64,000 nucleotides of DNA from Patescibacteria group bacterium (GTDB taxonomy: Bacteria; Patescibacteriota; JACPGU01). How positions within the stretch are numbered: the stretch's first letter is position 1; each line of letters opens with the position of its first letter. A program made the translations under genes and the position numbers. This document shows positions 1-64,000 of the stretch, one piece after another. The notes under the pieces are model-generated. The model was not told the DNA's origin. It did not search any database and saw only the letters and a program-made list of their open reading frames with translations. The stretch lies in the NCBI GenBank assembly GCA_022703645.1, contig JAKLDG010000001.1, positions 338,814-402,813 of the forward strand. The letters run 5' to 3'.

Positions 1-58
1 AAGGTAAAATTGAGTTATATTTAAAAATTTAGGGAGGGCGAGAATTAAAAATAACTAA

Positions 59-125
59 CAAAGGAATCTATACAATAAAATATATAGTAGGATTTCTTTG
101 TAAAGGAGAAATTTACGAAGTACTT
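59..125 (+). promoter_or_regulatory. Recurrent leader element, copy A (stem CAAAGGAATC/GATTTCTTTG, then AAGGAG-N6-ACGAAG)
   Basis: Same layout and similar core as the copies at 40624-40695 and 59263-59340. Lies 40-60 nt upstream of the next CDS. Confidence 0.4.
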
Positions 126-166
126 GTAGGGAAATCTTCTAACGAAGATTTTGCGAAAAGTACGTA

Positions 167-601
167 GTGAATTTAGACGCCATGAATGAATTAGCAAAAA
201 GTCTTATGCTACCACAACAGTATTTTATCGCGTTTAATGTACTCTTGATTATTGCGCTTGTAATAATCCTTTTATTAAAGGGTTTAGCTCTTTGGAGATC
301 AGCAAGAAAAGGGCAAGTCGTTTGGTTCTGGATATTACTATTTGTTAACACATTGGGAATTTTAGAAATAATTTATCTTTTAATCAGCAAAGAAAAAGTT
401 GAAACGATTGATAGTGTTGAAGAATTGGATCAATTAAGCAAGAAAACAAAGAATCAAGAAATCAAAGAAGAAAAGACGGAGAAGGAAGAGAAAAAGGATG
501 GGAAAGTAGTTGAAGAGCCAAAGAAAGAAGAGATAAAAGAGAGTATAATGATTGAGCACGAAACTATTGAAGCACCACAAGAAGAGATAAAAAGCGAATA
601 A
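167..601 (+). CDS. Small membrane protein with K/E-rich C-terminal tail (DUF5652-like from memory); start may be the ATG at 182
   Basis: Two hydrophobic helices (ALVIILLLKGLALW, WFWILLFVNTLGILEIIYLL) followed by a low-complexity EEKK tail. Followed by a hairpin terminator. Confidence 0.55.
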   Translation: MNLDAMNELAKSLMLPQQYFIAFNVLLIIALVIILLLKGLALWRSARKGQVVWFWILLFVNTLGILEIIYLLISKEKVETIDSVEELDQLSKKTKNQEIKEEKTEKEEKKDGKVVEEPKKEEIKESIMIEHETIEAPQEEIKSE

Positions 602-618
602 GATTTAAAAGAATATAG

Positions 619-652
619 AAAAAACTGCTTTCATAAAAAGCAGTTTTTTTAT
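619..652 (+). terminator. Rho-independent terminator
   Basis: AAACTGCTTT-cata-AAAGCAGTTT hairpin followed by a T run. Confidence 0.7.
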
Positions 653-669
653 TTTTTAAAAATGATACA

Positions 670-1221
670 ATGAAATCAAGAAAACAAAAAATCAATAAAA
701 CAACAAATCAAATGAGCATGCAAAAATTCTTTCCAAAAGGAAACCCAAAACCAATTTATGGTAAGATTGCAGATTATGTAAAACAAGAGAAAGAAGAAAG
801 AGGCCAAAAATTTCTTACGGTTTGTCCTAAATGTGGCGCTATCCGCGAGAAGAAAAGATGGTTTTGGGATTCTGAGATAAAAGAAAGTAAACGGGTAGAG
901 CATACCGAGGTACTATGCCCTGGTTGTGAAGCGATTGAAAATGAGTGGATTGAAGGTGAAATAACCCTAAAAAACAAGGTTTTACAAGTAGTCCCTTGGC
1001 AAATTGAGGAAATGATAAATGATATCGAGGAAAAAGAAAGGCATGTAGATACAAAGAATCGGGTTGTAAAAATTAGAAAATCCAAGACCTTTTGGAAAGT
1101 GTATACTGCGAGTGTTTTTTTGGCTGAGAGAATAGGAAAGGAACTTGATCATTCTTATAATGGCAAAACTCATTTTAAGTGGTCAAAAGGGGATAAATCC
1201 CTAAATGTTATCTGGGAATAG
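670..1221 (+). CDS. Zinc-ribbon protein, possibly NMD3-like (weak call)
   Basis: CPKC...CPGC pair. Only general resemblance to the NMD3 N-terminal region, from memory. Confidence 0.35.
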   Translation: MKSRKQKINKTTNQMSMQKFFPKGNPKPIYGKIADYVKQEKEERGQKFLTVCPKCGAIREKKRWFWDSEIKESKRVEHTEVLCPGCEAIENEWIEGEITLKNKVLQVVPWQIEEMINDIEEKERHVDTKNRVVKIRKSKTFWKVYTASVFLAERIGKELDHSYNGKTHFKWSKGDKSLNVIWE

Positions 1222-1288
1222 CGAAAACCAGCAATAAATAGAGGCTCAATATACTCAGCTTTGAGTCTTTTTTTTTATGAAAAAAGTA

Positions 1289-1317
1289 TTGACATATTAT
1301 AATATTTATGATAAAAT
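1289..1317 (+). promoter_or_regulatory. Sigma70-type promoter
   Basis: TTGACA, 17-nt spacer, TAAAAT, upstream of the 1373 CDS. Confidence 0.5.
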
Positions 1318-1372
1318 TAAAGTATAAAAATAAATACCCTAAATATATATTTTGGGGATAGGAGGAATAAAT

Positions 1373-2254
1373 ATGAAAAGAAGCAACATAACAAAAAAAG
1401 TCGTTATTTTACTGGTTGCGATATCGGTCCTTTTTACTGTTTTTGGTACTTTTCCAAGTTATGCTGGAGCCGCAACTATATTGCCAAGCGATACTTTCAC
1501 GGTCGGGATATTAAATAAAGGTACTTACGGGTACCTTGGCGGAATTTCAAAGAACAGTTCAAAGTCGCTTTCTGCGCGAGTTTATAACTTTTCAACGGGT
1601 AAGATAGCTGATGACAGAAACATTACTTATAAATGGACTGCGGTTGCTCAAGACGCGTCATACAATGGAAGATTAATTTTTAATTTTACAAACCCAAATT
1701 CTCGTAATACAACTTTAAAGATCGTTGATGCCAGCAATATTGGAACAAACGCCAAAATAATCGTAACCGTTAAAGCATATAATTCAGGTGGTTTAATTGG
1801 TTCAGATAGTGGATATTTTGGTGTTTCAAAATTTACGGATAGTTATGACAAAACCCCAAAAACAATTGCCGTTCAAGTAAACAACATTGCTTATGCAAAG
1901 AATATGGTTGTGAATGTAGGTTATAAAGGAGATATCTTGATTGACGCAAGAGTTTTGAATGGTAGCTATAAAGATATGAGTTCCAACTATGACTATAGAG
2001 TTGAGATAACTAATAACCCAAAAGGGCTTGATCTCGATCCAAGAGATACAAAAACTTATGATGCAAAATTCCGAGTATATTCCGCAAATGTTCAAGACGC
2101 GCCGCTGACACTAAAAATTTATGCAGTTAGCAAGGTTGATCCATATCTATCAAAAACCAGTTATGCGTATATAAAAGTAAATGTATCTGGAGATGCTGAT
2201 ACTAAAAGAAGCATACCAAGTAAAATCAGTAAATGGTTTAAGAAAGTATTCTAA
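1373..2254 (+). CDS. Secreted hypothetical protein
   Basis: ATG at 1373 is preceded by GGAGG. N-terminal signal-like sequence MKRSNITKKVVILLVAISVLFTVFGTFPSYAGA. The ORF track begins at an upstream TTG (1352). Confidence 0.6.
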   Translation: MKRSNITKKVVILLVAISVLFTVFGTFPSYAGAATILPSDTFTVGILNKGTYGYLGGISKNSSKSLSARVYNFSTGKIADDRNITYKWTAVAQDASYNGRLIFNFTNPNSRNTTLKIVDASNIGTNAKIIVTVKAYNSGGLIGSDSGYFGVSKFTDSYDKTPKTIAVQVNNIAYAKNMVVNVGYKGDILIDARVLNGSYKDMSSNYDYRVEITNNPKGLDLDPRDTKTYDAKFRVYSANVQDAPLTLKIYAVSKVDPYLSKTSYAYIKVNVSGDADTKRSIPSKISKWFKKVF

Positions 2255-2287
2255 GATCTAGAAAAACAAGTTATATTGAAATATAAC

Positions 2288-2320
2288 AAAAAGAGTTCTA
2301 TAAGAACTCTTTTTGTTTTG
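2288..2320 (+). terminator. Rho-independent terminator
   Basis: AAAGAGTTCT-ataa-GAACTCTTT hairpin plus T run. Confidence 0.7.
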
Positions 2321-2382
2321 TGTAGATTCTGTTATAATAAGAACAATTAAACAAGAAAGAAAAAAAACAATAAAACAAGGAT

Positions 2383-3129
2383 ATGAATGAATGTAATCCG
2401 GGTTTGGTTAGATTAAATAAATTTTTATCAAAGAATAGTTTGATTTCAAGGAGAACTGCTGATAAGCTGATAATACAAGGTAAAATTACGGTAAATGGTG
2501 AAAAGATTAAAGAGCTGGGAATAAAGATTAATCCTGAAAAGGACAGTGTTTTTATTGACGGAAAAAAGATTAAAATTCAAGACGATAAAGTTTATTATAT
2601 TCTCAATAAACCTGTTGGGTATATCACAACTATGAGCGACCCAAGAGGAAGAAAAAAGGTAGTTGATCTAGTGCCGAAATACCCAAAAGTATACCCCGTA
2701 GGACGTCTTGACTATGATTCCAGTGGTCTGCTGATTCTTACAAACGATGGCGACCTAACATATAGACTAACTCATCCAAAGTTTGAAAAAGAAAAGTCTT
2801 ATGAGGTTAAATGCAGAATTATGAATTATGAATCAGGGATTATGAACGATAAAATAATTGTGGGGAAATTTTTAAAGGGAATAAGATTGAAAGAAGGGGT
2901 TGCGAAAGCAGATAATGTAAAAGTTTTAAGCCAGAAAGGCGATATAATAACATTTAATATAACACTTCATCAAGGCTGGAATAGGCAAATTAGACGCATG
3001 TGCGCTACTGTAGGTTTGGACGTGATTTCACTGAAAAGAGTAAGGATTGGTAAATTACTATTAGGAAATATAAAAGAGGGAATGTGGCAAAAAATAAATC
3101 CAAAAGACACAAAAAAGTATTTCGAATAA
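2383..3129 (+). CDS. rluB: Pseudouridine synthase, RsuA/RluB family
   Basis: N-terminal S4-like region (RLNKFLSKNSLISRRTADKLI) and catalytic motif GRLDYDSSGLLILTNDG. Confidence 0.85.
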   Translation: MNECNPGLVRLNKFLSKNSLISRRTADKLIIQGKITVNGEKIKELGIKINPEKDSVFIDGKKIKIQDDKVYYILNKPVGYITTMSDPRGRKKVVDLVPKYPKVYPVGRLDYDSSGLLILTNDGDLTYRLTHPKFEKEKSYEVKCRIMNYESGIMNDKIIVGKFLKGIRLKEGVAKADNVKVLSQKGDIITFNITLHQGWNRQIRRMCATVGLDVISLKRVRIGKLLLGNIKEGMWQKINPKDTKKYFE

Positions 3130-4070
3130 GAAAAAGATATCTGCTACTATTAACATTATTAATAGTAGGTGGTTTTTGTATTTTTTCACGCGATAAAGCT
3201 TATTCCAGCGCTTCCGCCAAGATTTTTTATGGTGAAAGTTTTATGAAAGAAAACGGTTCCGAAACAAAACTATCGTCTGTCGATAGCGTCGAAATACCAT
3301 TTCAAAAAGAGGGCGCAAATGAACATGTTGCTATAAAAGCGCAAACTTATATTGCAGCTGATCGCGCGACTATGACGCCATTACTTGAAAAAGATGCTGG
3401 AAAAAAGGTCCAAATTGCCAGTATCACAAAATTGATGACCGCCGTTATCACGGTTGAAAACTCAAAACTGGATGATGTGGTTACGATTAACAGCACATTT
3501 AAAGACGCTCCGGATGGCAGAATGGGGCTTTACGTGACAGAAAAAATTACAGTTGAGAATATTCTCAATGGTTTGCTTATCTCTTCTTCAAATGATGCTG
3601 CTGAAGCTCTCGCATATTATATCGGGAAAGGTAATTATAAGTCTTTTATTCAAATGATGAATACAAAAGCGGCTGAAATTGGGATGAGTAATACGCGTTT
3701 TTCGAACGCTATGGGACTTGATAATGGCGAAAACTACTCAACTCCACAAGACCTGGTATATCTAGCAAATTATGCTTTAAAGAATGAATTTATTGCTAAA
3801 ACAGTTAAAACTCAAGAAAAGAGAGTAAAGAATATTGAAGGAACAAGCACTCATTACCTGAAAACTACCGACGAATTGCTCGCTGATAAAGACTTTGAAT
3901 TTTTGGGTTTGAAAACCGGTTCTACACCTGAAGCGGGGGAGTGCCTTCTATCTTTTGCGAAAACAAAAAACGGTCATGAAATCATAACCGTTGTGCTTGG
4001 TTCTATGGATAGGTTCGGTGAAACCAAAGAAATTGTAAAATGGGTAGATGCAAACATTACTTGGGAATAA
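3084..4070 (+). CDS. D-alanyl-D-alanine carboxypeptidase (PBP5/6 family serine peptidase)
   Basis: SxxK (SITK), SxN (SSN) and KTG (KTGS) motifs with an N-terminal membrane anchor. GTG start overlaps the rluB end. Confidence 0.8.
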   Translation: MAKNKSKRHKKVFRIRKRYLLLLTLLIVGGFCIFSRDKAYSSASAKIFYGESFMKENGSETKLSSVDSVEIPFQKEGANEHVAIKAQTYIAADRATMTPLLEKDAGKKVQIASITKLMTAVITVENSKLDDVVTINSTFKDAPDGRMGLYVTEKITVENILNGLLISSSNDAAEALAYYIGKGNYKSFIQMMNTKAAEIGMSNTRFSNAMGLDNGENYSTPQDLVYLANYALKNEFIAKTVKTQEKRVKNIEGTSTHYLKTTDELLADKDFEFLGLKTGSTPEAGECLLSFAKTKNGHEIITVVLGSMDRFGETKEIVKWVDANITWE

Positions 4071-4434
4071 GGTTTTTCCGCAAGTTTTTCAGTATTCCTT
4101 TTATTGTCGCGGGGAGTGTAGTTTTGGTACAAGTATAGTCACAGTATCCTAATTTAAGTAGTTCTCCCCCCTTCTTTTCAAAGGATGTGGGTATAATAAT
4201 TCTTACTTTAGGGTTTTTTTCGCGGATTTTTTCAACTAATTCTTTATAACGAAATCCGCGAATAGCGTCCTTTGAGGTGTACTTCAAAACGATAATGTCA
4301 TACTTAAATTCTTCCAAAACGCTTATATCCTTATTACTTCTTTTGAAAAAGATATCATGTTCCTTTAGTGAGATTGCATAGTGGGCTCGATAATAGTCCT
4401 CTCGTTCAACAATCAAAATCCCTTTCTTTCTCAT
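4057..4434 (-). CDS. Stand-alone receiver-like domain with degenerate phospho-acceptor site
   Basis: CheY-like alternating pattern. The expected acceptor Asp position reads DIIVLKY (Lys instead of Asp). Confidence 0.5.
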   Translation of the reverse strand: MRKKGILIVEREDYYRAHYAISLKEHDIFFKRSNKDISVLEEFKYDIIVLKYTSKDAIRGFRYKELVEKIREKNPKVRIIIPTSFEKKGGELLKLGYCDYTCTKTTLPATIKGILKNLRKNLIPK

Positions 4435-4526
4435 AGATATTATACCCCCCTTGTTTTTTTTAAATGAGCATCAAATAAAAAATAAAAAACCAGCATTTTG
4501 GTTTTATTTGTGTTATGTAATTTATA

Positions 4527-5219
4527 TTACAGGTTTTCTTGCCAAATGTCAAGAGCAATCCTTGCTGCCTCCTGTTCCGCAGCTTGTTTTGAAGACCCGG
4601 TTCCATCGGCAATCTTTTTATCTTCAAGATAAACACCCATTACAAAAACTTTTGCATGGTCTGGGCCCGATTCTTTTTCAACCTTATAGATTGGTGTAAT
4701 ACCTACTTTTTCCTGGGCTATTTCCTGAAACTTCGATTTTGGATCATAGTAAAGTTCCTTTGAAATAATCTCCGGTAAATAGGGAATTAAATACTTTTTA
4801 ATAAATTTACCCGCTGCCTCATACCCTTGATCAAGATATATTGCGCCAAGTACTGCCTCAAAGGTATTAGCAAGTATTAACTCTCTTGCTTTTCCAGTAG
4901 ACCTTGATTCTCCGCGCGATAGGAGTAGGTGGCTTTCATAACCAAGTTCCTTTGCTATTTTTGAAATCATAGTTCCTCTTACCAATGCCGCGCGCCAGTT
5001 TGTCAATTCTCCTTCAGGATTTGGGTAATTATTGTATAAATAGTCTGTAACAATTAATTCCATACATGCATCGCCAAGAAATTCAAGCCTTTCATTATGA
5101 TCAAGCTTGAAATCTTTATTTTCATTCAAATAGGATCTATGTACAAAAGCCTGCTGGAGTAAATCTTGATTCTTAAATTTTATACCTATTTTCTTTTCTA
5201 TTTCATTTAAATTGCTCAT
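4527..5219 (-). CDS. rnc: Ribonuclease III
   Basis: Signature ERLEFLGDA and a C-terminal dsRBD (SSKQAAEQEAARIAL). Confidence 0.95.
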   Translation of the reverse strand: MSNLNEIEKKIGIKFKNQDLLQQAFVHRSYLNENKDFKLDHNERLEFLGDACMELIVTDYLYNNYPNPEGELTNWRAALVRGTMISKIAKELGYESHLLLSRGESRSTGKARELILANTFEAVLGAIYLDQGYEAAGKFIKKYLIPYLPEIISKELYYDPKSKFQEIAQEKVGITPIYKVEKESGPDHAKVFVMGVYLEDKKIADGTGSSKQAAEQEAARIALDIWQENL

Positions 5220-5236
5220 TTGAAATTCGCTTTGCT

Positions 5237-5295
5237 GAAATTCTAAGAAATTGAGGAAATTCTAATATCTAATTTCTCCAATTTCTTTTAATTTC
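5237..5295. repeat. AT-rich hairpin element (25-nt arms, 9-nt loop)
   Basis: GAAATTCTAAGAAATTGAGGAAATT, loop ctaatatct, AATTTCTCCAATTTCTTTTAATTTC. The arms are near-complementary. Confidence 0.6.
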
Positions 5296-5306
5296 TATTA
5301 ATTTTA

Positions 5307-6152
5307 TTATTTTAGTCTGCCGATATCTTCTACTGCCTTTTTGAATAAATCTACTAAGTTTGGATAATCTAGGTGATTCAAAACCTCTCCTTCTTCCACC
5401 CATTTAATTTCTTTAATATGAGCTTCCGGATTAATTATAGTATTTACCTGAGTAGTTCGTATAAGATAGAAGTGCACGCTTTTTTTGATAACCTCTTCGC
5501 CGCTTTTATCAGTAAATTTAATTTCGCCAACTTCACCAAGAATTTCAGCCTCAGTTATACCTGTTTCTTCTTGAATTTCTCTTACAGCTGCTTCTTGCCA
5601 AGTTTCTCCTTCTTCAACTTTACCTTTTGGAAAAGTCCATTTATCATAAGGGTTTTTGACAATTATAAAAAAGTTTTTCCCATTTTCTACGCGGTATATT
5701 ATTCCACCAGCGCTAATTATCAAGTTTTCTTCTTCATACTTACTACTTGCGCGGTAAATTGTTCCCAATACACCATTAATGAACTTACCACTGTTTTCTC
5801 CGCCAAATTCCTTACCAAGCTCCACAGCCTCATTAATAACCGCTTTTGGAGGCACTTCTGCATCATAAATCAACTCATAAATACCAATTCGCAATATAGA
5901 GCGGTCAATAGTGGCAATCTGTTCAAGAGGCCATTCGGGAGCAGTCTTTTTGATTAAGTCATTGATCTCTGATATTTTTTCCACCGTTCCTTTTATAATC
6001 TTACGGCAAAATTCCTCATCAACCTTAAAACCGGAATTTTCAATATTCCGTTTTAAAATTTCAGCAATATCTCTTTCTTCATCAAAATCCCACTCGTAAA
6101 GAGATTGTAAAACAACCATTCTTGACTGATGTCTAATAGATAGGTGAGACAT
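5307..6152 (-). CDS. nusB: NusB antitermination factor fused to a C-terminal Nudix hydrolase domain
   Basis: N-terminal ~135 aa is NusB-like (RMVVLQSLYEWDF...AVINEAVELGKEFG). The C-terminal half carries a perfect Nudix box, GKVEEGETWQEAAVREIQEETGI. Confidence 0.85.
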   Translation of the reverse strand: MSHLSIRHQSRMVVLQSLYEWDFDEERDIAEILKRNIENSGFKVDEEFCRKIIKGTVEKISEINDLIKKTAPEWPLEQIATIDRSILRIGIYELIYDAEVPPKAVINEAVELGKEFGGENSGKFINGVLGTIYRASSKYEEENLIISAGGIIYRVENGKNFFIIVKNPYDKWTFPKGKVEEGETWQEAAVREIQEETGITEAEILGEVGEIKFTDKSGEEVIKKSVHFYLIRTTQVNTIINPEAHIKEIKWVEEGEVLNHLDYPNLVDLFKKAVEDIGRLK

Positions 6153-6160
6153 TTTATTAA

Positions 6161-6373
6161 TTATTTAGTTTTTGTTTTTACTTTACCGCTAGCAATACCG
6201 GGTTTCTTCATTTGTCTGCCATTATAAGTACCGCAAACTTTACACACTTGGTGTGATATTTTTGGTGACTTACATTTTGAACAAATAGAAACGCCTGCTA
6301 ATTTTACTTTGATATTCTGCCCTCTGCGACTCGCAGTACGGGACTTACTCATACGTTTTTTGGGTTCTGCCAT
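6161..6373 (-). CDS. rpmF: 50S ribosomal protein L32
   Basis: MAEPKKRMSKSRTASRR N-terminus and a CxxC...CxxC zinc-ribbon. Confidence 0.9.
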   Translation of the reverse strand: MAEPKKRMSKSRTASRRGQNIKVKLAGVSICSKCKSPKISHQVCKVCGTYNGRQMKKPGIASGKVKTKTK

Positions 6374-6511
6374 AGCGTCAGGATCGCGTTAAACATTTCC
6401 AGCGATCTTATTCTCCTTGATTAAATTAATATTCTGTTAACTAATACATTTTACAATAAAATAAAACTTAAGTAAACCCCTTAGAATCCATTTGTATTTT
6501 ACGCTTTTAGT

Positions 6512-6546
6512 AAAAAAACCGCCTTTTGGGGCGGTTGGGGTTTTTA
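6512..6546. terminator. Hairpin terminator (A run / T run on both sides)
   Basis: AAAAAAACCGCC-tttt-GGGGCGGTTGGGGTTTTT. Confidence 0.6.
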
Positions 6547-6578
6547 ATTCCAATTTTCTCAAAACTATTTTACGTTTT

Positions 6579-7145
6579 CTAAGCTCTTTTTGCAATATTC
6601 TTAGGGTTATTCATATCCCGACCCCACGTTGATGGATTTGATTCTATATAAGAATAAATTTCATCGTAAGATTTTTCATTGCGGATAATGTGTTCATAAT
6701 AGTTGCGTTGCCAGATACGATTTTCAAATGGTATTAATATATTTTGTTTAACCCCATCAATGCATTTTTTCGTTGTTAGTGATTTAAAACGTTGAATTAT
6801 TTGCGGCAATGACAGTTGTTTTTCTGTAGGGGCAAACCCCCGTGTTTGCCCGTTTTTAATTGGGCGGACACAGGGGTCCGCCCCTACGATACAGATAATC
6901 AAATGTATATGATTTGGCATAACAGAAAATATATCTACCTCGATATTTGAATAATACTTTGGGATTTCTTCTATCGTTTGGAAAATTATTATCCCAATAT
7001 CATTCAATCTCATCCCTCCATCAACAATTTCTCCGAACAAACACCCTCTATCTTGTGTACATATTGTAATAAAATAATCTCCGGGTTCGGAATAATCATA
7101 ACCTTTTATTCGTATTGACCTTCTGTTTTTGTTTTCTTTTTACAT
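6579..7145 (-). CDS. REP-associated tyrosine transposase (RAYT / IS200-like Y1 HUH), copy 1; codon 2 is TAA
   Basis: HUH motif MPNHIHLII and Tyr motif WQRNYYEHIIRNE. The N-terminus (RRSIRIKGYDYSEPGDYFITICT) is open upstream of the track start, but the reading is ATG TAA AAA where the paralog has ATG TCA AAA. Confidence 0.7.
6826..6887. repeat. GC-rich double-hairpin palindrome (GTAGGGGC...GCCCCTAC family) inside RAYT copy 1
   Basis: GTAGGGGCAAACCCCCGTGTTTGCCCGTTTTTAATTGGGCGGACACAGGGGTCCGCCCCTAC. Encodes the VGADPCVRPIKNGQTRGFAPT loop. Confidence 0.8.
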
Positions 7146-7160
7146 TAGAACAATTGAGAA

Positions 7161-15864: not shown

Positions 15865-16347
15865 ATGTATAAAAAAGAAAAAAAAGAGGTTGACAAAAAA
15901 TTACTTGCCGAAGATAGGGCTGGTGGTTTTAAATGTATTAACTGCGGACAGTGGGTAAACTTGGCCGACAGCATCGGCACGGCGCATCGCAACCACTGTC
16001 CATTTTGTTTTTGCTCCTGTCATGTTGACCGCGATAAAAGCGGGGATCGCAGATCTGATTGTTTTGGAAAAATGAAACCAATCGGATTAACTTTCAAAAA
16101 TGAAGGTTTTGATAAATATGGCAAAAAACGCCAAGGCGAGCTGATGTTTATTCATCAATGTACCAATTGCGGTAAAATATCAATTAACCGCATAGCGGGG
16201 GATGACGATGAGAAAGGGATTATGAGATTATTTGAAGAGTCGCAAAAAATAGATCCAAAGATTATTGGTGAAATAGAGAAGGAGGGGATTGTGGTTTTAC
16301 GCGAAAAAGATCGGCAAGCATTAATAAAACAATTGCCAAGTATATAA
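15865..16347 (+). CDS. RNHCP-domain zinc-binding protein
   Basis: Literal RNHCPFC motif plus additional Cys pairs (CINCG, CTNCG). The ORF track starts at an upstream TTG (15850). Confidence 0.6.
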   Translation: MYKKEKKEVDKKLLAEDRAGGFKCINCGQWVNLADSIGTAHRNHCPFCFCSCHVDRDKSGDRRSDCFGKMKPIGLTFKNEGFDKYGKKRQGELMFIHQCTNCGKISINRIAGDDDEKGIMRLFEESQKIDPKIIGEIEKEGIVVLREKDRQALIKQLPSI

Positions 16348-16379
16348 AAACCCTCGTAGTAATCCCACGAGGGTTTTTG
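16346..16379. terminator. Bidirectional hairpin terminator between convergent genes
   Basis: AAAAACCCTCGT-agtaatccc-ACGAGGGTTTTT. Confidence 0.7.
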
Positions 16380-16391
16380 AAACTTTATAGT

Positions 16392-17141
16392 TTAATTATT
16401 TAATCTGGTTCCTCCGACGACCCCATCAGAGTTAATTGTGGCTGAAGAAACTATTCTTGCAGTAGCGGTGTTAATAAGAAGGGCTGTGCTTGTTACATAT
16501 TTAGTTCCAACAATATAATCCCAGCCATCATTCTCATCGACTGTGTCGGTATTTCTGATGTAAACAATGCAATCATAATCTTTCTCTCTGACCGACTTTC
16601 GCGCGTAAGCGTAAGCTCTCGAAAAGGAATCGCTGTTGGAAGTTTTTGCTCTCTGATCCGCATTGGCCATAATCAAATAGATCTCATATTTTGAGTCAAA
16701 AACTACGGCATGATCTGCCCCTCTGATTTCAGCCTTGGTGGAAGCGGAAAAAGTTATAGCTCCGCTAGAGAGAAAAAATGGCGCCCTTCCCACAACATTA
16801 ACCCCGATTATTTTTGAATACTTGCCGGTGGTATAGTTGAGATAATAGACGCTAATTTGATCGTCCCAACTGGGAGACCCTGATTCGCGAAAGACGAAAA
16901 GCGCGTTTTTGCTCCCTGAAATCTTTAAGTCCGTTACTCCAAAACTACTCAGTCTTTCTTTTTCTGTTTCTTCAACAAATTGCGTATAAGGCTTGATAAA
17001 AGTTATTTGTTTCGCGCCATCGAACAGCTGCCAGAAACCGTTTCCGTCGCGTTTGCGTTCAAGCTTCGCTGATGAGCTGGTTGCGCAAGTGGTGATGAGC
17101 ACGATGACTGTAAGGACTGCAAATAACCATTTGCTTTTCAT
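16392..17141 (-). CDS. Secreted hypothetical protein
   Basis: Signal peptide MKSKWLFAVLTVIVLITTCATSSSA. No recognised family. Confidence 0.5.
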   Translation of the reverse strand: MKSKWLFAVLTVIVLITTCATSSSAKLERKRDGNGFWQLFDGAKQITFIKPYTQFVEETEKERLSSFGVTDLKISGSKNALFVFRESGSPSWDDQISVYYLNYTTGKYSKIIGVNVVGRAPFFLSSGAITFSASTKAEIRGADHAVVFDSKYEIYLIMANADQRAKTSNSDSFSRAYAYARKSVREKDYDCIVYIRNTDTVDENDGWDYIVGTKYVTSTALLINTATARIVSSATINSDGVVGGTRLNN

Positions 17142-17234
17142 TATTATTGTCTCCTTTTTTAAGATTGCACGGGCTTTCCCGAATACATAAATATTAGCAA
17201 AAAATGGCTATAAATGCAAGTAAATTATAAAATT

Positions 17235-17266
17235 AAAAGTGGCTTGACGTTTTGGCGTCAAGCCAC
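17235..17266 (-). terminator. Hairpin terminator
   Basis: GTGGCTTGACG-ttttgg-CGTCAAGCCAC. Confidence 0.6.
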
Positions 17267-17292
17267 CTAAGAACCGTGATAAAAAAATAAAT

Positions 17293-17826
17293 TTATTTTT
17301 CAAGATCATCAATCATTTTGTCGCATTCTTTTCTAATTAATTTGATACCATTATTGCCCTTAGTATTAAGGCAACGTGTGTCAACTTTGTAGGATGATTC
17401 GCAAATTGTAGCTGCACAACCAGAACCGAGTAAGTCGAAGGTCGGTTCTTCTTTGGAATTAAGGCAAAGGTCTATCTTTTTCATAAGCATATAAGCATTC
17501 TTGCAAGATGGCTCTACTCTGTACGCTATCGACACTGGCTTTTTTGCATTATTGCTCAAGTTTCTCAACATTTTAATGCTTTTATCTTGAGAATTCTTAA
17601 TCTGTTTTACCTTTCCGTTAATTTCTTTCGTAGTATTATATAATTCATCAATTTTCTGCGACTGTTCAGGCGTAAAACCTATGCCGAACATGCCCGTGCT
17701 AATGATATCATTACCATTATGCGTGATCCTGTTCATAATTTTACTATGCGCAATAAATGGTATCGCCGGAATCATCAAAATAAAAGCGATAATGACAATC
17801 AATGCTCCGATAGGAAACTTATTCAT
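17293..17826 (-). CDS. Membrane-anchored Cys-containing hypothetical protein
   Basis: ATG at 17826 preceded by GAGGTGA. TM helix FPIGALIVIIAFILMIPAIPFI. Confidence 0.5.
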   Translation of the reverse strand: MNKFPIGALIVIIAFILMIPAIPFIAHSKIMNRITHNGNDIISTGMFGIGFTPEQSQKIDELYNTTKEINGKVKQIKNSQDKSIKMLRNLSNNAKKPVSIAYRVEPSCKNAYMLMKKIDLCLNSKEEPTFDLLGSGCAATICESSYKVDTRCLNTKGNNGIKLIRKECDKMIDDLEK

Positions 17827-18087
17827 TTTCACCTCATTCACCTCTATGAGTAGAATTGTATCCTCCAACTGGAGGAGGCCAAACATTTATATAAGCGAAA
17901 AAATCTTCGCGTTGAACTGATTGTTAGGGTACAAATGTTACACTCGTAATATTATCATTTTTATTTAACATTGTCAAGCCTTTCGTATAATATTCTCGAT
18001 CATATTGCATTATTCACTTATAATCCGCTTTTTGCTTGCGAACCGAACAGAAATATGAGATGATAAAAAGAAAACAAAAATTATAAA

Positions 18088-18507
18088 ATGAAATTCCACA
18101 GAACAAAATTAAACAAATTAGTTGGTAGCACATACCCTGAAGTTTACAGAAATTCACAAACCTTTTATAAGAAAATAGTAAGTAAATCAAAACGAAGACC
18201 TTATATTCGCTCAATATATTTTAATAAGGAGAAAATATTTTTAGGAATATTCTGGCCGCATTTATTTCAAAAAGTCGGATGGGGAGATAGAGAAAGACGG
18301 CTAAAATTATTCCCATGCGCAATAGATCTAATGCAAAATACAAAATTCAATCCAGAATCGAAAGATAACCCAAATAAAAAGTCTGAAATTTTACATCGAT
18401 TTTATGGAATCACTCCGGATGATGAAAAATTTTGTGTACAAGTCAAGGAGGATAAGAAAACCGATGAAAAATTTTTTGTTTCGGTATTCCCATACGATGA
18501 CAAATAA
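18088..18507 (+). CDS. Hypothetical protein
   Basis: Intact ORF with no motif I can name confidently. Confidence 0.4.
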   Translation: MKFHRTKLNKLVGSTYPEVYRNSQTFYKKIVSKSKRRPYIRSIYFNKEKIFLGIFWPHLFQKVGWGDRERRLKLFPCAIDLMQNTKFNPESKDNPNKKSEILHRFYGITPDDEKFCVQVKEDKKTDEKFFVSVFPYDDK

Positions 18508-18613
18508 AAAAGAATCTCCGCCCAAAAGTGTAGTGTATAAACTACGGCTGAAATTCTCTTTATGCGATAAGTATATATCAAATCTCAATTTTTGTCAACA
18601 ACTTTTTGTCAAA

Positions 18614-18646
18614 TAAAAAAGCATCGGATTTCTCCGATGCTTTTTA
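18614..18646. terminator. Bidirectional hairpin terminator
   Basis: AAAAAGCATCGGA-tttc-TCCGATGCTTTTT. Confidence 0.7.
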
Positions 18647-18665
18647 AAATTTAAAAAAATTAAAT

Positions 18666-19355
18666 CTATTTCGTCGGGATCACGCCGACCATGAAACCTG
18701 TTTCCAACGAATCGCCCTTCCTTTTCTGGAAATACGGTCCGACGTTGAAAATAAATCCGTCGGTTACGATAGCCCCTGTCATGCGGATATCCGTCGTATG
18801 ATTCTTGCTCCGGGATACTTCCACCAACGGCAATTTTTTGCCGGCATAGGAGAATCCGATAATCGAATCGTTCGCGCTTTTTTTCACGTCCATCGTGGAA
18901 AAAACTGTGAGACTGGTCAGAGCTTTCGGCGAATATCTACCCGTCACTCTTACCGTACCGCCTTTTTGCAGCGGCATCAAAACGCCGATACCCGCGCCGT
19001 TCGCGTGGTAATCAACCGCGGTCGTGTGTGTAATCACGGTCGGACCGCCCGTCACCTGCAGAGACATCGTGTAAATCGTCGCGTCCACGCGGCTTCCGAG
19101 CTTCGCGCTCAAAGAGATGTGGTTGCCGGAAAGCATGTCGCGGAAAACGTACTGTTTCACACCGACGCATGCTTTACCATTGAGTACATTCAGGTTCCCG
19201 AAGACGATTTTGCTGCCTCCGTCAGGAATCGAGTAGTACTGCACCAGCGAGGGCATTACTCTGTAGAAAGCCGTGGCGTCCGCTTCGTTGTAGGCGAACG
19301 CTTTCGCTGAAACGAAGAGCAATCCGAACACAAACAACATAAACAGCTTTTTCAT
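18666..19355 (-). CDS. Secreted hypothetical protein, GC-rich gene
   Basis: ATG at 19355 lies 7 nt after AAGGAGA. Signal peptide MKKLFMLFVFGLLFVSAKAFA. A hand count at 18961-19020 gives 36/60 G+C. Confidence 0.55.
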   Translation of the reverse strand: MKKLFMLFVFGLLFVSAKAFAYNEADATAFYRVMPSLVQYYSIPDGGSKIVFGNLNVLNGKACVGVKQYVFRDMLSGNHISLSAKLGSRVDATIYTMSLQVTGGPTVITHTTAVDYHANGAGIGVLMPLQKGGTVRVTGRYSPKALTSLTVFSTMDVKKSANDSIIGFSYAGKKLPLVEVSRSKNHTTDIRMTGAIVTDGFIFNVGPYFQKRKGDSLETGFMVGVIPTK

Positions 19356-19513
19356 AACCAATCTCCTTTGAAAGGTATTTTGTTAAACAACTTTGTTTGT
19401 CCTTGTGGACACCATAATAATAGCACATTTTTGGCTCTATGTCCAGACTTTTCCTCTCTTGCGCGGATTGTTGAAATGTTGTATATTACAAAAACAATAA
19501 ATAATAAATTCAT

Positions 19514-19837
19514 ATGGGAAATACAGACGAACAAAAAGATAGTATTATGGATGATGAAAAATTCATTAATTTCATGGAATCAAGAGATGAAAAACTTGTA
19601 GATTTTTTAACTACTAAATTCGGCGCAATCGATGGTAGATTTGAGAAAATCGAAGGACGTCTCGATAGAATCGAAACAACTATGGTTACAAAATCCTTTC
19701 TTACTGATGTAATGGCAAATTTCAGAGTTGAAACAAACGAAAAAGTATATAAAACCGTAGAGATTTTGAAAGAGAAGAAAGTTTTTGATGATAAAGATAT
19801 AAAGAGGGTAAAAGAGGCGGGCGTTGCAGTAAAATAG
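19514..19837 (+). CDS. Hypothetical coiled-coil protein
   Basis: Heptad-like GRFEKIEGRLDRIETTM. No family recognised. Confidence 0.4.
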   Translation: MGNTDEQKDSIMDDEKFINFMESRDEKLVDFLTTKFGAIDGRFEKIEGRLDRIETTMVTKSFLTDVMANFRVETNEKVYKTVEILKEKKVFDDKDIKRVKEAGVAVK

Positions 19838-19859
19838 ATTTTTGGGATATTTTTATTAA

Positions 19860-19903
19860 AAAAACAACCGCGAAGGCTAAAGCCTTCGCGGCGTTGTGTT
19901 TCA
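19860..19903. terminator. Bidirectional hairpin terminator
   Basis: CGCGAAGGCT-aa-AGCCTTCGCG flanked by A and T runs. Confidence 0.7.
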
Positions 19904-19911
19904 AGAGAAAT

Positions 19912-20463
19912 TTAGGGTTGATTCTGCTCGGGGTGGTCCCAATCCTTTCCGTAGATTTCCGCATTGGGAATGTTTGCGAAATTCTGCCCCTTGGGATAGC
20001 GGCGCGCCGCCATGAACTGCGAAATAGTCATCTTTGTGTTTATCGGTGTGGCATTTGATGACTTTCTCCAACGGTCCATCTCCGAAAAGTACTGCATTTG
20101 GACGCCAGAGAATTCCTCACTGTCGCCGGATCGCCATTTGCAGGTTACTCTGCCGTCTGGGATGGTTTCGCAGTCGTACGCGAGACCAACGGCAGTGAAA
20201 AGATCGTCTTTTGACAGAGATACTGTGAAATGGTGACCGCTCTCGATATCCTCTGCGCTGAGCGTGCGGGTCTTGCAGTGTTTGTTAAGTCCTATCCATT
20301 CGGGATCTTTCAGCCCGCAGTCAGACCCGACCAGAGTGTAGTAGTAGCGGCCGGTCTTGGGTGAATCCGTGCGTTCCATGGACTTTTCCGTTCTAATGAG
20401 CATCAGGACAACTAAAATTAAAATACCCGTAGCAAGCATGGAAAATAGCACTATTCGTTTCAT
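19912..20463 (-). CDS. Membrane-anchored hypothetical protein, GC-rich gene
   Basis: ATG at 20463 preceded by GAGGTGA. TM helix IVLFSMLATGILILVVLMLI. Confidence 0.5.
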   Translation of the reverse strand: MKRIVLFSMLATGILILVVLMLIRTEKSMERTDSPKTGRYYYTLVGSDCGLKDPEWIGLNKHCKTRTLSAEDIESGHHFTVSLSKDDLFTAVGLAYDCETIPDGRVTCKWRSGDSEEFSGVQMQYFSEMDRWRKSSNATPINTKMTISQFMAARRYPKGQNFANIPNAEIYGKDWDHPEQNQP

Positions 20464-20610
20464 TTCTTTCACCTCGATTTTTCCCATTTTTGGGAGATTT
20501 GCCCGCATAAATGCGGGGGATATTGCAGATTGTTATGGTGCAAAATAATACATTTATAATTATATCATAGATAACGCGATGTGTCAAGTACTTTTGTAGG
20601 TGTTGGCAAT

Positions 20611-21183
20611 TATAAATTCATGGTATTTTTCCTTAAAATATTCTTAGGATTATTGCTGTCTCGTTCCCACATTTGCGGATTGGATTCTATGTAACTATAA
20701 ATTTCATCGTACGATTTTTCATTGCGAATGATGTGTTCGTAATAGCCGCGTTGAAAAATGGGGTTGCCTGTTTTGTCTAAGATAATATTTATCTTTTTCG
20801 TTGATTGATATTTAAAATACCCAATTATTTGTCCTAATGTTGGTTTTTTATCCCGTAGGGGCGGGGTCTCCCCGCCCTGAATTAAATTGTTTTTGTTACC
20901 TACAAATATCGTTTTTCTCTTCTAATATCCGCAATATAAAATGAATATGATTTGGCATTATCTGAAAAATATCTAATTTTGTATTTGGGAAATGATTCGG
21001 AATTTCGTACCAACATTTTTCTGCAACATTTCCAATCTTATTTAATTCCATTTTCCCATCCACAATTTCCCCAAACAAACATTCTCTGTCTTTTGTGCAG
21101 ATCGTAACAAAATAATCTCCAGGTTCGGAATAATCATATTCTTTAATCCGTATCGATTTTCTATTTCGTTCGATTTTTGACAT
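20611..21183 (-). pseudogene. RAYT / IS200-like Y1 transposase, copy 2, split by a 1-nt frameshift
   Basis: The N-terminal ORF (to MPNHIHFILRILEEKNDICR*) and the C-terminal part (…LGQIIGYFK…RGYYEHIIRNEKSYDEIYSYIESNP…) are in different frames. Removing one A from the GAGAAAAAC run joins them. Confidence 0.75.
20854..20876. repeat. GC-rich hairpin (GTAGGGGC family, single arm) inside RAYT copy 2
   Basis: GTAGGGGCGGGGTCTCCCCGCCC. Confidence 0.65.
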
Positions 21184-21218
21184 TTTTATTTTGATTATAG
21201 CATATTTTCATTTCCCTC

Positions 21219-21248
21219 TTGACAAACACTATGATTTTGTAGTAAAAT
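21219..21248 (+). promoter_or_regulatory. Sigma70-type promoter
   Basis: TTGACA, 18-nt spacer, TAAAAT, about 105 nt upstream of the 21353 CDS. Confidence 0.5.
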
Positions 21249-21315
21249 AATGGCTATGTAGGCTATTTTTCGTTTACATGCACGACCCTTAAAAACATAT
21301 TGAGTCAAATACTGT

Positions 21316-21345
21316 CCTCCTTGAGGGGACTATCAAACAAGGAGG
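21316..21345 (+). promoter_or_regulatory. SD-sequestering hairpin
   Basis: CCTCCTTG (21316-21323) is the exact complement of CAAGGAGG (21338-21345), which is the Shine-Dalgarno of the ATG at 21353. Confidence 0.5.
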
Positions 21346-21352
21346 CAACACA

Positions 21353-22270
21353 ATGTCTGAAAACGGAAGGAAGGAAAGATTCGAGGAACTGATGGAAATG
21401 TACGTTGATTACTCAAATGTAGAATGTTTCCCAGAAAGGATAAGGCGGGAGCTTTCATCTACGGAACCTTATGACGAGGATCTTATAAAGTTTTTTAAAC
21501 AAAACTCGCCTGTGGCTGGAGAGATCGCAACAAACCCTGCAAGCGATTTCATAACTCGAACTGTTTACGCTTCTACTCTGCCACAGATGCCGCCTCGTTA
21601 TTCAATTGACGACCTGCTTGTTTATAGCCCTGGCGGCCGCGCACTATTTAACCGGTTGCCAGCCGCAAGTAAAATACTCGCAAAATGGATAACCGAACAC
21701 GAATCGTGCGACATAGTAGACCTCGGAGGCGGTTCCGGTTCTTACGCATTTAAGACAATAGAAATATTGTCAAAAATGAAAGGGTTCAATTCGATCGTCA
21801 AAAGGATTTCATGGACAAGCGTAGATATTGACTCCGGCGCAATCGAACTCGGTAAGGCACGGTCTAAAGCTGATGGACTTACGGGACAAGTTTTTTTCGA
21901 GGAAGGAAATTTTATGTCAAAAAAGTTTCCCACTATCGACGCAGACCTCGTAGTATTAATCGGTGTTCTATGTGGTATGACACCGGAGGTTGCGGTAACA
22001 TGCCTCGAAAAAGTGAGACGCTTTATCGAAACGCGTAACGGCGAAATTTACGCTGCTACACTTCTGACTAGGAGTTTTGAAGAGGATCCGATATGCTTCA
22101 GAATCTTCGCGAAACTCGGCTGGCATCTCAAACCGAAAACCGAGGAAGAGGTCAGAAAGGTCTTTAATGATGCCGGATACGAAATTATCGACATCCACAG
22201 TGAGCGCGACACGGAGACAGAAAGAGTCCCCGGGCAGTACGCAATTGTCAGAGCGCGTTTAAAAGCTTAA
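21353..22270 (+). CDS. Class I SAM-dependent methyltransferase
   Basis: Motif I VDLGGGSGSY and post-I SVDID. GC above background. Confidence 0.65.
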   Translation: MSENGRKERFEELMEMYVDYSNVECFPERIRRELSSTEPYDEDLIKFFKQNSPVAGEIATNPASDFITRTVYASTLPQMPPRYSIDDLLVYSPGGRALFNRLPAASKILAKWITEHESCDIVDLGGGSGSYAFKTIEILSKMKGFNSIVKRISWTSVDIDSGAIELGKARSKADGLTGQVFFEEGNFMSKKFPTIDADLVVLIGVLCGMTPEVAVTCLEKVRRFIETRNGEIYAATLLTRSFEEDPICFRIFAKLGWHLKPKTEEEVRKVFNDAGYEIIDIHSERDTETERVPGQYAIVRARLKA

Positions 22271-22343
22271 TACTAAAAAAACATCTTTTATTACAATCCC
22301 AACTTTGTTATAATTCTATTATAACTTAGGAGGGATTGTTTTT

Positions 22344-24521
22344 ATGTATTTGTATTTTGCATTTACAGGATTATTTAATGCTATAGTTAGCACTTTATTA
22401 GGTATTTTTGTATTTTTCAATAATTCAAAAAACAATATTAATCGCTCGTTTGCTCTTTTCTGTTTATTTTTTACGATGTGGTCTGCCGCATATATATTTT
22501 GGCCATTATCGCAAAACGCTGAAGGTACACTTTTGTCTTTTAGATTACTGCATATTGGCGCTGCTTATGTTTCTGTTGCTTATTTACATTTTGTTTGTAA
22601 TTTCCTGGATGTATATAAGCAAAAAAAAGTAATAGTTATAATTGGATATATTTTAGCATCTATACTAGTTCCATTTATTTTCACTCCATATTTTATTGCT
22701 GATATGGTTCCAATATTCTCAATGCGCTTTTGGGCAGTTCCTGGGATATTGTACCATTTTTATCTTGTGCACTTTTTTGGATATTTTGCATATTCGTCTT
22801 ATTTGTTATTTAAAAGTTATAAAAAATTATTGGGAGTAAAAAAGGTCCAAATTCTATATATTTTAGTTGGTTTTGTTTTGGCTTTTTTCGGGGGATCAAC
22901 AAACTATTTTTTATGGTATAAAATTAATATACCTCCTTATCTCAATATTCTTGCTTGTTCATTTGTAGTATTTACTGCCTACGCGATTGTAAAGACGCGG
23001 TTTTTAGACATCAAATTCGTTCTTCGTTCCTCTTTTGTTTACATTTCATCTCTTATTACAATTATTATCCCTGCAGTATTAATTAAGTTTATTGTTGGTG
23101 GGGAATCAGTTTTTAAAGCAACTGGATGGATTGATCTAATCATTGTTATTTTTGCCATTGCTGTATTTCCAAAAGTTAAAGAATATTTTTACAAAATCGC
23201 GAATAAGTATTTTTTCTCATCACTCTATGATAGCGCCGAAGTGATTGCAGACCTGTCTGATAAACTGCGATCAACCCTTGATATAAATAAAATTGATGAC
23301 TATATTACGAATGCTTTAATCCAAGCATTTCATTGCAAAGCGATTGGAATTTTGAATTATTCCAGAAGAACCGGGGACTACAACCTTGTCCATAATAAAG
23401 GGTTTGCGTTCAAGGGAAGAAAGAGATTTCTCGGCGATAAGGGATTGCACAAAAAATATGTTATGAAAGATGAACCTTTCCTGACATCCGAAATTAGAGA
23501 TAATCGCAAATATAAAAAGACGGTTTCTGTATTGGAAAAATTTGACGTAGAAGTTTTAACGCCGTTAAACGTTAAAGATAAGACAATCGGCCTTATCGCA
23601 ATCGGAGCAAAAGAATCCGGTGATTCATATAATCAACAGGATATTGAGCTTTTGGGAATTGTCAGCGCGCAGTCGGCAATTGCTATTGAAAACGCTATTT
23701 TATATGAAAAAACACGCAGATTTACAAAAACTCTGCAAGTAAAGGTTGATAATGCAACGGCTCAAATTCGCCACAAGAATGAAGAATTGAAAAAACTCGA
23801 TAAGCTCAAAGACGAATTTATTTCCGTCGCCAGCCATCAGCTGCGAACTCCGCTGACCGCCACGCGCTGGGCGCTGGAATTTCTGATTAAAGATAATAAA
23901 GGAAAACTCAACCGCAAACAGCTTGAGAGCGTTCATGAGCTGGAAGACACAAATTCAAAACTTATAAAACTCGTCAATTCACTTCTGAATGTCTCCCGTA
24001 TTGACGAGGGACGCCTTTCTATCACGCCAGTACCAACTGACATAGTTGCCGTGATGAAAGAAATCATGCATGAATTTGAACCGATTGCGCGCCACAAGAA
24101 TTTGAAAGTTATCACACACTATGATAAATTGCCAAAAATCAAATTTGATCCTGTTGTTATTAATAAAGCGATACATAACTTCGTTTCAAACGCGATAAAA
24201 TATAATAAAGACGAAGGCCGTCTTTGGATAAATGTCGAGAAATATGATAAAGATAATCTGGTTATCAAGGTTCGCGACGAGGGAATCGGAATACCAAAAG
24301 CCGAGCAGGCAAATCTATTTGCGAAATTTTACAGAGCATCTAATGCTGCTACTTCAAATACCGAAGGAACCGGACTTGGACTTTATATTGCCAAAAGCGC
24401 CGTAGAAAGCTCCGGAGGAAAGGTTTGGTTCGAATCAAAAGAAAATGAAGGGACAACTTTCTTTGTGACATTACCACTGAAAGGCAGTAGGGCGAAGAGA
24501 GGAGAAAAGAGCCTGGTCTAA
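22344..24521 (+). CDS. Sensor histidine kinase (multi-TM N-terminal sensor, GAF-like, HisKA, HATPase_c)
   Basis: H-box SVASHQLRTPLT, N-box NAIKYN, DEGIGI and GTGLGLYIAKS. About 7 N-terminal TM helices. Confidence 0.9.
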   Translation: MYLYFAFTGLFNAIVSTLLGIFVFFNNSKNNINRSFALFCLFFTMWSAAYIFWPLSQNAEGTLLSFRLLHIGAAYVSVAYLHFVCNFLDVYKQKKVIVIIGYILASILVPFIFTPYFIADMVPIFSMRFWAVPGILYHFYLVHFFGYFAYSSYLLFKSYKKLLGVKKVQILYILVGFVLAFFGGSTNYFLWYKINIPPYLNILACSFVVFTAYAIVKTRFLDIKFVLRSSFVYISSLITIIIPAVLIKFIVGGESVFKATGWIDLIIVIFAIAVFPKVKEYFYKIANKYFFSSLYDSAEVIADLSDKLRSTLDINKIDDYITNALIQAFHCKAIGILNYSRRTGDYNLVHNKGFAFKGRKRFLGDKGLHKKYVMKDEPFLTSEIRDNRKYKKTVSVLEKFDVEVLTPLNVKDKTIGLIAIGAKESGDSYNQQDIELLGIVSAQSAIAIENAILYEKTRRFTKTLQVKVDNATAQIRHKNEELKKLDKLKDEFISVASHQLRTPLTATRWALEFLIKDNKGKLNRKQLESVHELEDTNSKLIKLVNSLLNVSRIDEGRLSITPVPTDIVAVMKEIMHEFEPIARHKNLKVITHYDKLPKIKFDPVVINKAIHNFVSNAIKYNKDEGRLWINVEKYDKDNLVIKVRDEGIGIPKAEQANLFAKFYRASNAATSNTEGTGLGLYIAKSAVESSGGKVWFESKENEGTTFFVTLPLKGSRAKRGEKSLV

Positions 24522-24524
24522 AGT

Positions 24525-24563
24525 AAATTAAAAATTAAAAATCAAAATGTAAAATGACAGATG
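24525..24563. repeat. Left inverted repeat of the four-helix-bundle-carrying hairpin element
   Basis: AAATTAAAAATTAAAAATCAAAATGTAAAATGACAGATG. The 23 nt ATCAAAATGTAAAATGACAGATG recur exactly, in reverse complement, at 26941-26963. Confidence 0.7.
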
Positions 24564-24919
24564 CAAATTTTAAAAATGAATTTAAGAAAAGATTGTACTC
24601 GTTCGTTTTACGATTAATTAAATATATAAATAGTCTCCCAAGATCACAATCAAACGATGTTATAGGAAAACAACTGTTAAGAAGTGGTACGAGTATATTG
24701 GCTAATTTTATAGAAGCTAATTCAGCCAGCAGTAAAAAAGATTTTACGAACTTTTTTAATCATAGCTTAAAATCTGCCAATGAATCAAAGGTTTGGTTAA
24801 CACTTTTCCGCGATACAAACCCTATAAACAATGAGAATGTTTTTTTGATAAAAGAACTTTGCGAGATTGCAAACATCTTAGCATCAAGTATATTAACTTT
24901 AAAAGGAAAAAAGAAATAA
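24554..24919 (+). CDS. Four-helix-bundle protein (23S rRNA intervening-sequence protein family)
   Basis: Family-typical LRSGTSILANFIEANSASSKKDFTNFFNHSLKSANESKVWL. Confidence 0.8.
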   Translation: MTDANFKNEFKKRLYSFVLRLIKYINSLPRSQSNDVIGKQLLRSGTSILANFIEANSASSKKDFTNFFNHSLKSANESKVWLTLFRDTNPINNENVFLIKELCEIANILASSILTLKGKKK

Positions 24920-24975
24920 TTTTACATTTATTATATGTCATTTTGATTTTTGACATTTACATTTTACATTACATA
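24920..24975. repeat. Right inverted repeat of the four-helix-bundle-carrying element
   Basis: TGTCATTTTGATTTTTGACATTTACATTTTACATT, complementary to the left arm. Confidence 0.7.
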
Positions 24976-25047
24976 TTTTAACCTTTAAATTATCGATAAA
25001 TTATGCTAATATTACTATAATTTACAAAAACTAAGCAAACCGACACT

Positions 25048-26397
25048 ATGATTAAAGTATATAATACACTTTCAAGGTCTAAAGAAGAATTCAAACCTAT
25101 CGAAGAAGGTGAAGTTGGCATCTATTCTTGTGGACCTACGGTTTACAACTTTGTTCACATTGGGAACTTAAGAGCATATATTTTTGCTGATATATTGCAC
25201 AGAACTTTCCTTTACAACGGATATAAGGTGAAACACATAATGAATATTACTGATGTTGATGATAAAACGATTCGTGATTCTCGATCCAATGGGTTGACAC
25301 TAAAAGATTTTACAGACAGATATACTACGAGTTTCTTTGAAGATTTAGAAAAATTAAATATTAATAAAGAAGAATATATCTTTCCACGCGCAACTGAAAA
25401 TATTGATGGTATGGTGAAACTAATCAAGAAGCTTTTGGATAAAGGGTTTGCTTATAAAGCAGAAGATGGATCAATATATTTTGCTATTTCGAAATTCAAA
25501 GACTATGGTAAACTGTCCGGTGTCGATTTTGAACGCGACACTAAATCGAGAATATCAAATGATGAATATGCAAAAGATGAGGCGCATGATTTTGCTCTTT
25601 GGAAGGCTTGGGACGAGAAAGATGGGGATGTTTTTTGGGAAACAGATATTGGTAAAGGTAGGCCCGGTTGGCACATAGAGTGTTCAGTAATGTCTGAGGA
25701 TAACCTTGGACAGCCCTTTGATATTCATACTGGTGGAATTGATCTTATATTCCCTCATCATGAGAATGAGATTGCGCAATCTGAAGCTGCTAATGAAAAA
25801 ACTTTTGTAAATTATTGGATGCACAATGAAATGTTAATGGTTGATGGACAAAAGATGAGCAAGTCACTAAAAAACGATTACCGACTGAATGATATTATTG
25901 AAAAAGGTTATGAACCCTTAGTTTTTCGCTATTTAATGCTTTTTACGGGATATAATCAGAAACTTAACTTTACCTGGGATGCTCTAGAAGCGGCAAAAAA
26001 TGGTCTGGGCAATCTAAAAAATAAGATTTTATTATTAGGAAATGATATAGGGGAGGTTAGCGCAAGTCTTGTTGATGATTTCAAAAATGAGATTAACGAT
26101 GATCTTAATACTCCGAAGGCTCTCGCAGTCCTACAGGAAGTCTTGAAATCAGATATTACAAATGCGGATAAGCTCGCAACGGTTCTTGATTTTGATAAAG
26201 TTTTAGGATTACGGCTCGATGAAGTAAAATCAGAAACCATCGATATTCCGGAGGATGTGATTAAATTTGCAGAAGATAGAAAAAATGCTAAACAGGAAAA
26301 AAACTTTGAGCTTGCAGATAGTCTTCGCGCAAAGATAAGCGAAGCCGGATATGAGGTAGAAGATACGAAAGATGGTTATAGGGTTGTGAGAAGATAG
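25048..26397 (+). CDS. cysS: Cysteinyl-tRNA synthetase
   Basis: CGPTVYNFVHIGNLR (HIGH) and KMSKS motifs. Confidence 0.95.
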   Translation: MIKVYNTLSRSKEEFKPIEEGEVGIYSCGPTVYNFVHIGNLRAYIFADILHRTFLYNGYKVKHIMNITDVDDKTIRDSRSNGLTLKDFTDRYTTSFFEDLEKLNINKEEYIFPRATENIDGMVKLIKKLLDKGFAYKAEDGSIYFAISKFKDYGKLSGVDFERDTKSRISNDEYAKDEAHDFALWKAWDEKDGDVFWETDIGKGRPGWHIECSVMSEDNLGQPFDIHTGGIDLIFPHHENEIAQSEAANEKTFVNYWMHNEMLMVDGQKMSKSLKNDYRLNDIIEKGYEPLVFRYLMLFTGYNQKLNFTWDALEAAKNGLGNLKNKILLLGNDIGEVSASLVDDFKNEINDDLNTPKALAVLQEVLKSDITNADKLATVLDFDKVLGLRLDEVKSETIDIPEDVIKFAEDRKNAKQEKNFELADSLRAKISEAGYEVEDTKDGYRVVRR

Positions 26398-26464
26398 ATA
26401 CATTTGTAATTTGTCATTCAAATCCATTATGCTATAATCAAGCTATTAGAAATAAACAAAAACT

Positions 26465-26857
26465 ATGCCAACAAAAACCATAAAGAAAAAAAAGAAAGTC
26501 GCCATACTTGAAGATGATAAAATGCTGAATAAATATCTTGCGGCGAGTTTTGCGAAAGAGGGGACTTATGATGTTTGCGCGGCGCTAAATGGGGAAGAGG
26601 GGATAGCGATGATAAAAAAAGAAATGCCTGATCTAGTGCTTTGTGATATCATAATGCCAAAGAAAAACGGTTTTGAGGTTCTTGAAGCGGCAAAAAAAGA
26701 CGCGAAAACGAAAAAAATAATTTTTATAATGTTATCAAATCTTTCCCAAGAATCTGACGTGAAACAAGCAAAAAAAATGGGGGCAAAAGATTTTTGGCTG
26801 AAAGTAGATTTCGATACGGAGGCGATAGTAAAAAAAGTTAAAGATATTTTAAAATAA
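26465..26857 (+). CDS. Single-domain response regulator (CheY-like)
   Basis: ILEDD, acceptor DLVLCDIIMP, MLSN. No output domain. Confidence 0.85.
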   Translation: MPTKTIKKKKKVAILEDDKMLNKYLAASFAKEGTYDVCAALNGEEGIAMIKKEMPDLVLCDIIMPKKNGFEVLEAAKKDAKTKKIIFIMLSNLSQESDVKQAKKMGAKDFWLKVDFDTEAIVKKVKDILK

Positions 26858-26873
26858 CTTTTTTAACTTAAAT

Positions 26874-26983
26874 AAAAAATTAAAAATCAAAGTGCAAAAA
26901 ATTGGGGTTCCTGCGGAATGATATCTAATTTTTAATTTTACATCTGTCATTTTACATTTTGATATTTACATTTTACATTGCAT
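26874..26983. repeat. Solo (cargo-less) copy of the TGTAAAATG hairpin element
   Basis: Left arm TTAAAAATCAAAGTGCAAAA, short loop, right arm CATCTGTCATTTTACATTTTGATATTTACATTTTACATTG. Confidence 0.7.
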
Positions 26984-27020
26984 GGGATAATTATTAAAAT
27001 AAAAACAAAACTTTTTAATC

Positions 27021-28724
27021 ATGTTAATTGACGAGAAAAAACTAAAATCTATTCTAATAGACGCTGGAATAGTTGACGAGGCTGCTTGGGAAGATGTGAT
27101 AAAAAACGCTCACAGATTGGAGGTCTCTCCTGAAGATATACTCCGTCAGAAAGACATTATTTCCGGTCATCTTTATTATGAAATATTGGCGAAAGGCTTG
27201 GGAGTAAAATACGTAAACTTGAAGCGCCTCGAGGTTGATGAAGGAGTTCTCGATATTTTCAATGGCGACACTGTTAATAAGTACGGCGCTATTCCATTCG
27301 AGATTTCAAAAGAAAAAGGCTTGGGCAGAGCAAAACTGAAGGTTGCTTTTACCAAACAATGGGACAAGCAGATCTTAAGAACTTTGCAAATTAAAGCAAA
27401 AAGAAAAATCGAGCCTTATTTGACAGACGATATCAGTTTCCGCTCAATATTTGTTTATTACAAAAAAGAAGTCGCCGAAAAACTGAAAGTTCTTATTGAT
27501 AAAAAATCTCACGATCATACACAGTGCGAGGACTGTTTTGATCTTCTTATGGAATACTGCTACTACACCAGACCTTCCGACATTCATGTCGAAGAATTTG
27601 CAAATAGCGGTGTGGTAAAATTCCGTATCGACGGTTTTCTCCATGATGAATTTGAAATGGCGCCGCAATTGATTCAAAAGCTGGTTGAGATAATCAAAAA
27701 ATCTTCTGAAACCACTACCGACGAAGACAATCAAACTGACGACGGAAGATTTAGCGTAGAGGTATTCGATGAAGAATTAGCTTTCCGTGTTTCAATAATA
27801 CCGACTTATTTTGGTGAAAAAGTTTGTCTCAGAGTTCTTGATGATTCCAAACAAAAATTATCTTTGCACGATCTGGGTTTCAACGACTCGGATATTGTGA
27901 TGCTGAAAAAAGAATTCGAAAAACCTTATGGACTAATATTAATCAATGGTCCAACCGGCAGCGGCAAATCTACGACACTTTATTCTGTTTTGAAATTTTT
28001 GAATATTGAAGGCACCAGTATTGCGACAATCGAGGATCCGGTGGAATATCCGATCAAGCATATTAATCAAAGCCAAGTGGATGAGGAAAATGGGTTTACC
28101 TTTTCGCGAGGGTTGAAAGAGCTTCTACGCCAAGATCCTGATATTGTGGTGATTGGCGAAATACGCGACAATGAGACTGCTAGCATCGCCGTAAACGCCG
28201 CTCTGACGGGTCATATAGTGCTATCAACTATTCATTCGAATACTGCCGTAGGGACGATTTCAAGACTGGAGAATATGGGAATTCCAAACTATCTTCTATC
28301 CCCAACGCTCGACTTGGCGATTTCGCAAAGATTGATAAAGAAAATGTGTATTTATTGCCGGGAAAGTTTCACACCGGAGAAAAAATACCTTGATAAATTG
28401 GATCGCGATGTTGGGGTTTACGCATCTCTCGCAAAACTGAAAAAAATGGGGCTGATTAGTTATAAAACCTACAAAGACATTATTTTATTCAAAAACCATG
28501 GCTGTCCAAGATGCGGGGGCAAAGGTTTTACCGGTAGAATCGGTGTATTTGAAATTTTGAATAGCAACAAAGACATTCAAGAAATGATTTTGACCGGTAA
28601 AAGTGAATCACAGATCGCAAAACATGCCGAAAGCCAAGGAATGCTGACGATGTTTGAAGATGGACTTTTGAAGGCTCTAAACGGCATGACAACGATTGAA
28701 GCAGTAATAGATGTGGTCAGGTAA
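27021..28724 (+). CDS. pilB: Type IV pilus / type II secretion assembly ATPase (GspE/PilB family)
   Basis: T2SSE_N-like N-terminus, Walker A GPTGSGKSTT, Walker B DPDIVVIGEIRD, tetra-Cys CIYC...CPRCGGKG. Confidence 0.9.
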   Translation: MLIDEKKLKSILIDAGIVDEAAWEDVIKNAHRLEVSPEDILRQKDIISGHLYYEILAKGLGVKYVNLKRLEVDEGVLDIFNGDTVNKYGAIPFEISKEKGLGRAKLKVAFTKQWDKQILRTLQIKAKRKIEPYLTDDISFRSIFVYYKKEVAEKLKVLIDKKSHDHTQCEDCFDLLMEYCYYTRPSDIHVEEFANSGVVKFRIDGFLHDEFEMAPQLIQKLVEIIKKSSETTTDEDNQTDDGRFSVEVFDEELAFRVSIIPTYFGEKVCLRVLDDSKQKLSLHDLGFNDSDIVMLKKEFEKPYGLILINGPTGSGKSTTLYSVLKFLNIEGTSIATIEDPVEYPIKHINQSQVDEENGFTFSRGLKELLRQDPDIVVIGEIRDNETASIAVNAALTGHIVLSTIHSNTAVGTISRLENMGIPNYLLSPTLDLAISQRLIKKMCIYCRESFTPEKKYLDKLDRDVGVYASLAKLKKMGLISYKTYKDIILFKNHGCPRCGGKGFTGRIGVFEILNSNKDIQEMILTGKSESQIAKHAESQGMLTMFEDGLLKALNGMTTIEAVIDVVR

Positions 28725-28763
28725 GGGTCCAATTTTTAATTTTATAATTTTTAATTTTTAAAA

Positions 28764-28889
28764 TTGTCTAAAAAAACACGTACCAAAACCAAAACTTCAA
28801 CCATAACTGGTGTTCAAATGGGGCTTCTCATTTCGACTATTTTTATTATAGTTGGACTTTTTTATGCTGTTTTTAGCTTTTTTCAATAA
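28764..28889 (+). CDS. Possible small membrane protein (41 aa from TTG, or 23 aa from the ATG at 28818)
   Basis: Open frame with basic N-terminus KKTRTKTKT and one TM, LLISTIFIIVGLFYAVFSFF. Below the ORF-track size cutoff. Confidence 0.25.
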   Translation: MSKKTRTKTKTSTITGVQMGLLISTIFIIVGLFYAVFSFFQ

Positions 28890-28897
28890 AATAACAG

Positions 28898-29383
28898 CTA
28901 ATTTAGAAATATTAGAGCTATATTAATCATGATCTCGTAAATAATAACTATCAGATAGGGGACTAAAAGCAGTTCTGCTATTTCTGATATTTTTGAAAAT
29001 TTATATATAGTTAACGCGATAAAAACCAATAAAAGAATTAGGATAATTAAGCTCGCTCCCAAGGATCCTGCGACAAATAGTGATAGCGCAACCATCATAT
29101 TCAGAACGAACTGAGCTATGAAATATGGCATTGCATGAGAAATCTCTTTTGATTTATGATTTTGAACTAAAACAAAAAACAGAGACAGTCCCATCATTAT
29201 GTATATCACAACCCAGATGGAACTCAACGCCCAAGCAGGAGGCATAAAAAATGGCGTATTAGTCTCAGCATACCAGGCGGCTCTATGCGGAATAGCAAAG
29301 ACCGCGCCAAAAAAGGCTGGTATTTGGCATATCAGCATGCTCGAGAGTAATTTTGTACCAATCATTAGCCGGCTATTTTCCAT
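28898..29383 (-). CDS. TspO/MBR-family membrane protein
   Basis: Five TM segments. WYAETNTPFFMPPAWALSSIWVVIY is typical of TspO. Confidence 0.65.
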   Translation of the reverse strand: MENSRLMIGTKLLSSMLICQIPAFFGAVFAIPHRAAWYAETNTPFFMPPAWALSSIWVVIYIMMGLSLFFVLVQNHKSKEISHAMPYFIAQFVLNMMVALSLFVAGSLGASLIILILLLVFIALTIYKFSKISEIAELLLVPYLIVIIYEIMINIALIFLN

Positions 29384-29422
29384 GTTCTGAAATATTACTG
29401 CTAATTAAACGAAAAGAAGACC

Positions 29423-29647
29423 TCATAAATCGAGGTCTTCTTCGTTGAATTTTAGTTGGAATGAACCTTCTTTTATAATTCTGCCACCGCCGTTTATGCC
29501 ACGAACTAATGTCGCATCATTTAGTTCGATATCGAATTGTTTGGGAGTCCAAGGATGATCTTCCCCAGTTAATTCAAGCGCAGCCTTCTTAATTGCTTCC
29601 CACCCAGGTTGAAATTCATCTTCTTTTTGGGTGTTAGTGTTTTTCAT
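29423..29647 (-). CDS. Hypothetical small protein
   Basis: Intact ORF with GGAGG upstream. No family recognised. Confidence 0.4.
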   Translation of the reverse strand: MKNTNTQKEDEFQPGWEAIKKAALELTGEDHPWTPKQFDIELNDATLVRGINGGGRIIKEGSFQLKFNEEDLDL

Positions 29648-29668
29648 AGGCGTTCCTCCTAATTTTTT

Positions 29669-30085
29669 TTAACTCTTTGTTACCGGTCCATTTTGCAACT
29701 CAAATGGTAAAAATTCCTGTCCAAAAGGATCATTGTTACCAACTGATCCATTCAACCTCATATCTTGATTAATAGGCTTTTGCTCTCCAATAGTTACAGC
29801 GCCGCTTTTGATAACCATAAAGGCTATTGCGGCAATAACCATCAGAAGCACTACAAAACTTGCGATATTCGCCAAGATATTTTTGAATTTCAGCATTGAT
29901 AATCCCAAAAAAACGATCAGAATTGGCCAGAGCTTCCACCATTGGATATCGATATTGAGACTTAGCAAACCGGTGTTTTGTCCTAAAAGTATTAAACCGA
30001 TACCAATAATTAGGATACCGATCAACCATCTATTTGGTGAAAACCCACGATCATGATTACAATTTTCGTTGCATTGATGAGTCAT
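29669..30085 (-). CDS. LiaI/LiaF-like (DUF5668-type) membrane protein
   Basis: WLIGILIIGIGLILLGQNTGLL and further TM helices. Adjacent to the PspC-domain gene. Confidence 0.5.
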   Translation of the reverse strand: MTHQCNENCNHDRGFSPNRWLIGILIIGIGLILLGQNTGLLSLNIDIQWWKLWPILIVFLGLSMLKFKNILANIASFVVLLMVIAAIAFMVIKSGAVTIGEQKPINQDMRLNGSVGNNDPFGQEFLPFELQNGPVTKS

Positions 30086-30089
30086 TTTT

Positions 30090-30548
30090 TTATTTTTTAA
30101 AAATAATTGCTACGCCTAATAAAATAATAATCAATGGAAGGAAGATATCCCAAATATTCCAATTAAGAAATTGCTGAAGGAGCAATCCCACACCAATAAA
30201 AATCAGTATAACTGCCACAATATTGCGAGTCTTGGAATAATCTATCTCGCGGTTTTGGGTTTTGATTTCTTTTGCTATATCATTCACTTTGTCTTTTACA
30301 TCCTGCCCAAAATCCTTCAGCTTTTCTTTGATTTCCGGTTCTTTCGCATCAACAGCATCTTCTTCCGGTACAAAAATCGCTAAAAGAATATAAATAATAA
30401 TTCCAACGCCACTAAATAATATTAATAAAACAAAAATGACACGAACCAAAGTTGAGTCCATGTCAAAAAATTCGGCTAATCCTCCGCAAACGCCTAAAAA
30501 AATTCGGTCTTTTTTACTGCGAAATAAAGTTTTCGATTCTTTTTTCAT
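30090..30548 (-). CDS. PspC-domain membrane protein
   Basis: LFRSKKDRIFLGVCGGLAEFFDMDSTLVRVIFVLL. Confidence 0.8.
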   Translation of the reverse strand: MKKESKTLFRSKKDRIFLGVCGGLAEFFDMDSTLVRVIFVLLILFSGVGIIIYILLAIFVPEEDAVDAKEPEIKEKLKDFGQDVKDKVNDIAKEIKTQNREIDYSKTRNIVAVILIFIGVGLLLQQFLNWNIWDIFLPLIIILLGVAIIFKK

Positions 30549-30573
30549 AGTTTTATTATTATATCATAAAAAC

Positions 30574-30682
30574 ATATCAAAATGCAAATATCAAAGTGTA
30601 AAATGACAAATTAAAATTAAAAATGTATAATATGCCAAAGGCATACCAAAATTTTACATTTTGATTTTTAAATTTTAAATTT
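30574..30682. repeat. Solo copy of the TGTAAAATG hairpin element with GC mini-hairpin core
   Basis: Left arm ...ATCAAAGTGTAAAATGACAAATTAAAATTAAAAATG, core TATGCC-AAA-GGCATACC, right arm AAAATTTTACATTTTGATTTTTAAATTTT. Confidence 0.7.
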
Positions 30683-30685
30683 ATC

Positions 30686-31450
30686 ATGAAGATTATTTCT
30701 TTCAATATTAACGGCATCAACTCGGCCATCAAATATGGTTTGCGGGATTTTATATCTCTAGAAAATGCCGATATCTACTTGTTCCAAGAAGTAAAAAATT
30801 CCTGGGATACTATTGATGACTCTTTGCGGAAAATTCCGGGTTACGAAACATATTTTTACCAAGCAGCAAAAAAAGGATATTCCGGACTTCTTGCATACGT
30901 GAAAACGAAGAACAAACCAATCGGATACAAGGAGGGTATAGGGTTTAGGGTTATAGACGAACAAGCGAGAGTGCAGACATTAGAATTCCAGGATTATTAT
31001 TTAGTTAATACCTATCTACCACATTCAGGAAGGGAACTTGAGAAACTTCCATTCAAACGTGAAGTAAACGAAAAATTCCTCGAATACTGTGAGTCTTTGA
31101 AAAAGAAAAAGCCACTTATAATTGCAGGGGATCTGAATGTTGCGCACAAAGATATTGATCTCGCCAATCCTCGCGCCAATATGGGAAACGCCGGATTTAC
31201 GACGGATGAGAGAGATTTTTTCGATAAATTCTTATCCCACGGATATATCGATACATTCCGCGAATTTGTAAAAGAAAATGGCCACTATACCTGGTGGAGC
31301 TGGCGGACAGGGGTACGCGAAAGAAATATCGGTTGGCGCATTGATTATTTTCTCGTCTCTGAAAATATTTCAAAACGAGTGAAAAAGAGTTGGATTCTGA
31401 AAGACATTCTCGGATCCGATCATTGCCCGATAGGATTAGAAATCCTGTAG
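30686..31450 (+). CDS. xth: Exodeoxyribonuclease III
   Basis: FNINGI, LFQEVK, GDLNVAH, SDHCPI. Confidence 0.9.
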   Translation: MKIISFNINGINSAIKYGLRDFISLENADIYLFQEVKNSWDTIDDSLRKIPGYETYFYQAAKKGYSGLLAYVKTKNKPIGYKEGIGFRVIDEQARVQTLEFQDYYLVNTYLPHSGRELEKLPFKREVNEKFLEYCESLKKKKPLIIAGDLNVAHKDIDLANPRANMGNAGFTTDERDFFDKFLSHGYIDTFREFVKENGHYTWWSWRTGVRERNIGWRIDYFLVSENISKRVKKSWILKDILGSDHCPIGLEIL

Positions 31451-31502
31451 GGGCGCAAAATTTTAAGCCCTTTTTTTGGGGCGTTATGTGTAGCATTCCT
31501 AC
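31447..31502. repeat. Degenerate GTAGGGGC-family element overlapping the xth stop codon
   Basis: GTAGGGGCGCAAAATTTTAAGCCCTTTTTTTGGGGCGTTATGTGTAGCATTCCTAC. The xth TAG stop lies inside GTAGGGG. Confidence 0.6.
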
Positions 31503-31626
31503 AAAACCGTTCTTTCTTTGGCTTTTATAACGTAAAATTAACCATGCGCTTTATATTGGACTTTTTTTAAATTTAGCATAGAATAGGAGATAAGAAAACA
31601 AAAAAGCAATAAATCAATAAATCAAA

Positions 31627-33006
31627 ATGTCTATGCCTAAAACGAATTTGAAATTTGTTTGTAATAATTGCGGGGCGGAGTTCCTTCGCTGGCAGGGGAA
31701 ATGCTCAGCATGTAATGAATGGGAAACCCTCGAAGAAATTAAAATTTCTTCTCGAGTTCAAAGTTCAAAGTTAAAAGTTCAAAGTGGCGGTGTTGCTGCG
31801 CAACTTATTTCTTTAGATAAAGTTGATAGTAAAAATTTTGAAAGAATCAAAACTAATATAAGTGAATTTGACCGCGTGCTTGGCGGGGGGATCGTACTCG
31901 GTTCGCTGGTTCTCTTAGGTGGAGATCCGGGGATAGGAAAGAGTACTTTGCTTCTCCAATCTCTCGTTGGAATTTCACAAAATAAAAGTCTGACGAAAAT
32001 TCTTTACGTCAGCGGCGAAGAATCAGCGCAACAAATAAAGCTTCGCGCGGAAAGACTGAAAATTAAAAATGAAAAGATATTTCTGCTTGCTGAAAGCGAT
32101 CTGGAATCAATCCTTGCAACTATTGAAATGGAAAAACCAAACCTGGTTATTATTGATTCTATTCAAACCGTATATTCCGATCAAATTGCTTCCGCGTCAG
32201 GCAGTATAGTACAGGTGAAAAACGCTACCGAGTCCCTGATGCGCGTTGCAAAAGCCACGAATGTGCCGATTTTTATTATCGGACATGTGACAAAAGATGG
32301 GGGGATAGCGGGTCCAAAAACGCTTGAGCATCTTGTTGATGTTGTTCTTTACCTCGAAGGAGACCGCTATCAATCTTTCCGAATCCTGCGCGGGATAAAA
32401 AATAGATTTGGCAAAACTTCCGAGGTTGGAATATTTGAAATGGAAGAAAATGGCATGACTGAAGTTGCAAATCCTTCAAAGGTTTTTCTCGAAGAACGTC
32501 TTGAAGGGGCGAGCGGTGTTGCAGTTAGTTCGATTATCGAGGGTAACCGTCCGTTTCTGGTTGAAATTCAAGCATTGTGTTCCAAGAGTTATTTTGGTTA
32601 TCCAAAAAGAACGTCTTCAGGAATCGATTTAAATAGATTGAATTTGTTAATTGCAATTATTGAAAAACGCGTGGGTGTGGATATGAGTCAATTTGATTGC
32701 TATCTCAATGTTGTTGGAGGCATCAGAATTCGTGAAAATTCAGTTGACTTGGCAGCTGCTTTATCGATAATTTCGGCGGCAAAAAACAAGCCAATAGACG
32801 ACCACACAGCCATTTTCGGAGAACTCGGGCTTTCGGGCGAAATTCGCTCTATTCCAAATCTGGAAAAAAGAATCGAGGAGGCAATCCGCATGGGGTTTGA
32901 CAAAATAGTCATTCCGAAGCAAAATAGTCAAAGCAAATTGAAGCCTGTGGGAAAAGTGAAATTTATTGAAGTAAGAACGCTAAAAGAGTCAATGGGAAGG
33001 GTATAG
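31627..33006 (+). CDS. radA: DNA repair protein RadA/Sms
   Basis: Zinc finger CNNCG...CSACNEW, Walker A GGDPGIGKST, KNRFG motif, Lon-like C-terminus. Confidence 0.95.
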   Translation: MSMPKTNLKFVCNNCGAEFLRWQGKCSACNEWETLEEIKISSRVQSSKLKVQSGGVAAQLISLDKVDSKNFERIKTNISEFDRVLGGGIVLGSLVLLGGDPGIGKSTLLLQSLVGISQNKSLTKILYVSGEESAQQIKLRAERLKIKNEKIFLLAESDLESILATIEMEKPNLVIIDSIQTVYSDQIASASGSIVQVKNATESLMRVAKATNVPIFIIGHVTKDGGIAGPKTLEHLVDVVLYLEGDRYQSFRILRGIKNRFGKTSEVGIFEMEENGMTEVANPSKVFLEERLEGASGVAVSSIIEGNRPFLVEIQALCSKSYFGYPKRTSSGIDLNRLNLLIAIIEKRVGVDMSQFDCYLNVVGGIRIRENSVDLAAALSIISAAKNKPIDDHTAIFGELGLSGEIRSIPNLEKRIEEAIRMGFDKIVIPKQNSQSKLKPVGKVKFIEVRTLKESMGRV

Positions 33007-33025
33007 GGGATAGGGTTTAGAAAAT

Positions 33026-33343
33026 ATGGACAAAATTAGTTTTCCAATAATAATTATTATTACAACGATAGTTTCCTATATATTTATTAGGAAATATTTT
33101 AAGATGAACCCAAAATACCTTACTTACGCTGTAATTGGAATTTTCTTCGGGCTCATCTTTGGCCTGACTGTCGGCTGGCCTGCTCCCGCAATACTTGGCG
33201 CTTATGGAATGGTGATAGCGCCATATATAATGGGGATTGTTTTGATGGGTTTTGTAGAATTTTTTATAATTGATGGTGGTGGAATATTAAAATATCTTAA
33301 AAAGAAAATAGCTTCAAATGATCACAATTCTTTAATAGTTTAA
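33026..33343 (+). CDS. Hypothetical membrane protein
   Basis: Three predicted TM helices. Confidence 0.45.
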   Translation: MDKISFPIIIIITTIVSYIFIRKYFKMNPKYLTYAVIGIFFGLIFGLTVGWPAPAILGAYGMVIAPYIMGIVLMGFVEFFIIDGGGILKYLKKKIASNDHNSLIV

Positions 33344-33361
33344 TAATAATAAATATAAAAA

Positions 33362-33838
33362 ATGAAAACAAAAACACATTATTGGGCGGTTCCTTTGGCT
33401 GTCATAGCCGTAGCAGTGCTGGGCTCACTGGCAACGAATGTTGGAATGAGCTGGTATTATTCACTAAATACTCCGGACTTAACGCCACCGGGAAGCTTTA
33501 TCGGCACAATGTGGACGATAATTTTTACGCTTTCCACTATCGCGCTGATTCTTTTTTATAACTCCAAAACGCTATCCAAAGACAAAAACAAAGCATTATA
33601 TTCGGATGCCTTTATTACCAATGCCGTTTTGAATGTATTATGGAGTGTGCTTTTCTTTGGTCTTAATTCACCATTCATGGGGCTGGTTTGTATCCTGTTA
33701 TTAGAAGCTTCAAATATTTGGATAGAGGTGATATTATGGAAAAAGAATAAAATTGCTTTCGCGCTTTGGTTGGTTTATACCGCATGGGTGTTAGTAGCGA
33801 CTTATTTCAATTTTATGATATGGATACTAAATAAATAA
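33362..33838 (+). CDS. TspO/MBR-family membrane protein (second paralog)
   Basis: [25 protein letters not shown] and [11 protein letters not shown]. Confidence 0.7.
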
Positions 33839-33857
33839 TACCATTAAATTTAACTGT

Positions 33858-34400
33858 ATGTCTAAAACTCTCGCAATCATTTTCGTGCTAATAATTGGCG
33901 CCGGAATTATCATCGGCTACTTAGCTCTGAATAGTAAAAAAGTTCCTGAAGTAAAAAAAGAAGCAGTAAACAATACTGTTGCTTTGAACCCTGTTGAAGA
34001 AGAGGAACCAACTGATGATACTACAGTAGAAGAAGAGACTGCAACGACTGATTCTGATACCGCAGCAGAAGCAACGGAATTAAAAATCGAGGTGTTGAAA
34101 CAAGGGACAGGGGATGAAGTTACAAAGGTTGGCGACGGTGTCAGCGTTAATTATACCGGCACACTGGTTGATGGAACAAAATTCGATTCTTCTTATGATC
34201 GTGGAACGCCATTCAAATTCGATCTTGGGGCTGGACAGGTAATAAAAGGCTGGGACCAAGGGTTGATCGGTATGAAAGTAGGGGAGATAAGAAAACTTAC
34301 AATACCGCCTTCACTTGGTTATGGTGCAACTGGAGCAGGAAGCAAAATCCCACCAAACGCCACTTTAATATTCGAAGTTGAATTGATGGAGATAATTTAG
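33858..34400 (+). CDS. Membrane-anchored FKBP-type peptidyl-prolyl isomerase
   Basis: [38 protein letters not shown] with an N-terminal TM. Confidence 0.9.
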
Positions 34401-34423
34401 GAAAGAATTATATAAATATACCG

Positions 34424-34458
34424 GAGAAAGTCAATATTTCTATTGACTTTCTTTTTAA
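34424..34458 (+). terminator. Rho-independent terminator
   Basis: GAGAAAGTCAATA-tttc-TATTGACTTTCTT plus T run. Confidence 0.7.
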
Positions 34459-34530
34459 TTTATGTTAGAATTATTCTATTCGCATATTGTGCGCGAACAT
34501 TAAATTTTATAGAAAAAGGAGAAATTGAAA

Positions 34531-35982
34531 ATGCCACTTTCTAAACTTAGAAAACACTTTGCGCAGTTTTGGCCGCATGAGGTGGTTATAGCGATTTTTC
34601 TGCTTGCGATTCTTATGGTTATCACTTTTCGTGACAAAGGATGCAATCAGTCTCCTCGGGAGCAAAAAGTGATTCTACCGCGGTATTTTACCTCGGACTA
34701 TCCGGTTAAGTTCAGCAAAGAGAATTTGATTGCCGGGGCTATCAAAACTTACGATCCGATTATTTTCAATGTAAAAAGAAATGGCGGGCCGCAGGCAATG
34801 ATGGAACGAATCGATCAATACGACTTGGCTATTAATGCTGCAGCCAACAAACACGGCGTCGATGCGCTGACGCTTAAAGGAATTATTTATCTTGAAAGCG
34901 GCGGGGATATTTACGCGCTTTCCGGGTCATCTTGCGCAGGAATTGCGCAGTTTTCTCCCTCCACGGCACGCGGATACGGACTGAAAGTGGCGGGAAACTG
35001 GTATCGATTTTACCTCCGGTTTAAAAAAAGCGGCGCAGATAAGGACGCCATCACGCTTTCACGCATCGATGAACGCTTTGATCCCATAAAAGCAATTGGT
35101 GCTCAAGCCGCGTACATAGCTTCCTTACAGCAAAAATATGGCGAGGTCGATTTCGCGGTTGCGGGATACCATATGGGTGGAAGCAATTTGAGTAATGTTA
35201 TCAGAGAATATCGAGCCGGTTGGCAATCACCCGAAAAAATTACTTGGGAAGATATCGTTTTTGACGCTTCTCCTTCAAAACACCCCAAGACCCATCGGCT
35301 GCTTTTCCATGAGTTGGAAGATTACTCGTGGTCCTACTATTTTCGCGTCCGCTCAGCTATGAAGGCTAGATCTCTTTGGAAAATGGACAAGGCTGTCTTT
35401 GCGCAAAAAGTAGAGCAGCTAAATAATCCAATTCGCAGAACTCAACTGGTAACTGAAACCATCTGGTATCCGGAAGAAAAAATGCCACAATATACAATGG
35501 CGCAGGTAGAGAGGTGGGCTCAGTCGGGACTTTTTGCAAAAATAGAACCCAGTGATTTTCTAAACATCCAGCTTAATAAAGTCAGCGCGCCATATCTGTC
35601 CCAGAATGCTGCCGGCGTGCTTTACCATCTTGCTGGTCAGATGAGGCAAGTAACCGGACACGGAATTACGGTAAATTCTGCTCTGCGCACATACGAAAAG
35701 CAGATACAGTTAGTTCGCCAGGGACTTTCTCCTTCGGTCTATTCATCGCATCTCTGGGGAGAAGGTATTGATATCGATCCTTACAATTCCGACAAGTTGA
35801 ACGATCAGTTGTCATGGTTTCTTGATCAGCTGAAATGGCGCGGCGATATCGTCTGGTATAGAGAAGGCAATCATTTTCACATTACTGTCGCGCCAAATGA
35901 GAAATTCGTTACCCTCGCTAGCAGAGCGATCTTGAACCTTCATGTAAAACAAGCGGAGGAATCTCGTTTCGCCAGCAAGTAA
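34531..35982 (+). CDS. Cell-wall hydrolase fusion: SLT-type lytic transglycosylase plus C-terminal M15/VanY-like peptidase
   Basis: SLT motif IIYLESGGD...GIAQF. C-terminal SSHLWGEGIDID...GNHFHITV (H/D/H metal-ligand pattern). GC above background. Confidence 0.65.
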   Translation: MPLSKLRKHFAQFWPHEVVIAIFLLAILMVITFRDKGCNQSPREQKVILPRYFTSDYPVKFSKENLIAGAIKTYDPIIFNVKRNGGPQAMMERIDQYDLAINAAANKHGVDALTLKGIIYLESGGDIYALSGSSCAGIAQFSPSTARGYGLKVAGNWYRFYLRFKKSGADKDAITLSRIDERFDPIKAIGAQAAYIASLQQKYGEVDFAVAGYHMGGSNLSNVIREYRAGWQSPEKITWEDIVFDASPSKHPKTHRLLFHELEDYSWSYYFRVRSAMKARSLWKMDKAVFAQKVEQLNNPIRRTQLVTETIWYPEEKMPQYTMAQVERWAQSGLFAKIEPSDFLNIQLNKVSAPYLSQNAAGVLYHLAGQMRQVTGHGITVNSALRTYEKQIQLVRQGLSPSVYSSHLWGEGIDIDPYNSDKLNDQLSWFLDQLKWRGDIVWYREGNHFHITVAPNEKFVTLASRAILNLHVKQAEESRFASK

Positions 35983-36002
35983 CCAATTCAAATTAACTCT
36001 TC

Positions 36003-36032
36003 AAGCCGTTCTGGTAAAGAACGGCTTTTTTG
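36003..36032 (+). terminator. Rho-independent terminator
   Basis: AGCCGTTCT-ggtaa-AGAACGGCT plus T run. It overlaps the track's TTG start at 36030, which favours the ATG at 36048 for mpg. Confidence 0.7.
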
Positions 36033-36047
36033 TTTATAATTATATCC

Positions 36048-36707
36048 ATGAAATTAAAAAGATCATTTTTTAATCGCGATACAAATATAGTTGCGCAAGA
36101 GCTTCTCGGCAAAAAAATTGTCCGGGTTCTGCCTGATGGCAGTAGAATTGAGGCTATTATAACCGAAACCGAAGCTTATCATGGATTTGATGATAAAGCC
36201 TCTCACGCAAGCCGCGGTAAAACTGAAAGGAATAAAGTGATGTTCGATAAGGCAGGGTTGGTTTATGTTTATTTAATCTATGGAATGCACTATTGTTTGA
36301 ACTTTACAACAATGGGAAAAGGGTTTCCAGCAGCAGTACTGATTCGAGCTGTTGCTCTCAAAATCCCAAATCATAAATCCCAATGTCCAAACAAATCTCA
36401 AACCCGAAATTCCAAGTTTAAAAATTTAGATTTTGAAAATTATTTAAAAATTACAAAATTAAAAATTAAAAACTTAACTCAAATAAACGGTCCTGGCAGA
36501 ACCTGTAAAGCGCTCCAAATTGATAAATCTCTTTATGGCGAAGATTTGGTTGCCAGTAATCATATTTGGATCGAACCTGTAGAAACACAGATTCGTGTGT
36601 CTAAAAAAATTATCTCATCAAAACGTATAGGAGTTGATTATGCGGGTGAATGTAAGAACTGGGAATGGAATTATAAAGTAGATGCGAAAGCGATAATATT
36701 GTGCTAA
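36048..36707 (+). CDS. mpg: DNA-3-methyladenine glycosylase (MPG/AAG family) with low-complexity insert
   Basis: FFNRDTNIVAQELLGK, ETEAYHG, GLVYVYLIYGMHYCLN, NGPGRTCKAL. Confidence 0.85.
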   Translation: MKLKRSFFNRDTNIVAQELLGKKIVRVLPDGSRIEAIITETEAYHGFDDKASHASRGKTERNKVMFDKAGLVYVYLIYGMHYCLNFTTMGKGFPAAVLIRAVALKIPNHKSQCPNKSQTRNSKFKNLDFENYLKITKLKIKNLTQINGPGRTCKALQIDKSLYGEDLVASNHIWIEPVETQIRVSKKIISSKRIGVDYAGECKNWEWNYKVDAKAIILC

Positions 36708-36739
36708 AATAAAATTATAAAAAGTAATATATTTCAAAT

Positions 36740-37165
36740 ATGAATAATGAACAAAATAATATGTCAAAACTGAATGTTTCGGAAATAAAAAAGAGGATGG
36801 CTTCAAGAGAAGGCTTTACTGAAGTTTCGGATAAGATCAAGAAATTTGGTGAGCTCGGGCTGAATATAAGAGAACATCATAGTATTTATAGTACGCCACC
36901 TGGCGATCTGATTCGTAGAATAAAATGCAAAGAAGACGAGGATAAGACTCTTGGGGAGCTAATGAGCGATGAGGAGATATTGGAACGTTTGGATTATTCG
37001 ATAAAATTTTATAATTATTTTAAAGATGATATAATTGATAACCTGCCTGATGATGTAGCTAAAGATACGGTAATGGGCGTCAGAGAAAATCTACCAAAAG
37101 ATATAGCCTACCTTCGCTCAATAGGGCGTCTTCCGGAAAAATACCGTGATTTTCTAAAAGAATAA
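36740..37165 (+). CDS. Hypothetical protein
   Basis: Intact ORF. No family recognised. Confidence 0.4.
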   Translation: MNNEQNNMSKLNVSEIKKRMASREGFTEVSDKIKKFGELGLNIREHHSIYSTPPGDLIRRIKCKEDEDKTLGELMSDEEILERLDYSIKFYNYFKDDIIDNLPDDVAKDTVMGVRENLPKDIAYLRSIGRLPEKYRDFLKE

Positions 37166-37193
37166 TATTGTTAATGTAAAAAAGGAGGGGATT

Positions 37194-37613
37194 TTGAAGA
37201 AACTTTGGAAGTGTCCGAAATGCAAAAGGGAGTTCAAAAACCAGAATCAATCACATTCTTGTGTTAAATTTCCTTTGGAAAAACATTTTAAAAATAAAGA
37301 ACTTGCCAAAGAACTATTTTTACACCTGAAAGATGAAATAGAAAAAAATATTGGCAAAGTAAAGATTGAATCTCCGCCTTGCTGCATTCACTTTGTTAGT
37401 AATTACACTTTTGGCGCGGTTTTTCCGATGAAAGATCGGATTAGAATTGATTTTAGAACTGATTTTGAAATCAAAAGTAAAAAAACATGGAAGATGGTAA
37501 AGATCTCAAAAAACCGCTATCTTTATTACCTAGATATTAAGGATAAAAAAGAAATTGACAAAGAACTTATTGGCTGGATCAAAAAAGCTTACTGGATGAA
37601 TAAAGATGAATAA
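37194..37613 (+). CDS. Hypothetical protein with N-terminal CxxC...HxC (DUF5655-like from memory)
   Basis: WKCPKCKREFKNQNQSHSC. GGAGGGG upstream of the TTG start. Confidence 0.4.
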   Translation: MKKLWKCPKCKREFKNQNQSHSCVKFPLEKHFKNKELAKELFLHLKDEIEKNIGKVKIESPPCCIHFVSNYTFGAVFPMKDRIRIDFRTDFEIKSKKTWKMVKISKNRYLYYLDIKDKKEIDKELIGWIKKAYWMNKDE

Positions 37614-37636
37614 AATCCGCAAAAGCGGATTTTATT
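37612..37636 (+). terminator. Rho-independent terminator
   Basis: AAATCCGC-aaaa-GCGGATTT plus T run. Confidence 0.7.
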
Positions 37637-37713
37637 GTCTCATTGAATATTTTTTTAATTTGACGGGATAAATGCTATAATGGATTTGATTTTAATATTA
37701 ATAAAATTTTTCT

Positions 37714-38025
37714 ATGAAAAAAATGAGCCTGTATCTGCAAGGTCTTATCAACGCGGTTTTGGCAGCGGCCTATGTCTCTCTTATAGCATTAATTATGTCT
37801 CATGGTGAGAACATTTTTGGCAAAGAGGATGGTTTTTTGGTGCCATTTATCATGCTACTTATTTTCGTTCTTTCCGCTGCTGTTATGGGAATTCTAGTCT
37901 TTGCTAAACCGATAATGTTATACATCGACGGACAGAAAAAAGATGCTGTCAAATTACTTGGTTATACTGTTGGATGGATTTCTGTAGTTATCATTATTAC
38001 TATCCTACTAAAAATTGCGATATAA
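37714..38025 (+). CDS. Hypothetical membrane protein
   Basis: Three TM helices. Confidence 0.45.
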   Translation: MKKMSLYLQGLINAVLAAAYVSLIALIMSHGENIFGKEDGFLVPFIMLLIFVLSAAVMGILVFAKPIMLYIDGQKKDAVKLLGYTVGWISVVIIITILLKIAI

Positions 38026-38126
38026 ATATGCGCTATTAATGTTTGCAGGGTGGTTCAATATGAAAATTTCAATAGAGTTGTATGATGCCTCTCGACAAGG
38101 TTTTCGACAAGTGATATTATGCGTTT

Positions 38127-38657
38127 ATGGAAAATAAATCAAATAAATTCGTAATTCTTTTCGCTGGCGCAGTAGGCAGTTCCAAAAGCCCGATTGCGAC
38201 TTATCTCAGTTTCAAACTTGATCTGCCGATTTTTATTCATGACGTCATCCGCACGGAAGTGAAGGAAGACTTGGGGAAAATGGACGTGAATGAATATGCA
38301 AAGCGCAGAGATGAGAGGCTGCGAGAGATTATTGCAAAAGGAGATTCTTTTATTTATGATGCGAGCGTGGATCGGTCTTGGGAGATGAGAAAAGCGCAGC
38401 TGTTGGCTGCCGGGTATAAATATTGCATTGTCAGTCTTGATCTTTCTATTTCATTTCTAGAACAATTATGTAAGATAAAAAACTATACCGAAACATTGAC
38501 AGTCATTGATAATTTTGTTTTGGAACACAATACTTTTTTGAATAGGTTTAAAGACGACGTCATAGTGCATATTACGGATGAAACTTTTCCCAGCCGTCTG
38601 AATATCGCTTATAACGCAGTGAAAAAATGGATTGACGAAAATAGTAAATTAATATAG
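38127..38657 (+). CDS. P-loop kinase-like protein
   Basis: Walker A-like FAGAVGSSKS. Confidence 0.45.
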   Translation: MENKSNKFVILFAGAVGSSKSPIATYLSFKLDLPIFIHDVIRTEVKEDLGKMDVNEYAKRRDERLREIIAKGDSFIYDASVDRSWEMRKAQLLAAGYKYCIVSLDLSISFLEQLCKIKNYTETLTVIDNFVLEHNTFLNRFKDDVIVHITDETFPSRLNIAYNAVKKWIDENSKLI

Positions 38658-38680
38658 TAATATTATTAACATAAAAACAA

Positions 38681-38890
38681 ATGGTAAAAAAAGACGAAAA
38701 ATGTGAATGCCGCTGTCATCATAAAAAGATGGGCGGTGGATGGAGTGTTTACAGTTTAGGATTTATAGGCGCAGCGGTTTATTACATTGGAACCGCGGCA
38801 ACTTTTTGGATTGGAGTTTTGGGATTTTTGAAAGCGGTTGTTTGGCCGGCACTTCTGGTTTATACATTGATGCAATATATTGGAATGTAG
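38681..38890 (+). CDS. Small membrane protein with N-terminal Cys/His cluster
   Basis: CECRCHH followed by two TM helices. Confidence 0.4.
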   Translation: MVKKDEKCECRCHHKKMGGGWSVYSLGFIGAAVYYIGTAATFWIGVLGFLKAVVWPALLVYTLMQYIGM

Positions 38891-38931
38891 AAGACTAATA
38901 TTATATTAGAAATATTAGTAAAAATAAAAAT

Positions 38932-39333
38932 ATGGCAAAAGGATTTAACGCAAACATCGAGAAGGATACTCTCGAGAACTCTAATTTTCGCAAAGTGCTT
39001 TATACGGCAAAGCATTCACAATTGGTTTTGATGGCTTTAAAACCAAGCGAAGACATCGGGATGGAAGTGCATCCTGATAATGATCAGTTTTTTCGTTTTG
39101 AAGCAGGCGTAGGCAAAGCAATTATTGATGGCAATGAATATGAATTGGCAAACGGATCTGTGATCATCGTTCCAGCCGGAGCGCAGCACAATATTATAAA
39201 TACTTCTGCAACCGATGAATTGAAATTGTACACTATTTACTCTCCAGCTCACCACAAAGATAGGGTGGTCAGAGCTACAAAAGCAGAAGCTGAGGCTGAC
39301 AGTCCTGAATTTGACGGGGCAACAACCGAGTAA
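38932..39333 (+). CDS. Cupin-domain protein
   Basis: GMEVHPDNDQFFRFEAG...VPAGAQHNIIN (cupin motifs 1 and 2). Confidence 0.75.
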   Translation: MAKGFNANIEKDTLENSNFRKVLYTAKHSQLVLMALKPSEDIGMEVHPDNDQFFRFEAGVGKAIIDGNEYELANGSVIIVPAGAQHNIINTSATDELKLYTIYSPAHHKDRVVRATKAEAEADSPEFDGATTE

Positions 39334-39346
39334 AAAAATCATGAAA

Positions 39347-39378
39347 AATAAAACCTCCGGAAATTTCGGAGGTTTTTC
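39347..39378. terminator. Bidirectional hairpin terminator between convergent genes
   Basis: AAACCTCCG-gaaattt-CGGAGGTTT flanked by A and T runs. Confidence 0.7.
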
Positions 39379-39396
39379 AATTTGTAAATTGAAGTT

Positions 39397-40464
39397 TTAA
39401 AGTAAATTGAGTACAGAATTGAGCGTTGATCCGATAACCAGCGACATATCAACATCTTTTATCAATCCGCCCGTACTTTTCTCGTATGAACGATAGATAG
39501 TATTGCCGCCGAAAATATGAGTGTACGGAGAATTATCAGTGATATTTCGGCGCCAGCCGGGCGAGAGTACCAAGTGTGTAACTGCGAGGTAGAGTTCCGC
39601 TACGCCCATTTCACGATACCAACGCCCGCGCATTGCTGCTGTTCCGCCGGTATCCAGCTCATCTTCCCGTGAAATTACGACGCTTCCGGAAACCAAATCC
39701 GGCTTCATTAATACTGATTCAACGCCATAATCCTGTTTGACTTTTTTAATTAATGACAGAATCTGTTCGTCAGCCTCTTTATCCATAGTGATTTTGCCTG
39801 TTTGGGATCGTGTCTTAAATTTCTTTAAGTCGAACAATATCGGCAAATTCAGCTCTTTCGCCAAGCTTGCCGCGCGCGGTATAGAACCTTTATCTGGAGC
39901 ATCAATAAATGTCGGGATCAATTCGCCCCGCAGCCGAGAAACCAGATCAAACATTGCCTTTGCGTAAGCTGGAGTCGGATCTACATTGAAAAAAACCAGA
40001 TCGATTTTTTCGGCATTTTTTCTGGTCTGATCCGAATGAACATCGCAAACTATTAGACGGTCAACCCCATTTGCTTTTAGCATCTCCATAAACCAGAGAT
40101 TGCGGTGAATCTCATGTGTTACTTCAGGATGGTCCTGTCTGCGGTAGGACATGAAAGGCATCACGACCGTGAGGCTCTCCGCTTTATATTGGCGCTTGAT
40201 AGCCCACATCAGTTGCAGCGCTTGGGTTACTAAAGGAGTGGTAGAACAGTTGACAAAAAGAACCGCGTGTCTGCCGCTAATTTTAGCCGGAGTGGCAATG
40301 CGGTCGTCCGGCTCGCCATCGCTCCAAAAACCAAAATTAATATTAGAAAGATTAAGGTCTTTTTCTCCGGGACGCGAATTATTGACATTGCGCAACACCA
40401 GATTTGCGAGGCGATTGACCCTGCCCGCGCCGCAAAAAACCACGATTTTTTCCGATCCAGCCAT
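39397..40464 (-). CDS. Divergent ribose-phosphate pyrophosphokinase-like protein
   Basis: MPFMSYRRQDH, CDVHS, and DELDTGGTA (PRPP-binding-loop-like). ATG at 40464 preceded by GGAGGG. GC above background. Confidence 0.55.
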   Translation of the reverse strand: MAGSEKIVVFCGAGRVNRLANLVLRNVNNSRPGEKDLNLSNINFGFWSDGEPDDRIATPAKISGRHAVLFVNCSTTPLVTQALQLMWAIKRQYKAESLTVVMPFMSYRRQDHPEVTHEIHRNLWFMEMLKANGVDRLIVCDVHSDQTRKNAEKIDLVFFNVDPTPAYAKAMFDLVSRLRGELIPTFIDAPDKGSIPRAASLAKELNLPILFDLKKFKTRSQTGKITMDKEADEQILSLIKKVKQDYGVESVLMKPDLVSGSVVISREDELDTGGTAAMRGRWYREMGVAELYLAVTHLVLSPGWRRNITDNSPYTHIFGGNTIYRSYEKSTGGLIKDVDMSLVIGSTLNSVLNLL

Positions 40465-40623
40465 TTTTATACCCTCCATTTTGATTTTTTAAAAAACACG
40501 CAGAATATTCAGATTTAATAATTAAATAATAGTACAAATAAGAGTTTTTTTCAATGCCTTTTGCATTTTATTATTTATGCTATAATGAAAAAATAGATGT
40601 ATTTCTTAAAATATTATTTAACC

Positions 40624-40695
40624 AAGAAAAAATTTATGCCAGATTATTTGGTATGATTTTTTCTTAAAAGGAGGATTTTCACGAAAGCTTACGGA
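40624..40695 (+). promoter_or_regulatory. Recurrent leader element, copy B
   Basis: AAGAAAAAATT...GATTTTTTCTT stem, then AAAAGGAGGATTTTCACGAAAGCT. Near-identical to copy C. Confidence 0.45.
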
Positions 40696-40723
40696 GAATA
40701 AAACTGAAATTTTTTTCTCAAAA

Positions 40724-41056
40724 GTGGGAGTGGAATTACGACGGGTGGAAGGTTTTATTAATTTTATTAAAGAGCAGGGGGTTGTCGGGTTAGCTGTTGG
40801 TTTTATTCTCGGCGGCGCAGTATCAAAAGTTGTTTCGGCTCTCGTAACAGATATTATTAATCCATTTATTGGGTTAGGGCTCGGTGCGGTAGGGGATATT
40901 AAATCCGCTTCTTTTTCCGTAGGTTCGGCTACGATTCTTTATGGAGATATGATTGGCGTGGTTATTGATTTTCTTGTAATCGCGCTCGTTGTGTATTTTG
41001 GAGTTAAGATATTTCGCTTTGACAAGCATGATAAAAAGCCGGTTAAGGCAAAGTAA
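40724..41056 (+). CDS. mscL: Large-conductance mechanosensitive channel
   Basis: FIKEQGVVGLAVGFILGGAVSKVVSALVTDIINPFIG. Start uncertain (GTG at 40724 or 40745). Confidence 0.85.
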   Translation: MGVELRRVEGFINFIKEQGVVGLAVGFILGGAVSKVVSALVTDIINPFIGLGLGAVGDIKSASFSVGSATILYGDMIGVVIDFLVIALVVYFGVKIFRFDKHDKKPVKAK

Positions 41057-41084
41057 TTTTGTGTTATACTTATTATATTAAACC

Positions 41085-42788
41085 ATGACTCAAGCTGATG
41101 CTCTCAAAATTTTGAAATCCGGAGCTAATGTTTTTATTACCGGAGAACCGGGATCTGGGAAGACTTACACGATTAACCAATATGTGGCATATCTGCGTTC
41201 TCACGGAATTGAACCGGCGATCACTGCTTCAACCGGAATTGCTGCTACGCATATTGGTGGGATGACAATTCATTCCTGGTCTGGTATTGGAATCAAAAAT
41301 CATCTAAGCAAATCGGATTTTCATAACATTATCACGAACGATTATATCGAGAAAAGAGTGGGGGAGGCCAAAGTCTTGATTATTGATGAGATATCCATGC
41401 TCCCTCCCGAAACTTTACAAATGGTAGACGCGATTTGTCGTGGGGTTAAGAAAAACCAAGCTCCATTTGGCGGTATGCAGGTGGTTCTGGTAGGAGATTT
41501 TTTTCAGCTTCCGCCTATCAAAAAAAATGAGTTTAGTGGATATTTACAGGATAACCTTTTTGACGAAGGAGCGCCCGCGCGCTTTGCATATGATTCACGC
41601 ACCTGGCGCGATATGGAATTTATCGCTTGCTATATTGATGAGCAGTACCGTCAGGATGATTTTGAACTTGTTAATCTTTTATCGAAAATCCGTTCCAATT
41701 CTTTTGGAGTTAATGAGTTAGCTCTTATTCAAAGACGACGGGTAGATGCGGTAAAGGCTCCTGATCATGCGCCAAAACTATTTTCGCATAATATCGATGT
41801 GGACACTGTTAATAATCAGATGTTAGAAAAAATTCGCGAGCCAAAACAGAGCTTTCCCATGATTACAAAAGGTCATGAAGCGCTGGTTGCCATAATGAAA
41901 AAAGGTTGTTTATCACCGGAAAATCTGGAATTAAAAATCGGCGCTGCCGTCATGTTTACCAGAAATAATCCGAAAGACGGATATGTAAATGGAACTTTGG
42001 GAGTAGTTGATTCATTCAACCATGATAATGGAATGCCGATTGTAAAATTGAGAAACGGACGTAAAATCGAAGTTTCTTACGCGGATTGGACGGTTGAGGA
42101 AGATGGTAAAGTGAAAGGACGCCTCACACAGATTCCTCTAAGGTTAGCTTGGGCGATAACGGTGCATAAAAGCCAGGGGATTTCGCTCGATGAAGCGGTT
42201 ATTGATCTTTCGAGCGTATTTGAATTCGGCCAAGGGTATGTGGCATTATCACGTGTGCGCAGATTACGCGGAATCTACATTCTAGGATGGAATGATAAAT
42301 CCTTTCAAGTTGACCCTGAAGTACTGAAAAAAGATCAAGAGTTTCGACGCGACTCAAAAGAAGCCGAAGCTTTTTTCTCGCGTTTTTCCGAGCAAGAGTT
42401 AGTAAAAACACAGAATGATTTCATTATATTTTGTGGCGGTGCAATAAATACCGAAGACGTCATTCCAAAGAAAAAAGGTAAAAAAACGCATACGATTAAC
42501 GAAACATTGAAGCTTTGGAAGGAAGGGAAGGGGATTACCCAAATTGCCGAAATCCGCGCCTTGAGTGAAAATACTGTTTTTTCACATATTGAAAGATTGG
42601 TTGAGAAAGGAAAAGTGGAACGCAAGGAACTAATGCGTCTTGCAAGCACAGACCTGAAACGCGCGCTGCCAAAAATTGAAAAGGCTTTTAAAGATTTAAA
42701 AACTAGAAAGCTAACTCCGGTTTTTGAGTATTTTAAGGGCAGACATTCTTATGACGATTTGAGATTAGCACGAATGATAAATAGTTAA
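41085..42788 (+). CDS. PIF1-family helicase with C-terminal HTH region
   Basis: Walker A GEPGSGKTY, LIIDEISML, LVGDFFQLPPI, ITVHKSQG. Confidence 0.8.
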   Translation: MTQADALKILKSGANVFITGEPGSGKTYTINQYVAYLRSHGIEPAITASTGIAATHIGGMTIHSWSGIGIKNHLSKSDFHNIITNDYIEKRVGEAKVLIIDEISMLPPETLQMVDAICRGVKKNQAPFGGMQVVLVGDFFQLPPIKKNEFSGYLQDNLFDEGAPARFAYDSRTWRDMEFIACYIDEQYRQDDFELVNLLSKIRSNSFGVNELALIQRRRVDAVKAPDHAPKLFSHNIDVDTVNNQMLEKIREPKQSFPMITKGHEALVAIMKKGCLSPENLELKIGAAVMFTRNNPKDGYVNGTLGVVDSFNHDNGMPIVKLRNGRKIEVSYADWTVEEDGKVKGRLTQIPLRLAWAITVHKSQGISLDEAVIDLSSVFEFGQGYVALSRVRRLRGIYILGWNDKSFQVDPEVLKKDQEFRRDSKEAEAFFSRFSEQELVKTQNDFIIFCGGAINTEDVIPKKKGKKTHTINETLKLWKEGKGITQIAEIRALSENTVFSHIERLVEKGKVERKELMRLASTDLKRALPKIEKAFKDLKTRKLTPVFEYFKGRHSYDDLRLARMINS

Positions 42789-42919
42789 TATTTTATCGAA
42801 CTGAAAAAAACAAAAAATAAGATATAAAGTACCTTGTTTATATTTCAATTTATAGTATATTTTAATAGACCGATATTTAACTGTGGATATCTTTATTTTC
42901 GTATAGATAAAAAGCCCTC

Positions 42920-45001
42920 ATGATAATAAAAAAGAAAGTAAAAAATGAATTTTTCTTCGGATTTATTTCTGTTGCTGTTCTTGTTCTTTTTTTGGGAATG
43001 CTTTCCATGTTTGCCGCCAGTAATGTCGATACCACGGTTAATATAATTTCAGCTGCTCCGGCAATTACTTTTTTTACTGCGACGCCAACATCTGTGAATT
43101 CGGGGGATTCATCGCTATTAACATGGAATTCTACTAATACAACATCTTGCAATAGTAGTGATTTTGCAACAGGCGGCGCGATTAGCAACTTGATCGGTGT
43201 TCCAACTGGCGCGTTAACCACTGCAACTACCTTTACTATTACTTGTTCTGGTCCTGGAGGTCCTGACGCAACTAGTAGCGTTACGGTAACAATCTCCGCG
43301 GGTGGCGGACCATCTTATACTTCTACCCCCCCAACTCCAACTGTTCCAAAAATTACTTCTTTTATTGCGACGCCAGCTCTAGTTGATTCTGGCGGATCAT
43401 CCGTGCTTTCGTGGACTTCGCAGGATGCCACTTCTTGTAGCAGTCCTGATTTTTCAGTTGGATCAAGCTCAAATACAAACGGTTCTATTACATTAAATAA
43501 TATTACTTCAAATAAAATATTTAATCTAATTTGCACTGACGGAATCAGCTCAGACATGGCTAGCGTGGAGGTAAAGATTAATGTGGTTCCAATATTAATC
43601 GCAAATAAGACTTTGGTTGCCCCAGGTGATAGCATTTCTTTGAGCTGGACTGCGGCCGGGGCTGCAGTATGTACCGCTTCGGGAGTTGCTGGTTGGTCCG
43701 GTAGCAAATTTGTTCCAAGCGGAGCGCAAGATGTGGTTTTACCAAGTTCCCCGGGTATTTATGTTTATACACTAACTTGCGATGAAAGTTCAACTTTTGT
43801 AACGATAAACGTTGGATTGCCGCCGGTTTTTATCAGTTTTAATTCAAATAAAACTACTACTGCTCCCAGTGATACCGCATCACTCGCTTGGGATGTAACC
43901 GGAGCTGACACCTGCGAGGCTTCCGGAGCATCTGATTGGAGCGGAAACAAATCTTTATCTGGTACAAGTAGTATAACTTTACCAGACACTATTGGGTTTT
44001 TCTCATATAAATTAAGCTGTTCAAATGTATTTGGCTCTATCAGCCGTACGATCAATATCAATGTTTCAACTGCTGAAAAACCTCCAATTGAAGAACAACC
44101 TCCAATGCCAATTACTAACCCAATAGAAGTTACTAAACCAACTGAAGAAACATTTGGCGGCGCAGGCGGCGGTATTGAAGTAACGATGACAACCGAAAAT
44201 CCTCAGATAGAAATTGGGGCATTGGGAACAACCAAAATATCCTGGACTTCCAAAGGAGCTGATAGCTGCAGCGCTTCGGGTGTTGACGGCTGGGCAGGAA
44301 ACAAGCCAGTTAATGGAAGTGAAACTGTTACAGTTCCGGCTGAAACCGGAATCTATACTTATGTATTGACTTGTGAAAATCAAAAAGGACAAAAAACAGT
44401 TGCTTATGCTAAGATTACCGTAACCGAACCAAATAAAATTGAGGGTTTTTTCAACATCATAGAATCAGAAATCATTCCGGAAGCAGCGGTAACGTCTGGT
44501 GAAGTTTTGCAATATGTTCCAACCCCATCTGAAATAATAGACAAGCTAGGCCTGACGGAAGCTTTTTTGATTTCTGGTCCGCCAAAAACATTTGCGCAGA
44601 ATGTTTTATCCACTATCATTGCCGCTTTGTTGTTGTTGATGGTCCTTTACTTATCGATTTTATACTATAAAAATTCCAAAAACTGGGGTTATATCTTTGA
44701 TGCAGATTCAGGTCGCGCCATATCGGACGCAAAAATTGAAATCCGCAAAGCGTCCAATGGCGAGATACTCCAAACGACTTTATCCGACCATAAAGGAAAG
44801 TTCAGATTTATTTTAAAGAATCTTAAAGATGGGGATTATATTGTTGCGGTTGAAAAAAGAGGGTATCTTTTTCCATCCAAAGTTTTTGGAAGAAAGACTA
44901 CAATACCAAAATTAGTCTATCTCGGAAGAAAAACTAAATTGATTATTAAAAAAGGATTTAAGATGAAAATTCCTATCGACCCAATATCAAAACAAATATG
45001 A
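42920..45001 (+). CDS. Surface protein: five Ig-like Cys-containing repeats, one TM, C-terminal carboxypeptidase-regulatory-like domain
   Basis: Five repeats of the pattern SLxW...C.ASG...GWSG.K...G...YxLxC. TM LSTIIAALLLLMVLYLSILYY, then GYIFDADSGRAISDAKIEIR...HKGKFRF. Confidence 0.7.
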   Translation: MIIKKKVKNEFFFGFISVAVLVLFLGMLSMFAASNVDTTVNIISAAPAITFFTATPTSVNSGDSSLLTWNSTNTTSCNSSDFATGGAISNLIGVPTGALTTATTFTITCSGPGGPDATSSVTVTISAGGGPSYTSTPPTPTVPKITSFIATPALVDSGGSSVLSWTSQDATSCSSPDFSVGSSSNTNGSITLNNITSNKIFNLICTDGISSDMASVEVKINVVPILIANKTLVAPGDSISLSWTAAGAAVCTASGVAGWSGSKFVPSGAQDVVLPSSPGIYVYTLTCDESSTFVTINVGLPPVFISFNSNKTTTAPSDTASLAWDVTGADTCEASGASDWSGNKSLSGTSSITLPDTIGFFSYKLSCSNVFGSISRTININVSTAEKPPIEEQPPMPITNPIEVTKPTEETFGGAGGGIEVTMTTENPQIEIGALGTTKISWTSKGADSCSASGVDGWAGNKPVNGSETVTVPAETGIYTYVLTCENQKGQKTVAYAKITVTEPNKIEGFFNIIESEIIPEAAVTSGEVLQYVPTPSEIIDKLGLTEAFLISGPPKTFAQNVLSTIIAALLLLMVLYLSILYYKNSKNWGYIFDADSGRAISDAKIEIRKASNGEILQTTLSDHKGKFRFILKNLKDGDYIVAVEKRGYLFPSKVFGRKTTIPKLVYLGRKTKLIIKKGFKMKIPIDPISKQI

Positions 45002-46476
45002 AAAAAACAACGTTTAAAAAAATAGCCTACTTATTTTTGTCCACATTGATTTTTTGCGCTCTGATGACGCCTTTTAGCAGCTATGCGGCTGATTTGGCCA
45101 AAAAAAGCGGCAACAATTTTGGTATTACAAGAATTTCTATCGCGGATACTGATTATCCTTTAACTATTTCTATTTCTTCGGATAAAAATATAGTATTTAA
45201 TAATGGTTTAGACATAGCAAATTTAAAAGTTAGAATCGCAAATAGTAAAAAACAAGGCATTTCTGGAATTAATATTAAATTCAGTTCAGGCGGTAGGGAT
45301 ATAATTAATCCACCGGAAAATACCACAGACAATAATGGCATTGCATATTTCAAAGTCAGTTCTACCCAAGAGCATATCTCCAATTTTCAATTTAGCCTTA
45401 GAGACCCTACCAGCGGTGAGATTTATTCAAGTAATGTGGTAGCAATAAAGTTTTTGAGCCAAAGCCGCTTTAGTATGACCGTTAACTCTATCGCGGATTT
45501 CAAAAATAATACCGCCACAAAAGAGGCTGCTGCTTATGTTGTCGCTCCTGCGGCTACAGCTGTAATCGCCGTAAGCGCCTTTTCTCCAATTATTAATTTA
45601 TTAAGTTCTATTTTCCCATATTTGAATTACCTATTTAACGTAATATTACAGTTTTTTGGTATCAGAAGAAAACAAAAACCTTGGGGAATACTTTATGACA
45701 GCATGACAAAAGAGCCGATTGATCTTGGCACTGTCAGATTATTTGACGCAAAAACAAAAAATATCGTTCAAACCGCAACAACCGATAAGTCCGGAAGGTT
45801 TGGTTTTCCACCTTTATCAGGCAAATACTATTTAACAGCTGCTAAATACCAGTTTGGGTTTCCTTCAAAATTACTAAAAGGAGCGGTAGTTGACGGTAAA
45901 TATCACGGTTTATATTTCGGAGATAAGTTTAATTTAAAAAAGAATCAAAAACTTACTATTTCTGTACCAATTGACTTAGCAACCGCGGTAACTGCTCGGT
46001 TAAGATTGATAGACAGACTAAAAGCATTTTCAGAAAAGATATCGCGTCCTTTTTTGGTGGTAAGTCTGATGGTCACGTTGGTTATGCTTTGGATAAATAC
46101 AACCCTATATAATGAAATATTGATCATACTATATATATTGATGATTCTTACTATGAGGCGCATTCGCACATCAGCCATTATTCCATGGGGTATTATTTAT
46201 GATTCAAAGACTAAAAAACCGCTCAAGAGTATGCCGATTAAAGTATTTGATAAAAAATACAATAAATTGTTGGAAACGCGCGTCAGCGATGAAGCTGGCA
46301 GATTTACTTTCATATTACCGAAAGGGGAGTATTATTTCAAAATTGCTGATTTTCATTATCAGATAGATTTAAAAGCAAAAGAGTTAGGCGGCAATAAAAA
46401 CTATCATGGCGAGATTTTCAAGGTAGAAGAGAATGAGGTTTTAAGGTTTAATATTCCATTAAAAAGTTTAAAATAG
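44998..46476 (+). CDS. Membrane protein: signal peptide, Ig-like domain, TM blocks alternating with two carboxypeptidase-regulatory-like domains
   Basis: ATGA start/stop overlap with the upstream gene. WGILYDSMTKEPIDLGTVRLFD...KSGRFGF and WGIIYDSKTKKPLKSMPIKVFD...EAGRFTF each follow a TM segment. Confidence 0.7.
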   Translation: MKKTTFKKIAYLFLSTLIFCALMTPFSSYAADLAKKSGNNFGITRISIADTDYPLTISISSDKNIVFNNGLDIANLKVRIANSKKQGISGINIKFSSGGRDIINPPENTTDNNGIAYFKVSSTQEHISNFQFSLRDPTSGEIYSSNVVAIKFLSQSRFSMTVNSIADFKNNTATKEAAAYVVAPAATAVIAVSAFSPIINLLSSIFPYLNYLFNVILQFFGIRRKQKPWGILYDSMTKEPIDLGTVRLFDAKTKNIVQTATTDKSGRFGFPPLSGKYYLTAAKYQFGFPSKLLKGAVVDGKYHGLYFGDKFNLKKNQKLTISVPIDLATAVTARLRLIDRLKAFSEKISRPFLVVSLMVTLVMLWINTTLYNEILIILYILMILTMRRIRTSAIIPWGIIYDSKTKKPLKSMPIKVFDKKYNKLLETRVSDEAGRFTFILPKGEYYFKIADFHYQIDLKAKELGGNKNYHGEIFKVEENEVLRFNIPLKSLK

Positions 46477-46500
46477 CATGAGCAATAAAAACAAAAAAAT

Positions 46501-49500
46501 ATGATTGTGGTAAAGAAAAAGAAAATACCTTTAAGACCGTTTTTAATCCTCTTAGTGTTAATAGCTGGGTTTACTTTGAGTTTGGGTTTAAAACCAAATG
46601 AAAAAATAAAAGCGGCTTATTCTAATCCTTGCAAGACAGCTGGCACGTATGCTGGTTATGTAGTTGACGCGAATCTTAATGTTATTATTCCGGCTTACAA
46701 TAATGCTGTGTTTGGTGACACTTTCTATGATAGTACCAGCAAAGAAATTCATTGTAAAAGCATAACGATAGAAACGGGAGCGACTTTAGATATATCGCCA
46801 AAAACTACCGGTGCAAGTAAAACAGGCGGCACAAATTATAGAAGATTGGTTCTTGATGGTGATTTGAATATCGCAAGCGGTGGAACGCTAAATCTATATG
46901 GCGGCAATATATATAATACCGGCGGACTCAATGGCACTGGGATAACAAATGATGGAAAAGGATATGGTATGAATGTTATGGTTGGTGGAAATGTTTTGGT
47001 TGAATCCGGCGGATGGATATCAGCTGATGGCAAAGGGTATGAACATAGTAAGGGGCCGGGAGCAGGTGTGGCTGAACCCGGTTCACAAGGCGCTGCATAT
47101 GGTGGGGCTGGTCCGGATGGAACCAATTGTTATGGGAAATATTACGGTTCGGTTTCTGACCCGATAGAACTCGGCAGCGGCAGTAGTTTGGGAGTAGGAG
47201 GCGGAGTAGTTGATATAACTGCCGCGGGAACAATATTAATTCGCGGCGTAGGCAAAATTACGGCAAACAGCATTGGAGAGGGATCGGGCGGTTCAGTAAG
47301 ACTCAGCGCCAATACTATTAGTAGTACAATTGACGGCGTAAATATACCTTCTATTACAGCAAATGGCGGTAGTGGGTCTTATTACAGTGGCGGCGGCAGA
47401 ATCGCGCTTTTTTATAATTCATCAAATTTTGGCGGTGATATCAAAGCTATTGCTAACGCCTATGGAGGAGCTGGCACTGTATTCAAGAAAAAAAATATCG
47501 AGGCTTATGGTGATTTAATTATTACAAATAATTATCAGGATCATACCGATAACCCTCCGGACTATACTCCATATGCATATACAAAAATTGGCAAAACAAA
47601 AATCGATTCTGGCACATATAAGAATATCACAGTTAATAAAAGAGCAAACGCTATTATTGAATCTAGTAATATAGTAAACATCAATGGTGGTACTTTTGAA
47701 GTAAATAATTCCAAACTTGAAAATAAAGGCACTTTAGCTTCACAGACTTCCGCAGAAAAATTTCTGGCGAAAAATACCGCTCGGATACTTAATAGCGGTA
47801 CAGGGTTATTTAGCCTGTCCGCGAACTCAAACGCTATATTTGACGGCATAGACACTTATTTTGAGAACCAAAATAATATTATCCAAAATTTCGCCAATTT
47901 AACTATCTCTAACGGGGCTGTCATGAGCCATGCCGTCAATGATGCTACCGGTGTGACAAATTGTCTTAGGAATTCAATTGATAATCCAGTTGGCGGCGCG
48001 ATCCCTCCTTGCGAATATAAGGATTGGGGTGATGGCTATGGGAAACATTGGAATCAAAAATATACCTTAAGGATAAATGCCACAAGTGTTAATATTGATA
48101 ACAAAAGTTCGATAGATGTTTCACAAAAGGGATTTCAAACATTACCTGGAACATCAGGTTTTGGGCCGGGAGGGTCAAGTACGGCTTACTCAATCGGTGG
48201 TTACGCGGGAGGTTCTTATGGTGGCAGAGGTGGTAACGATAATACTGGGGGAGTAAGCGCAGATATTTATGGCGACTCGGATGGAGACCTGAATAATCCA
48301 AATGATCTGGGAAGCAGCGGTGATACCGGCTATACTGCCGGAGGATTAGTAAGAATAACAGTTTTGGGCGATATTGTTAATAATGGCTCTATATTATCAA
48401 ATTCAGGTACGGTTTCAAATGGTTTTGCCGGTGGGTCAGGAGGAGGCATAAGATTGGATGCAGACCGGATTCTCGGAGCTGGAAAAATTTCTGCCAACGG
48501 CATGCCCGGAACGATAGATCTTGCGAAAGGCGGCGGAGGAGGCGGAAGGATCGCGATCACATACAAAACCACAAAAGATTTTTATGGTCCAATTACCGCT
48601 TATGGAGGGTCTACTGATGGGGGACCCGGTACGATACTTTTTGCAAACAATAGCTCGGGAGCCTTAATTGATAAAGAACTTGTTATTTCTAATTCAGTTT
48701 TAAACGACAATCCAACCAAAATAGGAGGCGGTACGTATAAAAATATTACCGTAAAGAATACCTCGCCAACTCTTACTGACCTGACTTTAGCCGCAATCGT
48801 TTCTGGACAATCCGTTGTCATGCAAGATGGTGGGAATTTTGAAGTTAACCAAACTAATTTAACTAATAGCGGAACTATTTCTTTATTAGCCGGAACGTCA
48901 AATTTAGTTATAAAGGGAAAATCAAATTTTATTAATATCGGACCTACCGCCTCTCCTGGCATTAACGCGAATAGTACTTCTAAAGTTATTTTGGACAATG
49001 CCAATTTTGAAAATAAGAATAATATTGAACAGAATTTTGGCAATCTTTATATCCAGAATGGAGCAATATTAACGCATACTCAAAATGATTACTTAACGGT
49101 AAATTGCGTGAATACTTCCTGTACCAACCAAGACCTGGGTGATGGCAATGGAATGCATTACAATCAGGCTTATACATTAAGAATACATGCAAACAATGCT
49201 TTAATTGATAAATTTAGCGCTATTAATGTTGATGGCAAGGGCTATGACATGGGTAGAGGACCGGGTAATAATGGGTCTGCTAATTCTGCCGGAAGTTATG
49301 GCGGAGCTGCGTCAAGCGGCGACAGTACCTATGGTTTAGCGGATAACCCTAATGATTTGGGCAGTGGAGGTTATTCCGGTAGTTATGGTGATAATACCGG
49401 CGGCGGTTTAGTAAGAGTTAGGGCAGACGGTAATATAACAGTTGATGGCTTTATTTCTTCGGATACAACATCTGCCGGATCTTTTGACGGCGCTTCAGGA

Positions 49501-52500
49501 GGCGGTATAAAATTAATAGCAAATAGTATTCTTGGCTCCGGTTCTATTTCCGCTAGTTCTAATTTGACAAGCGGGAATATTGGCGGAGGTGGCAGAATAT
49601 CTCTCATAGCTACGCAAAAAAATTACAGCGGCACCGTCTCTGTGAATAGAGGTGGAACTGGAGCGAATTACGGTACTATTTATGATTCTCTGGCTATCCC
49701 TACGACTTATGGTCCGAGCGCAACACCATTAACTTATAATACAAAATTAAGTAATAATACTCCATATATAAAAGCCGATAGTTCAGCAACAACGATAGGT
49801 GTTGATGAAGGCAATGCAGTTAGCACTGGATATACTCCAGATTCTGATACCTCACTTCTTTTGAAAATGGATAACTGGGGAGATGGTCTTATTTATGATT
49901 CTTCCGCAAAATCAATACCTGTTATTAAATATGGCACAACTTCCTTCTCTGATACTGTTTTGAAAACTGGAACGCATTCACTATTATTTAATGGTTCCAC
50001 AGGTCGTTTAATACCTGATGGTACTTTTACATCAAATTTCCAGTATGGCACCGGAGCTTTTACTATTGATACTTGGATTTATCCAAAATCTGTTACGACA
50101 CTTCAAACAATTTATTCTCAAAAAAATAGCGCGACACCAACAACTAATGCATCATCATTACAAATTACTACTACCGGTCAGCTAAAATATACTGAAAATG
50201 GAGTTTCTATTATTTCTCCTGTCAGTACTATAAAACTAGGCAGTGATGTCGGATGGCAACATGTTGCTTTAGTTAGAGATAATTTAGGGGTTGAAAGATT
50301 ATTTTATAATGGTTCCGTAGTAGGAACACAGTCGTCTACATACTCCAAATTCAGCGATGTCGGTATCGGATGTTTATACCAGTCTACTAATACATTATTT
50401 TATAATGGCTATATGGATGAGTTCCGTATCAGTAAAGGAGTGGCGCGCTGGACCTCTGATTTTATTCCATTATCTGATGATGGCAACTGGGAAAAATTAA
50501 ATTTGAGAGCAACAAGGACTAACCCTAGCTCCGATACTAAGCTTTTGCTTCATCTCGATGGAACAAATGGATCAACTACCTATACTGACAGTTCTCCTTC
50601 AAACCATACAATATTGCGTTACAACACACCAACAATTTCCACTAACACTAGTAAATTTGGCGGCGCGTCAGGCGCTTTCCCGAGAGTAACCTCTCCATAC
50701 TTTGATTATATTTATGCTAATGATAATGTTAATGATTGGACTTTTGGCGCGGGTGATTTTACGATAGATTTTTGGGCTAACTTTTCAGATAATGTCAGGC
50801 AAGGTGTTCTTGCCATCGGCTCCGGCGCTTATGCTCCAATTGCTTTTGAAGTAGTAAGCAACAATCTTAACGTCTACATGACTAGTAATGGTAGCAGTTG
50901 GGATATCGCTAGCGGTCAACCAGTTGGCCAAACATTTGGTCCGGTAACACCAGGCGTTTGGGTACATTATGCGCTAACAAGGAATGGAAATACTTTTTAT
51001 CTTTTTGTTAATGGTACTACTGTAAACTCTTTTATGTCATCATTAAGTTTATGGAATAATAGCGGCGCTTTATATATAGGGCAATATTTTGGGTCTGTTA
51101 CAGCCTTTAAGGGCTATCTGGATGAATTTAGAATTATAAAGGGAAGAGCGGCTTGGAGTAATAATTTTACTCCTTCTACAACTCCCTATGAAATTTATGA
51201 TGACCCGTCTTTCAATGGAACGGTAGATATTGGCATAATAGATAATCTTGCAGGTGAATATGTTTTTTCCGGCTGCAACGGAGCGAACTGTACTTTTTCA
51301 GATTCAAAAGTTACAGCGAGATTCATAAATGGTATTGCTAATTTAGCAGTAAAAGTAAAAGACAAAAGAGATGGGCAGATAAAGCATCACGGTTTTTCAG
51401 GGCTAAAAATTAACTCCGTTTCAAATGTATCTTATATAAATAATAATCAAATAACCGGAGCTATCGAAATTCAAGATAGAACCCCAGAAAGATCAATACC
51501 ATCAGGTCCTGCCCCCGCAGGAAGTATTACTAAAGGAACTGCTGGCGCTACTATTTTTCCAATGGGAGCCGGTTTTAGTATTATAAATAATTCCAAAGGA
51601 ACCAGTCAGAGCCAACAAGATTTGGGTGGTAATTTAGTGGTTCGAGGTCCATTAGCATCCGCGCCATATCGTCTTTACCTTGATAAAAACATAATGTATA
51701 AAAGAGGTGATTATTTGAATAGCGACGGAACTATTAGCAGCGTGGCAACAGATTATCAAGTGGTTTGTGTTAATACAGCGGACTATACCCAAACAAAAAT
51801 AAGATGTAATGATGATCTGAGCACCAGCGCTATTCCATCAGGATTGCGAAATTATGGTATATATACATTTAATAAAACTTATAATTTCTATACCCAGAAC
51901 GAAACCTCTAATTATTCAGCGCCTTCAATATCTCAAGTTCTTATACCAGCTAGCAACCCAACTGTGCCTGTTATTTCTCCTTTAACAATAACTCCGACTA
52001 ACGGAAAATTAAATCTCAGCTGGAATAATCCAATTGATAATATCGGGCAAACAAAAACTTTGATCGTTAGAGGTATCGATAGTATTCCTACTTTCGTTCC
52101 AAGTGATGGGACGGATTATAATACCTGGTCAAATACTACTGTAACCGGAGAAGAGATGATCTATGACAGCACTAATGTCGGGGCGGGAAGTGAAGTAAAA
52201 AACTTTGACGATGCCAATGTATTTTTTGGAACCAGATACTGCTATACAATCTATGCTCAATATATTGGTTATATTTATTCGGTAGGGACTTCTGCTTGCA
52301 GCACTCTAACATCAATTATTGATCCGCCAGTCAACCCAACTATCACGATTCAAGGAATGATGATAAATATCGGATGGACAGCGCCACCTTCCGGCAATCC
52401 TGATAATTACCTGATTGTTAGAAAAAAAGGCACAACAGAACCAAACTGGAATCCAACCGGGGAAACTGCTGACTATAATATTGGTGATACGGTTGGCGAT

Positions 52501-55500
52501 GGTGTTGTTGTCTGTAAAGGATTTTCATGCACTGATCAAAATGTAAATGTAAATACTTTGCCAACCCAGTATTATTATAAAATTTATGCTCAGTATGGAA
52601 CCGCGGCTCCCTTCAGTTATTCTGTCGGTTCAACGGCAGTAAGCGGAAATCCTAACCCGGAAAACCCCCAAAAGTTTGATAATACCAATGAAGCAACACC
52701 AAGTGTAACACTGGACAATCTATCAGGACCTTACACGCCTCTTAATACATTTAAGATTGCAAATTATCTTGTCTGGAAAGCAACAACTCCGGCTGATTGC
52801 TCAGGGGCTTGGACGCCAACCAATGGAGCTGACTATTCAGGAGTGCAAGGAACTGGAAATATCATTTACAAAAACCCAGCAGCGCCAATATCATATATTG
52901 ATACTGCAGTTACAAATGGCGTTGGTTATTGTTACAAAATCTTTGTCCAATATAATGGTGAAACAATCAATACTACTGATCTAATGTATTCTTCTGGATT
53001 AAGTCTTTGGACTCAACCGCCAAATCATAATCCAACAATTAGCGTAAATAGCATCACCCAAACGATCGGCACGGATAATGTGGTAATTAACTTTAATGTA
53101 AATGATATTGATCCATCTGATAATGGCAAGCTTTCTGTTGGCTTTGCTGTTACAAATCCGGTTTCAGGATGCAGTATTAGCACTTTAACCGGACCAATAA
53201 CTAACCTCGGTGTCGGAGCTCATAGCGTTACTTGGACCGCCACTACCACTAATGGAACCGCGGGGGATTGTCCAGGCGTAGAAATGTTAGCCGGTTCTGC
53301 TCAACTGACAGCCACTGTTTCCGATTTTATCGGAGCCACCGGTACCGCTAGTCCAACTTTCTCTCTTGACACCAAAGCTCCCATTGCAAGTTCCAGCCTT
53401 ATTTTGTCCTCCAAAAACAGCAACTCCATTACTGTCGCTACCGGAGCTACCGGGGCTACTGATGGAAACATAAAAACTACCGCTGCCTATAAAGTCTATT
53501 ACAAGCAAGGATCAACGGTAGACGAAGTAAGCGGTACGCAAATACTACCAAATATTAATAGTTATGTTGCGGGACAGATATTTACTGCTTCCTCGCTAAT
53601 AACTAACCAGCAATATTCATTTAATATCTGGGCTTATGATAACTATGGACATAAAACTGCTGCTACGGTATTAAATGTCAGCACAAAAGGAAAATCTGTT
53701 ACAGGATTTACAGCTATAGTTCAAGGTATGAGAGTCCATCTGAGTTGGGACGCAATGCTGCCGGCGCCAGATAAGCATCTGGTTATTCGTAAGAAAGGAA
53801 CATCCGCGTCTACTTGGACGCCAACAGATGGTATTGGAATATATGCTGCTGGCAACACGGTAGATGCAGATACGATAGTAGTTTACCATGGCACAGGCGT
53901 CACTCTGGATGATGATGCAGTTGATGGAGCAGCCTATACCTATACTATCTTTGCCAACTATTCTGGAAATCTATATTCAGAGGGGGTTTCAGCTCCATCG
54001 ATAACACCGAATGCTCTGAACGCGTCGTTATCTGCTCCTGCCTATATACCAAATGGATCAAATTATGATATCGCACTCAACTGGGTAGCCCCCACACCAA
54101 GTTACAGTTTACAAAAATATGTAGTAGTTAGAGAAGTTGGGTCTCCTACTTGTTTAATCGAATGGACGCCAACCAAGGATAATAACTATAATGCATTAGA
54201 TCCAACCGGCTTTACTAATGAAGAAATTATCTATTCCGGAACCGGAACCACTACTACTGATAATATGGGAGGAACGGGAGTTTCTTCTGGTACAAATGTT
54301 TGCTATAAGATCTTTACTCAATATCTGGGAGATGATTTAGCGGTTCCAACAAACTTAGTTTATTCCGCTGGAATTGCCGCTACCTATGTACCGCCAAATC
54401 TGCCTCCAGAGATAGAGATTGGTTCAGTCACAGCGCTACAAACTACCGGAACTGAAAATATTGTTATAGCTTACCGTGTTAGAGATTCCGACTCAACCAA
54501 TTTGAATATTACATTTAGCATGATTGATCCGGGAGGCTCCACTTGCCAAATGAATTTAACTGATAATTTGGCGGGGATTGATGGCACTTACTATACTCAT
54601 ACCGCTACTTGGAATGCAGGGCTGGCAGGAGAGTGCCCGGGATTTGAAGTAACAAATGCTGTTATCCAAGTAACTGCCAGCGATAGTCTTAATTCTGTTT
54701 CGCAAAACTCCGCTCCATTTCTGCTTGATACTCTATCCCCAAGGCTTCCAACTCCAACTGTTTCTAACTTTAATTTAACTAATTTTTCATCAACAGGAGA
54801 TAAGATATTCTTCAATCTAGGATCTAATTCAACAACTGATACTAATGCGCTTAACTACAAGATATACTATGCTTCTGGGGGAAGTGTTGATGAAACAGGA
54901 ATACTCATAACAGGAGCTCCTATAGCATTTACTCCTGGAGCTGCATATTCGGTAACCGGATTAACACCGGGACAAAACTATACATTTAATATTTGGGCTT
55001 ATGATAAATATGGGCATAAAACTTCTGCGACTTCCGTAACATATTCAACTATTGTGCCTGCTCCGGCAAGCTTCTCTGTAACTCCGCATGGAATGAGATT
55101 ATCACTTACTTGGACGGCTCCTGTCGGTGGAACCCCAGACTATTATCTGATAGTTAGAAAAGCTAATTCAGATCCAATAATAGCTCCCGCTAATGGTTCT
55201 ACATACAACCTGGGGGATATTTTGAGCGGGGGAATGGTAGTCTACAATTCAACCGGGACAAGCCTTGACGATGATAATATTGATGACGGTCCTTACTATT
55301 ACCGAATTTATGCGCATTATTCAAATGGCAATTTCTCACCAGCCTTGGCTGGCAATGCGATTGCAGTGGCGGAAGGACCAAATACATTCAGCGCAACCTC
55401 AAGCCCAGCGCCAGTAGTCACATACATAGACACTCCACCAACAAATAATTTCAGTTTCGAGAACTATCTTATTTGGAAGAAAGAACAACCTAGCTGTACT

Positions 55501-57534
55501 ACTGATGGCAATCTGGTAGACGGTACGGTATATAATTATCTTGATTCAGTAGATGGGGGAACGATTATTTATAAATCAAACATTGATCCTAATGGTATGT
55601 CTGATATCTCAACTACAATAACTGGCCATACTTACTGCTACAAGATGTTCGTAGAGTATAATGGAGAAACTACTAATACTATCTATTCTAATGAAATGTA
55701 CTTTCAAATCACTCCTCCAAATAATCCTCCGACTCTTTCCGCTCTTTCTGTTGTTCAAACAATAGGTAGTGACGATGTTGTAATCGGATTTACTATTAAT
55801 GATCCGGATGGAATTGACGCTGGCAATCTCTCAGTCGCTTTATCAATTGTTAACCCTCCAGAAGGATGCAGTATCGGTACAATATCTGGTTCTTTGACTG
55901 GTTTATCAAATGGTAGTTATTCGGTTACTTGGACTGATGCCGATACTACTTGCCCTGGGCTTGAATTATCTAATGCTGGTTTAGAGTTTATTGCTCACGA
56001 CCTGATAGATTATTCATCTGCGCAGATAAGCAGTTTTTTACTCGACACTAAAGCGCCTACACTAATAGAGGGGCTAACATATGACCCACCAACCGCAGAT
56101 ACTATTGTAGTACGCCTAAGCACCAATACATTCTTCTTAAATCCTTTGAGTGTTGATCAAAATCTAAAAGGAGGAGGAAATAGCTTTAAGATTTACTACA
56201 AACAAGACAGTACCGTTTCAGAATCCGATACACAATTAGCTGCCTTTGATAATTATATCTTAGGGCAAGACTATACGGCCACACCATTAGGATCTAATTC
56301 ACAATATTCATTTAATATCTGGGCTTATGATAACTATGGACATAAGACAGCATATACTGATCCAGTCAAGCCAACTACCAGCGGTCTCAACGGACCACCA
56401 GTAGTACAATATGTTGCTCAACCAGTCCAAGCTGCTGGTACTGGTAATATCAATTTCAGTTTTGAAGTAAAAGATCCAGACTCGGATGGTTTAACTATCA
56501 CATTCTCACTAATTAATAATCCAGTCGGTTGCAGTATCTCTGGCGTTACTGGGTTTACCAATCCTGTATCCTCCACCAGTACTTTTGCAACAATTATCTC
56601 CAGCTGGAATGCGAAATTAACTTGTGATGGAGCGGATCAGTCTGACCTCAAGATCAGAATTAGCGCGGATGATGGAAACGGACATACAGCAACTATTGAT
56701 TCAGATCCATTTACTATCGATACGAAAAATCCTGTCTCTCCAGGAAACCTATCATTCCCAGCAGGAACTACTTTTGCGAATCAGGTTAGTGTAAAGACAA
56801 ATACTATTTCCGGTAGCGATACTAATGCCGATGATTGGCATGTATATAGGGTTGATGGAAATACTTTCCCAACGGATCCATTCTCTCCTGCTCTAACTCC
56901 AATTAAATTATATGATCCTTATATACCAGATGACGTATTTATTGATTCGGGGTTAACGCCAGATTCTGATTATACTTATAATATCTGCCTGCATGATACT
57001 TTTATGAACTTTACCTGCGCAACATCGCAAACTATTCATACACCAGCTTCAATATTAAGCTTTAATATTCTTGGTATTGCCAGTGGAATATCGGTTGGAG
57101 TTGAAACAACTAATATCACTACTACTTCTACAACAATTCCTTTTGGCAGTACTACAGTAGGGGATACAAAGGTTGGAGCGCTTGATCTACAAGGCACAAC
57201 AAATCTGGTTAATGGATATACTATTGATATCAGACAAGACCAAGATTTAACATCAGGAGGCAACACTATTCCTGCCCTTACCTCTACTAACGCTAGTCCG
57301 CAAGTATGGCCACCAACTCCAATTAGTTCTTTCTTTGGATATTCATCAATCAATCTTTCCAGATTTTCAAATGGCGTTAATTGGGCAGGATTAACTTTGT
57401 CTGACCTACCGATAGTAACACAGATAAACGGGACTCATGATGATGATGTTTTATTCAAATTATCCACCAAGAGTCCTCAACCAGCAGGAACTTATCAAAA
57501 CACCATTACTTTCTCAATAATGGCGAATCCGTAG
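46501..57534 (+). CDS. Giant (3677 aa) secreted/surface protein: three Gly-rich beta-helix-like blocks, two LamG-like domains, FN3-like repeats, four Cys-pair/Asp-rich modules, distinct C-terminal domain
   Basis: Single uninterrupted ORF with an N-terminal TM/signal. LamG-type motifs GTGAFTIDTWIYPKS...YMDEFRISKGVARW and GAGDFTIDFWANFSD...YLDEFRIIKGRAAW. The repeated motif FNIWAYD(N/K)YGHKT occurs three times. Confidence 0.85.
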   Translation: MIVVKKKKIPLRPFLILLVLIAGFTLSLGLKPNEKIKAAYSNPCKTAGTYAGYVVDANLNVIIPAYNNAVFGDTFYDSTSKEIHCKSITIETGATLDISPKTTGASKTGGTNYRRLVLDGDLNIASGGTLNLYGGNIYNTGGLNGTGITNDGKGYGMNVMVGGNVLVESGGWISADGKGYEHSKGPGAGVAEPGSQGAAYGGAGPDGTNCYGKYYGSVSDPIELGSGSSLGVGGGVVDITAAGTILIRGVGKITANSIGEGSGGSVRLSANTISSTIDGVNIPSITANGGSGSYYSGGGRIALFYNSSNFGGDIKAIANAYGGAGTVFKKKNIEAYGDLIITNNYQDHTDNPPDYTPYAYTKIGKTKIDSGTYKNITVNKRANAIIESSNIVNINGGTFEVNNSKLENKGTLASQTSAEKFLAKNTARILNSGTGLFSLSANSNAIFDGIDTYFENQNNIIQNFANLTISNGAVMSHAVNDATGVTNCLRNSIDNPVGGAIPPCEYKDWGDGYGKHWNQKYTLRINATSVNIDNKSSIDVSQKGFQTLPGTSGFGPGGSSTAYSIGGYAGGSYGGRGGNDNTGGVSADIYGDSDGDLNNPNDLGSSGDTGYTAGGLVRITVLGDIVNNGSILSNSGTVSNGFAGGSGGGIRLDADRILGAGKISANGMPGTIDLAKGGGGGGRIAITYKTTKDFYGPITAYGGSTDGGPGTILFANNSSGALIDKELVISNSVLNDNPTKIGGGTYKNITVKNTSPTLTDLTLAAIVSGQSVVMQDGGNFEVNQTNLTNSGTISLLAGTSNLVIKGKSNFINIGPTASPGINANSTSKVILDNANFENKNNIEQNFGNLYIQNGAILTHTQNDYLTVNCVNTSCTNQDLGDGNGMHYNQAYTLRIHANNALIDKFSAINVDGKGYDMGRGPGNNGSANSAGSYGGAASSGDSTYGLADNPNDLGSGGYSGSYGDNTGGGLVRVRADGNITVDGFISSDTTSAGSFDGASGGGIKLIANSILGSGSISASSNLTSGNIGGGGRISLIATQKNYSGTVSVNRGGTGANYGTIYDSLAIPTTYGPSATPLTYNTKLSNNTPYIKADSSATTIGVDEGNAVSTGYTPDSDTSLLLKMDNWGDGLIYDSSAKSIPVIKYGTTSFSDTVLKTGTHSLLFNGSTGRLIPDGTFTSNFQYGTGAFTIDTWIYPKSVTTLQTIYSQKNSATPTTNASSLQITTTGQLKYTENGVSIISPVSTIKLGSDVGWQHVALVRDNLGVERLFYNGSVVGTQSSTYSKFSDVGIGCLYQSTNTLFYNGYMDEFRISKGVARWTSDFIPLSDDGNWEKLNLRATRTNPSSDTKLLLHLDGTNGSTTYTDSSPSNHTILRYNTPTISTNTSKFGGASGAFPRVTSPYFDYIYANDNVNDWTFGAGDFTIDFWANFSDNVRQGVLAIGSGAYAPIAFEVVSNNLNVYMTSNGSSWDIASGQPVGQTFGPVTPGVWVHYALTRNGNTFYLFVNGTTVNSFMSSLSLWNNSGALYIGQYFGSVTAFKGYLDEFRIIKGRAAWSNNFTPSTTPYEIYDDPSFNGTVDIGIIDNLAGEYVFSGCNGANCTFSDSKVTARFINGIANLAVKVKDKRDGQIKHHGFSGLKINSVSNVSYINNNQITGAIEIQDRTPERSIPSGPAPAGSITKGTAGATIFPMGAGFSIINNSKGTSQSQQDLGGNLVVRGPLASAPYRLYLDKNIMYKRGDYLNSDGTISSVATDYQVVCVNTADYTQTKIRCNDDLSTSAIPSGLRNYGIYTFNKTYNFYTQNETSNYSAPSISQVLIPASNPTVPVISPLTITPTNGKLNLSWNNPIDNIGQTKTLIVRGIDSIPTFVPSDGTDYNTWSNTTVTGEEMIYDSTNVGAGSEVKNFDDANVFFGTRYCYTIYAQYIGYIYSVGTSACSTLTSIIDPPVNPTITIQGMMINIGWTAPPSGNPDNYLIVRKKGTTEPNWNPTGETADYNIGDTVGDGVVVCKGFSCTDQNVNVNTLPTQYYYKIYAQYGTAAPFSYSVGSTAVSGNPNPENPQKFDNTNEATPSVTLDNLSGPYTPLNTFKIANYLVWKATTPADCSGAWTPTNGADYSGVQGTGNIIYKNPAAPISYIDTAVTNGVGYCYKIFVQYNGETINTTDLMYSSGLSLWTQPPNHNPTISVNSITQTIGTDNVVINFNVNDIDPSDNGKLSVGFAVTNPVSGCSISTLTGPITNLGVGAHSVTWTATTTNGTAGDCPGVEMLAGSAQLTATVSDFIGATGTASPTFSLDTKAPIASSSLILSSKNSNSITVATGATGATDGNIKTTAAYKVYYKQGSTVDEVSGTQILPNINSYVAGQIFTASSLITNQQYSFNIWAYDNYGHKTAATVLNVSTKGKSVTGFTAIVQGMRVHLSWDAMLPAPDKHLVIRKKGTSASTWTPTDGIGIYAAGNTVDADTIVVYHGTGVTLDDDAVDGAAYTYTIFANYSGNLYSEGVSAPSITPNALNASLSAPAYIPNGSNYDIALNWVAPTPSYSLQKYVVVREVGSPTCLIEWTPTKDNNYNALDPTGFTNEEIIYSGTGTTTTDNMGGTGVSSGTNVCYKIFTQYLGDDLAVPTNLVYSAGIAATYVPPNLPPEIEIGSVTALQTTGTENIVIAYRVRDSDSTNLNITFSMIDPGGSTCQMNLTDNLAGIDGTYYTHTATWNAGLAGECPGFEVTNAVIQVTASDSLNSVSQNSAPFLLDTLSPRLPTPTVSNFNLTNFSSTGDKIFFNLGSNSTTDTNALNYKIYYASGGSVDETGILITGAPIAFTPGAAYSVTGLTPGQNYTFNIWAYDKYGHKTSATSVTYSTIVPAPASFSVTPHGMRLSLTWTAPVGGTPDYYLIVRKANSDPIIAPANGSTYNLGDILSGGMVVYNSTGTSLDDDNIDDGPYYYRIYAHYSNGNFSPALAGNAIAVAEGPNTFSATSSPAPVVTYIDTPPTNNFSFENYLIWKKEQPSCTTDGNLVDGTVYNYLDSVDGGTIIYKSNIDPNGMSDISTTITGHTYCYKMFVEYNGETTNTIYSNEMYFQITPPNNPPTLSALSVVQTIGSDDVVIGFTINDPDGIDAGNLSVALSIVNPPEGCSIGTISGSLTGLSNGSYSVTWTDADTTCPGLELSNAGLEFIAHDLIDYSSAQISSFLLDTKAPTLIEGLTYDPPTADTIVVRLSTNTFFLNPLSVDQNLKGGGNSFKIYYKQDSTVSESDTQLAAFDNYILGQDYTATPLGSNSQYSFNIWAYDNYGHKTAYTDPVKPTTSGLNGPPVVQYVAQPVQAAGTGNINFSFEVKDPDSDGLTITFSLINNPVGCSISGVTGFTNPVSSTSTFATIISSWNAKLTCDGADQSDLKIRISADDGNGHTATIDSDPFTIDTKNPVSPGNLSFPAGTTFANQVSVKTNTISGSDTNADDWHVYRVDGNTFPTDPFSPALTPIKLYDPYIPDDVFIDSGLTPDSDYTYNICLHDTFMNFTCATSQTIHTPASILSFNILGIASGISVGVETTNITTTSTTIPFGSTTVGDTKVGALDLQGTTNLVNGYTIDIRQDQDLTSGGNTIPALTSTNASPQVWPPTPISSFFGYSSINLSRFSNGVNWAGLTLSDLPIVTQINGTHDDDVLFKLSTKSPQPAGTYQNTITFSIMANP

Positions 57535-57575
57535 AAACAATTAATCAAGAAAACAAAAAAAACAACAAATCAAAT

Positions 57576-58289
57576 ATGCTAAAAAAAATATCTACAACCC
57601 TTCTCATTACTGCTTCCATATTAATATTCTCCAACCAAGCCTTGGCGCAAGAAACTACTAACACTATCAGCTCTTCTGTTTCTCCAGCGTTAATTAGTCT
57701 CAAATTAGATAAAGGAGAAACTAAAAGCTCTTCTTATGAGTATGTCAATGGTACTGATGATAATCTTATAATTACTATTAGCACTAGAGCCTTTGCTCCT
57801 AGTAATGGGGAACATGGAACCCCGCTATTTATAGACAAAGATGGAAAAAAGGTTACTTCACCCTTAACCAGTTGGATTAAATTAAATGAGAGTAGTATGA
57901 GTGTTAAGAAAGGGGAGAAAGCAACTGTAAACTTTCAGATTAATGTTCCTTCTGATGCAAAAGAAGGCAAATACTTTGCAGCTATATTTAATACAGAAAC
58001 TGATGGGGGGTCAGATAGCGGTTCATTAGTAAAGAAAGAGTTGGGAGTTACTCTGGTTGTTGAAGTTCTCGCCCCCAAACCAATACCAGGCACTACTACA
58101 ACCACATGGCAGAAAGACAATCTTCTTTCCTATATTATTTTTGGTGCTGCGTTATTGGCATTACTATTATTAATTGCTGCGATATTTAAGAGGAAAAAGA
58201 AAACTCCAAAATTCTTCCCGGAAGAGGAAAGGAAAGAGTTAGTAAAGAAAGTAAAACGAAAAGTAAAAATCACCAAAAATAAAAAATAG
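57576..58289 (+). CDS. Secreted beta-sandwich-like protein with C-terminal TM and Lys-rich tail (DUF916-like, inference)
   Basis: Signal peptide, LTSWIKLNESSMSVKKGEKATVNFQINVPSDAKEGKYFAAIF, TM LLSYIIFGAALLALLLLIAAIF, then KRKKK. Confidence 0.55.
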   Translation: MLKKISTTLLITASILIFSNQALAQETTNTISSSVSPALISLKLDKGETKSSSYEYVNGTDDNLIITISTRAFAPSNGEHGTPLFIDKDGKKVTSPLTSWIKLNESSMSVKKGEKATVNFQINVPSDAKEGKYFAAIFNTETDGGSDSGSLVKKELGVTLVVEVLAPKPIPGTTTTTWQKDNLLSYIIFGAALLALLLLIAAIFKRKKKTPKFFPEEERKELVKKVKRKVKITKNKK

Positions 58290-58321
58290 CTCTAATTCGC
58301 TCTAAATGATATAATATAGCA

Positions 58322-59179
58322 ATGAGCAATCAAGACGATGTCCGCATAAATATTTTAGGAATTCCTATCGATCGGGTAGGTTATATTGATGTTTTAGATA
58401 AGATTGAATACTATATAAAAAAAGGCGGGTATCACTATATCGCAACGGTTAATCCAGAGTTTATTATGCACGCGGCGCAAGATAGCGAGTTTAAAAAAGC
58501 ACTACAAAATTCGAACTTAAATACAGCTGATGGCGTCGGAATCGTATGGGCAAGTAAATATCTTGCGAAAACTCAAAAATCAAATCTCAAATCTCAAAAT
58601 TTAAGCATCACTTCGCGATTTATTTATAAAATCAAAAAGATATTCTGGTTGAAAATTTCTTTGTTCTCAATTTTATTTAACCGTCGTTGGCTCTATTCTG
58701 AAATTCCGGAGCGTGTTACCGGAGCAGACCTGATCTGGAAAATAGCAAAAAAAGCGCAAGATGAAGGCTGGAAAATTTTCCTACTTGGAGCAGGGGAGGG
58801 AGTCGCGGGAAACGTTGCGGGAAAATTGAAATCAAAATTCCCGAAAATTAATATTGTCGGTACTTATTCAGGCCGCCCGGAAGAAGAGGGGATTGCTGAT
58901 AGAGTTGCCGGATATGAACCGGATATTTTGTTTGTTGCTTTTGGCTCTCCTCGACAGGAAAAATTCATTTATAACAATTTGGATAAGCTCAATGCAAAAG
59001 TTGTTATTGGAGTCGGTGGAACATTTGATTTTATTGCTGGGCTAGCAAGAAGAGCGCCAAGATTTATGAGGAGATTCGGAATTGAATGGTTATGGAGACT
59101 TGTCTGCCAACCATTTCGAATCGGCAGAATTATCAACGCTTTTCCAAAATTTGTCTGGAAAGTTTGGAGGGGTAAATAA
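58322..59179 (+). CDS. WecB/TagA/CpsF-family glycosyltransferase with ~40-aa insert
   Basis: VNPEFIM, NTADGVGIVWA, ERVTGADL, FLLGAGEGVA, LFVAFGSPRQE, RAPRFMRRFGIEWLWRL. Confidence 0.8.
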   Translation: MSNQDDVRINILGIPIDRVGYIDVLDKIEYYIKKGGYHYIATVNPEFIMHAAQDSEFKKALQNSNLNTADGVGIVWASKYLAKTQKSNLKSQNLSITSRFIYKIKKIFWLKISLFSILFNRRWLYSEIPERVTGADLIWKIAKKAQDEGWKIFLLGAGEGVAGNVAGKLKSKFPKINIVGTYSGRPEEEGIADRVAGYEPDILFVAFGSPRQEKFIYNNLDKLNAKVVIGVGGTFDFIAGLARRAPRFMRRFGIEWLWRLVCQPFRIGRIINAFPKFVWKVWRGK

Positions 59180-59220
59180 TTTGACAAGTAAATTTGGATG
59201 TTGTAAAATAGAAATATAAT

Positions 59221-59245
59221 AGAGTAGAAATACTCTGTTTTTTTG
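59221..59245 (+). terminator. Rho-independent terminator of the 42.9-59.2 kb operon
   Basis: AGAGTA-gaaa-TACTCT followed by a T7 run. Confidence 0.6.
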
Positions 59246-59262
59246 TTTTTAAAATTAATACG

Positions 59263-59340
59263 AAGAAAAAATCTATACCAATAATTAATATACTATAATA
59301 GGATTTTTTCTTAAGAGGAGGAATTTTACGAAAGCTGGAG
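59263..59340 (+). promoter_or_regulatory. Recurrent leader element, copy C
   Basis: AAGAAAAAATC (59263-59273) pairs with GATTTTTTCTT (59302-59312), then AAGAGGAGGAATTTTACGAAAGCT. The loop contains TATAAT. Confidence 0.45.
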
Positions 59341-59393
59341 CAAACAAAATTTTTTAAATTTTGGATGCGAAAGTGAGAGTAAAATTGTGACGA

Positions 59394-60602
59394 ATGAACG
59401 AAGAATTTATTTCCGCTCTCGAACAAATCGCTGAAGAGAAAAAAATTAGCAAAGAATCTATTCTGGAGGCTACTGAATCAGCCCTAGCGGCAGCATACCG
59501 TAAAGATTATGCAAAGCCGTCCCAGACAATCAGATGTAAAATCGACCCCGTAAAAGGTACTACAGAATTCTGGTTGGAGAAGAAGATTGTCGAAGAAGTT
59601 GCCGACGAAAACGCAGAAATATTGCTTGCTGACGCGCTAAAAGAAGACAAAGATGCGGTTATCGATGGTGTTATCAAATACCCGCTGCCAACCAAAGAAG
59701 ATTTTGGCAGAATAGCAGCGCAGACTGCAAAGCAGGTTATTATCCAGAAGCTTAAGGAGGTTGAGCGCGAAGTTGTATTTGATGAATACAAAACACTTGA
59801 AGGCAAACTTTTAAATGGAGTTGTCCAACAGATTGAAGGCGGAAATATTATTGTTGATTTGGGAAGAGCAAATGGCGTTATGTTTCCATCAGAACAAATC
59901 ACCGGTGAAAATTACCGGGTGGGACAAAGAATAAAAGTACTACTTCTACGAGTTGAACAAACAAACAAGGGTCCGCAAATTATGGTTAGCCGCGCGGCTG
60001 ATGATGTTATTAAATATTTATTTATGATTGAAGTTCCAGAAATTGAAGCTGGGTCAGTCGCTATAATGGGAATCGCAAGAGAAGCGGGGGTAAGAACAAA
60101 AATGTCAGTGCGAGCGCTTCAGGAAGGTGTTGACCCAGTTGGATCTTGCGTTGGACAACGTGGCACACGCGTACAAGCAGTTCTTGGTGAAATTGGCAAC
60201 GAAAAAATAGACATTGTGCTCTGGAATGAAGAACCGGAAACATATATTGCAAATGCATTATCTCCGGCCAAAATAGATAGTGTTAAATTAAATAAGAGAG
60301 CAAAAGAAGCTTTAGTTATTGTAAACCCAGACCAATTATCTTTAGCAATCGGTAAAAACGGACAAAACGTTCGCCTTGCCGCTAGATTAACTGATTGGAA
60401 AATAGATGTTATTGAAGTTGGTTCTGAGGCGGCAAAAAGTTTTAAAGAAGATAAAGATGAAGAACAAGAAAAGAAGAAAGTAAAAAAAGAAGAAAGTAAA
60501 AAGAAAAAGAAAAATATAAAGGAGGGAAAAGAGAAAGAACCGGAGAAAAATAAGAAAGAGAAAAAGTCTGCAACAAAGAAAAAAGAAACTGAGAAAAAAT
60601 AA
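59394..60602 (+). CDS. nusA: Transcription termination/antitermination factor NusA with Lys/Glu-rich tail
   Basis: S1 domain GVVQQIEGGNIIVDLG. KH domains VGSCVGQRGTRVQAV and AIGKNGQNVRLAARLT. Confidence 0.95.
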   Translation: MNEEFISALEQIAEEKKISKESILEATESALAAAYRKDYAKPSQTIRCKIDPVKGTTEFWLEKKIVEEVADENAEILLADALKEDKDAVIDGVIKYPLPTKEDFGRIAAQTAKQVIIQKLKEVEREVVFDEYKTLEGKLLNGVVQQIEGGNIIVDLGRANGVMFPSEQITGENYRVGQRIKVLLLRVEQTNKGPQIMVSRAADDVIKYLFMIEVPEIEAGSVAIMGIAREAGVRTKMSVRALQEGVDPVGSCVGQRGTRVQAVLGEIGNEKIDIVLWNEEPETYIANALSPAKIDSVKLNKRAKEALVIVNPDQLSLAIGKNGQNVRLAARLTDWKIDVIEVGSEAAKSFKEDKDEEQEKKKVKKEESKKKKKNIKEGKEKEPEKNKKEKKSATKKKETEKK

Positions 60603-60629
60603 AACACTATAAAAGGAGGTTACCTTTTA

Positions 60630-60851
60630 ATGGCGTATTTTAACATCGCGCTATTTTTGAAAGCATTTGTACCTGCGTGTGTGATTGCCAGTGCTTATGA
60701 TTTTTTATTTATATGGATATATAGAAAAAAGGAAAAAGATGTAAAATATCTGAGGTCATACATCTATGTAATCCTAATCTTCGCAGCGGTTTTTCTTGTT
60801 AGTTATTGGGTTAATTCCGACATAACGGTTTTTACGGATAGTTTAAAATAA
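60630..60851 (+). CDS. Small membrane protein
   Basis: GGAGG 9 nt upstream. Two TM helices. Confidence 0.5.
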   Translation: MAYFNIALFLKAFVPACVIASAYDFLFIWIYRKKEKDVKYLRSYIYVILIFAAVFLVSYWVNSDITVFTDSLK

Positions 60852-60872
60852 ACCGAAAAATTAGAATAGGAG

Positions 60873-61091
60873 GTGGTTGCTATCGATATCAATCTATATC
60901 TTATATTTATTTTTATTGCCGCCTTTCCCGCCTCATATATCGGATTATTAATTAAGAATTATATAGATTATAAAGAAAAAAGAGGGTGGCAGTGGAAGGC
61001 AGCACACCTTCTAATTGATCTTACTGTCTGGGCGCTATTTTTCTTGATTATTCAATTTATTGCAATCCATATTTTTAAATTAAAAGTCTGA
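60873..61091 (+). CDS. Small membrane protein
   Basis: Two TM helices. GTG start has poor SD spacing, so the start is uncertain. Confidence 0.4.
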   Translation: MVAIDINLYLIFIFIAAFPASYIGLLIKNYIDYKEKRGWQWKAAHLLIDLTVWALFFLIIQFIAIHIFKLKV

Positions 61092-61112
61092 GATTCAAAG
61101 ATATAATTTCCT

Positions 61113-61140
61113 TAGCCGCTTTAAAGCGGCTTTTTATTTT
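61113..61140 (+). terminator. Rho-independent terminator
   Basis: AGCCGCTT-ta-AAGCGGCT plus T run. Confidence 0.7.
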
Positions 61141-61151
61141 TCAATGAAATA

Positions 61152-61180
61152 TTGACAAATATTTTGCGTATTTATATAAT
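61152..61180 (+). promoter_or_regulatory. Consensus sigma70 promoter of clpC
   Basis: TTGACA, 17-nt spacer, TATAAT. Confidence 0.7.
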
Positions 61181-61184
61181 AGAG

Positions 61185-61211
61185 TTAGCACTCAACAGGA
61201 CAGAGTGCTAA
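61185..61211 (+). promoter_or_regulatory. CIRCE operator (HrcA binding site)
   Basis: TTAGCACTC-aacaggaca-GAGTGCTAA is an exact match to the CIRCE consensus TTAGCACTC-N9-GAGTGCTAA. It begins 5 nt after the -10 hexamer. Confidence 0.85.
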
Positions 61212-61220
61212 AGCACTCTA

Positions 61221-64000: not shown

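What the first reader, a model, noticed from the sequence alone, without database searches (positions are those of the whole stretch)
57045..58289. C-terminal domain of the giant protein plus the next gene resemble a WxL/DUF916-type cell-surface pair
The last ~165 aa of the giant protein are unlike the rest of it: SILSFNILG...IPFGSTTVGDTKVGALDLQGTTNLVNGYTIDIRQDQDLTS...PAGTYQNTITFSIMANP. They follow the sequence logic I remember for WxL domains of Firmicutes: a ...FG...v...l.v.D.r...GW.v.v... core and a ...aGtYtatltWtLtdaP ending, but with the Trp positions replaced. The downstream gene has the DUF916-like pattern (SWIKL....v.v..gek..v.f.i.vP.da..G.y) followed by a TM helix and a KRKKK tail, as in the partner proteins of WxL (Csc-type) clusters. 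If this is real, it would be a divergent non-covalent wall-anchoring system that holds a giant adhesin.
Basis: inference. Interest (0 to 1): 0.55.

Follow-up and report, generated by a model that had tools for sequence, protein, structure and literature searches.

The report
Giant adhesin's pilin-like anchor pair
The last 163 residues of a 3677-residue surface protein of a Patescibacteria (CPR) bacterium form a pilin-like domain, and the next gene encodes a membrane-anchored relative of the Gram-positive WxL-interacting protein, so the pair most likely fastens the giant adhesin to the cell by strand complementation.

Summary
Residues 3515-3677 of the giant protein (window 57043-57531) are a discrete, confidently folded domain (AF2 pLDDT 95). 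The 237-aa gene that follows encodes a signal peptide, one beta-sandwich, a TM helix and a basic tail.

It is a remote homologue of the DUF916/PGBD domain of Firmicutes WxLIP:
- Pfam PF06030: E=2e-5, just under threshold.
- hhalign: 95-98% probability.

- No PF13731 hit in it or in 44 relatives.
- hhalign: only 14-16% probability.
- No Trp-x-Leu motifs.

Instead the domain belongs to a large Patescibacteria-specific family: 970 clusters, almost always at the extreme C-terminus of proteins of 130-5200 aa. The family is distantly related to the C-terminal domain of the recently described CPR Pam pilins. Its nearest solved folds include many donor-strand-exchange pilins (Fim, Pap, Csu, TasA), alongside other beta-sandwich domains such as the GH123 N-domain.

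In 65 of 72 assessable related loci the domain-bearing gene is followed immediately by WxLIP-like membrane proteins.

Best reading: a donor-strand-type anchoring or assembly module for giant CPR adhesins. This is a new variant of a known kind.

The parts
46501..57534 (+). Giant secreted surface protein, 3677 aa. It has an N-terminal signal/anchor helix, Gly-rich repeat regions, two Laminin_G_3 domains, many FN3/Ig-like repeats and the C-terminal pilin-like domain.
   Evidence: ORF list and translation. Pfam Laminin_G_3 at 91 bits and a weak fn3 match.
57043..57531 (+). C-terminal domain (CTD), aa 3515-3677. It is a member of a Patescibacteria-specific family of C-terminal domains, distantly related to the Pam pilin C-terminal domain, and its structural neighbours include many donor-strand-exchange pilins.
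   Evidence: 970 family hits; NF058581 in 38/44 members; window E=2.5e-5; pLDDT 95.3; TasA, FimA/F/G, PapA, CfaB, CsuA/B and archaeal bundling pilin, alongside GH123 N-domains and PapD-like/ASH domains.
57055..57075 (+). Conserved N-terminal beta-strand of the CTD (LSFNILG, aa 3519-3525; family consensus L-x-F-x-x-x-G). It lies upstream of the part matched by the Pam_pilin_C model. It is a candidate linker/donor strand or self-complementing strand.
   Evidence: AF2 strand E5-11 with pLDDT >90. Family consensus. The NF058581 match starts only at fragment residue 28. The role is inferred.
57478..57531 (+). C-terminal motif QPAGTYQNTITFSIMANP (family consensus Q-x-A-G-x-Y-x-x-x-I-x-Y-I-x-V-P-x-F). 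It is the only stretch that aligns with the second WxL motif (Y-x-t-l-t-W-x-L-x-x-x-P).
57576..58289 (+). 237-aa partner gene: signal peptide, one DUF916/WxLIP_PGBD-like beta-sandwich, C-terminal TM helix and basic cytoplasmic tail.
57684..58070 (+). DUF916-like (PapD-like/MSP-like) beta-sandwich domain, aa ~37-165.
57792..57863 (+). Conserved but low-confidence hairpin/loop, aa 73-96 (FAPSNGEHGTPLFIDKDGKK...). It is a candidate strand donated to the CTD, by analogy with the WxLIP hairpin.
   Evidence: Invariant residues 72-91. Family consensus V-x-N-F-x-P-x-G-E-x-G-x-x-x-F-x-P. pLDDT 55-60 there. The analogy is to PMC10599100. The role is inferred.
58122..58286 (+). TM helix (aa 183-206) followed by a Lys/Arg-rich tail (aa 207-237).
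   Evidence: AF2 helix 183-206. Sequence.
42920..46476 (+). Context: two upstream same-strand genes (693 and 492 aa) for membrane-spanning Ig-like/CarboxypepD_reg proteins. They are probably in the same transcription unit.
58322..59179 (+). Context: WecG/TagA/CpsF-family glycosyltransferase gene, 33 nt downstream of the partner gene.
   Evidence: TIGR00696, 138.8 bits.

Best explanation
The giant protein is a Sec-exported adhesin. Its last 163 residues are a pilin-type C-terminal module of the kind used by the Pam pili of CPR bacteria: a beta-sandwich that is completed or held by a strand from another protein.

The 237-aa protein encoded 41 nt downstream stays in the cytoplasmic membrane through its C-terminal helix. 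It presents a single WxLIP/DUF916-type (PapD-like) beta-sandwich on the outside.

I propose that this domain captures the adhesin's C-terminal module as it emerges from the Sec channel, by beta-strand complementation. It then either keeps hold of it, acting as a one-subunit 'pilus' and so a non-covalent membrane anchor, or hands it on.

Shown:
- the domain boundaries;
- homology of the partner to WxLIP domain 1;
- sub-threshold relationship of the CTD to the Pam pilin C domain;
- a beta-sandwich fold of the CTD whose solved neighbours include many donor-strand pilins;
- conserved gene adjacency.

Inferred:
- physical binding of the two proteins;
- which strand is donated;
- whether the hold is permanent.
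For: 1. Partner = WxLIP-type protein.
- PF06030 E=2e-5.
- hhalign 94.8% and 98.0% against genuine WxLIPs taken from plasmid WxL clusters.
- TM helix and basic tail.

2. CTD = Pam-related module with pilin-like structural neighbours.
- NF058581 CPR_Pam_pilin_C hits the window CTD at E=2.5e-5 and 38/44 family members (best 6e-12). PamT hits 5 members.
- The closest homologue, P0001 (38% identity), lies in a cluster with two proteins that pass the Pam_pilin_C cut-off (92.7 and 93.6 bits against 55) and a two-domain WxLIP-like TM protein.
- The family HMM finds those two proteins at E~2e-7.

3. Conserved coupling.
- The same pair occurs in L004.
- In 65 of 72 assessable genome loci, the CTD gene is followed at once by two WxLIP-like paralogues. 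The median CTD-bearing ORF across those loci is ~2056 aa.
- The window protein hits these paralogues at 1e-14 to 1e-10 in a single phmmer round.

4. Published precedent.
- Membrane-anchored PapD-like chaperones PamC/PamD and a TM anchor PamR are proposed to complement Pam pilin CTDs.
- AF2 predicts that a WxLIP hairpin completes the WxL sandwich.
- The corresponding loop of the 237-aa protein is the most conserved part and is poorly ordered in the model.
Against: - Binding is therefore inferred from homology and synteny only.
- The Pam_pilin_C match of the window domain is far below NCBI's cut-off (24.4 against 55 bits) and covers only profile positions 2-58.
- The AF2 monomer is a complete, confident domain with its own N-terminal strand. 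A free groove has therefore not been demonstrated.
- The partner has one domain, whereas PapD-like chaperones, WxLIP and most CPR relatives have two.
- The 65 syntenic loci are largely orthologues of one operon, so they are not independent observations.
- The 237-aa model rests on only 3 sequences (mean pLDDT 65).
Confidence: 0.6

Rival explanations
1. The giant protein is one subunit, tip or lateral, of a multi-subunit Pam-like filament whose shaft pilins are encoded elsewhere in the genome. The 237-aa protein is then only a transient membrane-bound chaperone (PamC/PamD-like). The adhesin's conserved N-terminal CTD strand is donated to, or its groove filled by, another pilin, not the partner.
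For: - The CTD family keeps a conserved strand upstream of the Pam_pilin_C-matching part, as the Pam linker strand does.
- Many family members are 350-450 aa, the size of PamA/PamB.
- Some loci carry two or three CTD genes (L001, L024, L036, L057, L084).
- The partner resembles fimbrial chaperones.
- The Pam model has ordered multi-pilin filaments.
Against: - The window holds no second CTD-bearing ORF.
- Most related loci hold just one giant CTD gene plus the WxLIP-like genes.
- The partner has a single domain, unlike two-domain chaperones.
- The rest of the ~867-kb genome could not be searched.
Confidence: 0.22
2. The C-terminal domain is a divergent WxL domain that binds peptidoglycan directly, and the DUF916 protein merely stabilises it on the wall, as proposed for Csc/WxL clusters of Firmicutes.
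For: - The partner is a genuine WxLIP homologue.
- The domain is C-terminal in a large adhesin and also occurs as small stand-alone proteins, as WxL does.
- The hhalign score against WxL is above all controls, and the alignment is colinear with three motifs.
- A cell-wall glycosyltransferase gene follows.
Against: - No PF13731 match in the window or in 44 relatives.
- hhalign probability is only 5-16%.
- There are no Trp-x-Leu motifs.
- The cluster definition of one WxLIP plus two WxL proteins is not met in the window.
- Peptidoglycan binding by WxL itself is debated in the cited papers, which place the motifs in the buried core.
Confidence: 0.12
3. There is no functional coupling. The C-terminal domain is just another Ig-like spacer of a repetitive surface protein, and the downstream gene is an unrelated small membrane protein.
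For: - Ig-like sandwiches cross-match widely: GH123 N-domains and ASH domains appear.
- All library matches of the CTD are below curated thresholds.
Against: - In the listed family members the domain is terminal rather than internal, in proteins of 130-5226 aa.
- Adjacency to WxLIP-like genes holds in three divergent lineages of the family (26/30, 102).
- The partner's homology to WxLIP is statistically strong.
Confidence: 0.04

Closest known systems
Pam pilus system of CPR bacteria (PamA/PamB/PamE/PamT pilins, PamC/PamD membrane-anchored chaperones, PamR anchor; Troman et al., bioRxiv 10.64898/2026.03.03.709456; NCBIfam NF058581, NF058579)
   Same: - It is exclusive to CPR.
- The CTD matches the Pam_pilin_C model (sub-threshold) and has chaperone-usher pilins among its structural neighbours.
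- The adjacent gene encodes a PapD-like sandwich with a C-terminal TM helix.
- A close homologue of the CTD sits in a cluster with proteins that pass the Pam_pilin_C cut-off.
   Different: - The pilin N-terminal domain (~200-350 aa) is replaced by ~3500 aa of adhesin repeats.
- The score is far below the family cut-off.
- There is one single-domain partner, not two two-domain chaperones.
- No other pilin, PamT or PamR gene lies nearby.
- The described distribution is Saccharimonadia/Microgenomatia, whereas this family is mostly in MAGs labelled Paceibacteria/Parcubacteria, Kaiserbacteria or Nomurabacteria.
- Identity of the partner family with PamC/PamD could not be tested.
WxL / WxLIP (Csc) cell-surface clusters of Lactobacillales and Listeria (PF13731, PF06030, PF11797; Siezen 2006; Hassan & Williamson 2022, 2023)
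   Same: - The partner is a true remote homologue of WxLIP domain 1, with the same signal peptide - sandwich - TM helix - basic tail layout.
- CPR relatives align over both WxLIP domains.
- The logic is the same: small stand-alone domain proteins and large adhesins that carry the domain at the C-terminus.
- A partner strand is predicted to complete the domain.
   Different: - The CTD is not detectably a WxL domain: no Pfam hit, no Trp-x-Leu motifs, hhalign 5-16%.
- The window partner has no DUF3324 domain.
- There is no NQIDKxxxYFDLK motif.
- There is no LPXTG protein and no second domain-bearing gene in the cluster.
- The host is a CPR bacterium, not a Firmicute.
Chaperone-usher pili of Gram-negative bacteria (Fim, Pap, CFA/I, Csu) and other donor-strand filaments (TasA, archaeal bundling and thread pili)
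   Same: - The CTD's solved structural neighbours include these subunits.
- The partner's neighbours include their PapD-like chaperones.
   Different: - There is no usher and no outer membrane.
- The chaperone-like protein is membrane-tethered and has a single domain.
- Sequence identity is 8-17%.
- The resemblance is of fold and presumed mechanism only.

Membership tests
WxL domain (Pfam PF13731) | Match to the PF13731 profile at or above the gathering score | tested here: not met
   No hit at E<=10 for aa 3481-3677. No hit at E<=0.01 in any of 44 family members.
WxL domain (Pfam PF13731) | Two conserved Trp-x-Leu motifs on adjacent strands | tested here: not met
   The corresponding positions read GYTIDI and ITFSIM. 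Genuine WxL domains fetched here show GWxL and W-x-L.
WxL domain (Pfam PF13731) | Profile-profile similarity to genuine WxL domains | tested here: inconclusive
   hhalign gives 5.3% with 15 sequences, 14.2% with 26 sequences and 16.1% for the window subfamily, at P~0.002, with 29 C-terminal columns. The score of 26.8 exceeds the reversed, shuffled and unrelated-sandwich controls of 6.5-20.7.
WxL domain (Pfam PF13731) | Always the C-terminal domain of large adhesins; also occurs as small single-domain proteins | tested here: met
   This criterion is not specific, because Pam pilins meet it too.
WxL domain (Pfam PF13731) | [quoted passage not shown] 2023 definition) | tested here: not met
   Only one CTD-bearing ORF in the 64-kb window. 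Definition quoted.
WxL domain (Pfam PF13731) | Binding to peptidoglycan | not testable with these tools
   Needs purified domain and sacculi.
WxLIP / DUF916 PGBD (Pfam PF06030) | Match to the PF06030 profile at or above the gathering score (27.3 bits) | tested here: inconclusive
   25.1 bits, E=2e-5, profile 21-117/121. Homologue P0004 scores 26.1 bits. Both are just under the cut-off.
WxLIP / DUF916 PGBD (Pfam PF06030) | Profile-profile and structural similarity to genuine WxLIP | tested here: met
WxLIP / DUF916 PGBD (Pfam PF06030) | Second domain DUF3324/HBD following DUF916 | tested here: not met
   The 237-aa protein has one sandwich, then the TM helix. Two-domain CPR relatives do align over both WxLIP domains.
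WxLIP / DUF916 PGBD (Pfam PF06030) | N-terminal signal peptide and C-terminal TM helix | tested here: met
   Helices at aa 3-17 and 183-206, with a basic tail.
WxLIP / DUF916 PGBD (Pfam PF06030) | Conserved NQIDKxxxYFDLK motif near the N-terminus | tested here: not met
   The corresponding stretch reads SVSPALISLKLDKGE. Motif quoted.
CPR Pam pilus system (NCBIfam NF058581 / NF058579) | Match to CPR_Pam_pilin_C at or above the cut-off (55 bits) | tested here: not met
   24.4 bits, E=2.5e-5, profile 2-58/148 for the window. 38/44 relatives match below the cut-off, best 6e-12. Two neighbours of the closest homologue pass at 92.7 and 93.6 bits.
CPR Pam pilus system (NCBIfam NF058581 / NF058579) | C-terminal domain with a truncated Ig-like pilin fold like chaperone-usher pilins | tested here: inconclusive
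CPR Pam pilus system (NCBIfam NF058581 / NF058579) | PapD-like chaperone with a C-terminal TM helix encoded in the same operon | tested here: met
CPR Pam pilus system (NCBIfam NF058581 / NF058579) | Restricted to CPR/Patescibacteria | tested here: met
   Named hits and genome loci are almost all Patescibacteria.
CPR Pam pilus system (NCBIfam NF058581 / NF058579) | Assembly into filaments by donor-strand exchange | not testable with these tools
Needs AF-Multimer, cryo-EM or biochemistry.

The most novel reading that the evidence does not exclude
The WxL/Csc clusters of Firmicutes and the Pam-type pili of CPR bacteria are branches of one ancient, usher-less strand-complementation system for single-membrane envelopes. 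In this system a membrane-tethered PapD-like protein (WxLIP/PamC-D) holds or polymerises a C-terminal module. In Paceibacteria-type CPR the module has become the general attachment handle for their enigmatic giant (2000-5000 aa) surface proteins. These proteins might even polymerise through the handle into 'bottle-brush' fibres.
Probability: 0.3. Interest if true: 0.75.

Novelty: new variant of a known kind. Interest (0 to 1): 0.55.

Why it matters
CPR/Patescibacteria are thought to live attached to host cells, and their small genomes often spend 1-2% of their coding capacity on single giant surface proteins. How those proteins are held on a cell that has no outer membrane is not known.

This analysis identifies a recurrent C-terminal handle: about 970 sequence clusters, almost always terminal, on proteins up to 5226 aa. 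It also identifies a dedicated membrane-anchored partner encoded next to it. That turns the question into a directly testable protein-protein interaction.

The analysis also gives statistically strong evidence that the partner family is homologous to the WxL-interacting proteins of lactic acid bacteria, enterococci and Listeria. The Pam-pilus preprint does not mention this link. If the link extends to the handle itself, it would tie together two surface systems that have so far been described separately.

Tried and rejected
- Word-indexed homologue search with the CTD alone found a single relative. The family appeared only with the exhaustive HMMER scan.
- The afdb50 library was unavailable. 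Comparison with AlphaFold WxL models was therefore impossible.
- The PDB holds no detectable WxL domain. A CTD-family profile finds nothing in PDB sequences.
- The search for related loci with the broad alignment failed for lack of conserved stretches. It was repeated with a tighter subfamily, which biases the loci towards one orthologous operon.
- A literature search for the paper behind PDB 9i1y/9i25 (EfmWxLIP1) found nothing.
- NCBIfam has no model that matches the CPR WxLIP-like proteins. The equation with PamC/PamD therefore rests on architecture and synteny.
- I considered a T9SS-type C-terminal sorting domain and an LPXTG or other CTERM sorting signal for the partner's tail. The only such hits were E 0.06-3.3 on the TM helix, so I rejected them.
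- I considered chance resemblance to WxL motifs. It is not fully rejected, because the score is above controls but not significant.

Full report
**What is there**

- The window comes from a Patescibacteria (CPR) genome. The 237-aa protein is identical to 'hypothetical protein P5096_03295 [Patescibacteria group bacterium]' on an 867-kb contig.
- ORF 46501..57534 (+) encodes a 3677-aa protein. It has an N-terminal signal/anchor helix, Gly-rich repeat regions, two Laminin_G_3 domains and many FN3/Ig-like repeats.
- ORF 57576..58289 (+) starts 41 nt downstream and encodes 237 aa.
- From 42.9 to 59.2 kb, five same-strand genes are packed with gaps of 0-41 nt. No + strand terminator-like site lies in any of the gaps.

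**The C-terminal domain is a real, separate, widespread module**

- A word-indexed search found one relative: P0001, 254 aa, Parcubacteria, 38% identity.
- An exhaustive HMMER scan of 1.84 billion cluster representatives found 970 proteins at E<=1e-3 and 401 at E<=1e-10.
  - In all but one of the 150 listed proteins the match is at the extreme C-terminus.
  - The proteins range from 131 to 5226 aa.
- The family consensus ends Q-x-A-G-x-Y-x-x-x-I-x-Y-I-x-V-P-x-F.
- Within the 64-kb window only aa ~3515-3677 match the family HMM (127 bits).
- AF2 with 56 family sequences gives pLDDT 95.3 and pTM 0.90. The fold is all-beta, with a strand at fragment residues 5-11 and a last strand at 155-161.
- All named relatives are hypothetical proteins of Patescibacteria, Parcubacteria, Kaiserbacteria or Pacebacteria, with no precomputed Pfam domain.

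**Is it a WxL domain? Not detectably**

- PF13731 does not match the domain even at E<=10, nor any of 44 relatives at E<=0.01.
- To test the idea properly I fetched genuine WxL clusters from Enterococcus, Listeria, Lactiplantibacillus, Lactococcus and Niallia plasmids. From these I built alignments of 15 and then 26 WxL domains.
- hhalign against the CTD family gives 5.3% and 14.2% probability, and 16.1% for the window subfamily. P is ~0.002, with only 29 columns aligned over the last strand pair.
- That score (26.8) is above reversed (9.4), column-shuffled (6.5-11.5) and unrelated-sandwich (14.6-20.7) controls.
- A very distant relationship therefore remains possible but is not shown. The defining Trp-x-Leu motifs are absent.

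**What the domain does match**

- NCBIfam NF058581 'CPR_Pam_pilin_C' hits the window domain at E=2.5e-5 (24.4 bits against a cut-off of 55). It hits 38 of 44 family members (best 6e-12). NF058579 'PamT' hits five members.
- These models derive from a 2026 preprint (10.64898/2026.03.03.709456). It describes cryo-EM structures of PamA/PamB filaments of Ca. Mycosynbacter amalyticus:
  - each pilin has an N-terminal domain, a linker strand and a truncated Ig-like C-terminal domain completed by the neighbour's linker strand;
  - PapD-like chaperones PamC/PamD carry a C-terminal TM helix;
  - there is a CTD-only tip pilin, PamT, and a TM anchor, PamR.
- The closest homologue, P0001, lies in a Parcubacteria cluster (L001) with four other relevant genes:
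  - two ~190-aa proteins that pass the Pam_pilin_C cut-off (92.7 and 93.6 bits);
  - a 315-aa two-domain protein with a signal peptide, a weak DUF916 match and a C-terminal TM helix;
  - a 2749-aa giant protein.
- The CTD-family HMM finds the two bona fide Pam-type proteins at E~2e-7.
- Foldseek against the PDB returns TasA fibre, FimA/F/G, PapA, CfaB, CsuA/B, CupB6 and the PapG pilin domain, with GH123 glycosidase chains interleaved (E 4e-4 to 3e-2).
- So donor-strand-exchange filament subunits are prominent among the neighbours, but the list is not exclusive to them and the scores are moderate.

**The partner is a WxLIP homologue**

- PF06030 (WxLIP_PGBD, formerly DUF916) matches aa 42-137 at E=2e-5, 25.1 bits, against a gathering score of 27.3. 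Its homologue P0004 scores 26.1 bits.
- The AF2 model was built from only three sequences. Mean pLDDT is 65, but the core is 85-90.
- hhalign of the window protein plus its two homologues against seven genuine WxLIPs gives 94.8%, E 5.5e-8.
- With 120 CPR relatives it gives 98.0%, E 3e-13, over 233 columns spanning both WxLIP domains. Controls are <=1.2%.
- The window protein has only the first domain, then the TM helix and basic tail. It lacks the NQIDKxxxYFDLK motif of Firmicutes WxLIP.

**Gene adjacency is conserved**

- P0004 (48% identical to the 237-aa protein) sits directly after a 1326-aa LamG/Big_12 protein that ends in the same CTD subfamily...QPAGNYTNTVIFSIIANP.
- A scan of one genome per species returned 78 loci.
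  - Nearly all are from MAGs labelled as CPR lineages: Paceibacteria, Parcubacteria, Kaiserbacteria, Nomurabacteria, Patescibacteria or 'uncultured Candidatus Saccharibacteria'.
  - Three are short contigs labelled as other phyla.
- The median CTD-bearing ORF across these loci is ~2056 aa.
- In 65 of the 72 loci with enough downstream sequence, the CTD-bearing ORF is followed immediately by two paralogous genes of ~340 and ~550 aa.
- The window protein hits these at 1e-14 to 1e-10 in a single phmmer round.
- Both paralogues have a signal peptide, a DUF916-like domain, a second sandwich and a TM helix. The longer one adds a C-terminal LytR_C domain.
- Shorter CTD proteins (441-496 aa) have the same followers (L069, L070, L079, L084).
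- These loci are largely orthologous, so the count shows conservation across species. It does not represent 65 independent events.
- Independent support comes from three divergent lineages: the window/L004 subfamily, L001 and the mainstream family.

**Mechanism proposed**

- Both published precedents use beta-strand complementation.
  - Pam chaperones and PamR are predicted to insert a strand into the pilin CTD.
  - AF2 predicts that a disordered WxLIP hairpin becomes a strand that completes the WxL sandwich next to its N-terminal strand.
- In the 237-aa protein the stretch at aa 72-91 is almost invariant among its homologues (AF.PS.GEHGTP.F.D..GK). In the wider family the consensus is V.NF.P.GE.G...F.P. 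This is the least confident part of the sandwich, with pLDDT 55-60.
- I therefore propose the following:
  - the membrane-tethered partner donates this element, or its N-terminal strand, to the adhesin's CTD as it leaves the Sec channel;
  - it thereby holds the 3677-aa fibre on the cell.
- The alternative is that the CTD's own conserved upstream strand (LSFNILG, aa 3519-3525) is exchanged between CTD-bearing subunits, as in Pam filaments. This strand lies outside the part matched by Pam_pilin_C. The partner would then act only as a chaperone.
- I could not model the complex. The binding, the donated strand and the permanence of the hold are all inferences.

**Comparison and novelty**

- The pair works like a Pam pilin-chaperone pair and like a WxL-WxLIP pair.
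- It is a statistically supported, though truncated, member of the WxLIP superfamily on the partner side.
- On the handle side it is a sub-threshold relative of the Pam pilin C domain.
- It is not a demonstrable WxL domain.
- Relative to both known systems it is a variant: a giant adhesin takes the place of the pilin body, there is a single one-domain partner, and no further pilin genes lie nearby.
- The Pam preprint mentions neither WxL nor DUF916, and its Discussion does not raise giant adhesins.
- The homology between CPR WxLIP-like proteins and Firmicutes WxLIP suggests the two systems are related. Whether the handles (Pam CTD and WxL) are also homologous remains open.

**Verdict**

- The finding is a new variant of a known kind and is of moderate interest (0.55). 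It offers a concrete, testable answer to how CPR giant surface proteins are attached.

Noticed in passing
window 42920-45001 and 44998-46476 (+): Two genes directly upstream of the giant gene, with overlapping stop and start codons. They encode 693- and 492-aa proteins with a signal peptide, Ig-like/Big_1 repeats, internal TM segments and CarboxypepD_reg/SpaA-like prealbumin domains. They are probably co-transcribed with the adhesin. Role unknown.
   Followed up: partly
window 58322-59179 (+): A WecG/TagA/CpsF-family glycosyltransferase gene (TIGR00696, 138.8 bits) lies 33 nt after the partner gene. It is a cell-envelope glycopolymer enzyme next to the anchoring pair.
   Followed up: partly
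L007-L084, about 1.0-2.7 kb downstream of the CTD gene (e.g. L044 9489-11165): The second WxLIP-like paralogue (~550 aa) of the mainstream loci has two TM helices and a C-terminal LytR_C domain (PF13399, E 1e-8 to 3e-6). This suggests a link to the cell wall.
   Followed up: partly
alignment A6 (P0232 and relatives) versus window 57310-57345: The mainstream CTD family has a conserved Cys pair (T-G-C-x-x-S-A-x-G-C-F-G-Y-H). The window/L004 subfamily lacks it (WPPTPISSFFGYSS). Pam pilins are also reported to have paired cysteines.
   Followed up: no
L001 10001-10765 (P0001); also P0061 and P0085: Short family members carry a repeated N-terminal 'S-S/T-x-N/D-F ... G ... S-G-F-L-Y-F' motif just before the CTD. 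It matches the N-terminal half of the PamT model weakly (E 7e-8). Function unknown.
   Followed up: no
L001 10777-11871: A 364-aa protein with a signal peptide and a C-terminal TM helix lies between the PamT-like gene and the Pam-type pilin genes. It has no family match and could be a PamR-like anchor.
   Followed up: no
L059, L060 and L067: Three CTD loci sit on short contigs binned as Dehalococcoidia, Azotimanducaceae and Syntrophomonadaceae. Mis-binned CPR contigs are more likely than real occurrences outside CPR.
   Followed up: no
window 27021-28724 (+): A 567-aa ORF that by eye resembles a GspE/PilB-type secretion or type IV pilus ATPase (Walker A GPTGSGKST). The genome may therefore also encode type IV pili.
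   Followed up: no
PDB entries 9i1y and 9i25: Solved structures of E. faecium EfmWxLIP1 exist; 9i1y was released in January 2026. No associated paper was found in the library. 9i25 has at least three chains and might be a complex worth inspecting.
   Followed up: partly

Follow-up and report, generated by a model that had tools for sequence, protein, structure and literature searches.

A modular folded RNA leader upstream of mRNA and tRNA genes in Patescibacteria, possibly containing a split ribosome-binding site

Three copies of a folded leader in the window

The window, a 64,000 nt stretch from the genome of a Patescibacteria group bacterium, contains three look-alike stretches on the + strand, located directly upstream of the unrelated genes for a DUF5652 membrane protein (copy A), mscL (copy B) and nusA, whose product is identical to HRY60382.1 (copy C). 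They are copies of a previously undescribed family of folded RNA leaders of ~130 nt. Each copy has a length of ~128 nt, ends at the start codon and consists of a hairpin (P1), the segment UUAAAGGAG, a second, irregular hairpin (P2, 59-69 nt in the family) and 6-7 nt containing GAC, followed by the start codon. The coordinates of all features are listed in Table 1.

Table 1. Features of the three leader copies in the window.
Feature	Position	Strand	Remarks
Copy A, whole element	57-185	+	
Copy A, promoter-like -10 hexamer TAAAAT	5-10	+	TTGACA -35 hexamer just before window start
Copy A, hairpin P1 ACAAAGGAATCT ... GGATTTCTTTGT	58-101	+	arms differ from copies B and C, pairing kept
Copy A, Shine-Dalgarno sequence AAAGGAG	102-108	+	unpaired, directly adjoins P2
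Copy A, hairpin P2, 66 nt	109-174	+	purine-rich internal loops (fold); P2a AAAUUUAC/GUGAAUUU, P2b GUACUU/AAGUAC, P2c AAAUCUUC/GAAGAUUU
Copy A, 7-nt spacer AGACGCC and ATG of the DUF5652 gene	175-184	+	
DUF5652 membrane-protein gene	182-601		behind copy A; PF18893, E = 1.4e-17
Copy B, whole element	40623-40749	+	
Copy B, extended -10 promoter-like site TGcTATAAT	40578-40586	+	36 nt before the element
Copy B, hairpin P1 AAGAAAAAATTT ... TGATTTTTTCTT	40624-40665	+	
Copy B, Shine-Dalgarno sequence AAAAGGAG(G)	40666-40673	+	
Copy B, hairpin P2	40674-40738	+	UUUCAC/GUGGAA base helix, GAAA/GGGA internal loop
Copy B, spacer CGACGG and GTG start of mscL	40739-40747	+	
mscL	40745-41056		behind copy B; PF01741, E = 2.5e-20, match from residue 1
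Copy C, whole element	59262-59398	+	
Copy C, promoter-like site TTGACA-17-TAAAAT	59181-59209	+	11/12 matches
nusA leader, short hairpin AAUAGAGUA/UACUCUGUU, then U-run	59218-59246	+	upstream of the element, not part of it
Copy C, hairpin P1 AAGAAAAAATCT ... GGATTTTTTCTT	59263-59312	+	
Copy C, Shine-Dalgarno sequence AAGAGGAGG	59313-59321	+	
Copy C, hairpin P2, 65 nt	59322-59386	+	AAUUUUAC/GUAAAAUU base helix, GAAA/GAGA internal loop (fold)
Copy C, 7-nt spacer GTGACGA and ATG of nusA (59394-60602)	59387-59396	+	

The initial annotation had described a leader of ~75 nt at these three sites, and the parts that it named were all found: the P1 stems AAGAAAAAATC/GATTTTTTCTT in copies B and C and ACAAAGGAATC/GATTTCTTTGT in copy A, where both arms have changed and one pair is G-U, the loop start TATAC(C)A, the AAGGAG/AGGAGG motif and, 6 nt after it, ACGAA(A/G). 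The extent was underestimated. In a 160-nt alignment of the three sites, the similarity runs on through P2 (64-67 nt here) up to the start codon.

Folding of the three leaders gave the same architecture each time, with P1 as a 12-bp, AU-rich hairpin, an unpaired Shine-Dalgarno (SD) sequence AA(A/G)(A)GGAG(G) and a long, irregular P2; the linker between the hairpins is the single-stranded UUAA(A/G)(A)GGAG. The z-scores of the folds are -7.7, -2.8 and -5.75 for copies A, B and C, respectively, and the whole leader of copy A has an MFE of -41.4 kcal/mol. A mechanical scan of the whole window for the SD-hairpin-start geometry found, among real gene starts, only these three copies, with a hairpin of 64-66 nt and a distance of exactly 7 nt to the start at each of them.

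The 21-mer GATTTTTTCTTAARAGGAGGA occurs twice against 0 expected occurrences, and the downstream shared 23-mer AAAGTGNGAGTNNAATTNNGACG occurs twice against 0.05 expected. Together with the E-values of the three copies in the covariance model search described below (6e-22, 1e-13 and 1.5e-13), these counts exclude a chance similarity.

The short hairpin upstream of copy C resembles a terminator or attenuator and is also conserved in the related contigs L008, L010, L012 and L013. The mscL frame in the list of open reading frames begins at GTG 40724, inside P2, and the start of mscL is the GTG at 40745. The element explains apparent "SD-less" starts and mis-called N-termini such as this one. L11 of the window's genome is on record in forms of 152 and 141 aa; as no element is located upstream of its gene, this N-terminal extension has another cause.

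Size and distribution of the RNA family

As had been suggested for the three sites, a covariance model was used to scan for further copies. It was built from 19 copies and searched against ~288 kb, including the window and contigs of related Patescibacteria. In these, 26 full copies and three partial ones could be identified, and there were no matches in unrelated loci or viral contigs. The leader is therefore common to unrelated genes, as initially proposed. A recent local duplication, named there among the findings that would refute the proposal, is ruled out because the 26 full copies are spread over the window and 14 other contigs. In the window's own genome (~104 kb examined) only the three known copies were present; the flanks covered by contigs L031, L033 and L040 contained no further ones.

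A metagenome scan with a pattern of P1 and SD resulted in 17 copies on 16 contigs, all of them with P1 and SD, and a P2 of the same design follows in all but the first copy on contig L023. Two proteins from these contigs, S3 of L016 and L11 of L019, carry the label "candidate division CPR3". With nhmmer sub-profiles, no P1-only or P2-only copies beyond the three partial ones were detected. In viral contigs, the P1 and SD pattern gave no match and a loose P2 pattern gave three chance matches. A gapped pattern derived from copies B and C had seven matches to unrelated phyla in a genome collection that did not contain the source genome; the pattern was too narrow, and the matches are due to chance, since none of them matches the covariance model.

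In this sampling, the element was seen only in the window's genome and in related Patescibacteria contigs. Rfam contained no match at the gathering threshold and, for the element itself with E up to 10, only noise of 11-13 bits; literature searches did not reveal a described leader of this type in Patescibacteria or CPR. The element is a well-supported new RNA family for Rfam.

All 29 full and partial copies have the same orientation as the downstream gene. Besides nusA (twice), mscL and the DUF5652 gene, the downstream genes encode cyclophilin, SecG, a DUF520/YajQ protein, a Phd/YefM antitoxin and a TrmB-type regulator, as well as eight ribosomal proteins, namely S19 (twice), S3 (twice), S14, L10, L11, L27, L32 and L35. 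Two or three copies can be present inside one ribosomal-protein operon, and in one S10-spc operon intercistronic copies are located between the genes of L2 and S19, L22 and S3, and L5 and S14. Five of the 26 full copies are directly followed by a tRNA gene (Lys, Ile, Cys, Phe and Val, the last one cut by the contig end).

Secondary structure and covariation

In the MAFFT alignment of the 19 copies, 93.2% of the pair cells are standard pairs, compared to 31-62% when the partners are slid by 1-3 columns, and double changes were found in 20 of 35 pairs; none of 500 shuffles reached the observed values. The corresponding figures for the 26 model-aligned copies, which are biased towards the structure by construction, are 93.9% against 30.5-61.2%, with compensatory double changes in 28 of 35 pairs, six of these in P1, and again none of 500 shuffles reached them. 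Compensatory changes keep the structure in the tRNA-linked copies, too.

P2 is composed of three helices (P2a, P2b and P2c) that are separated by conserved purine-rich internal loops, most commonly 5'-GCGAA/3'-AGAGU and 5'-GUAGA/3'-AGGCG. The loops are conserved while the helices covary. Kink-turns in these loops or at the base of P2 are improbable: to judge from the alignment by eye, the loops are of a symmetric type (3x3 or 5x5), and a 3-nt bulge beside a C-stem is lacking.

From the common fold and the geometry scan it follows that ACGAA, at all three sites of the window, comprises the 3' end of the first P2 helix, i.e., the top of P2a, and the first nucleotides of the internal loop. For this sequence, initiation of a tiny leader peptide at ACG had been put forward. 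In the window, all three copies do have this triplet 6 nt behind the SD, but no start codon is conserved at this position: the family has ACG, GCG, AUG, GUG or AAG there, and the frames and their lengths differ, from AUG-UAA in L018 to ~30 codons out of frame with the gene in L024. Furthermore, the nucleotides are paired within P2a and their changes are compensatory, not synonymous. A leader peptide has practically no probability left.

A promoter within the P1 loop had also been considered, and more broadly the element could act at the level of transcription, either through a promoter or operator within P1 or as an antitermination RNA of the Nus-factor/boxA type or the put-like type. Such a role would suit the copies in the leaders of tRNA genes, among them the one in L029 before tRNA-Ile, which is followed by the 23S and 5S rRNA genes. 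NusB is encoded in the genome, TATAAT-like hexamers occur in the P1 loop of some copies, and UUCUUAAA is, by our own reading of the sequence, loosely similar to the boxA core CUCUUUAA. However, the boxA-like stretch is base-paired within P1; compared by eye with boxA (GCUCUUUAACAA-like), UUCUUAAAGGA shares ~7 of 12 positions, and the greater part of this stretch is located within the P1 stem. Between tRNA-Ile and the 23S gene of L029 there are a promoter-like site and a terminator-like hairpin, which makes co-transcription of the two genes doubtful, and two or three copies within a single ribosomal-protein operon do not fit such a role either.

The hexamers in the P1 loop have no -35 partner, and the promoter scan places canonical promoter-like sites (TTGACA-17-TAAAAT, TGcTATAAT) 10-75 nt upstream of P1, which is thus not located at the predicted transcript 5' end. 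For copy A, TTGACA-17-TAAAAT lies at 9800-9828 of L031, a contig of the same genome whose position 10001 is position 182 of the window, ~43 nt before P1; the promoter-like site of copy C is also conserved in the nusA leaders of relatives. P1 covaries, including G-U pairs, which favours an RNA structure over a dimer-bound DNA palindrome. Overall, a promoter in the P1 loop is rejected, and a function in transcription appears highly improbable. In about half of the copies a promoter-like site was detected within 130 nt upstream, and the rest are intercistronic. The AU-rich tract in front of P1 may be the place of a processed 5' end.

Distance between Shine-Dalgarno sequence, P2 and gene start

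In all mRNA-linked copies the AAGGAG/AGGAGG motif is located ~72 nt before the start codon, and in the three window copies no comparable SD lies less than 12 nt from the start. The spacing relative to P2 is strict. GGAG is followed by P2 after 0 nt in 26 of 26 copies, and between the end of P2 and the start codon there are 6 nt in 12 copies, 7 nt in eight and 11 nt in one. According to the fold predictions, the SD is unpaired for the most part, with a mean probability of 0.73. The tail after P2 always contains GAC(G/A); neither GGAG nor GAC varies among the 26 full copies, the tRNA-linked ones included, and the partial copy before rpsN of L016 has GAU instead of GAC.

In the five tRNA-linked copies the GGAG-containing SD is kept, with no start codon behind it. 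The +1 nucleotide of the tRNA lies 5-8 nt after P2, usually after GACG and one further nucleotide, and thereby occupies the slot of the AUG in the other copies.

The coincidence of these two slots allows a reading as an RNA processing signal, in which an endonuclease would recognise P2 and the GAC tail and cut a few nucleotides downstream, giving rise to leaderless mRNAs that begin with AUG and defining the 5' ends of tRNAs. Both the tRNA +1 and the A of the AUG follow GAC(G/A) after 1-3 nt, about half of the copies are intercistronic, and many genes of the genome have the appearance of leaderless ones, as their ATG follows 6-11 nt behind a -10 box (e.g., at 58322 and, on the - strand, at 20896-21183 and 30090-30548). 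Against this, the distance from P2 and GAC to the start varies (6, 7 or 11 nt in mRNAs, 5-8 nt in tRNAs), and as the variation between GAC(G/A) and the gene start is 1-3 nt, once 6 nt, a tolerance window fits better than a ruler-type nuclease. If the SD were removed by cleavage, its strength and invariance would serve no purpose, and orthologues without P2 use the SD at normal spacing. No self-cleaving ribozyme family matches the element, and tRNA 5' ends are already defined by RNase P alone. Cleavage at this site is considered improbable.

A related but separate reading, unlikely yet not far-fetched, regards P2 as the docking site of a trans-acting factor, which would control whether the gene start can be reached and would co-regulate mRNAs and tRNAs. 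A protein, the ribosome or a nuclease would recognise the purine-rich loops and possibly a closure of the P2 base by the flanking GGAG and GAC. As P2 ends 5-8 nt from the AUG or the tRNA +1, a factor bound there would occlude the ribosome or RNase P, and a partner at the closed base of P2 would decide on the accessibility of the AUG or the RNase P site. The conservation of the internal loops amid covarying helices, the invariance of GGAG and GAC and the equal distance to AUG and tRNA +1 all fit this reading, as does the large number of targets in the translation apparatus (S19, S3, S14, L10, L11, L27, L32, L35, tRNAs) together with nusA.

The folding model sometimes predicts a closure of the P2 base by 5'-GGAG and GAC-3', in which the SD takes part in a G-C pair and in sheared tandem G.A pairs. 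The model suggests this closure weakly: the probability has a mean of only 0.23, and four of 26 copies exceed P = 0.5. The low mean, the GAU in the rpsN copy of L016 and the lack of a candidate binding protein argue against a docked factor. So does the choice of genes, which differs between close relatives, unlike in a conserved regulon: the genes of S19, S3, L11 and L10 carry the element in some genomes and do not carry it in the window's own, in L034-L036 or in L041.

P2 with its GGAG/GAC flanks may also be a module that is recognised by a dedicated nuclease or RNA-binding protein of this lineage, which would act at a fixed, short distance before the first functional nucleotide, the AUG in mRNAs and +1 in tRNAs. 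This appears rather doubtful. If true, it would constitute a punctuation or gating system that defines or controls the 5' ends of mRNAs for translation and of tRNAs for maturation in reduced genomes, with a logic akin to that of mitochondrial tRNA punctuation or of chloroplast intercistronic processing elements.

Gain and loss of hairpins among relatives

At nusA the presence of the element is patchy. L010, whose NusA is 79% identical, has the same P1 sequence and a covarying P2a, and the orthologues in L008, L012 and L013 lack the element. In L008 (80% identical protein) both hairpins are absent, and the leader reads ...AAAATTAGTTT-AGGAGG-ACGA-ATG after the shared upstream sequence, which is copy C minus P1 and P2. 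Other leaders carry single modules: before hisS of L010, P1 is followed by AGAGGGGA-CTAT-ATG without P2, rpsN of L016 has SD and P2 without P1, and in L023 a unit of P1 and SD precedes a full copy. The rpsC (S3) leader of L034 reads TTAAAAGGAG-[15-nt GC hairpin]-GGACGC-ATG, so that a mini-hairpin takes the place of P2; at the orthologous rpsC site, L016 and L026 have the full element. The S10-spc operons of L034-L036 are otherwise free of the element, as are the L11-L10 regions in L041 and in L040, a contig of the window's own genome.

The copies before rpsC of L016 and rplK of L019, which originate from the same metagenome, are nearly identical, with ~2 differences in P2, and duplicative spread within genomes looks likely. 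A selfish miniature repeat of the MITE or REP type that moves between intergenic sites and is merely tolerated was considered as well. The patchy presence at orthologous genes, the near-identity of copies that possibly belong to one genome and the precise gain or loss of hairpin modules are in line with it, and the window contains a fragment of an IS200-like Y1 transposase (6579-7040). However, each of the 29 copies points in the direction of the gene behind it and is placed exactly at the start of that gene, and the compensatory divergence of helices around conserved loops indicates selection on the RNA. Neither target-site duplications, on comparison of occupied and empty sites, nor terminal inverted repeats were detected, the Y1 gene has no copies on either side, and ~104 kb of the window's genome contain only three copies. 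A mere mobile repeat is very improbable.

A split ribosome-binding site as the preferred explanation

The comparison with orthologues that lack P2 points to the role of the SD. Because they place the same SD 4-5 nt from the same start codon, GGAG is regarded as the working SD; the hairpins found at this place, the mini-hairpin as well as the large P2, directly adjoin GGAG on one side and leave 6-7 nt to the start codon on the other. With a probability of about one half, we read the element as a modular, cis-acting leader whose ribosome-binding site is split in the manner of the phage T4 genes 38 and 25. It would be transcribed from an upstream promoter or placed between cistrons, and GGAG would serve as the real SD of the gene, with P2, starting at the very next nucleotide, looped out. 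With P2 looped out, the SD would lie 6-7 nt from the start codon on the folded RNA, compared to ~72 nt in the sequence. For the mRNA-linked copies, such bridging of P2 by the ribosome is the most likely explanation. Canonical SDs are in use elsewhere in the genome, e.g., AGGAGG 9 nt before the ATG of clpC.

The initial annotation had read the start codons as located 35-60 nt further downstream with weak SDs of their own, since P2 had not been noticed, and had proposed a "standby" function of the strong SD. The strong SD is indeed meaningful, and its alternative wording of a regulatory RNA structure is a fair description, but the SD is most likely that of the gene itself.

P1 and the strong SD may also act as a 5' stabiliser, in that the hairpin and a bound 30S subunit would block decay in the 5'-to-3' direction. 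Since stabilisation could work on untranslated RNA as well, it could account for the copies before tRNA genes. An RNase III and a NusB-NUDIX fusion were found in the window's genome (~104 kb seen), and no RNase J in the stretches read. A location of P1 10-75 nt past the promoter-like sites speaks against this role, as classical 5' stabilisers sit at the end of the transcript.

Several points stand against the split ribosome-binding site, among them the compensatory changes in the tRNA-linked copies and the size of P2 relative to the hairpins of T4. Five of the 26 copies precede tRNA genes, a placement that a function in translation does not explain and a stabiliser does not require. Furthermore, a looped-out spacer would need no conserved loops, and the 15-nt mini-hairpin of L034 apparently suffices. 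The tRNA +1 in the slot of the AUG, the conserved purine-rich loops and the near-invariant GAC are left unexplained by a split ribosome-binding site. The conservation of the loops suggests that P2 would, in addition, dock a partner, i.e., the ribosome, a protein or a nuclease, and a further role shared with the tRNA genes is probably present.

If the split ribosome-binding site is correct, a mechanism of two phage T4 genes would be a reusable cellular expression module here, located before dozens of genes of an uncultured lineage with minimal genomes and using a hairpin about three times the size of any precedent. With a length of ~130 nt, the RNA is well suited to experiments on how Patescibacteria initiate translation and process the 5' ends of their RNAs.

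Comparison with known systems

Structured 5' leaders with irregular helices able to bind a protein are known from the autoregulation of ribosomal proteins (L10, S15 and L20 in Rfam), and the element resembles them in this respect. Unlike these leaders, one and the same motif precedes eight ribosomal-protein genes as well as tRNAs, mscL, secG, an antitoxin and a TrmB regulator. An autoregulatory leader of this kind was rejected, as there is no single conserved operon and L034-L036, L040 and L041 have these operons without the motif; no Rfam family of ribosomal-protein leaders matches the element. A BLAST comparison with the 23S and 5S rRNAs of L029 for rRNA mimicry gave only a 13-nt match at chance level (E = 1.3) to GUGAGACAGUUUGGUCC.

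The Correia/NEMIS elements of Neisseria and the REP/BIME elements of enterobacteria are transcribed miniature repeats. Like the leader described here, they form hairpins, occur in multiple intergenic copies that are transcribed together with genes, and are patchy between relatives. In contrast to them, the element is strict in its orientation and position relative to the gene start and has a low copy number, no terminal repeats or target duplications were seen, and selection on its RNA structure is clear.

[quoted passage not shown] The order of hairpin and strong SD is the same in the element and would fit the tRNA-linked copies. The differences are that P1 is not located at the predicted 5' end of the transcript, that the SD appears to serve the start codon across P2 as well, and that aprE and STAB-SD are features of single genes whereas the element is a multi-copy family.

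The closest parallel is the split ribosome-binding site of the T4 genes 38 and 25, in which a hairpin is located between SD and start codon (PMC3014915; Nivinskas et al., 1999; Malys and Nivinskas, 2009) and shortens their distance from 22 to 5 nt and from 27 to 11 nt (PMC3014915). The dimensions differ: P2 has 59-69 nt, three helices and purine-rich loops in place of a short simple stem, and a 65-nt hairpin is much larger than those of T4, where SD and AUG are 22-27 nt apart in the linear sequence. The element also carries a second conserved hairpin, P1, in front, precedes tRNA genes and is reused in many genomes, where it is located in front of over 20 different cellular genes. In both cases, the SD is too far from the start in the linear sequence and a hairpin restores the distance, here from ~72 to 6-7 nt. 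The element has the remote SD and a covariation-supported P2 that extends from 0 nt after GGAG to 6-7 nt (once 11 nt) before the start, and in T4 as in Patescibacteria the arrangement can be absent from related genomes.

Promoters and gene starts

A strong promoter of the TTGACA/TATAAT type is common to all nusA leaders of the clade. Directly 3′ of it, in the window and in the contigs of relatives with nusA orthologues (L008, L010, L012 and L013), lies a short hairpin, AAUAGAGUA...UACUCU, followed by at least seven U. In the four relatives, promoter and hairpin are placed about 100-230 nt upstream of nusA. The hairpin with its U-run resembles a terminator or attenuator within the leader and may have a role in NusA autoregulation.

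In several genes without an SD, a TATAAT-like -10 box, often TGnTATAAT, ends just 6-11 nt upstream of the ATG. Examples are tgaTATAATatagcaATG upstream of the WecG-family gene at window position 58322 and TATAATataaataATG upstream of the poly(A) polymerase gene on L033, a contig of the same genome. The mRNAs of these genes are probably leaderless or near-leaderless. AT-rich upstream regions without SD were found at many further genes.

Past clpC, a second SD-like AGAGGAGGATTTCTAAGAAAATCG precedes a hairpin rich in GC, gggtccattatccc, and another AAAAGGGGCGCGCAATG start. This site weakly resembles the SD-plus-structure theme and is not recognized by the covariance model built from 19 leader RNA copies.

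Intergenic repeats and a gene-free stretch

Arrays of the degenerate 7-nt unit ATTGRAW (attggatattgattggatattgg, attgagaattgattgaaaattggaaattg) occupy several long intergenic spacers of the window's genome. They are a second intergenic repeat, different from the leader element with the conserved hairpins P1 and P2. In the related contig L034, spacers are filled with AT-rich repeats of a related kind (ataaagt, ctaaaag). On L031, which belongs to the window's genome, no called gene, tRNA or Rfam match was found across the 1.3 kb from rbfA to the next gene, a stretch lying about 7 kb 5′ of the window.

rRNA locus

On the related contig L029, tRNA-Ile is followed by a 540-nt spacer, the 23S gene and 5S. 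Within the spacer lie a separate promoter-like site and a hairpin resembling a terminator. The 23S gene probably holds an insertion, since its 3.2 kb exceed the 2925-position Rfam model by about 270 nt. No 16S gene was found upstream of this locus, and the rRNA genes therefore appear unlinked.

Proteins encoded in the window

In a 281-aa protein, a NusB domain at the N-terminus (E = 4e-34) is joined to a NUDIX hydrolase domain at the C-terminus (E = 1e-19). Fusing a transcription antitermination factor to a domain possibly of the RNA pyrophosphohydrolase type is unusual. The gene of this protein adjoins those of RNase III and L32. The match of a 153-aa ORF to the IS200-like Y1 transposase family (PF01797, E = 1.7e-6) is confined to the family's C-terminal half. 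No P1 or P2 copies flank this ORF, which may be a transposase that has been degraded or domesticated (RAYT-like). The giant ORF of 3677 aa, with a precomputed Pfam match to Laminin_G_3, probably encodes one of the huge surface proteins that are common in CPR genomes.

Coordinates of the features described
Feature	Contig	Position (strand)	Location
nusA promoter and hairpin with U-run	window	59181-59252	
SD-less start	window	58300-58324	
SD-less start	window	20896-21210 (-)	
SD-less start	window	30090-30575 (-)	
SD-less start	L033	17520-17545	
Post-clpC site	window	63880-63975	
ATTGRAW array	window	61236-61292	upstream of clpC
ATTGRAW array	L040 (same genome)	10470-10520	L11 to L1 spacer
ATTGRAW array	L040	17800-17860	L10 to L12 spacer
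Gene-free stretch	L031	2325-3601	
rRNA locus	L029	405-4503	
RNase III	window	4527-5219 (-)	
NusB-NUDIX	window	5307-6152 (-)	
Y1-type ORF	window	6579-7040 (-)	
Giant ORF	window	46501-57534 (+)

Follow-up and report, generated by a model that had tools for sequence, protein, structure and literature searches.

The 64,000-bp stretch of DNA that was analysed (hereafter the window; 37.6% GC) contains a clpC gene whose 837-amino-acid product is, by its Pfam and structure matches, an Hsp100 ATPase of the ClpC type (Table 1). Upstream of clpC lie genes for a WecG-family transferase and NusA and two small membrane ORFs; clpC itself is monocistronic. The order WecG ... NusA ... ClpC, MBL-fold protein, HisRS and PPIase is common to the clpC loci of relatives, the nearest named relative is 'candidate division CPR3', and the host is a Patescibacteria/CPR3-like bacterium; a protein identical to the window's ClpC, on metagenomic contigs of up to 867 kb, bears the annotation 'Patescibacteria group bacterium'. 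Elsewhere in the window a giant ORF of 3677 amino acids with a Laminin_G_3 match follows two large secreted/repeat proteins, an arrangement typical of CPR surface proteins.

The domain architecture of the protein in Pfam terms is Clp_N, AAA, AAA_lid_9, a short middle domain with UVR, AAA_2 and D2-small. Its closest PDB matches are Bacillus subtilis ClpC/MecB, Staphylococcus aureus ClpC and Mycobacterium tuberculosis ClpC1, each of which aligns with it end to end in one stretch, and ClpB structures align with it only in pieces. A loop in the D2 domain that carries the tripeptide LGF is inserted opposite a gap in Thermus thermophilus ClpB, at the position of the ClpP-docking tripeptide. Identity as ClpB was considered and rejected, because the match to the NCBIfam ClpB equivalog is below cut-off and falls in two pieces, because of the loop insertion, and because ClpC structures give the better fit. 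The protein is a ClpC-type, protease-coupled unfoldase, for which docking to ClpP is predicted.

The putative clpC promoter matches the sigma-70 consensus at 12 of 12 hexamer positions and is the top scorer in a consensus scan of a 3.5-kb region. The CIRCE operator that follows it agrees with the consensus at 18 of 18 positions, in two 9-bp inverted repeat arms that are exactly 9 bp apart, and the 64 kb contain no second CIRCE-like site even when as many as three mismatches are allowed; the chance expectation is 0.02 sites per window, and any match at three mismatches turned up in 2 of 100 shuffled sequences. The first-pass annotation of this DNA had described a perfect CIRCE on a consensus clpC promoter, and its coordinates and description are correct, with 4 nt between the -10 box and the operator, which begins on the fifth base. 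A hairpin that resembles an intrinsic terminator (AGCCGCTTT/AAAGCGGCT followed by a T-run) precedes the promoter, and a T-rich stretch is found at the equivalent position in relatives too; since this hairpin appears to close the upstream unit of nusA and the two small membrane ORFs, clpC is likely a separate transcription unit. A third copy of AGCACTC abuts the right operator arm and can pair with it in RNA over 7-8 bp (AGAGTGCT/AGCACTCT, 61202-61219); this pairing would replace the CIRCE hairpin, and the minimum-free-energy fold of the window leader favours it. No relative has such a copy, so it is probably incidental. The -10/left-arm region recurs at 61323-61345 as a 23-nt direct repeat with 74% identity, which was judged to be a chance match between AT-rich sequences and was set aside.

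Table 1. Features of the clpC locus, of the repeat arrays and of other loci mentioned in the text (window positions unless a relative's locus is named).
Feature	Position	Strand	Remarks
Terminator-like hairpin and T-run	61114-61141 (stem 61114-61131)	+	Fold and terminator scan
-35 hexamer TTGACA	61152-61157	+	Read from sequence, promoter consensus scan
-10 hexamer TATAAT	61175-61180	+	17-nt spacer to -35; TAyAAT conserved in relatives
AGAG gap, -10 box to CIRCE	61181-61184	+	4 nt
CIRCE operator TTAGCACTC-AACAGGACA-GAGTGCTAA	61185-61211	+	27 bp, arms plus N9
Third AGCACTC copy	61212-61219	+	Abuts right CIRCE arm
Inverted heptamer arrays CCAATAC CCAATTG ... ATTGGAT ATTGGTC ATTGGAT	61221-61286	+	Leader hairpin of ~50 nt; arms 61221-61237 and 61262-61278
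Shine-Dalgarno AGGAGG	61348-61353	+	9 nt ahead of clpC ATG
clpC	61363-63876	+	837 aa, ClpC-type Hsp100 ATPase
CCAATAy/rTATTGG copy	10109-10191	-	leuS leader; starts 7 nt after TATAAT
CCAATAy/rTATTGG copy	15731-15837		Divergent ykuD/RNHCP region; TATAAT boxes flanking on both strands
CCAATAy/rTATTGG copy	L001 15764-15810		Upstream of PPIase gene, just past the window
AATTTTC/GAAAATT inverted heptamer pair	10495-10607		z = -3.98
Coding period-7 repeat	58568-58599		WecG-family gene
Coding period-7 repeat	31755-31785		radA-like gene
Coding period-7 repeat	9231-9374		leuS
leuS	7161-10070	-	969 aa, leucyl-tRNA synthetase
Giant ORF	46501-57534		3677 aa
Small ORF	6579-7040	-	Shares a motif with the next entry
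Small ORF	20896-21183	-	
CIRCE of relative L211	L211 9864-9890		4 mismatches
TTTGAGA arrays of relative L082	L082 5996-6027, 9935-9955, 19520-19610		
Heptamer arrays of relative L087	L087 6746-6765, 9970-9996		
AAAAGCT/AAAAACG units and complements	L212 1-240		Upstream of clpC promoter
CPR-type hrcA	L172 1872-2598		226 aa
CPR-type hrcA	L203 1626-2373		233 aa
CIRCE-type locus	L168 9266-9301 and downstream		Third short Patescibacteria-type HrcA
ClpB-like ATPase behind CIRCE	L177 3297-5249		Contig GC 0.28, Mollicutes-like

The clpC neighbourhoods of twelve relatives at growing distance from the window were compared, and we define the clade as those lineages in which ClpC shares at least 60% identity with that of the window; they are monophyletic, with identities of 60-83%. 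CIRCE is found directly upstream of clpC in seven of the eight clade lineages. The window has no mismatch to the consensus, L082 and L087 have one each, L083/L084 and L085/L086 have two, and L214 has three and places the operator 9 nt after the -10 box as against 4. The most divergent site, with four mismatches, is that of L211 (TTAGCGCTC-N9-GAGCGCCAG), where a symmetric A>G / T>C double substitution keeps the dyad, a possible sign of operator-repressor co-evolution. The eighth lineage, L213, has a plain clpC promoter with no CIRCE. Conservation of the site upstream of clpC in relatives had been set beforehand as a test of the first-pass annotation, and the operator came through it in these seven lineages.

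When the promoter regions of the window, L082, L083/L084, L085/L086 and L087 are aligned (the ClpC proteins of the last four share 60-68% identity with that of the window), no blocks are invariant apart from TTGACA, TA-AAT, TTAGCACTC and GAGTGC-A; variation is seen in the promoter spacer, in the N9 loop and in the flanks. Because only the hexamers and the arms are invariant, this is the classical phylogenetic footprint of a promoter with a protein operator, and as read from the alignment purifying selection acts on exactly these promoter hexamers and operator arms across the lineages. In 170 kb of clade DNA all of the sites with two or fewer mismatches precede clpC. Four outgroup Patescibacteria lineages (L088, L212, L089 and L090, ClpC 51-58% identical) have no CIRCE at clpC, nor was any found at up to three mismatches in 80 distantly related clpC/clpB loci (1.39 Mb, many phyla), which were collected through the universal DMSEFMEK motif as homologues no more than 49% identical to the window ClpC. 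Since it is kept in the clade and is absent from the outgroups, the site is an extension of a CIRCE regulon that is specific to the clade. In a neighbour-joining tree of ClpC, which carries no bootstrap values, L213 is the sister of the CIRCE-bearing L082 (83% identity) and is nested in the clade, so its lack of the operator is best read as a secondary loss, and CIRCE control of clpC must be dispensable because L213 has none. The simplest history that these sequences suggest is a single gain of CIRCE at the base of the CPR3-like clade and a single loss.

The same comparison bears on the idea that the palindrome arose by chance or is a relic, and does nothing today. L213 does live without it, but with 0.02 such sites expected per window, and with the same promoter keeping the site in seven lineages in which the non-coding DNA around it can no longer be aligned, we give this idea hardly any credence and regard it as effectively refuted by conservation.

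The arrangement of promoter and operator was also compared with that at other CIRCE promoters by scanning metagenome contigs for the pattern TAyAAT, 3-6 nt, TTAGCACTC-N9-GAGTGC, which gave at least 120 sites. Judged by contig names and GC content, these sites appear to come mostly from Firmicutes-like gut contigs or from contigs of higher GC. Among the 120 matches listed, the gene downstream is groES/groEL in 36, hrcA in 31, htpG in 22 and hsp20 in 8, it could not be classified in 15, and in 7 the contig ends before any gene. A Clp ATPase is a rare CIRCE target, being downstream in 1 of the 120 matches listed. That sole Clp target, on the low-GC contig L177, is a ClpB-like ATPase without an N-domain, and the perfect CIRCE there lies 3 nt after TATAAT and 14 nt before the gene. 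A gap of 4 nt between the -10 box and CIRCE is the commonest among the matches listed (78/120, at hrcA, groES/EL, htpG and hsp20 promoters), and the clade's clpC promoters therefore use the standard operator geometry. A literature search found no described case of clpC proper under CIRCE, an absence that is not proof. We note as a separate matter that htpG, which encodes Hsp90, is a frequent CIRCE target among the matches listed, nearly as common as hrcA and groES, apparently on contigs of the gut/Firmicutes type.

Neither hrcA, groES/EL, dnaK nor ctsR was found in the 64-kb window by inspection, by Pfam searches of candidate ORFs or with the HrcA HMM, and that HMM (PF01628), which found its positive controls, had no match when run on all ORFs of the window, of a 10-kb extension and of about 250 kb of clade loci. 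The clade loci examined contain neither groESL nor dnaK either. The repressor is nevertheless common in the phylum. Two low-GC loci, L172 and L203, carry CPR-type hrcA-grpE-hsp20-dnaK-...-dnaJ operons, both behind the arrangement TTGACA-17-TAyAAT-GAAT-CIRCE, and searches seeded with short HrcAs (that of L168, and a profile of those of L172 and L203) returned thousands of HrcA homologues. The best of these are Parcubacteria-type proteins of 160-240 amino acids from Patescibacteria (Kuenen-, Buchanan- and Andersenbacteria; P0121-P0360), and such short Patescibacteria HrcAs are often annotated as 'hypothetical' or 'DeoR'; HrcA is about 160-240 amino acids long in Patescibacteria versus about 340-357 on gut/Firmicutes contigs. 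Given the CPR hrcA operons and the abundance of homologues, HrcA/CIRCE is an ordinary part of Patescibacteria biology. Our search of the literature turned up nothing that links HrcA to Patescibacteria or CPR, which again is not proof of absence. The L168 locus encodes a third short HrcA of the Patescibacteria type.

The lack of an hrcA gene in the window, its extension and the roughly 250 kb of clade loci could be taken to mean that some other dimeric regulator of the clade binds a CIRCE-like dyad here and that clpC is not co-regulated with the chaperones, and the L211 variant does indicate that the recognition sequence can drift. Against this, the window's operator matches exactly, at 18/18 positions, a consensus shared across phyla, its geometry is identical to that of bona fide hrcA and groES promoters, the CPR ones included, HrcA is common in the phylum, and no gene for an alternative regulator is linked to the site. 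We consider such a substitute regulator very unlikely.

In the explanation that we favour, with a probability of roughly 80%, the 27 bp form a functional operator of the HrcA type (CIRCE), through which a strong sigma-70-type promoter that serves only clpC is controlled negatively, and the conservation of the site argues that in this clade ClpC is very probably under the control of HrcA, the repressor of the chaperones. We infer that HrcA is the binder in the host genome and that its binding represses clpC. From the position of the -10 box, transcription is predicted to start at about 61187, inside the left arm, and CIRCE would span about -2 to +25 of the predicted transcript; at this position a bound HrcA dimer would occupy DNA that RNA polymerase needs for open complex formation and promoter escape. 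In characterised HrcA systems the bound dimer blocks open-complex formation or promoter escape, and in model organisms HrcA is inactivated when GroEL is titrated away. By analogy, HrcA of the host would lose activity under heat or proteotoxic stress, and clpC would then be derepressed along with the chaperone genes.

The palindrome could instead act mainly as RNA, as a 7-bp stem with a 9-nt loop at the 5' end of the mRNA that sets its half-life or processing independently of any repressor. The predicted start inside the left arm would make the hairpin 5'-terminal, the CIRCE hairpin is present in predicted folds of the leaders of relatives, the double change in L211 keeps the pairing (which fits an RNA or a DNA hairpin equally), and a post-transcriptional role of CIRCE has reportedly been seen in B. 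subtilis. Six lineages, however, keep TTAGCACT/GAGTGC nearly letter for letter, there is a single covarying pair in the whole set of lineages, the arms equal the DNA consensus that HrcA recognises across bacteria, and in the window the minimum-free-energy fold pairs the right arm otherwise. Since the bases themselves are conserved, beyond their pairing, an RNA stem as the sole function is less likely, and we think it improbable that the element works chiefly in this way. An RNA-level role could coexist with repression by HrcA as an additional layer.

The first-pass annotation had also suggested that the HrcA regulon was expanded or rewired here, possibly to compensate for a missing CtsR. CtsR is a Firmicutes regulator, and for that reason it was probably never present in the clade. 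No match to its heptad box (RGTCAAA-NAN-RGTCAAA) was found in 61100-61362, and a scan of the whole window gave 13 matches, all with three mismatches, against 11.6 expected. There is also no ctsR, mcsA or mcsB upstream of clpC. With no box above chance and no ctsR-mcsA-mcsB operon, control of clpC by CtsR was rejected. In the sister lineage L213 and in the four CPR outgroups clpC has a plain promoter and no CIRCE, which speaks against the idea of compensation. What stands of the suggestion is the expansion itself, a CIRCE-type operator maintained on clpC in seven of eight clade lineages and in none of the outgroups; the loss of CtsR as its cause is unsupported.

Between the operator and the clpC start codon lies a second element, a hairpin of inverted heptamer arrays, which the first-pass annotation had thought could affect expression. 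The element exists (its right end falls at 61285/6), its arms are 88% complementary, its local fold has a free energy of -17.7 kcal/mol (z = -2.7), and the whole clpC leader folds with z = -4.15. It is not specific to clpC, being one copy of a dispersed repeat family in which units of about 7 nt, CCAATAy, are followed by complementary rTATTGG units. In the window the 11-mer ATTGGATATTG was counted 23 times (2.9 expected), clustered at three intergenic sites. The CCAATAy/rTATTGG copies fold into hairpins of 50-100 nt, and several of them start a few nucleotides after TATAAT. An inverted pair of a different heptamer, AATTTTC/GAAAATT, is also present in the window, and of the 55 tandem-repeat rows that TRF reports for it 20 have period 7, some of them within genes. 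Each relative that has such arrays has its own unit: TTTGAGA in L082, AATACTT/AATACAT in L083 and L087, and AAAAGCT/AAAAACG with their complements in the outgroup L212.

The clpC leaders of L082, L083 and the window each fold into a long hairpin (z between -3.3 and -4.2), which might suggest that the heptamer hairpin regulates clpC specifically in cis, for instance as an RNA thermometer or attenuator working together with CIRCE. We doubt this strongly, however, because the repeat also occurs in the leuS leader, in the ykuD/RNHCP region and upstream of the PPIase gene, it ends about 60 nt before the Shine-Dalgarno sequence without sequestering the ribosome-binding site, the leaders of L087 and L085 are unstructured (z about 0) and that of L214 is very short, and the repeat sequence differs in every lineage. 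An RNA thermometer in particular was rejected, as the Shine-Dalgarno sequence is untouched and the hairpin is missing in two folded CIRCE-bearing lineages. Rfam has no match in the window at gathering thresholds, the leader giving only sub-threshold noise, and on this ground a known riboswitch or thermometer family was rejected as well. The copies at several sites and the lineage-specific units make the leader element a dispersed, fast-evolving repeat with no conserved tie to CIRCE; it is best considered apart from the operator, and an effect on mRNA stability, the most that might be ascribed to it, is speculative.

Three further observations concern the genes in and around these repeats. The coding period-7 repeats in the WecG-family, radA-like and leuS genes read as peptide repeats with a period of about 21 nt, for example KSNLKSQNL in the WecG-family protein. 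The leucyl-tRNA synthetase encoded by leuS has a NUDIX match (PF00293, residues 407-506, E = 3.6e-12) inserted after the editing domain and before the catalytic core's second half, an unusual architecture. Two small ORFs of the window share the motif FGEIVDG.M.LN.IG, and one of them has a match to IS200-like Y1 transposases (PF01797) and resembles the REP-associated tyrosine transposases.

To our knowledge almost nothing is known of gene regulation in the uncultivated Candidate Phyla Radiation. On the present evidence clpC appears to be a conserved, clade-specific addition to the CIRCE regulon in an uncultivated phylum, the mechanism being that of the textbook and the target unusual. The operator makes a directly testable regulatory prediction, of which there are few for such organisms: inactivation of HrcA should induce clpC along with the chaperones. 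Besides, it offers a datable gain of a regulon member in one clade, with its loss in one lineage, parallel to events in the mycoplasmas, and so informs how stress control is consolidated in minimal genomes. No new mechanism is revealed, and the dispersed heptamer arrays are less expected than the operator. A bolder view, which we put forward tentatively and with the odds against it, is that HrcA here governs, as sole regulator, folding (groESL/dnaK) as well as ClpC-ClpP proteolysis, convergent with the Mollicutes, and at the same time that the heptamer arrays are an undescribed class of leader element. If it were true, the clade would exemplify, in nature, how regulons fuse as genomes are reduced, and the arrays just downstream of the promoters of clpC, leuS and others would be rapidly evolving elements that act generally in the stability or processing of mRNA.

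The known repeats that the arrays most resemble are the STRR of filamentous cyanobacteria, 7-bp tandem repeats that form hairpins near promoters, are dispersed and have no established function (PMC2670836). Both kinds are 7 bp in unit, intergenic, promoter-proximal, hairpin-forming and dispersed, a likeness of kind for which no homology is claimed, whereas the phylum and the units are different, and in the arrays described here the blocks are paired and inverted and the unit is peculiar to each lineage.

Among known control systems of clpC, the class III CtsR system of Firmicutes (ctsR-mcsA-mcsB-clpC) acts on the same gene family with the same logic of a stress-released repressor over the promoter; it differs in its heptad box and its ctsR-mcsA-mcsB operon, neither of which is present at clpC here. 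With the class I HrcA/CIRCE system, known from B. subtilis and many phyla at groESL and hrcA-grpE-dnaK-dnaJ, the window shares an identical operator consensus (TTAGCACTC-N9-GAGTGCTAA) and the same position immediately downstream of a vegetative promoter's -10 box. The targets of that system are chaperones, whereas here the target is clpC, which encodes the unfoldase partner of the ClpP protease; in comparative studies groESL alone is a constant part of the HrcA regulon (PMC545781). The closest parallel is in the Mollicutes, where the HrcA/CIRCE regulon includes the operon of dnaK as well as clpB and lon (PMC5138195), and because clpB and lon are already under CIRCE there, the novelty of the present case is modest. 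The Mollicutes likewise have reduced genomes and few regulators and have recruited CIRCE to the gene of an Hsp100/Clp ATPase. Their target, clpB, encodes a ClpP-independent disaggregase, often without an N-domain, in contrast to the full-length ClpC with its ClpP-docking loop encoded here, and since the two phyla are unrelated, the recruitment in Patescibacteria is likely to have been independent of that in the Mollicutes.
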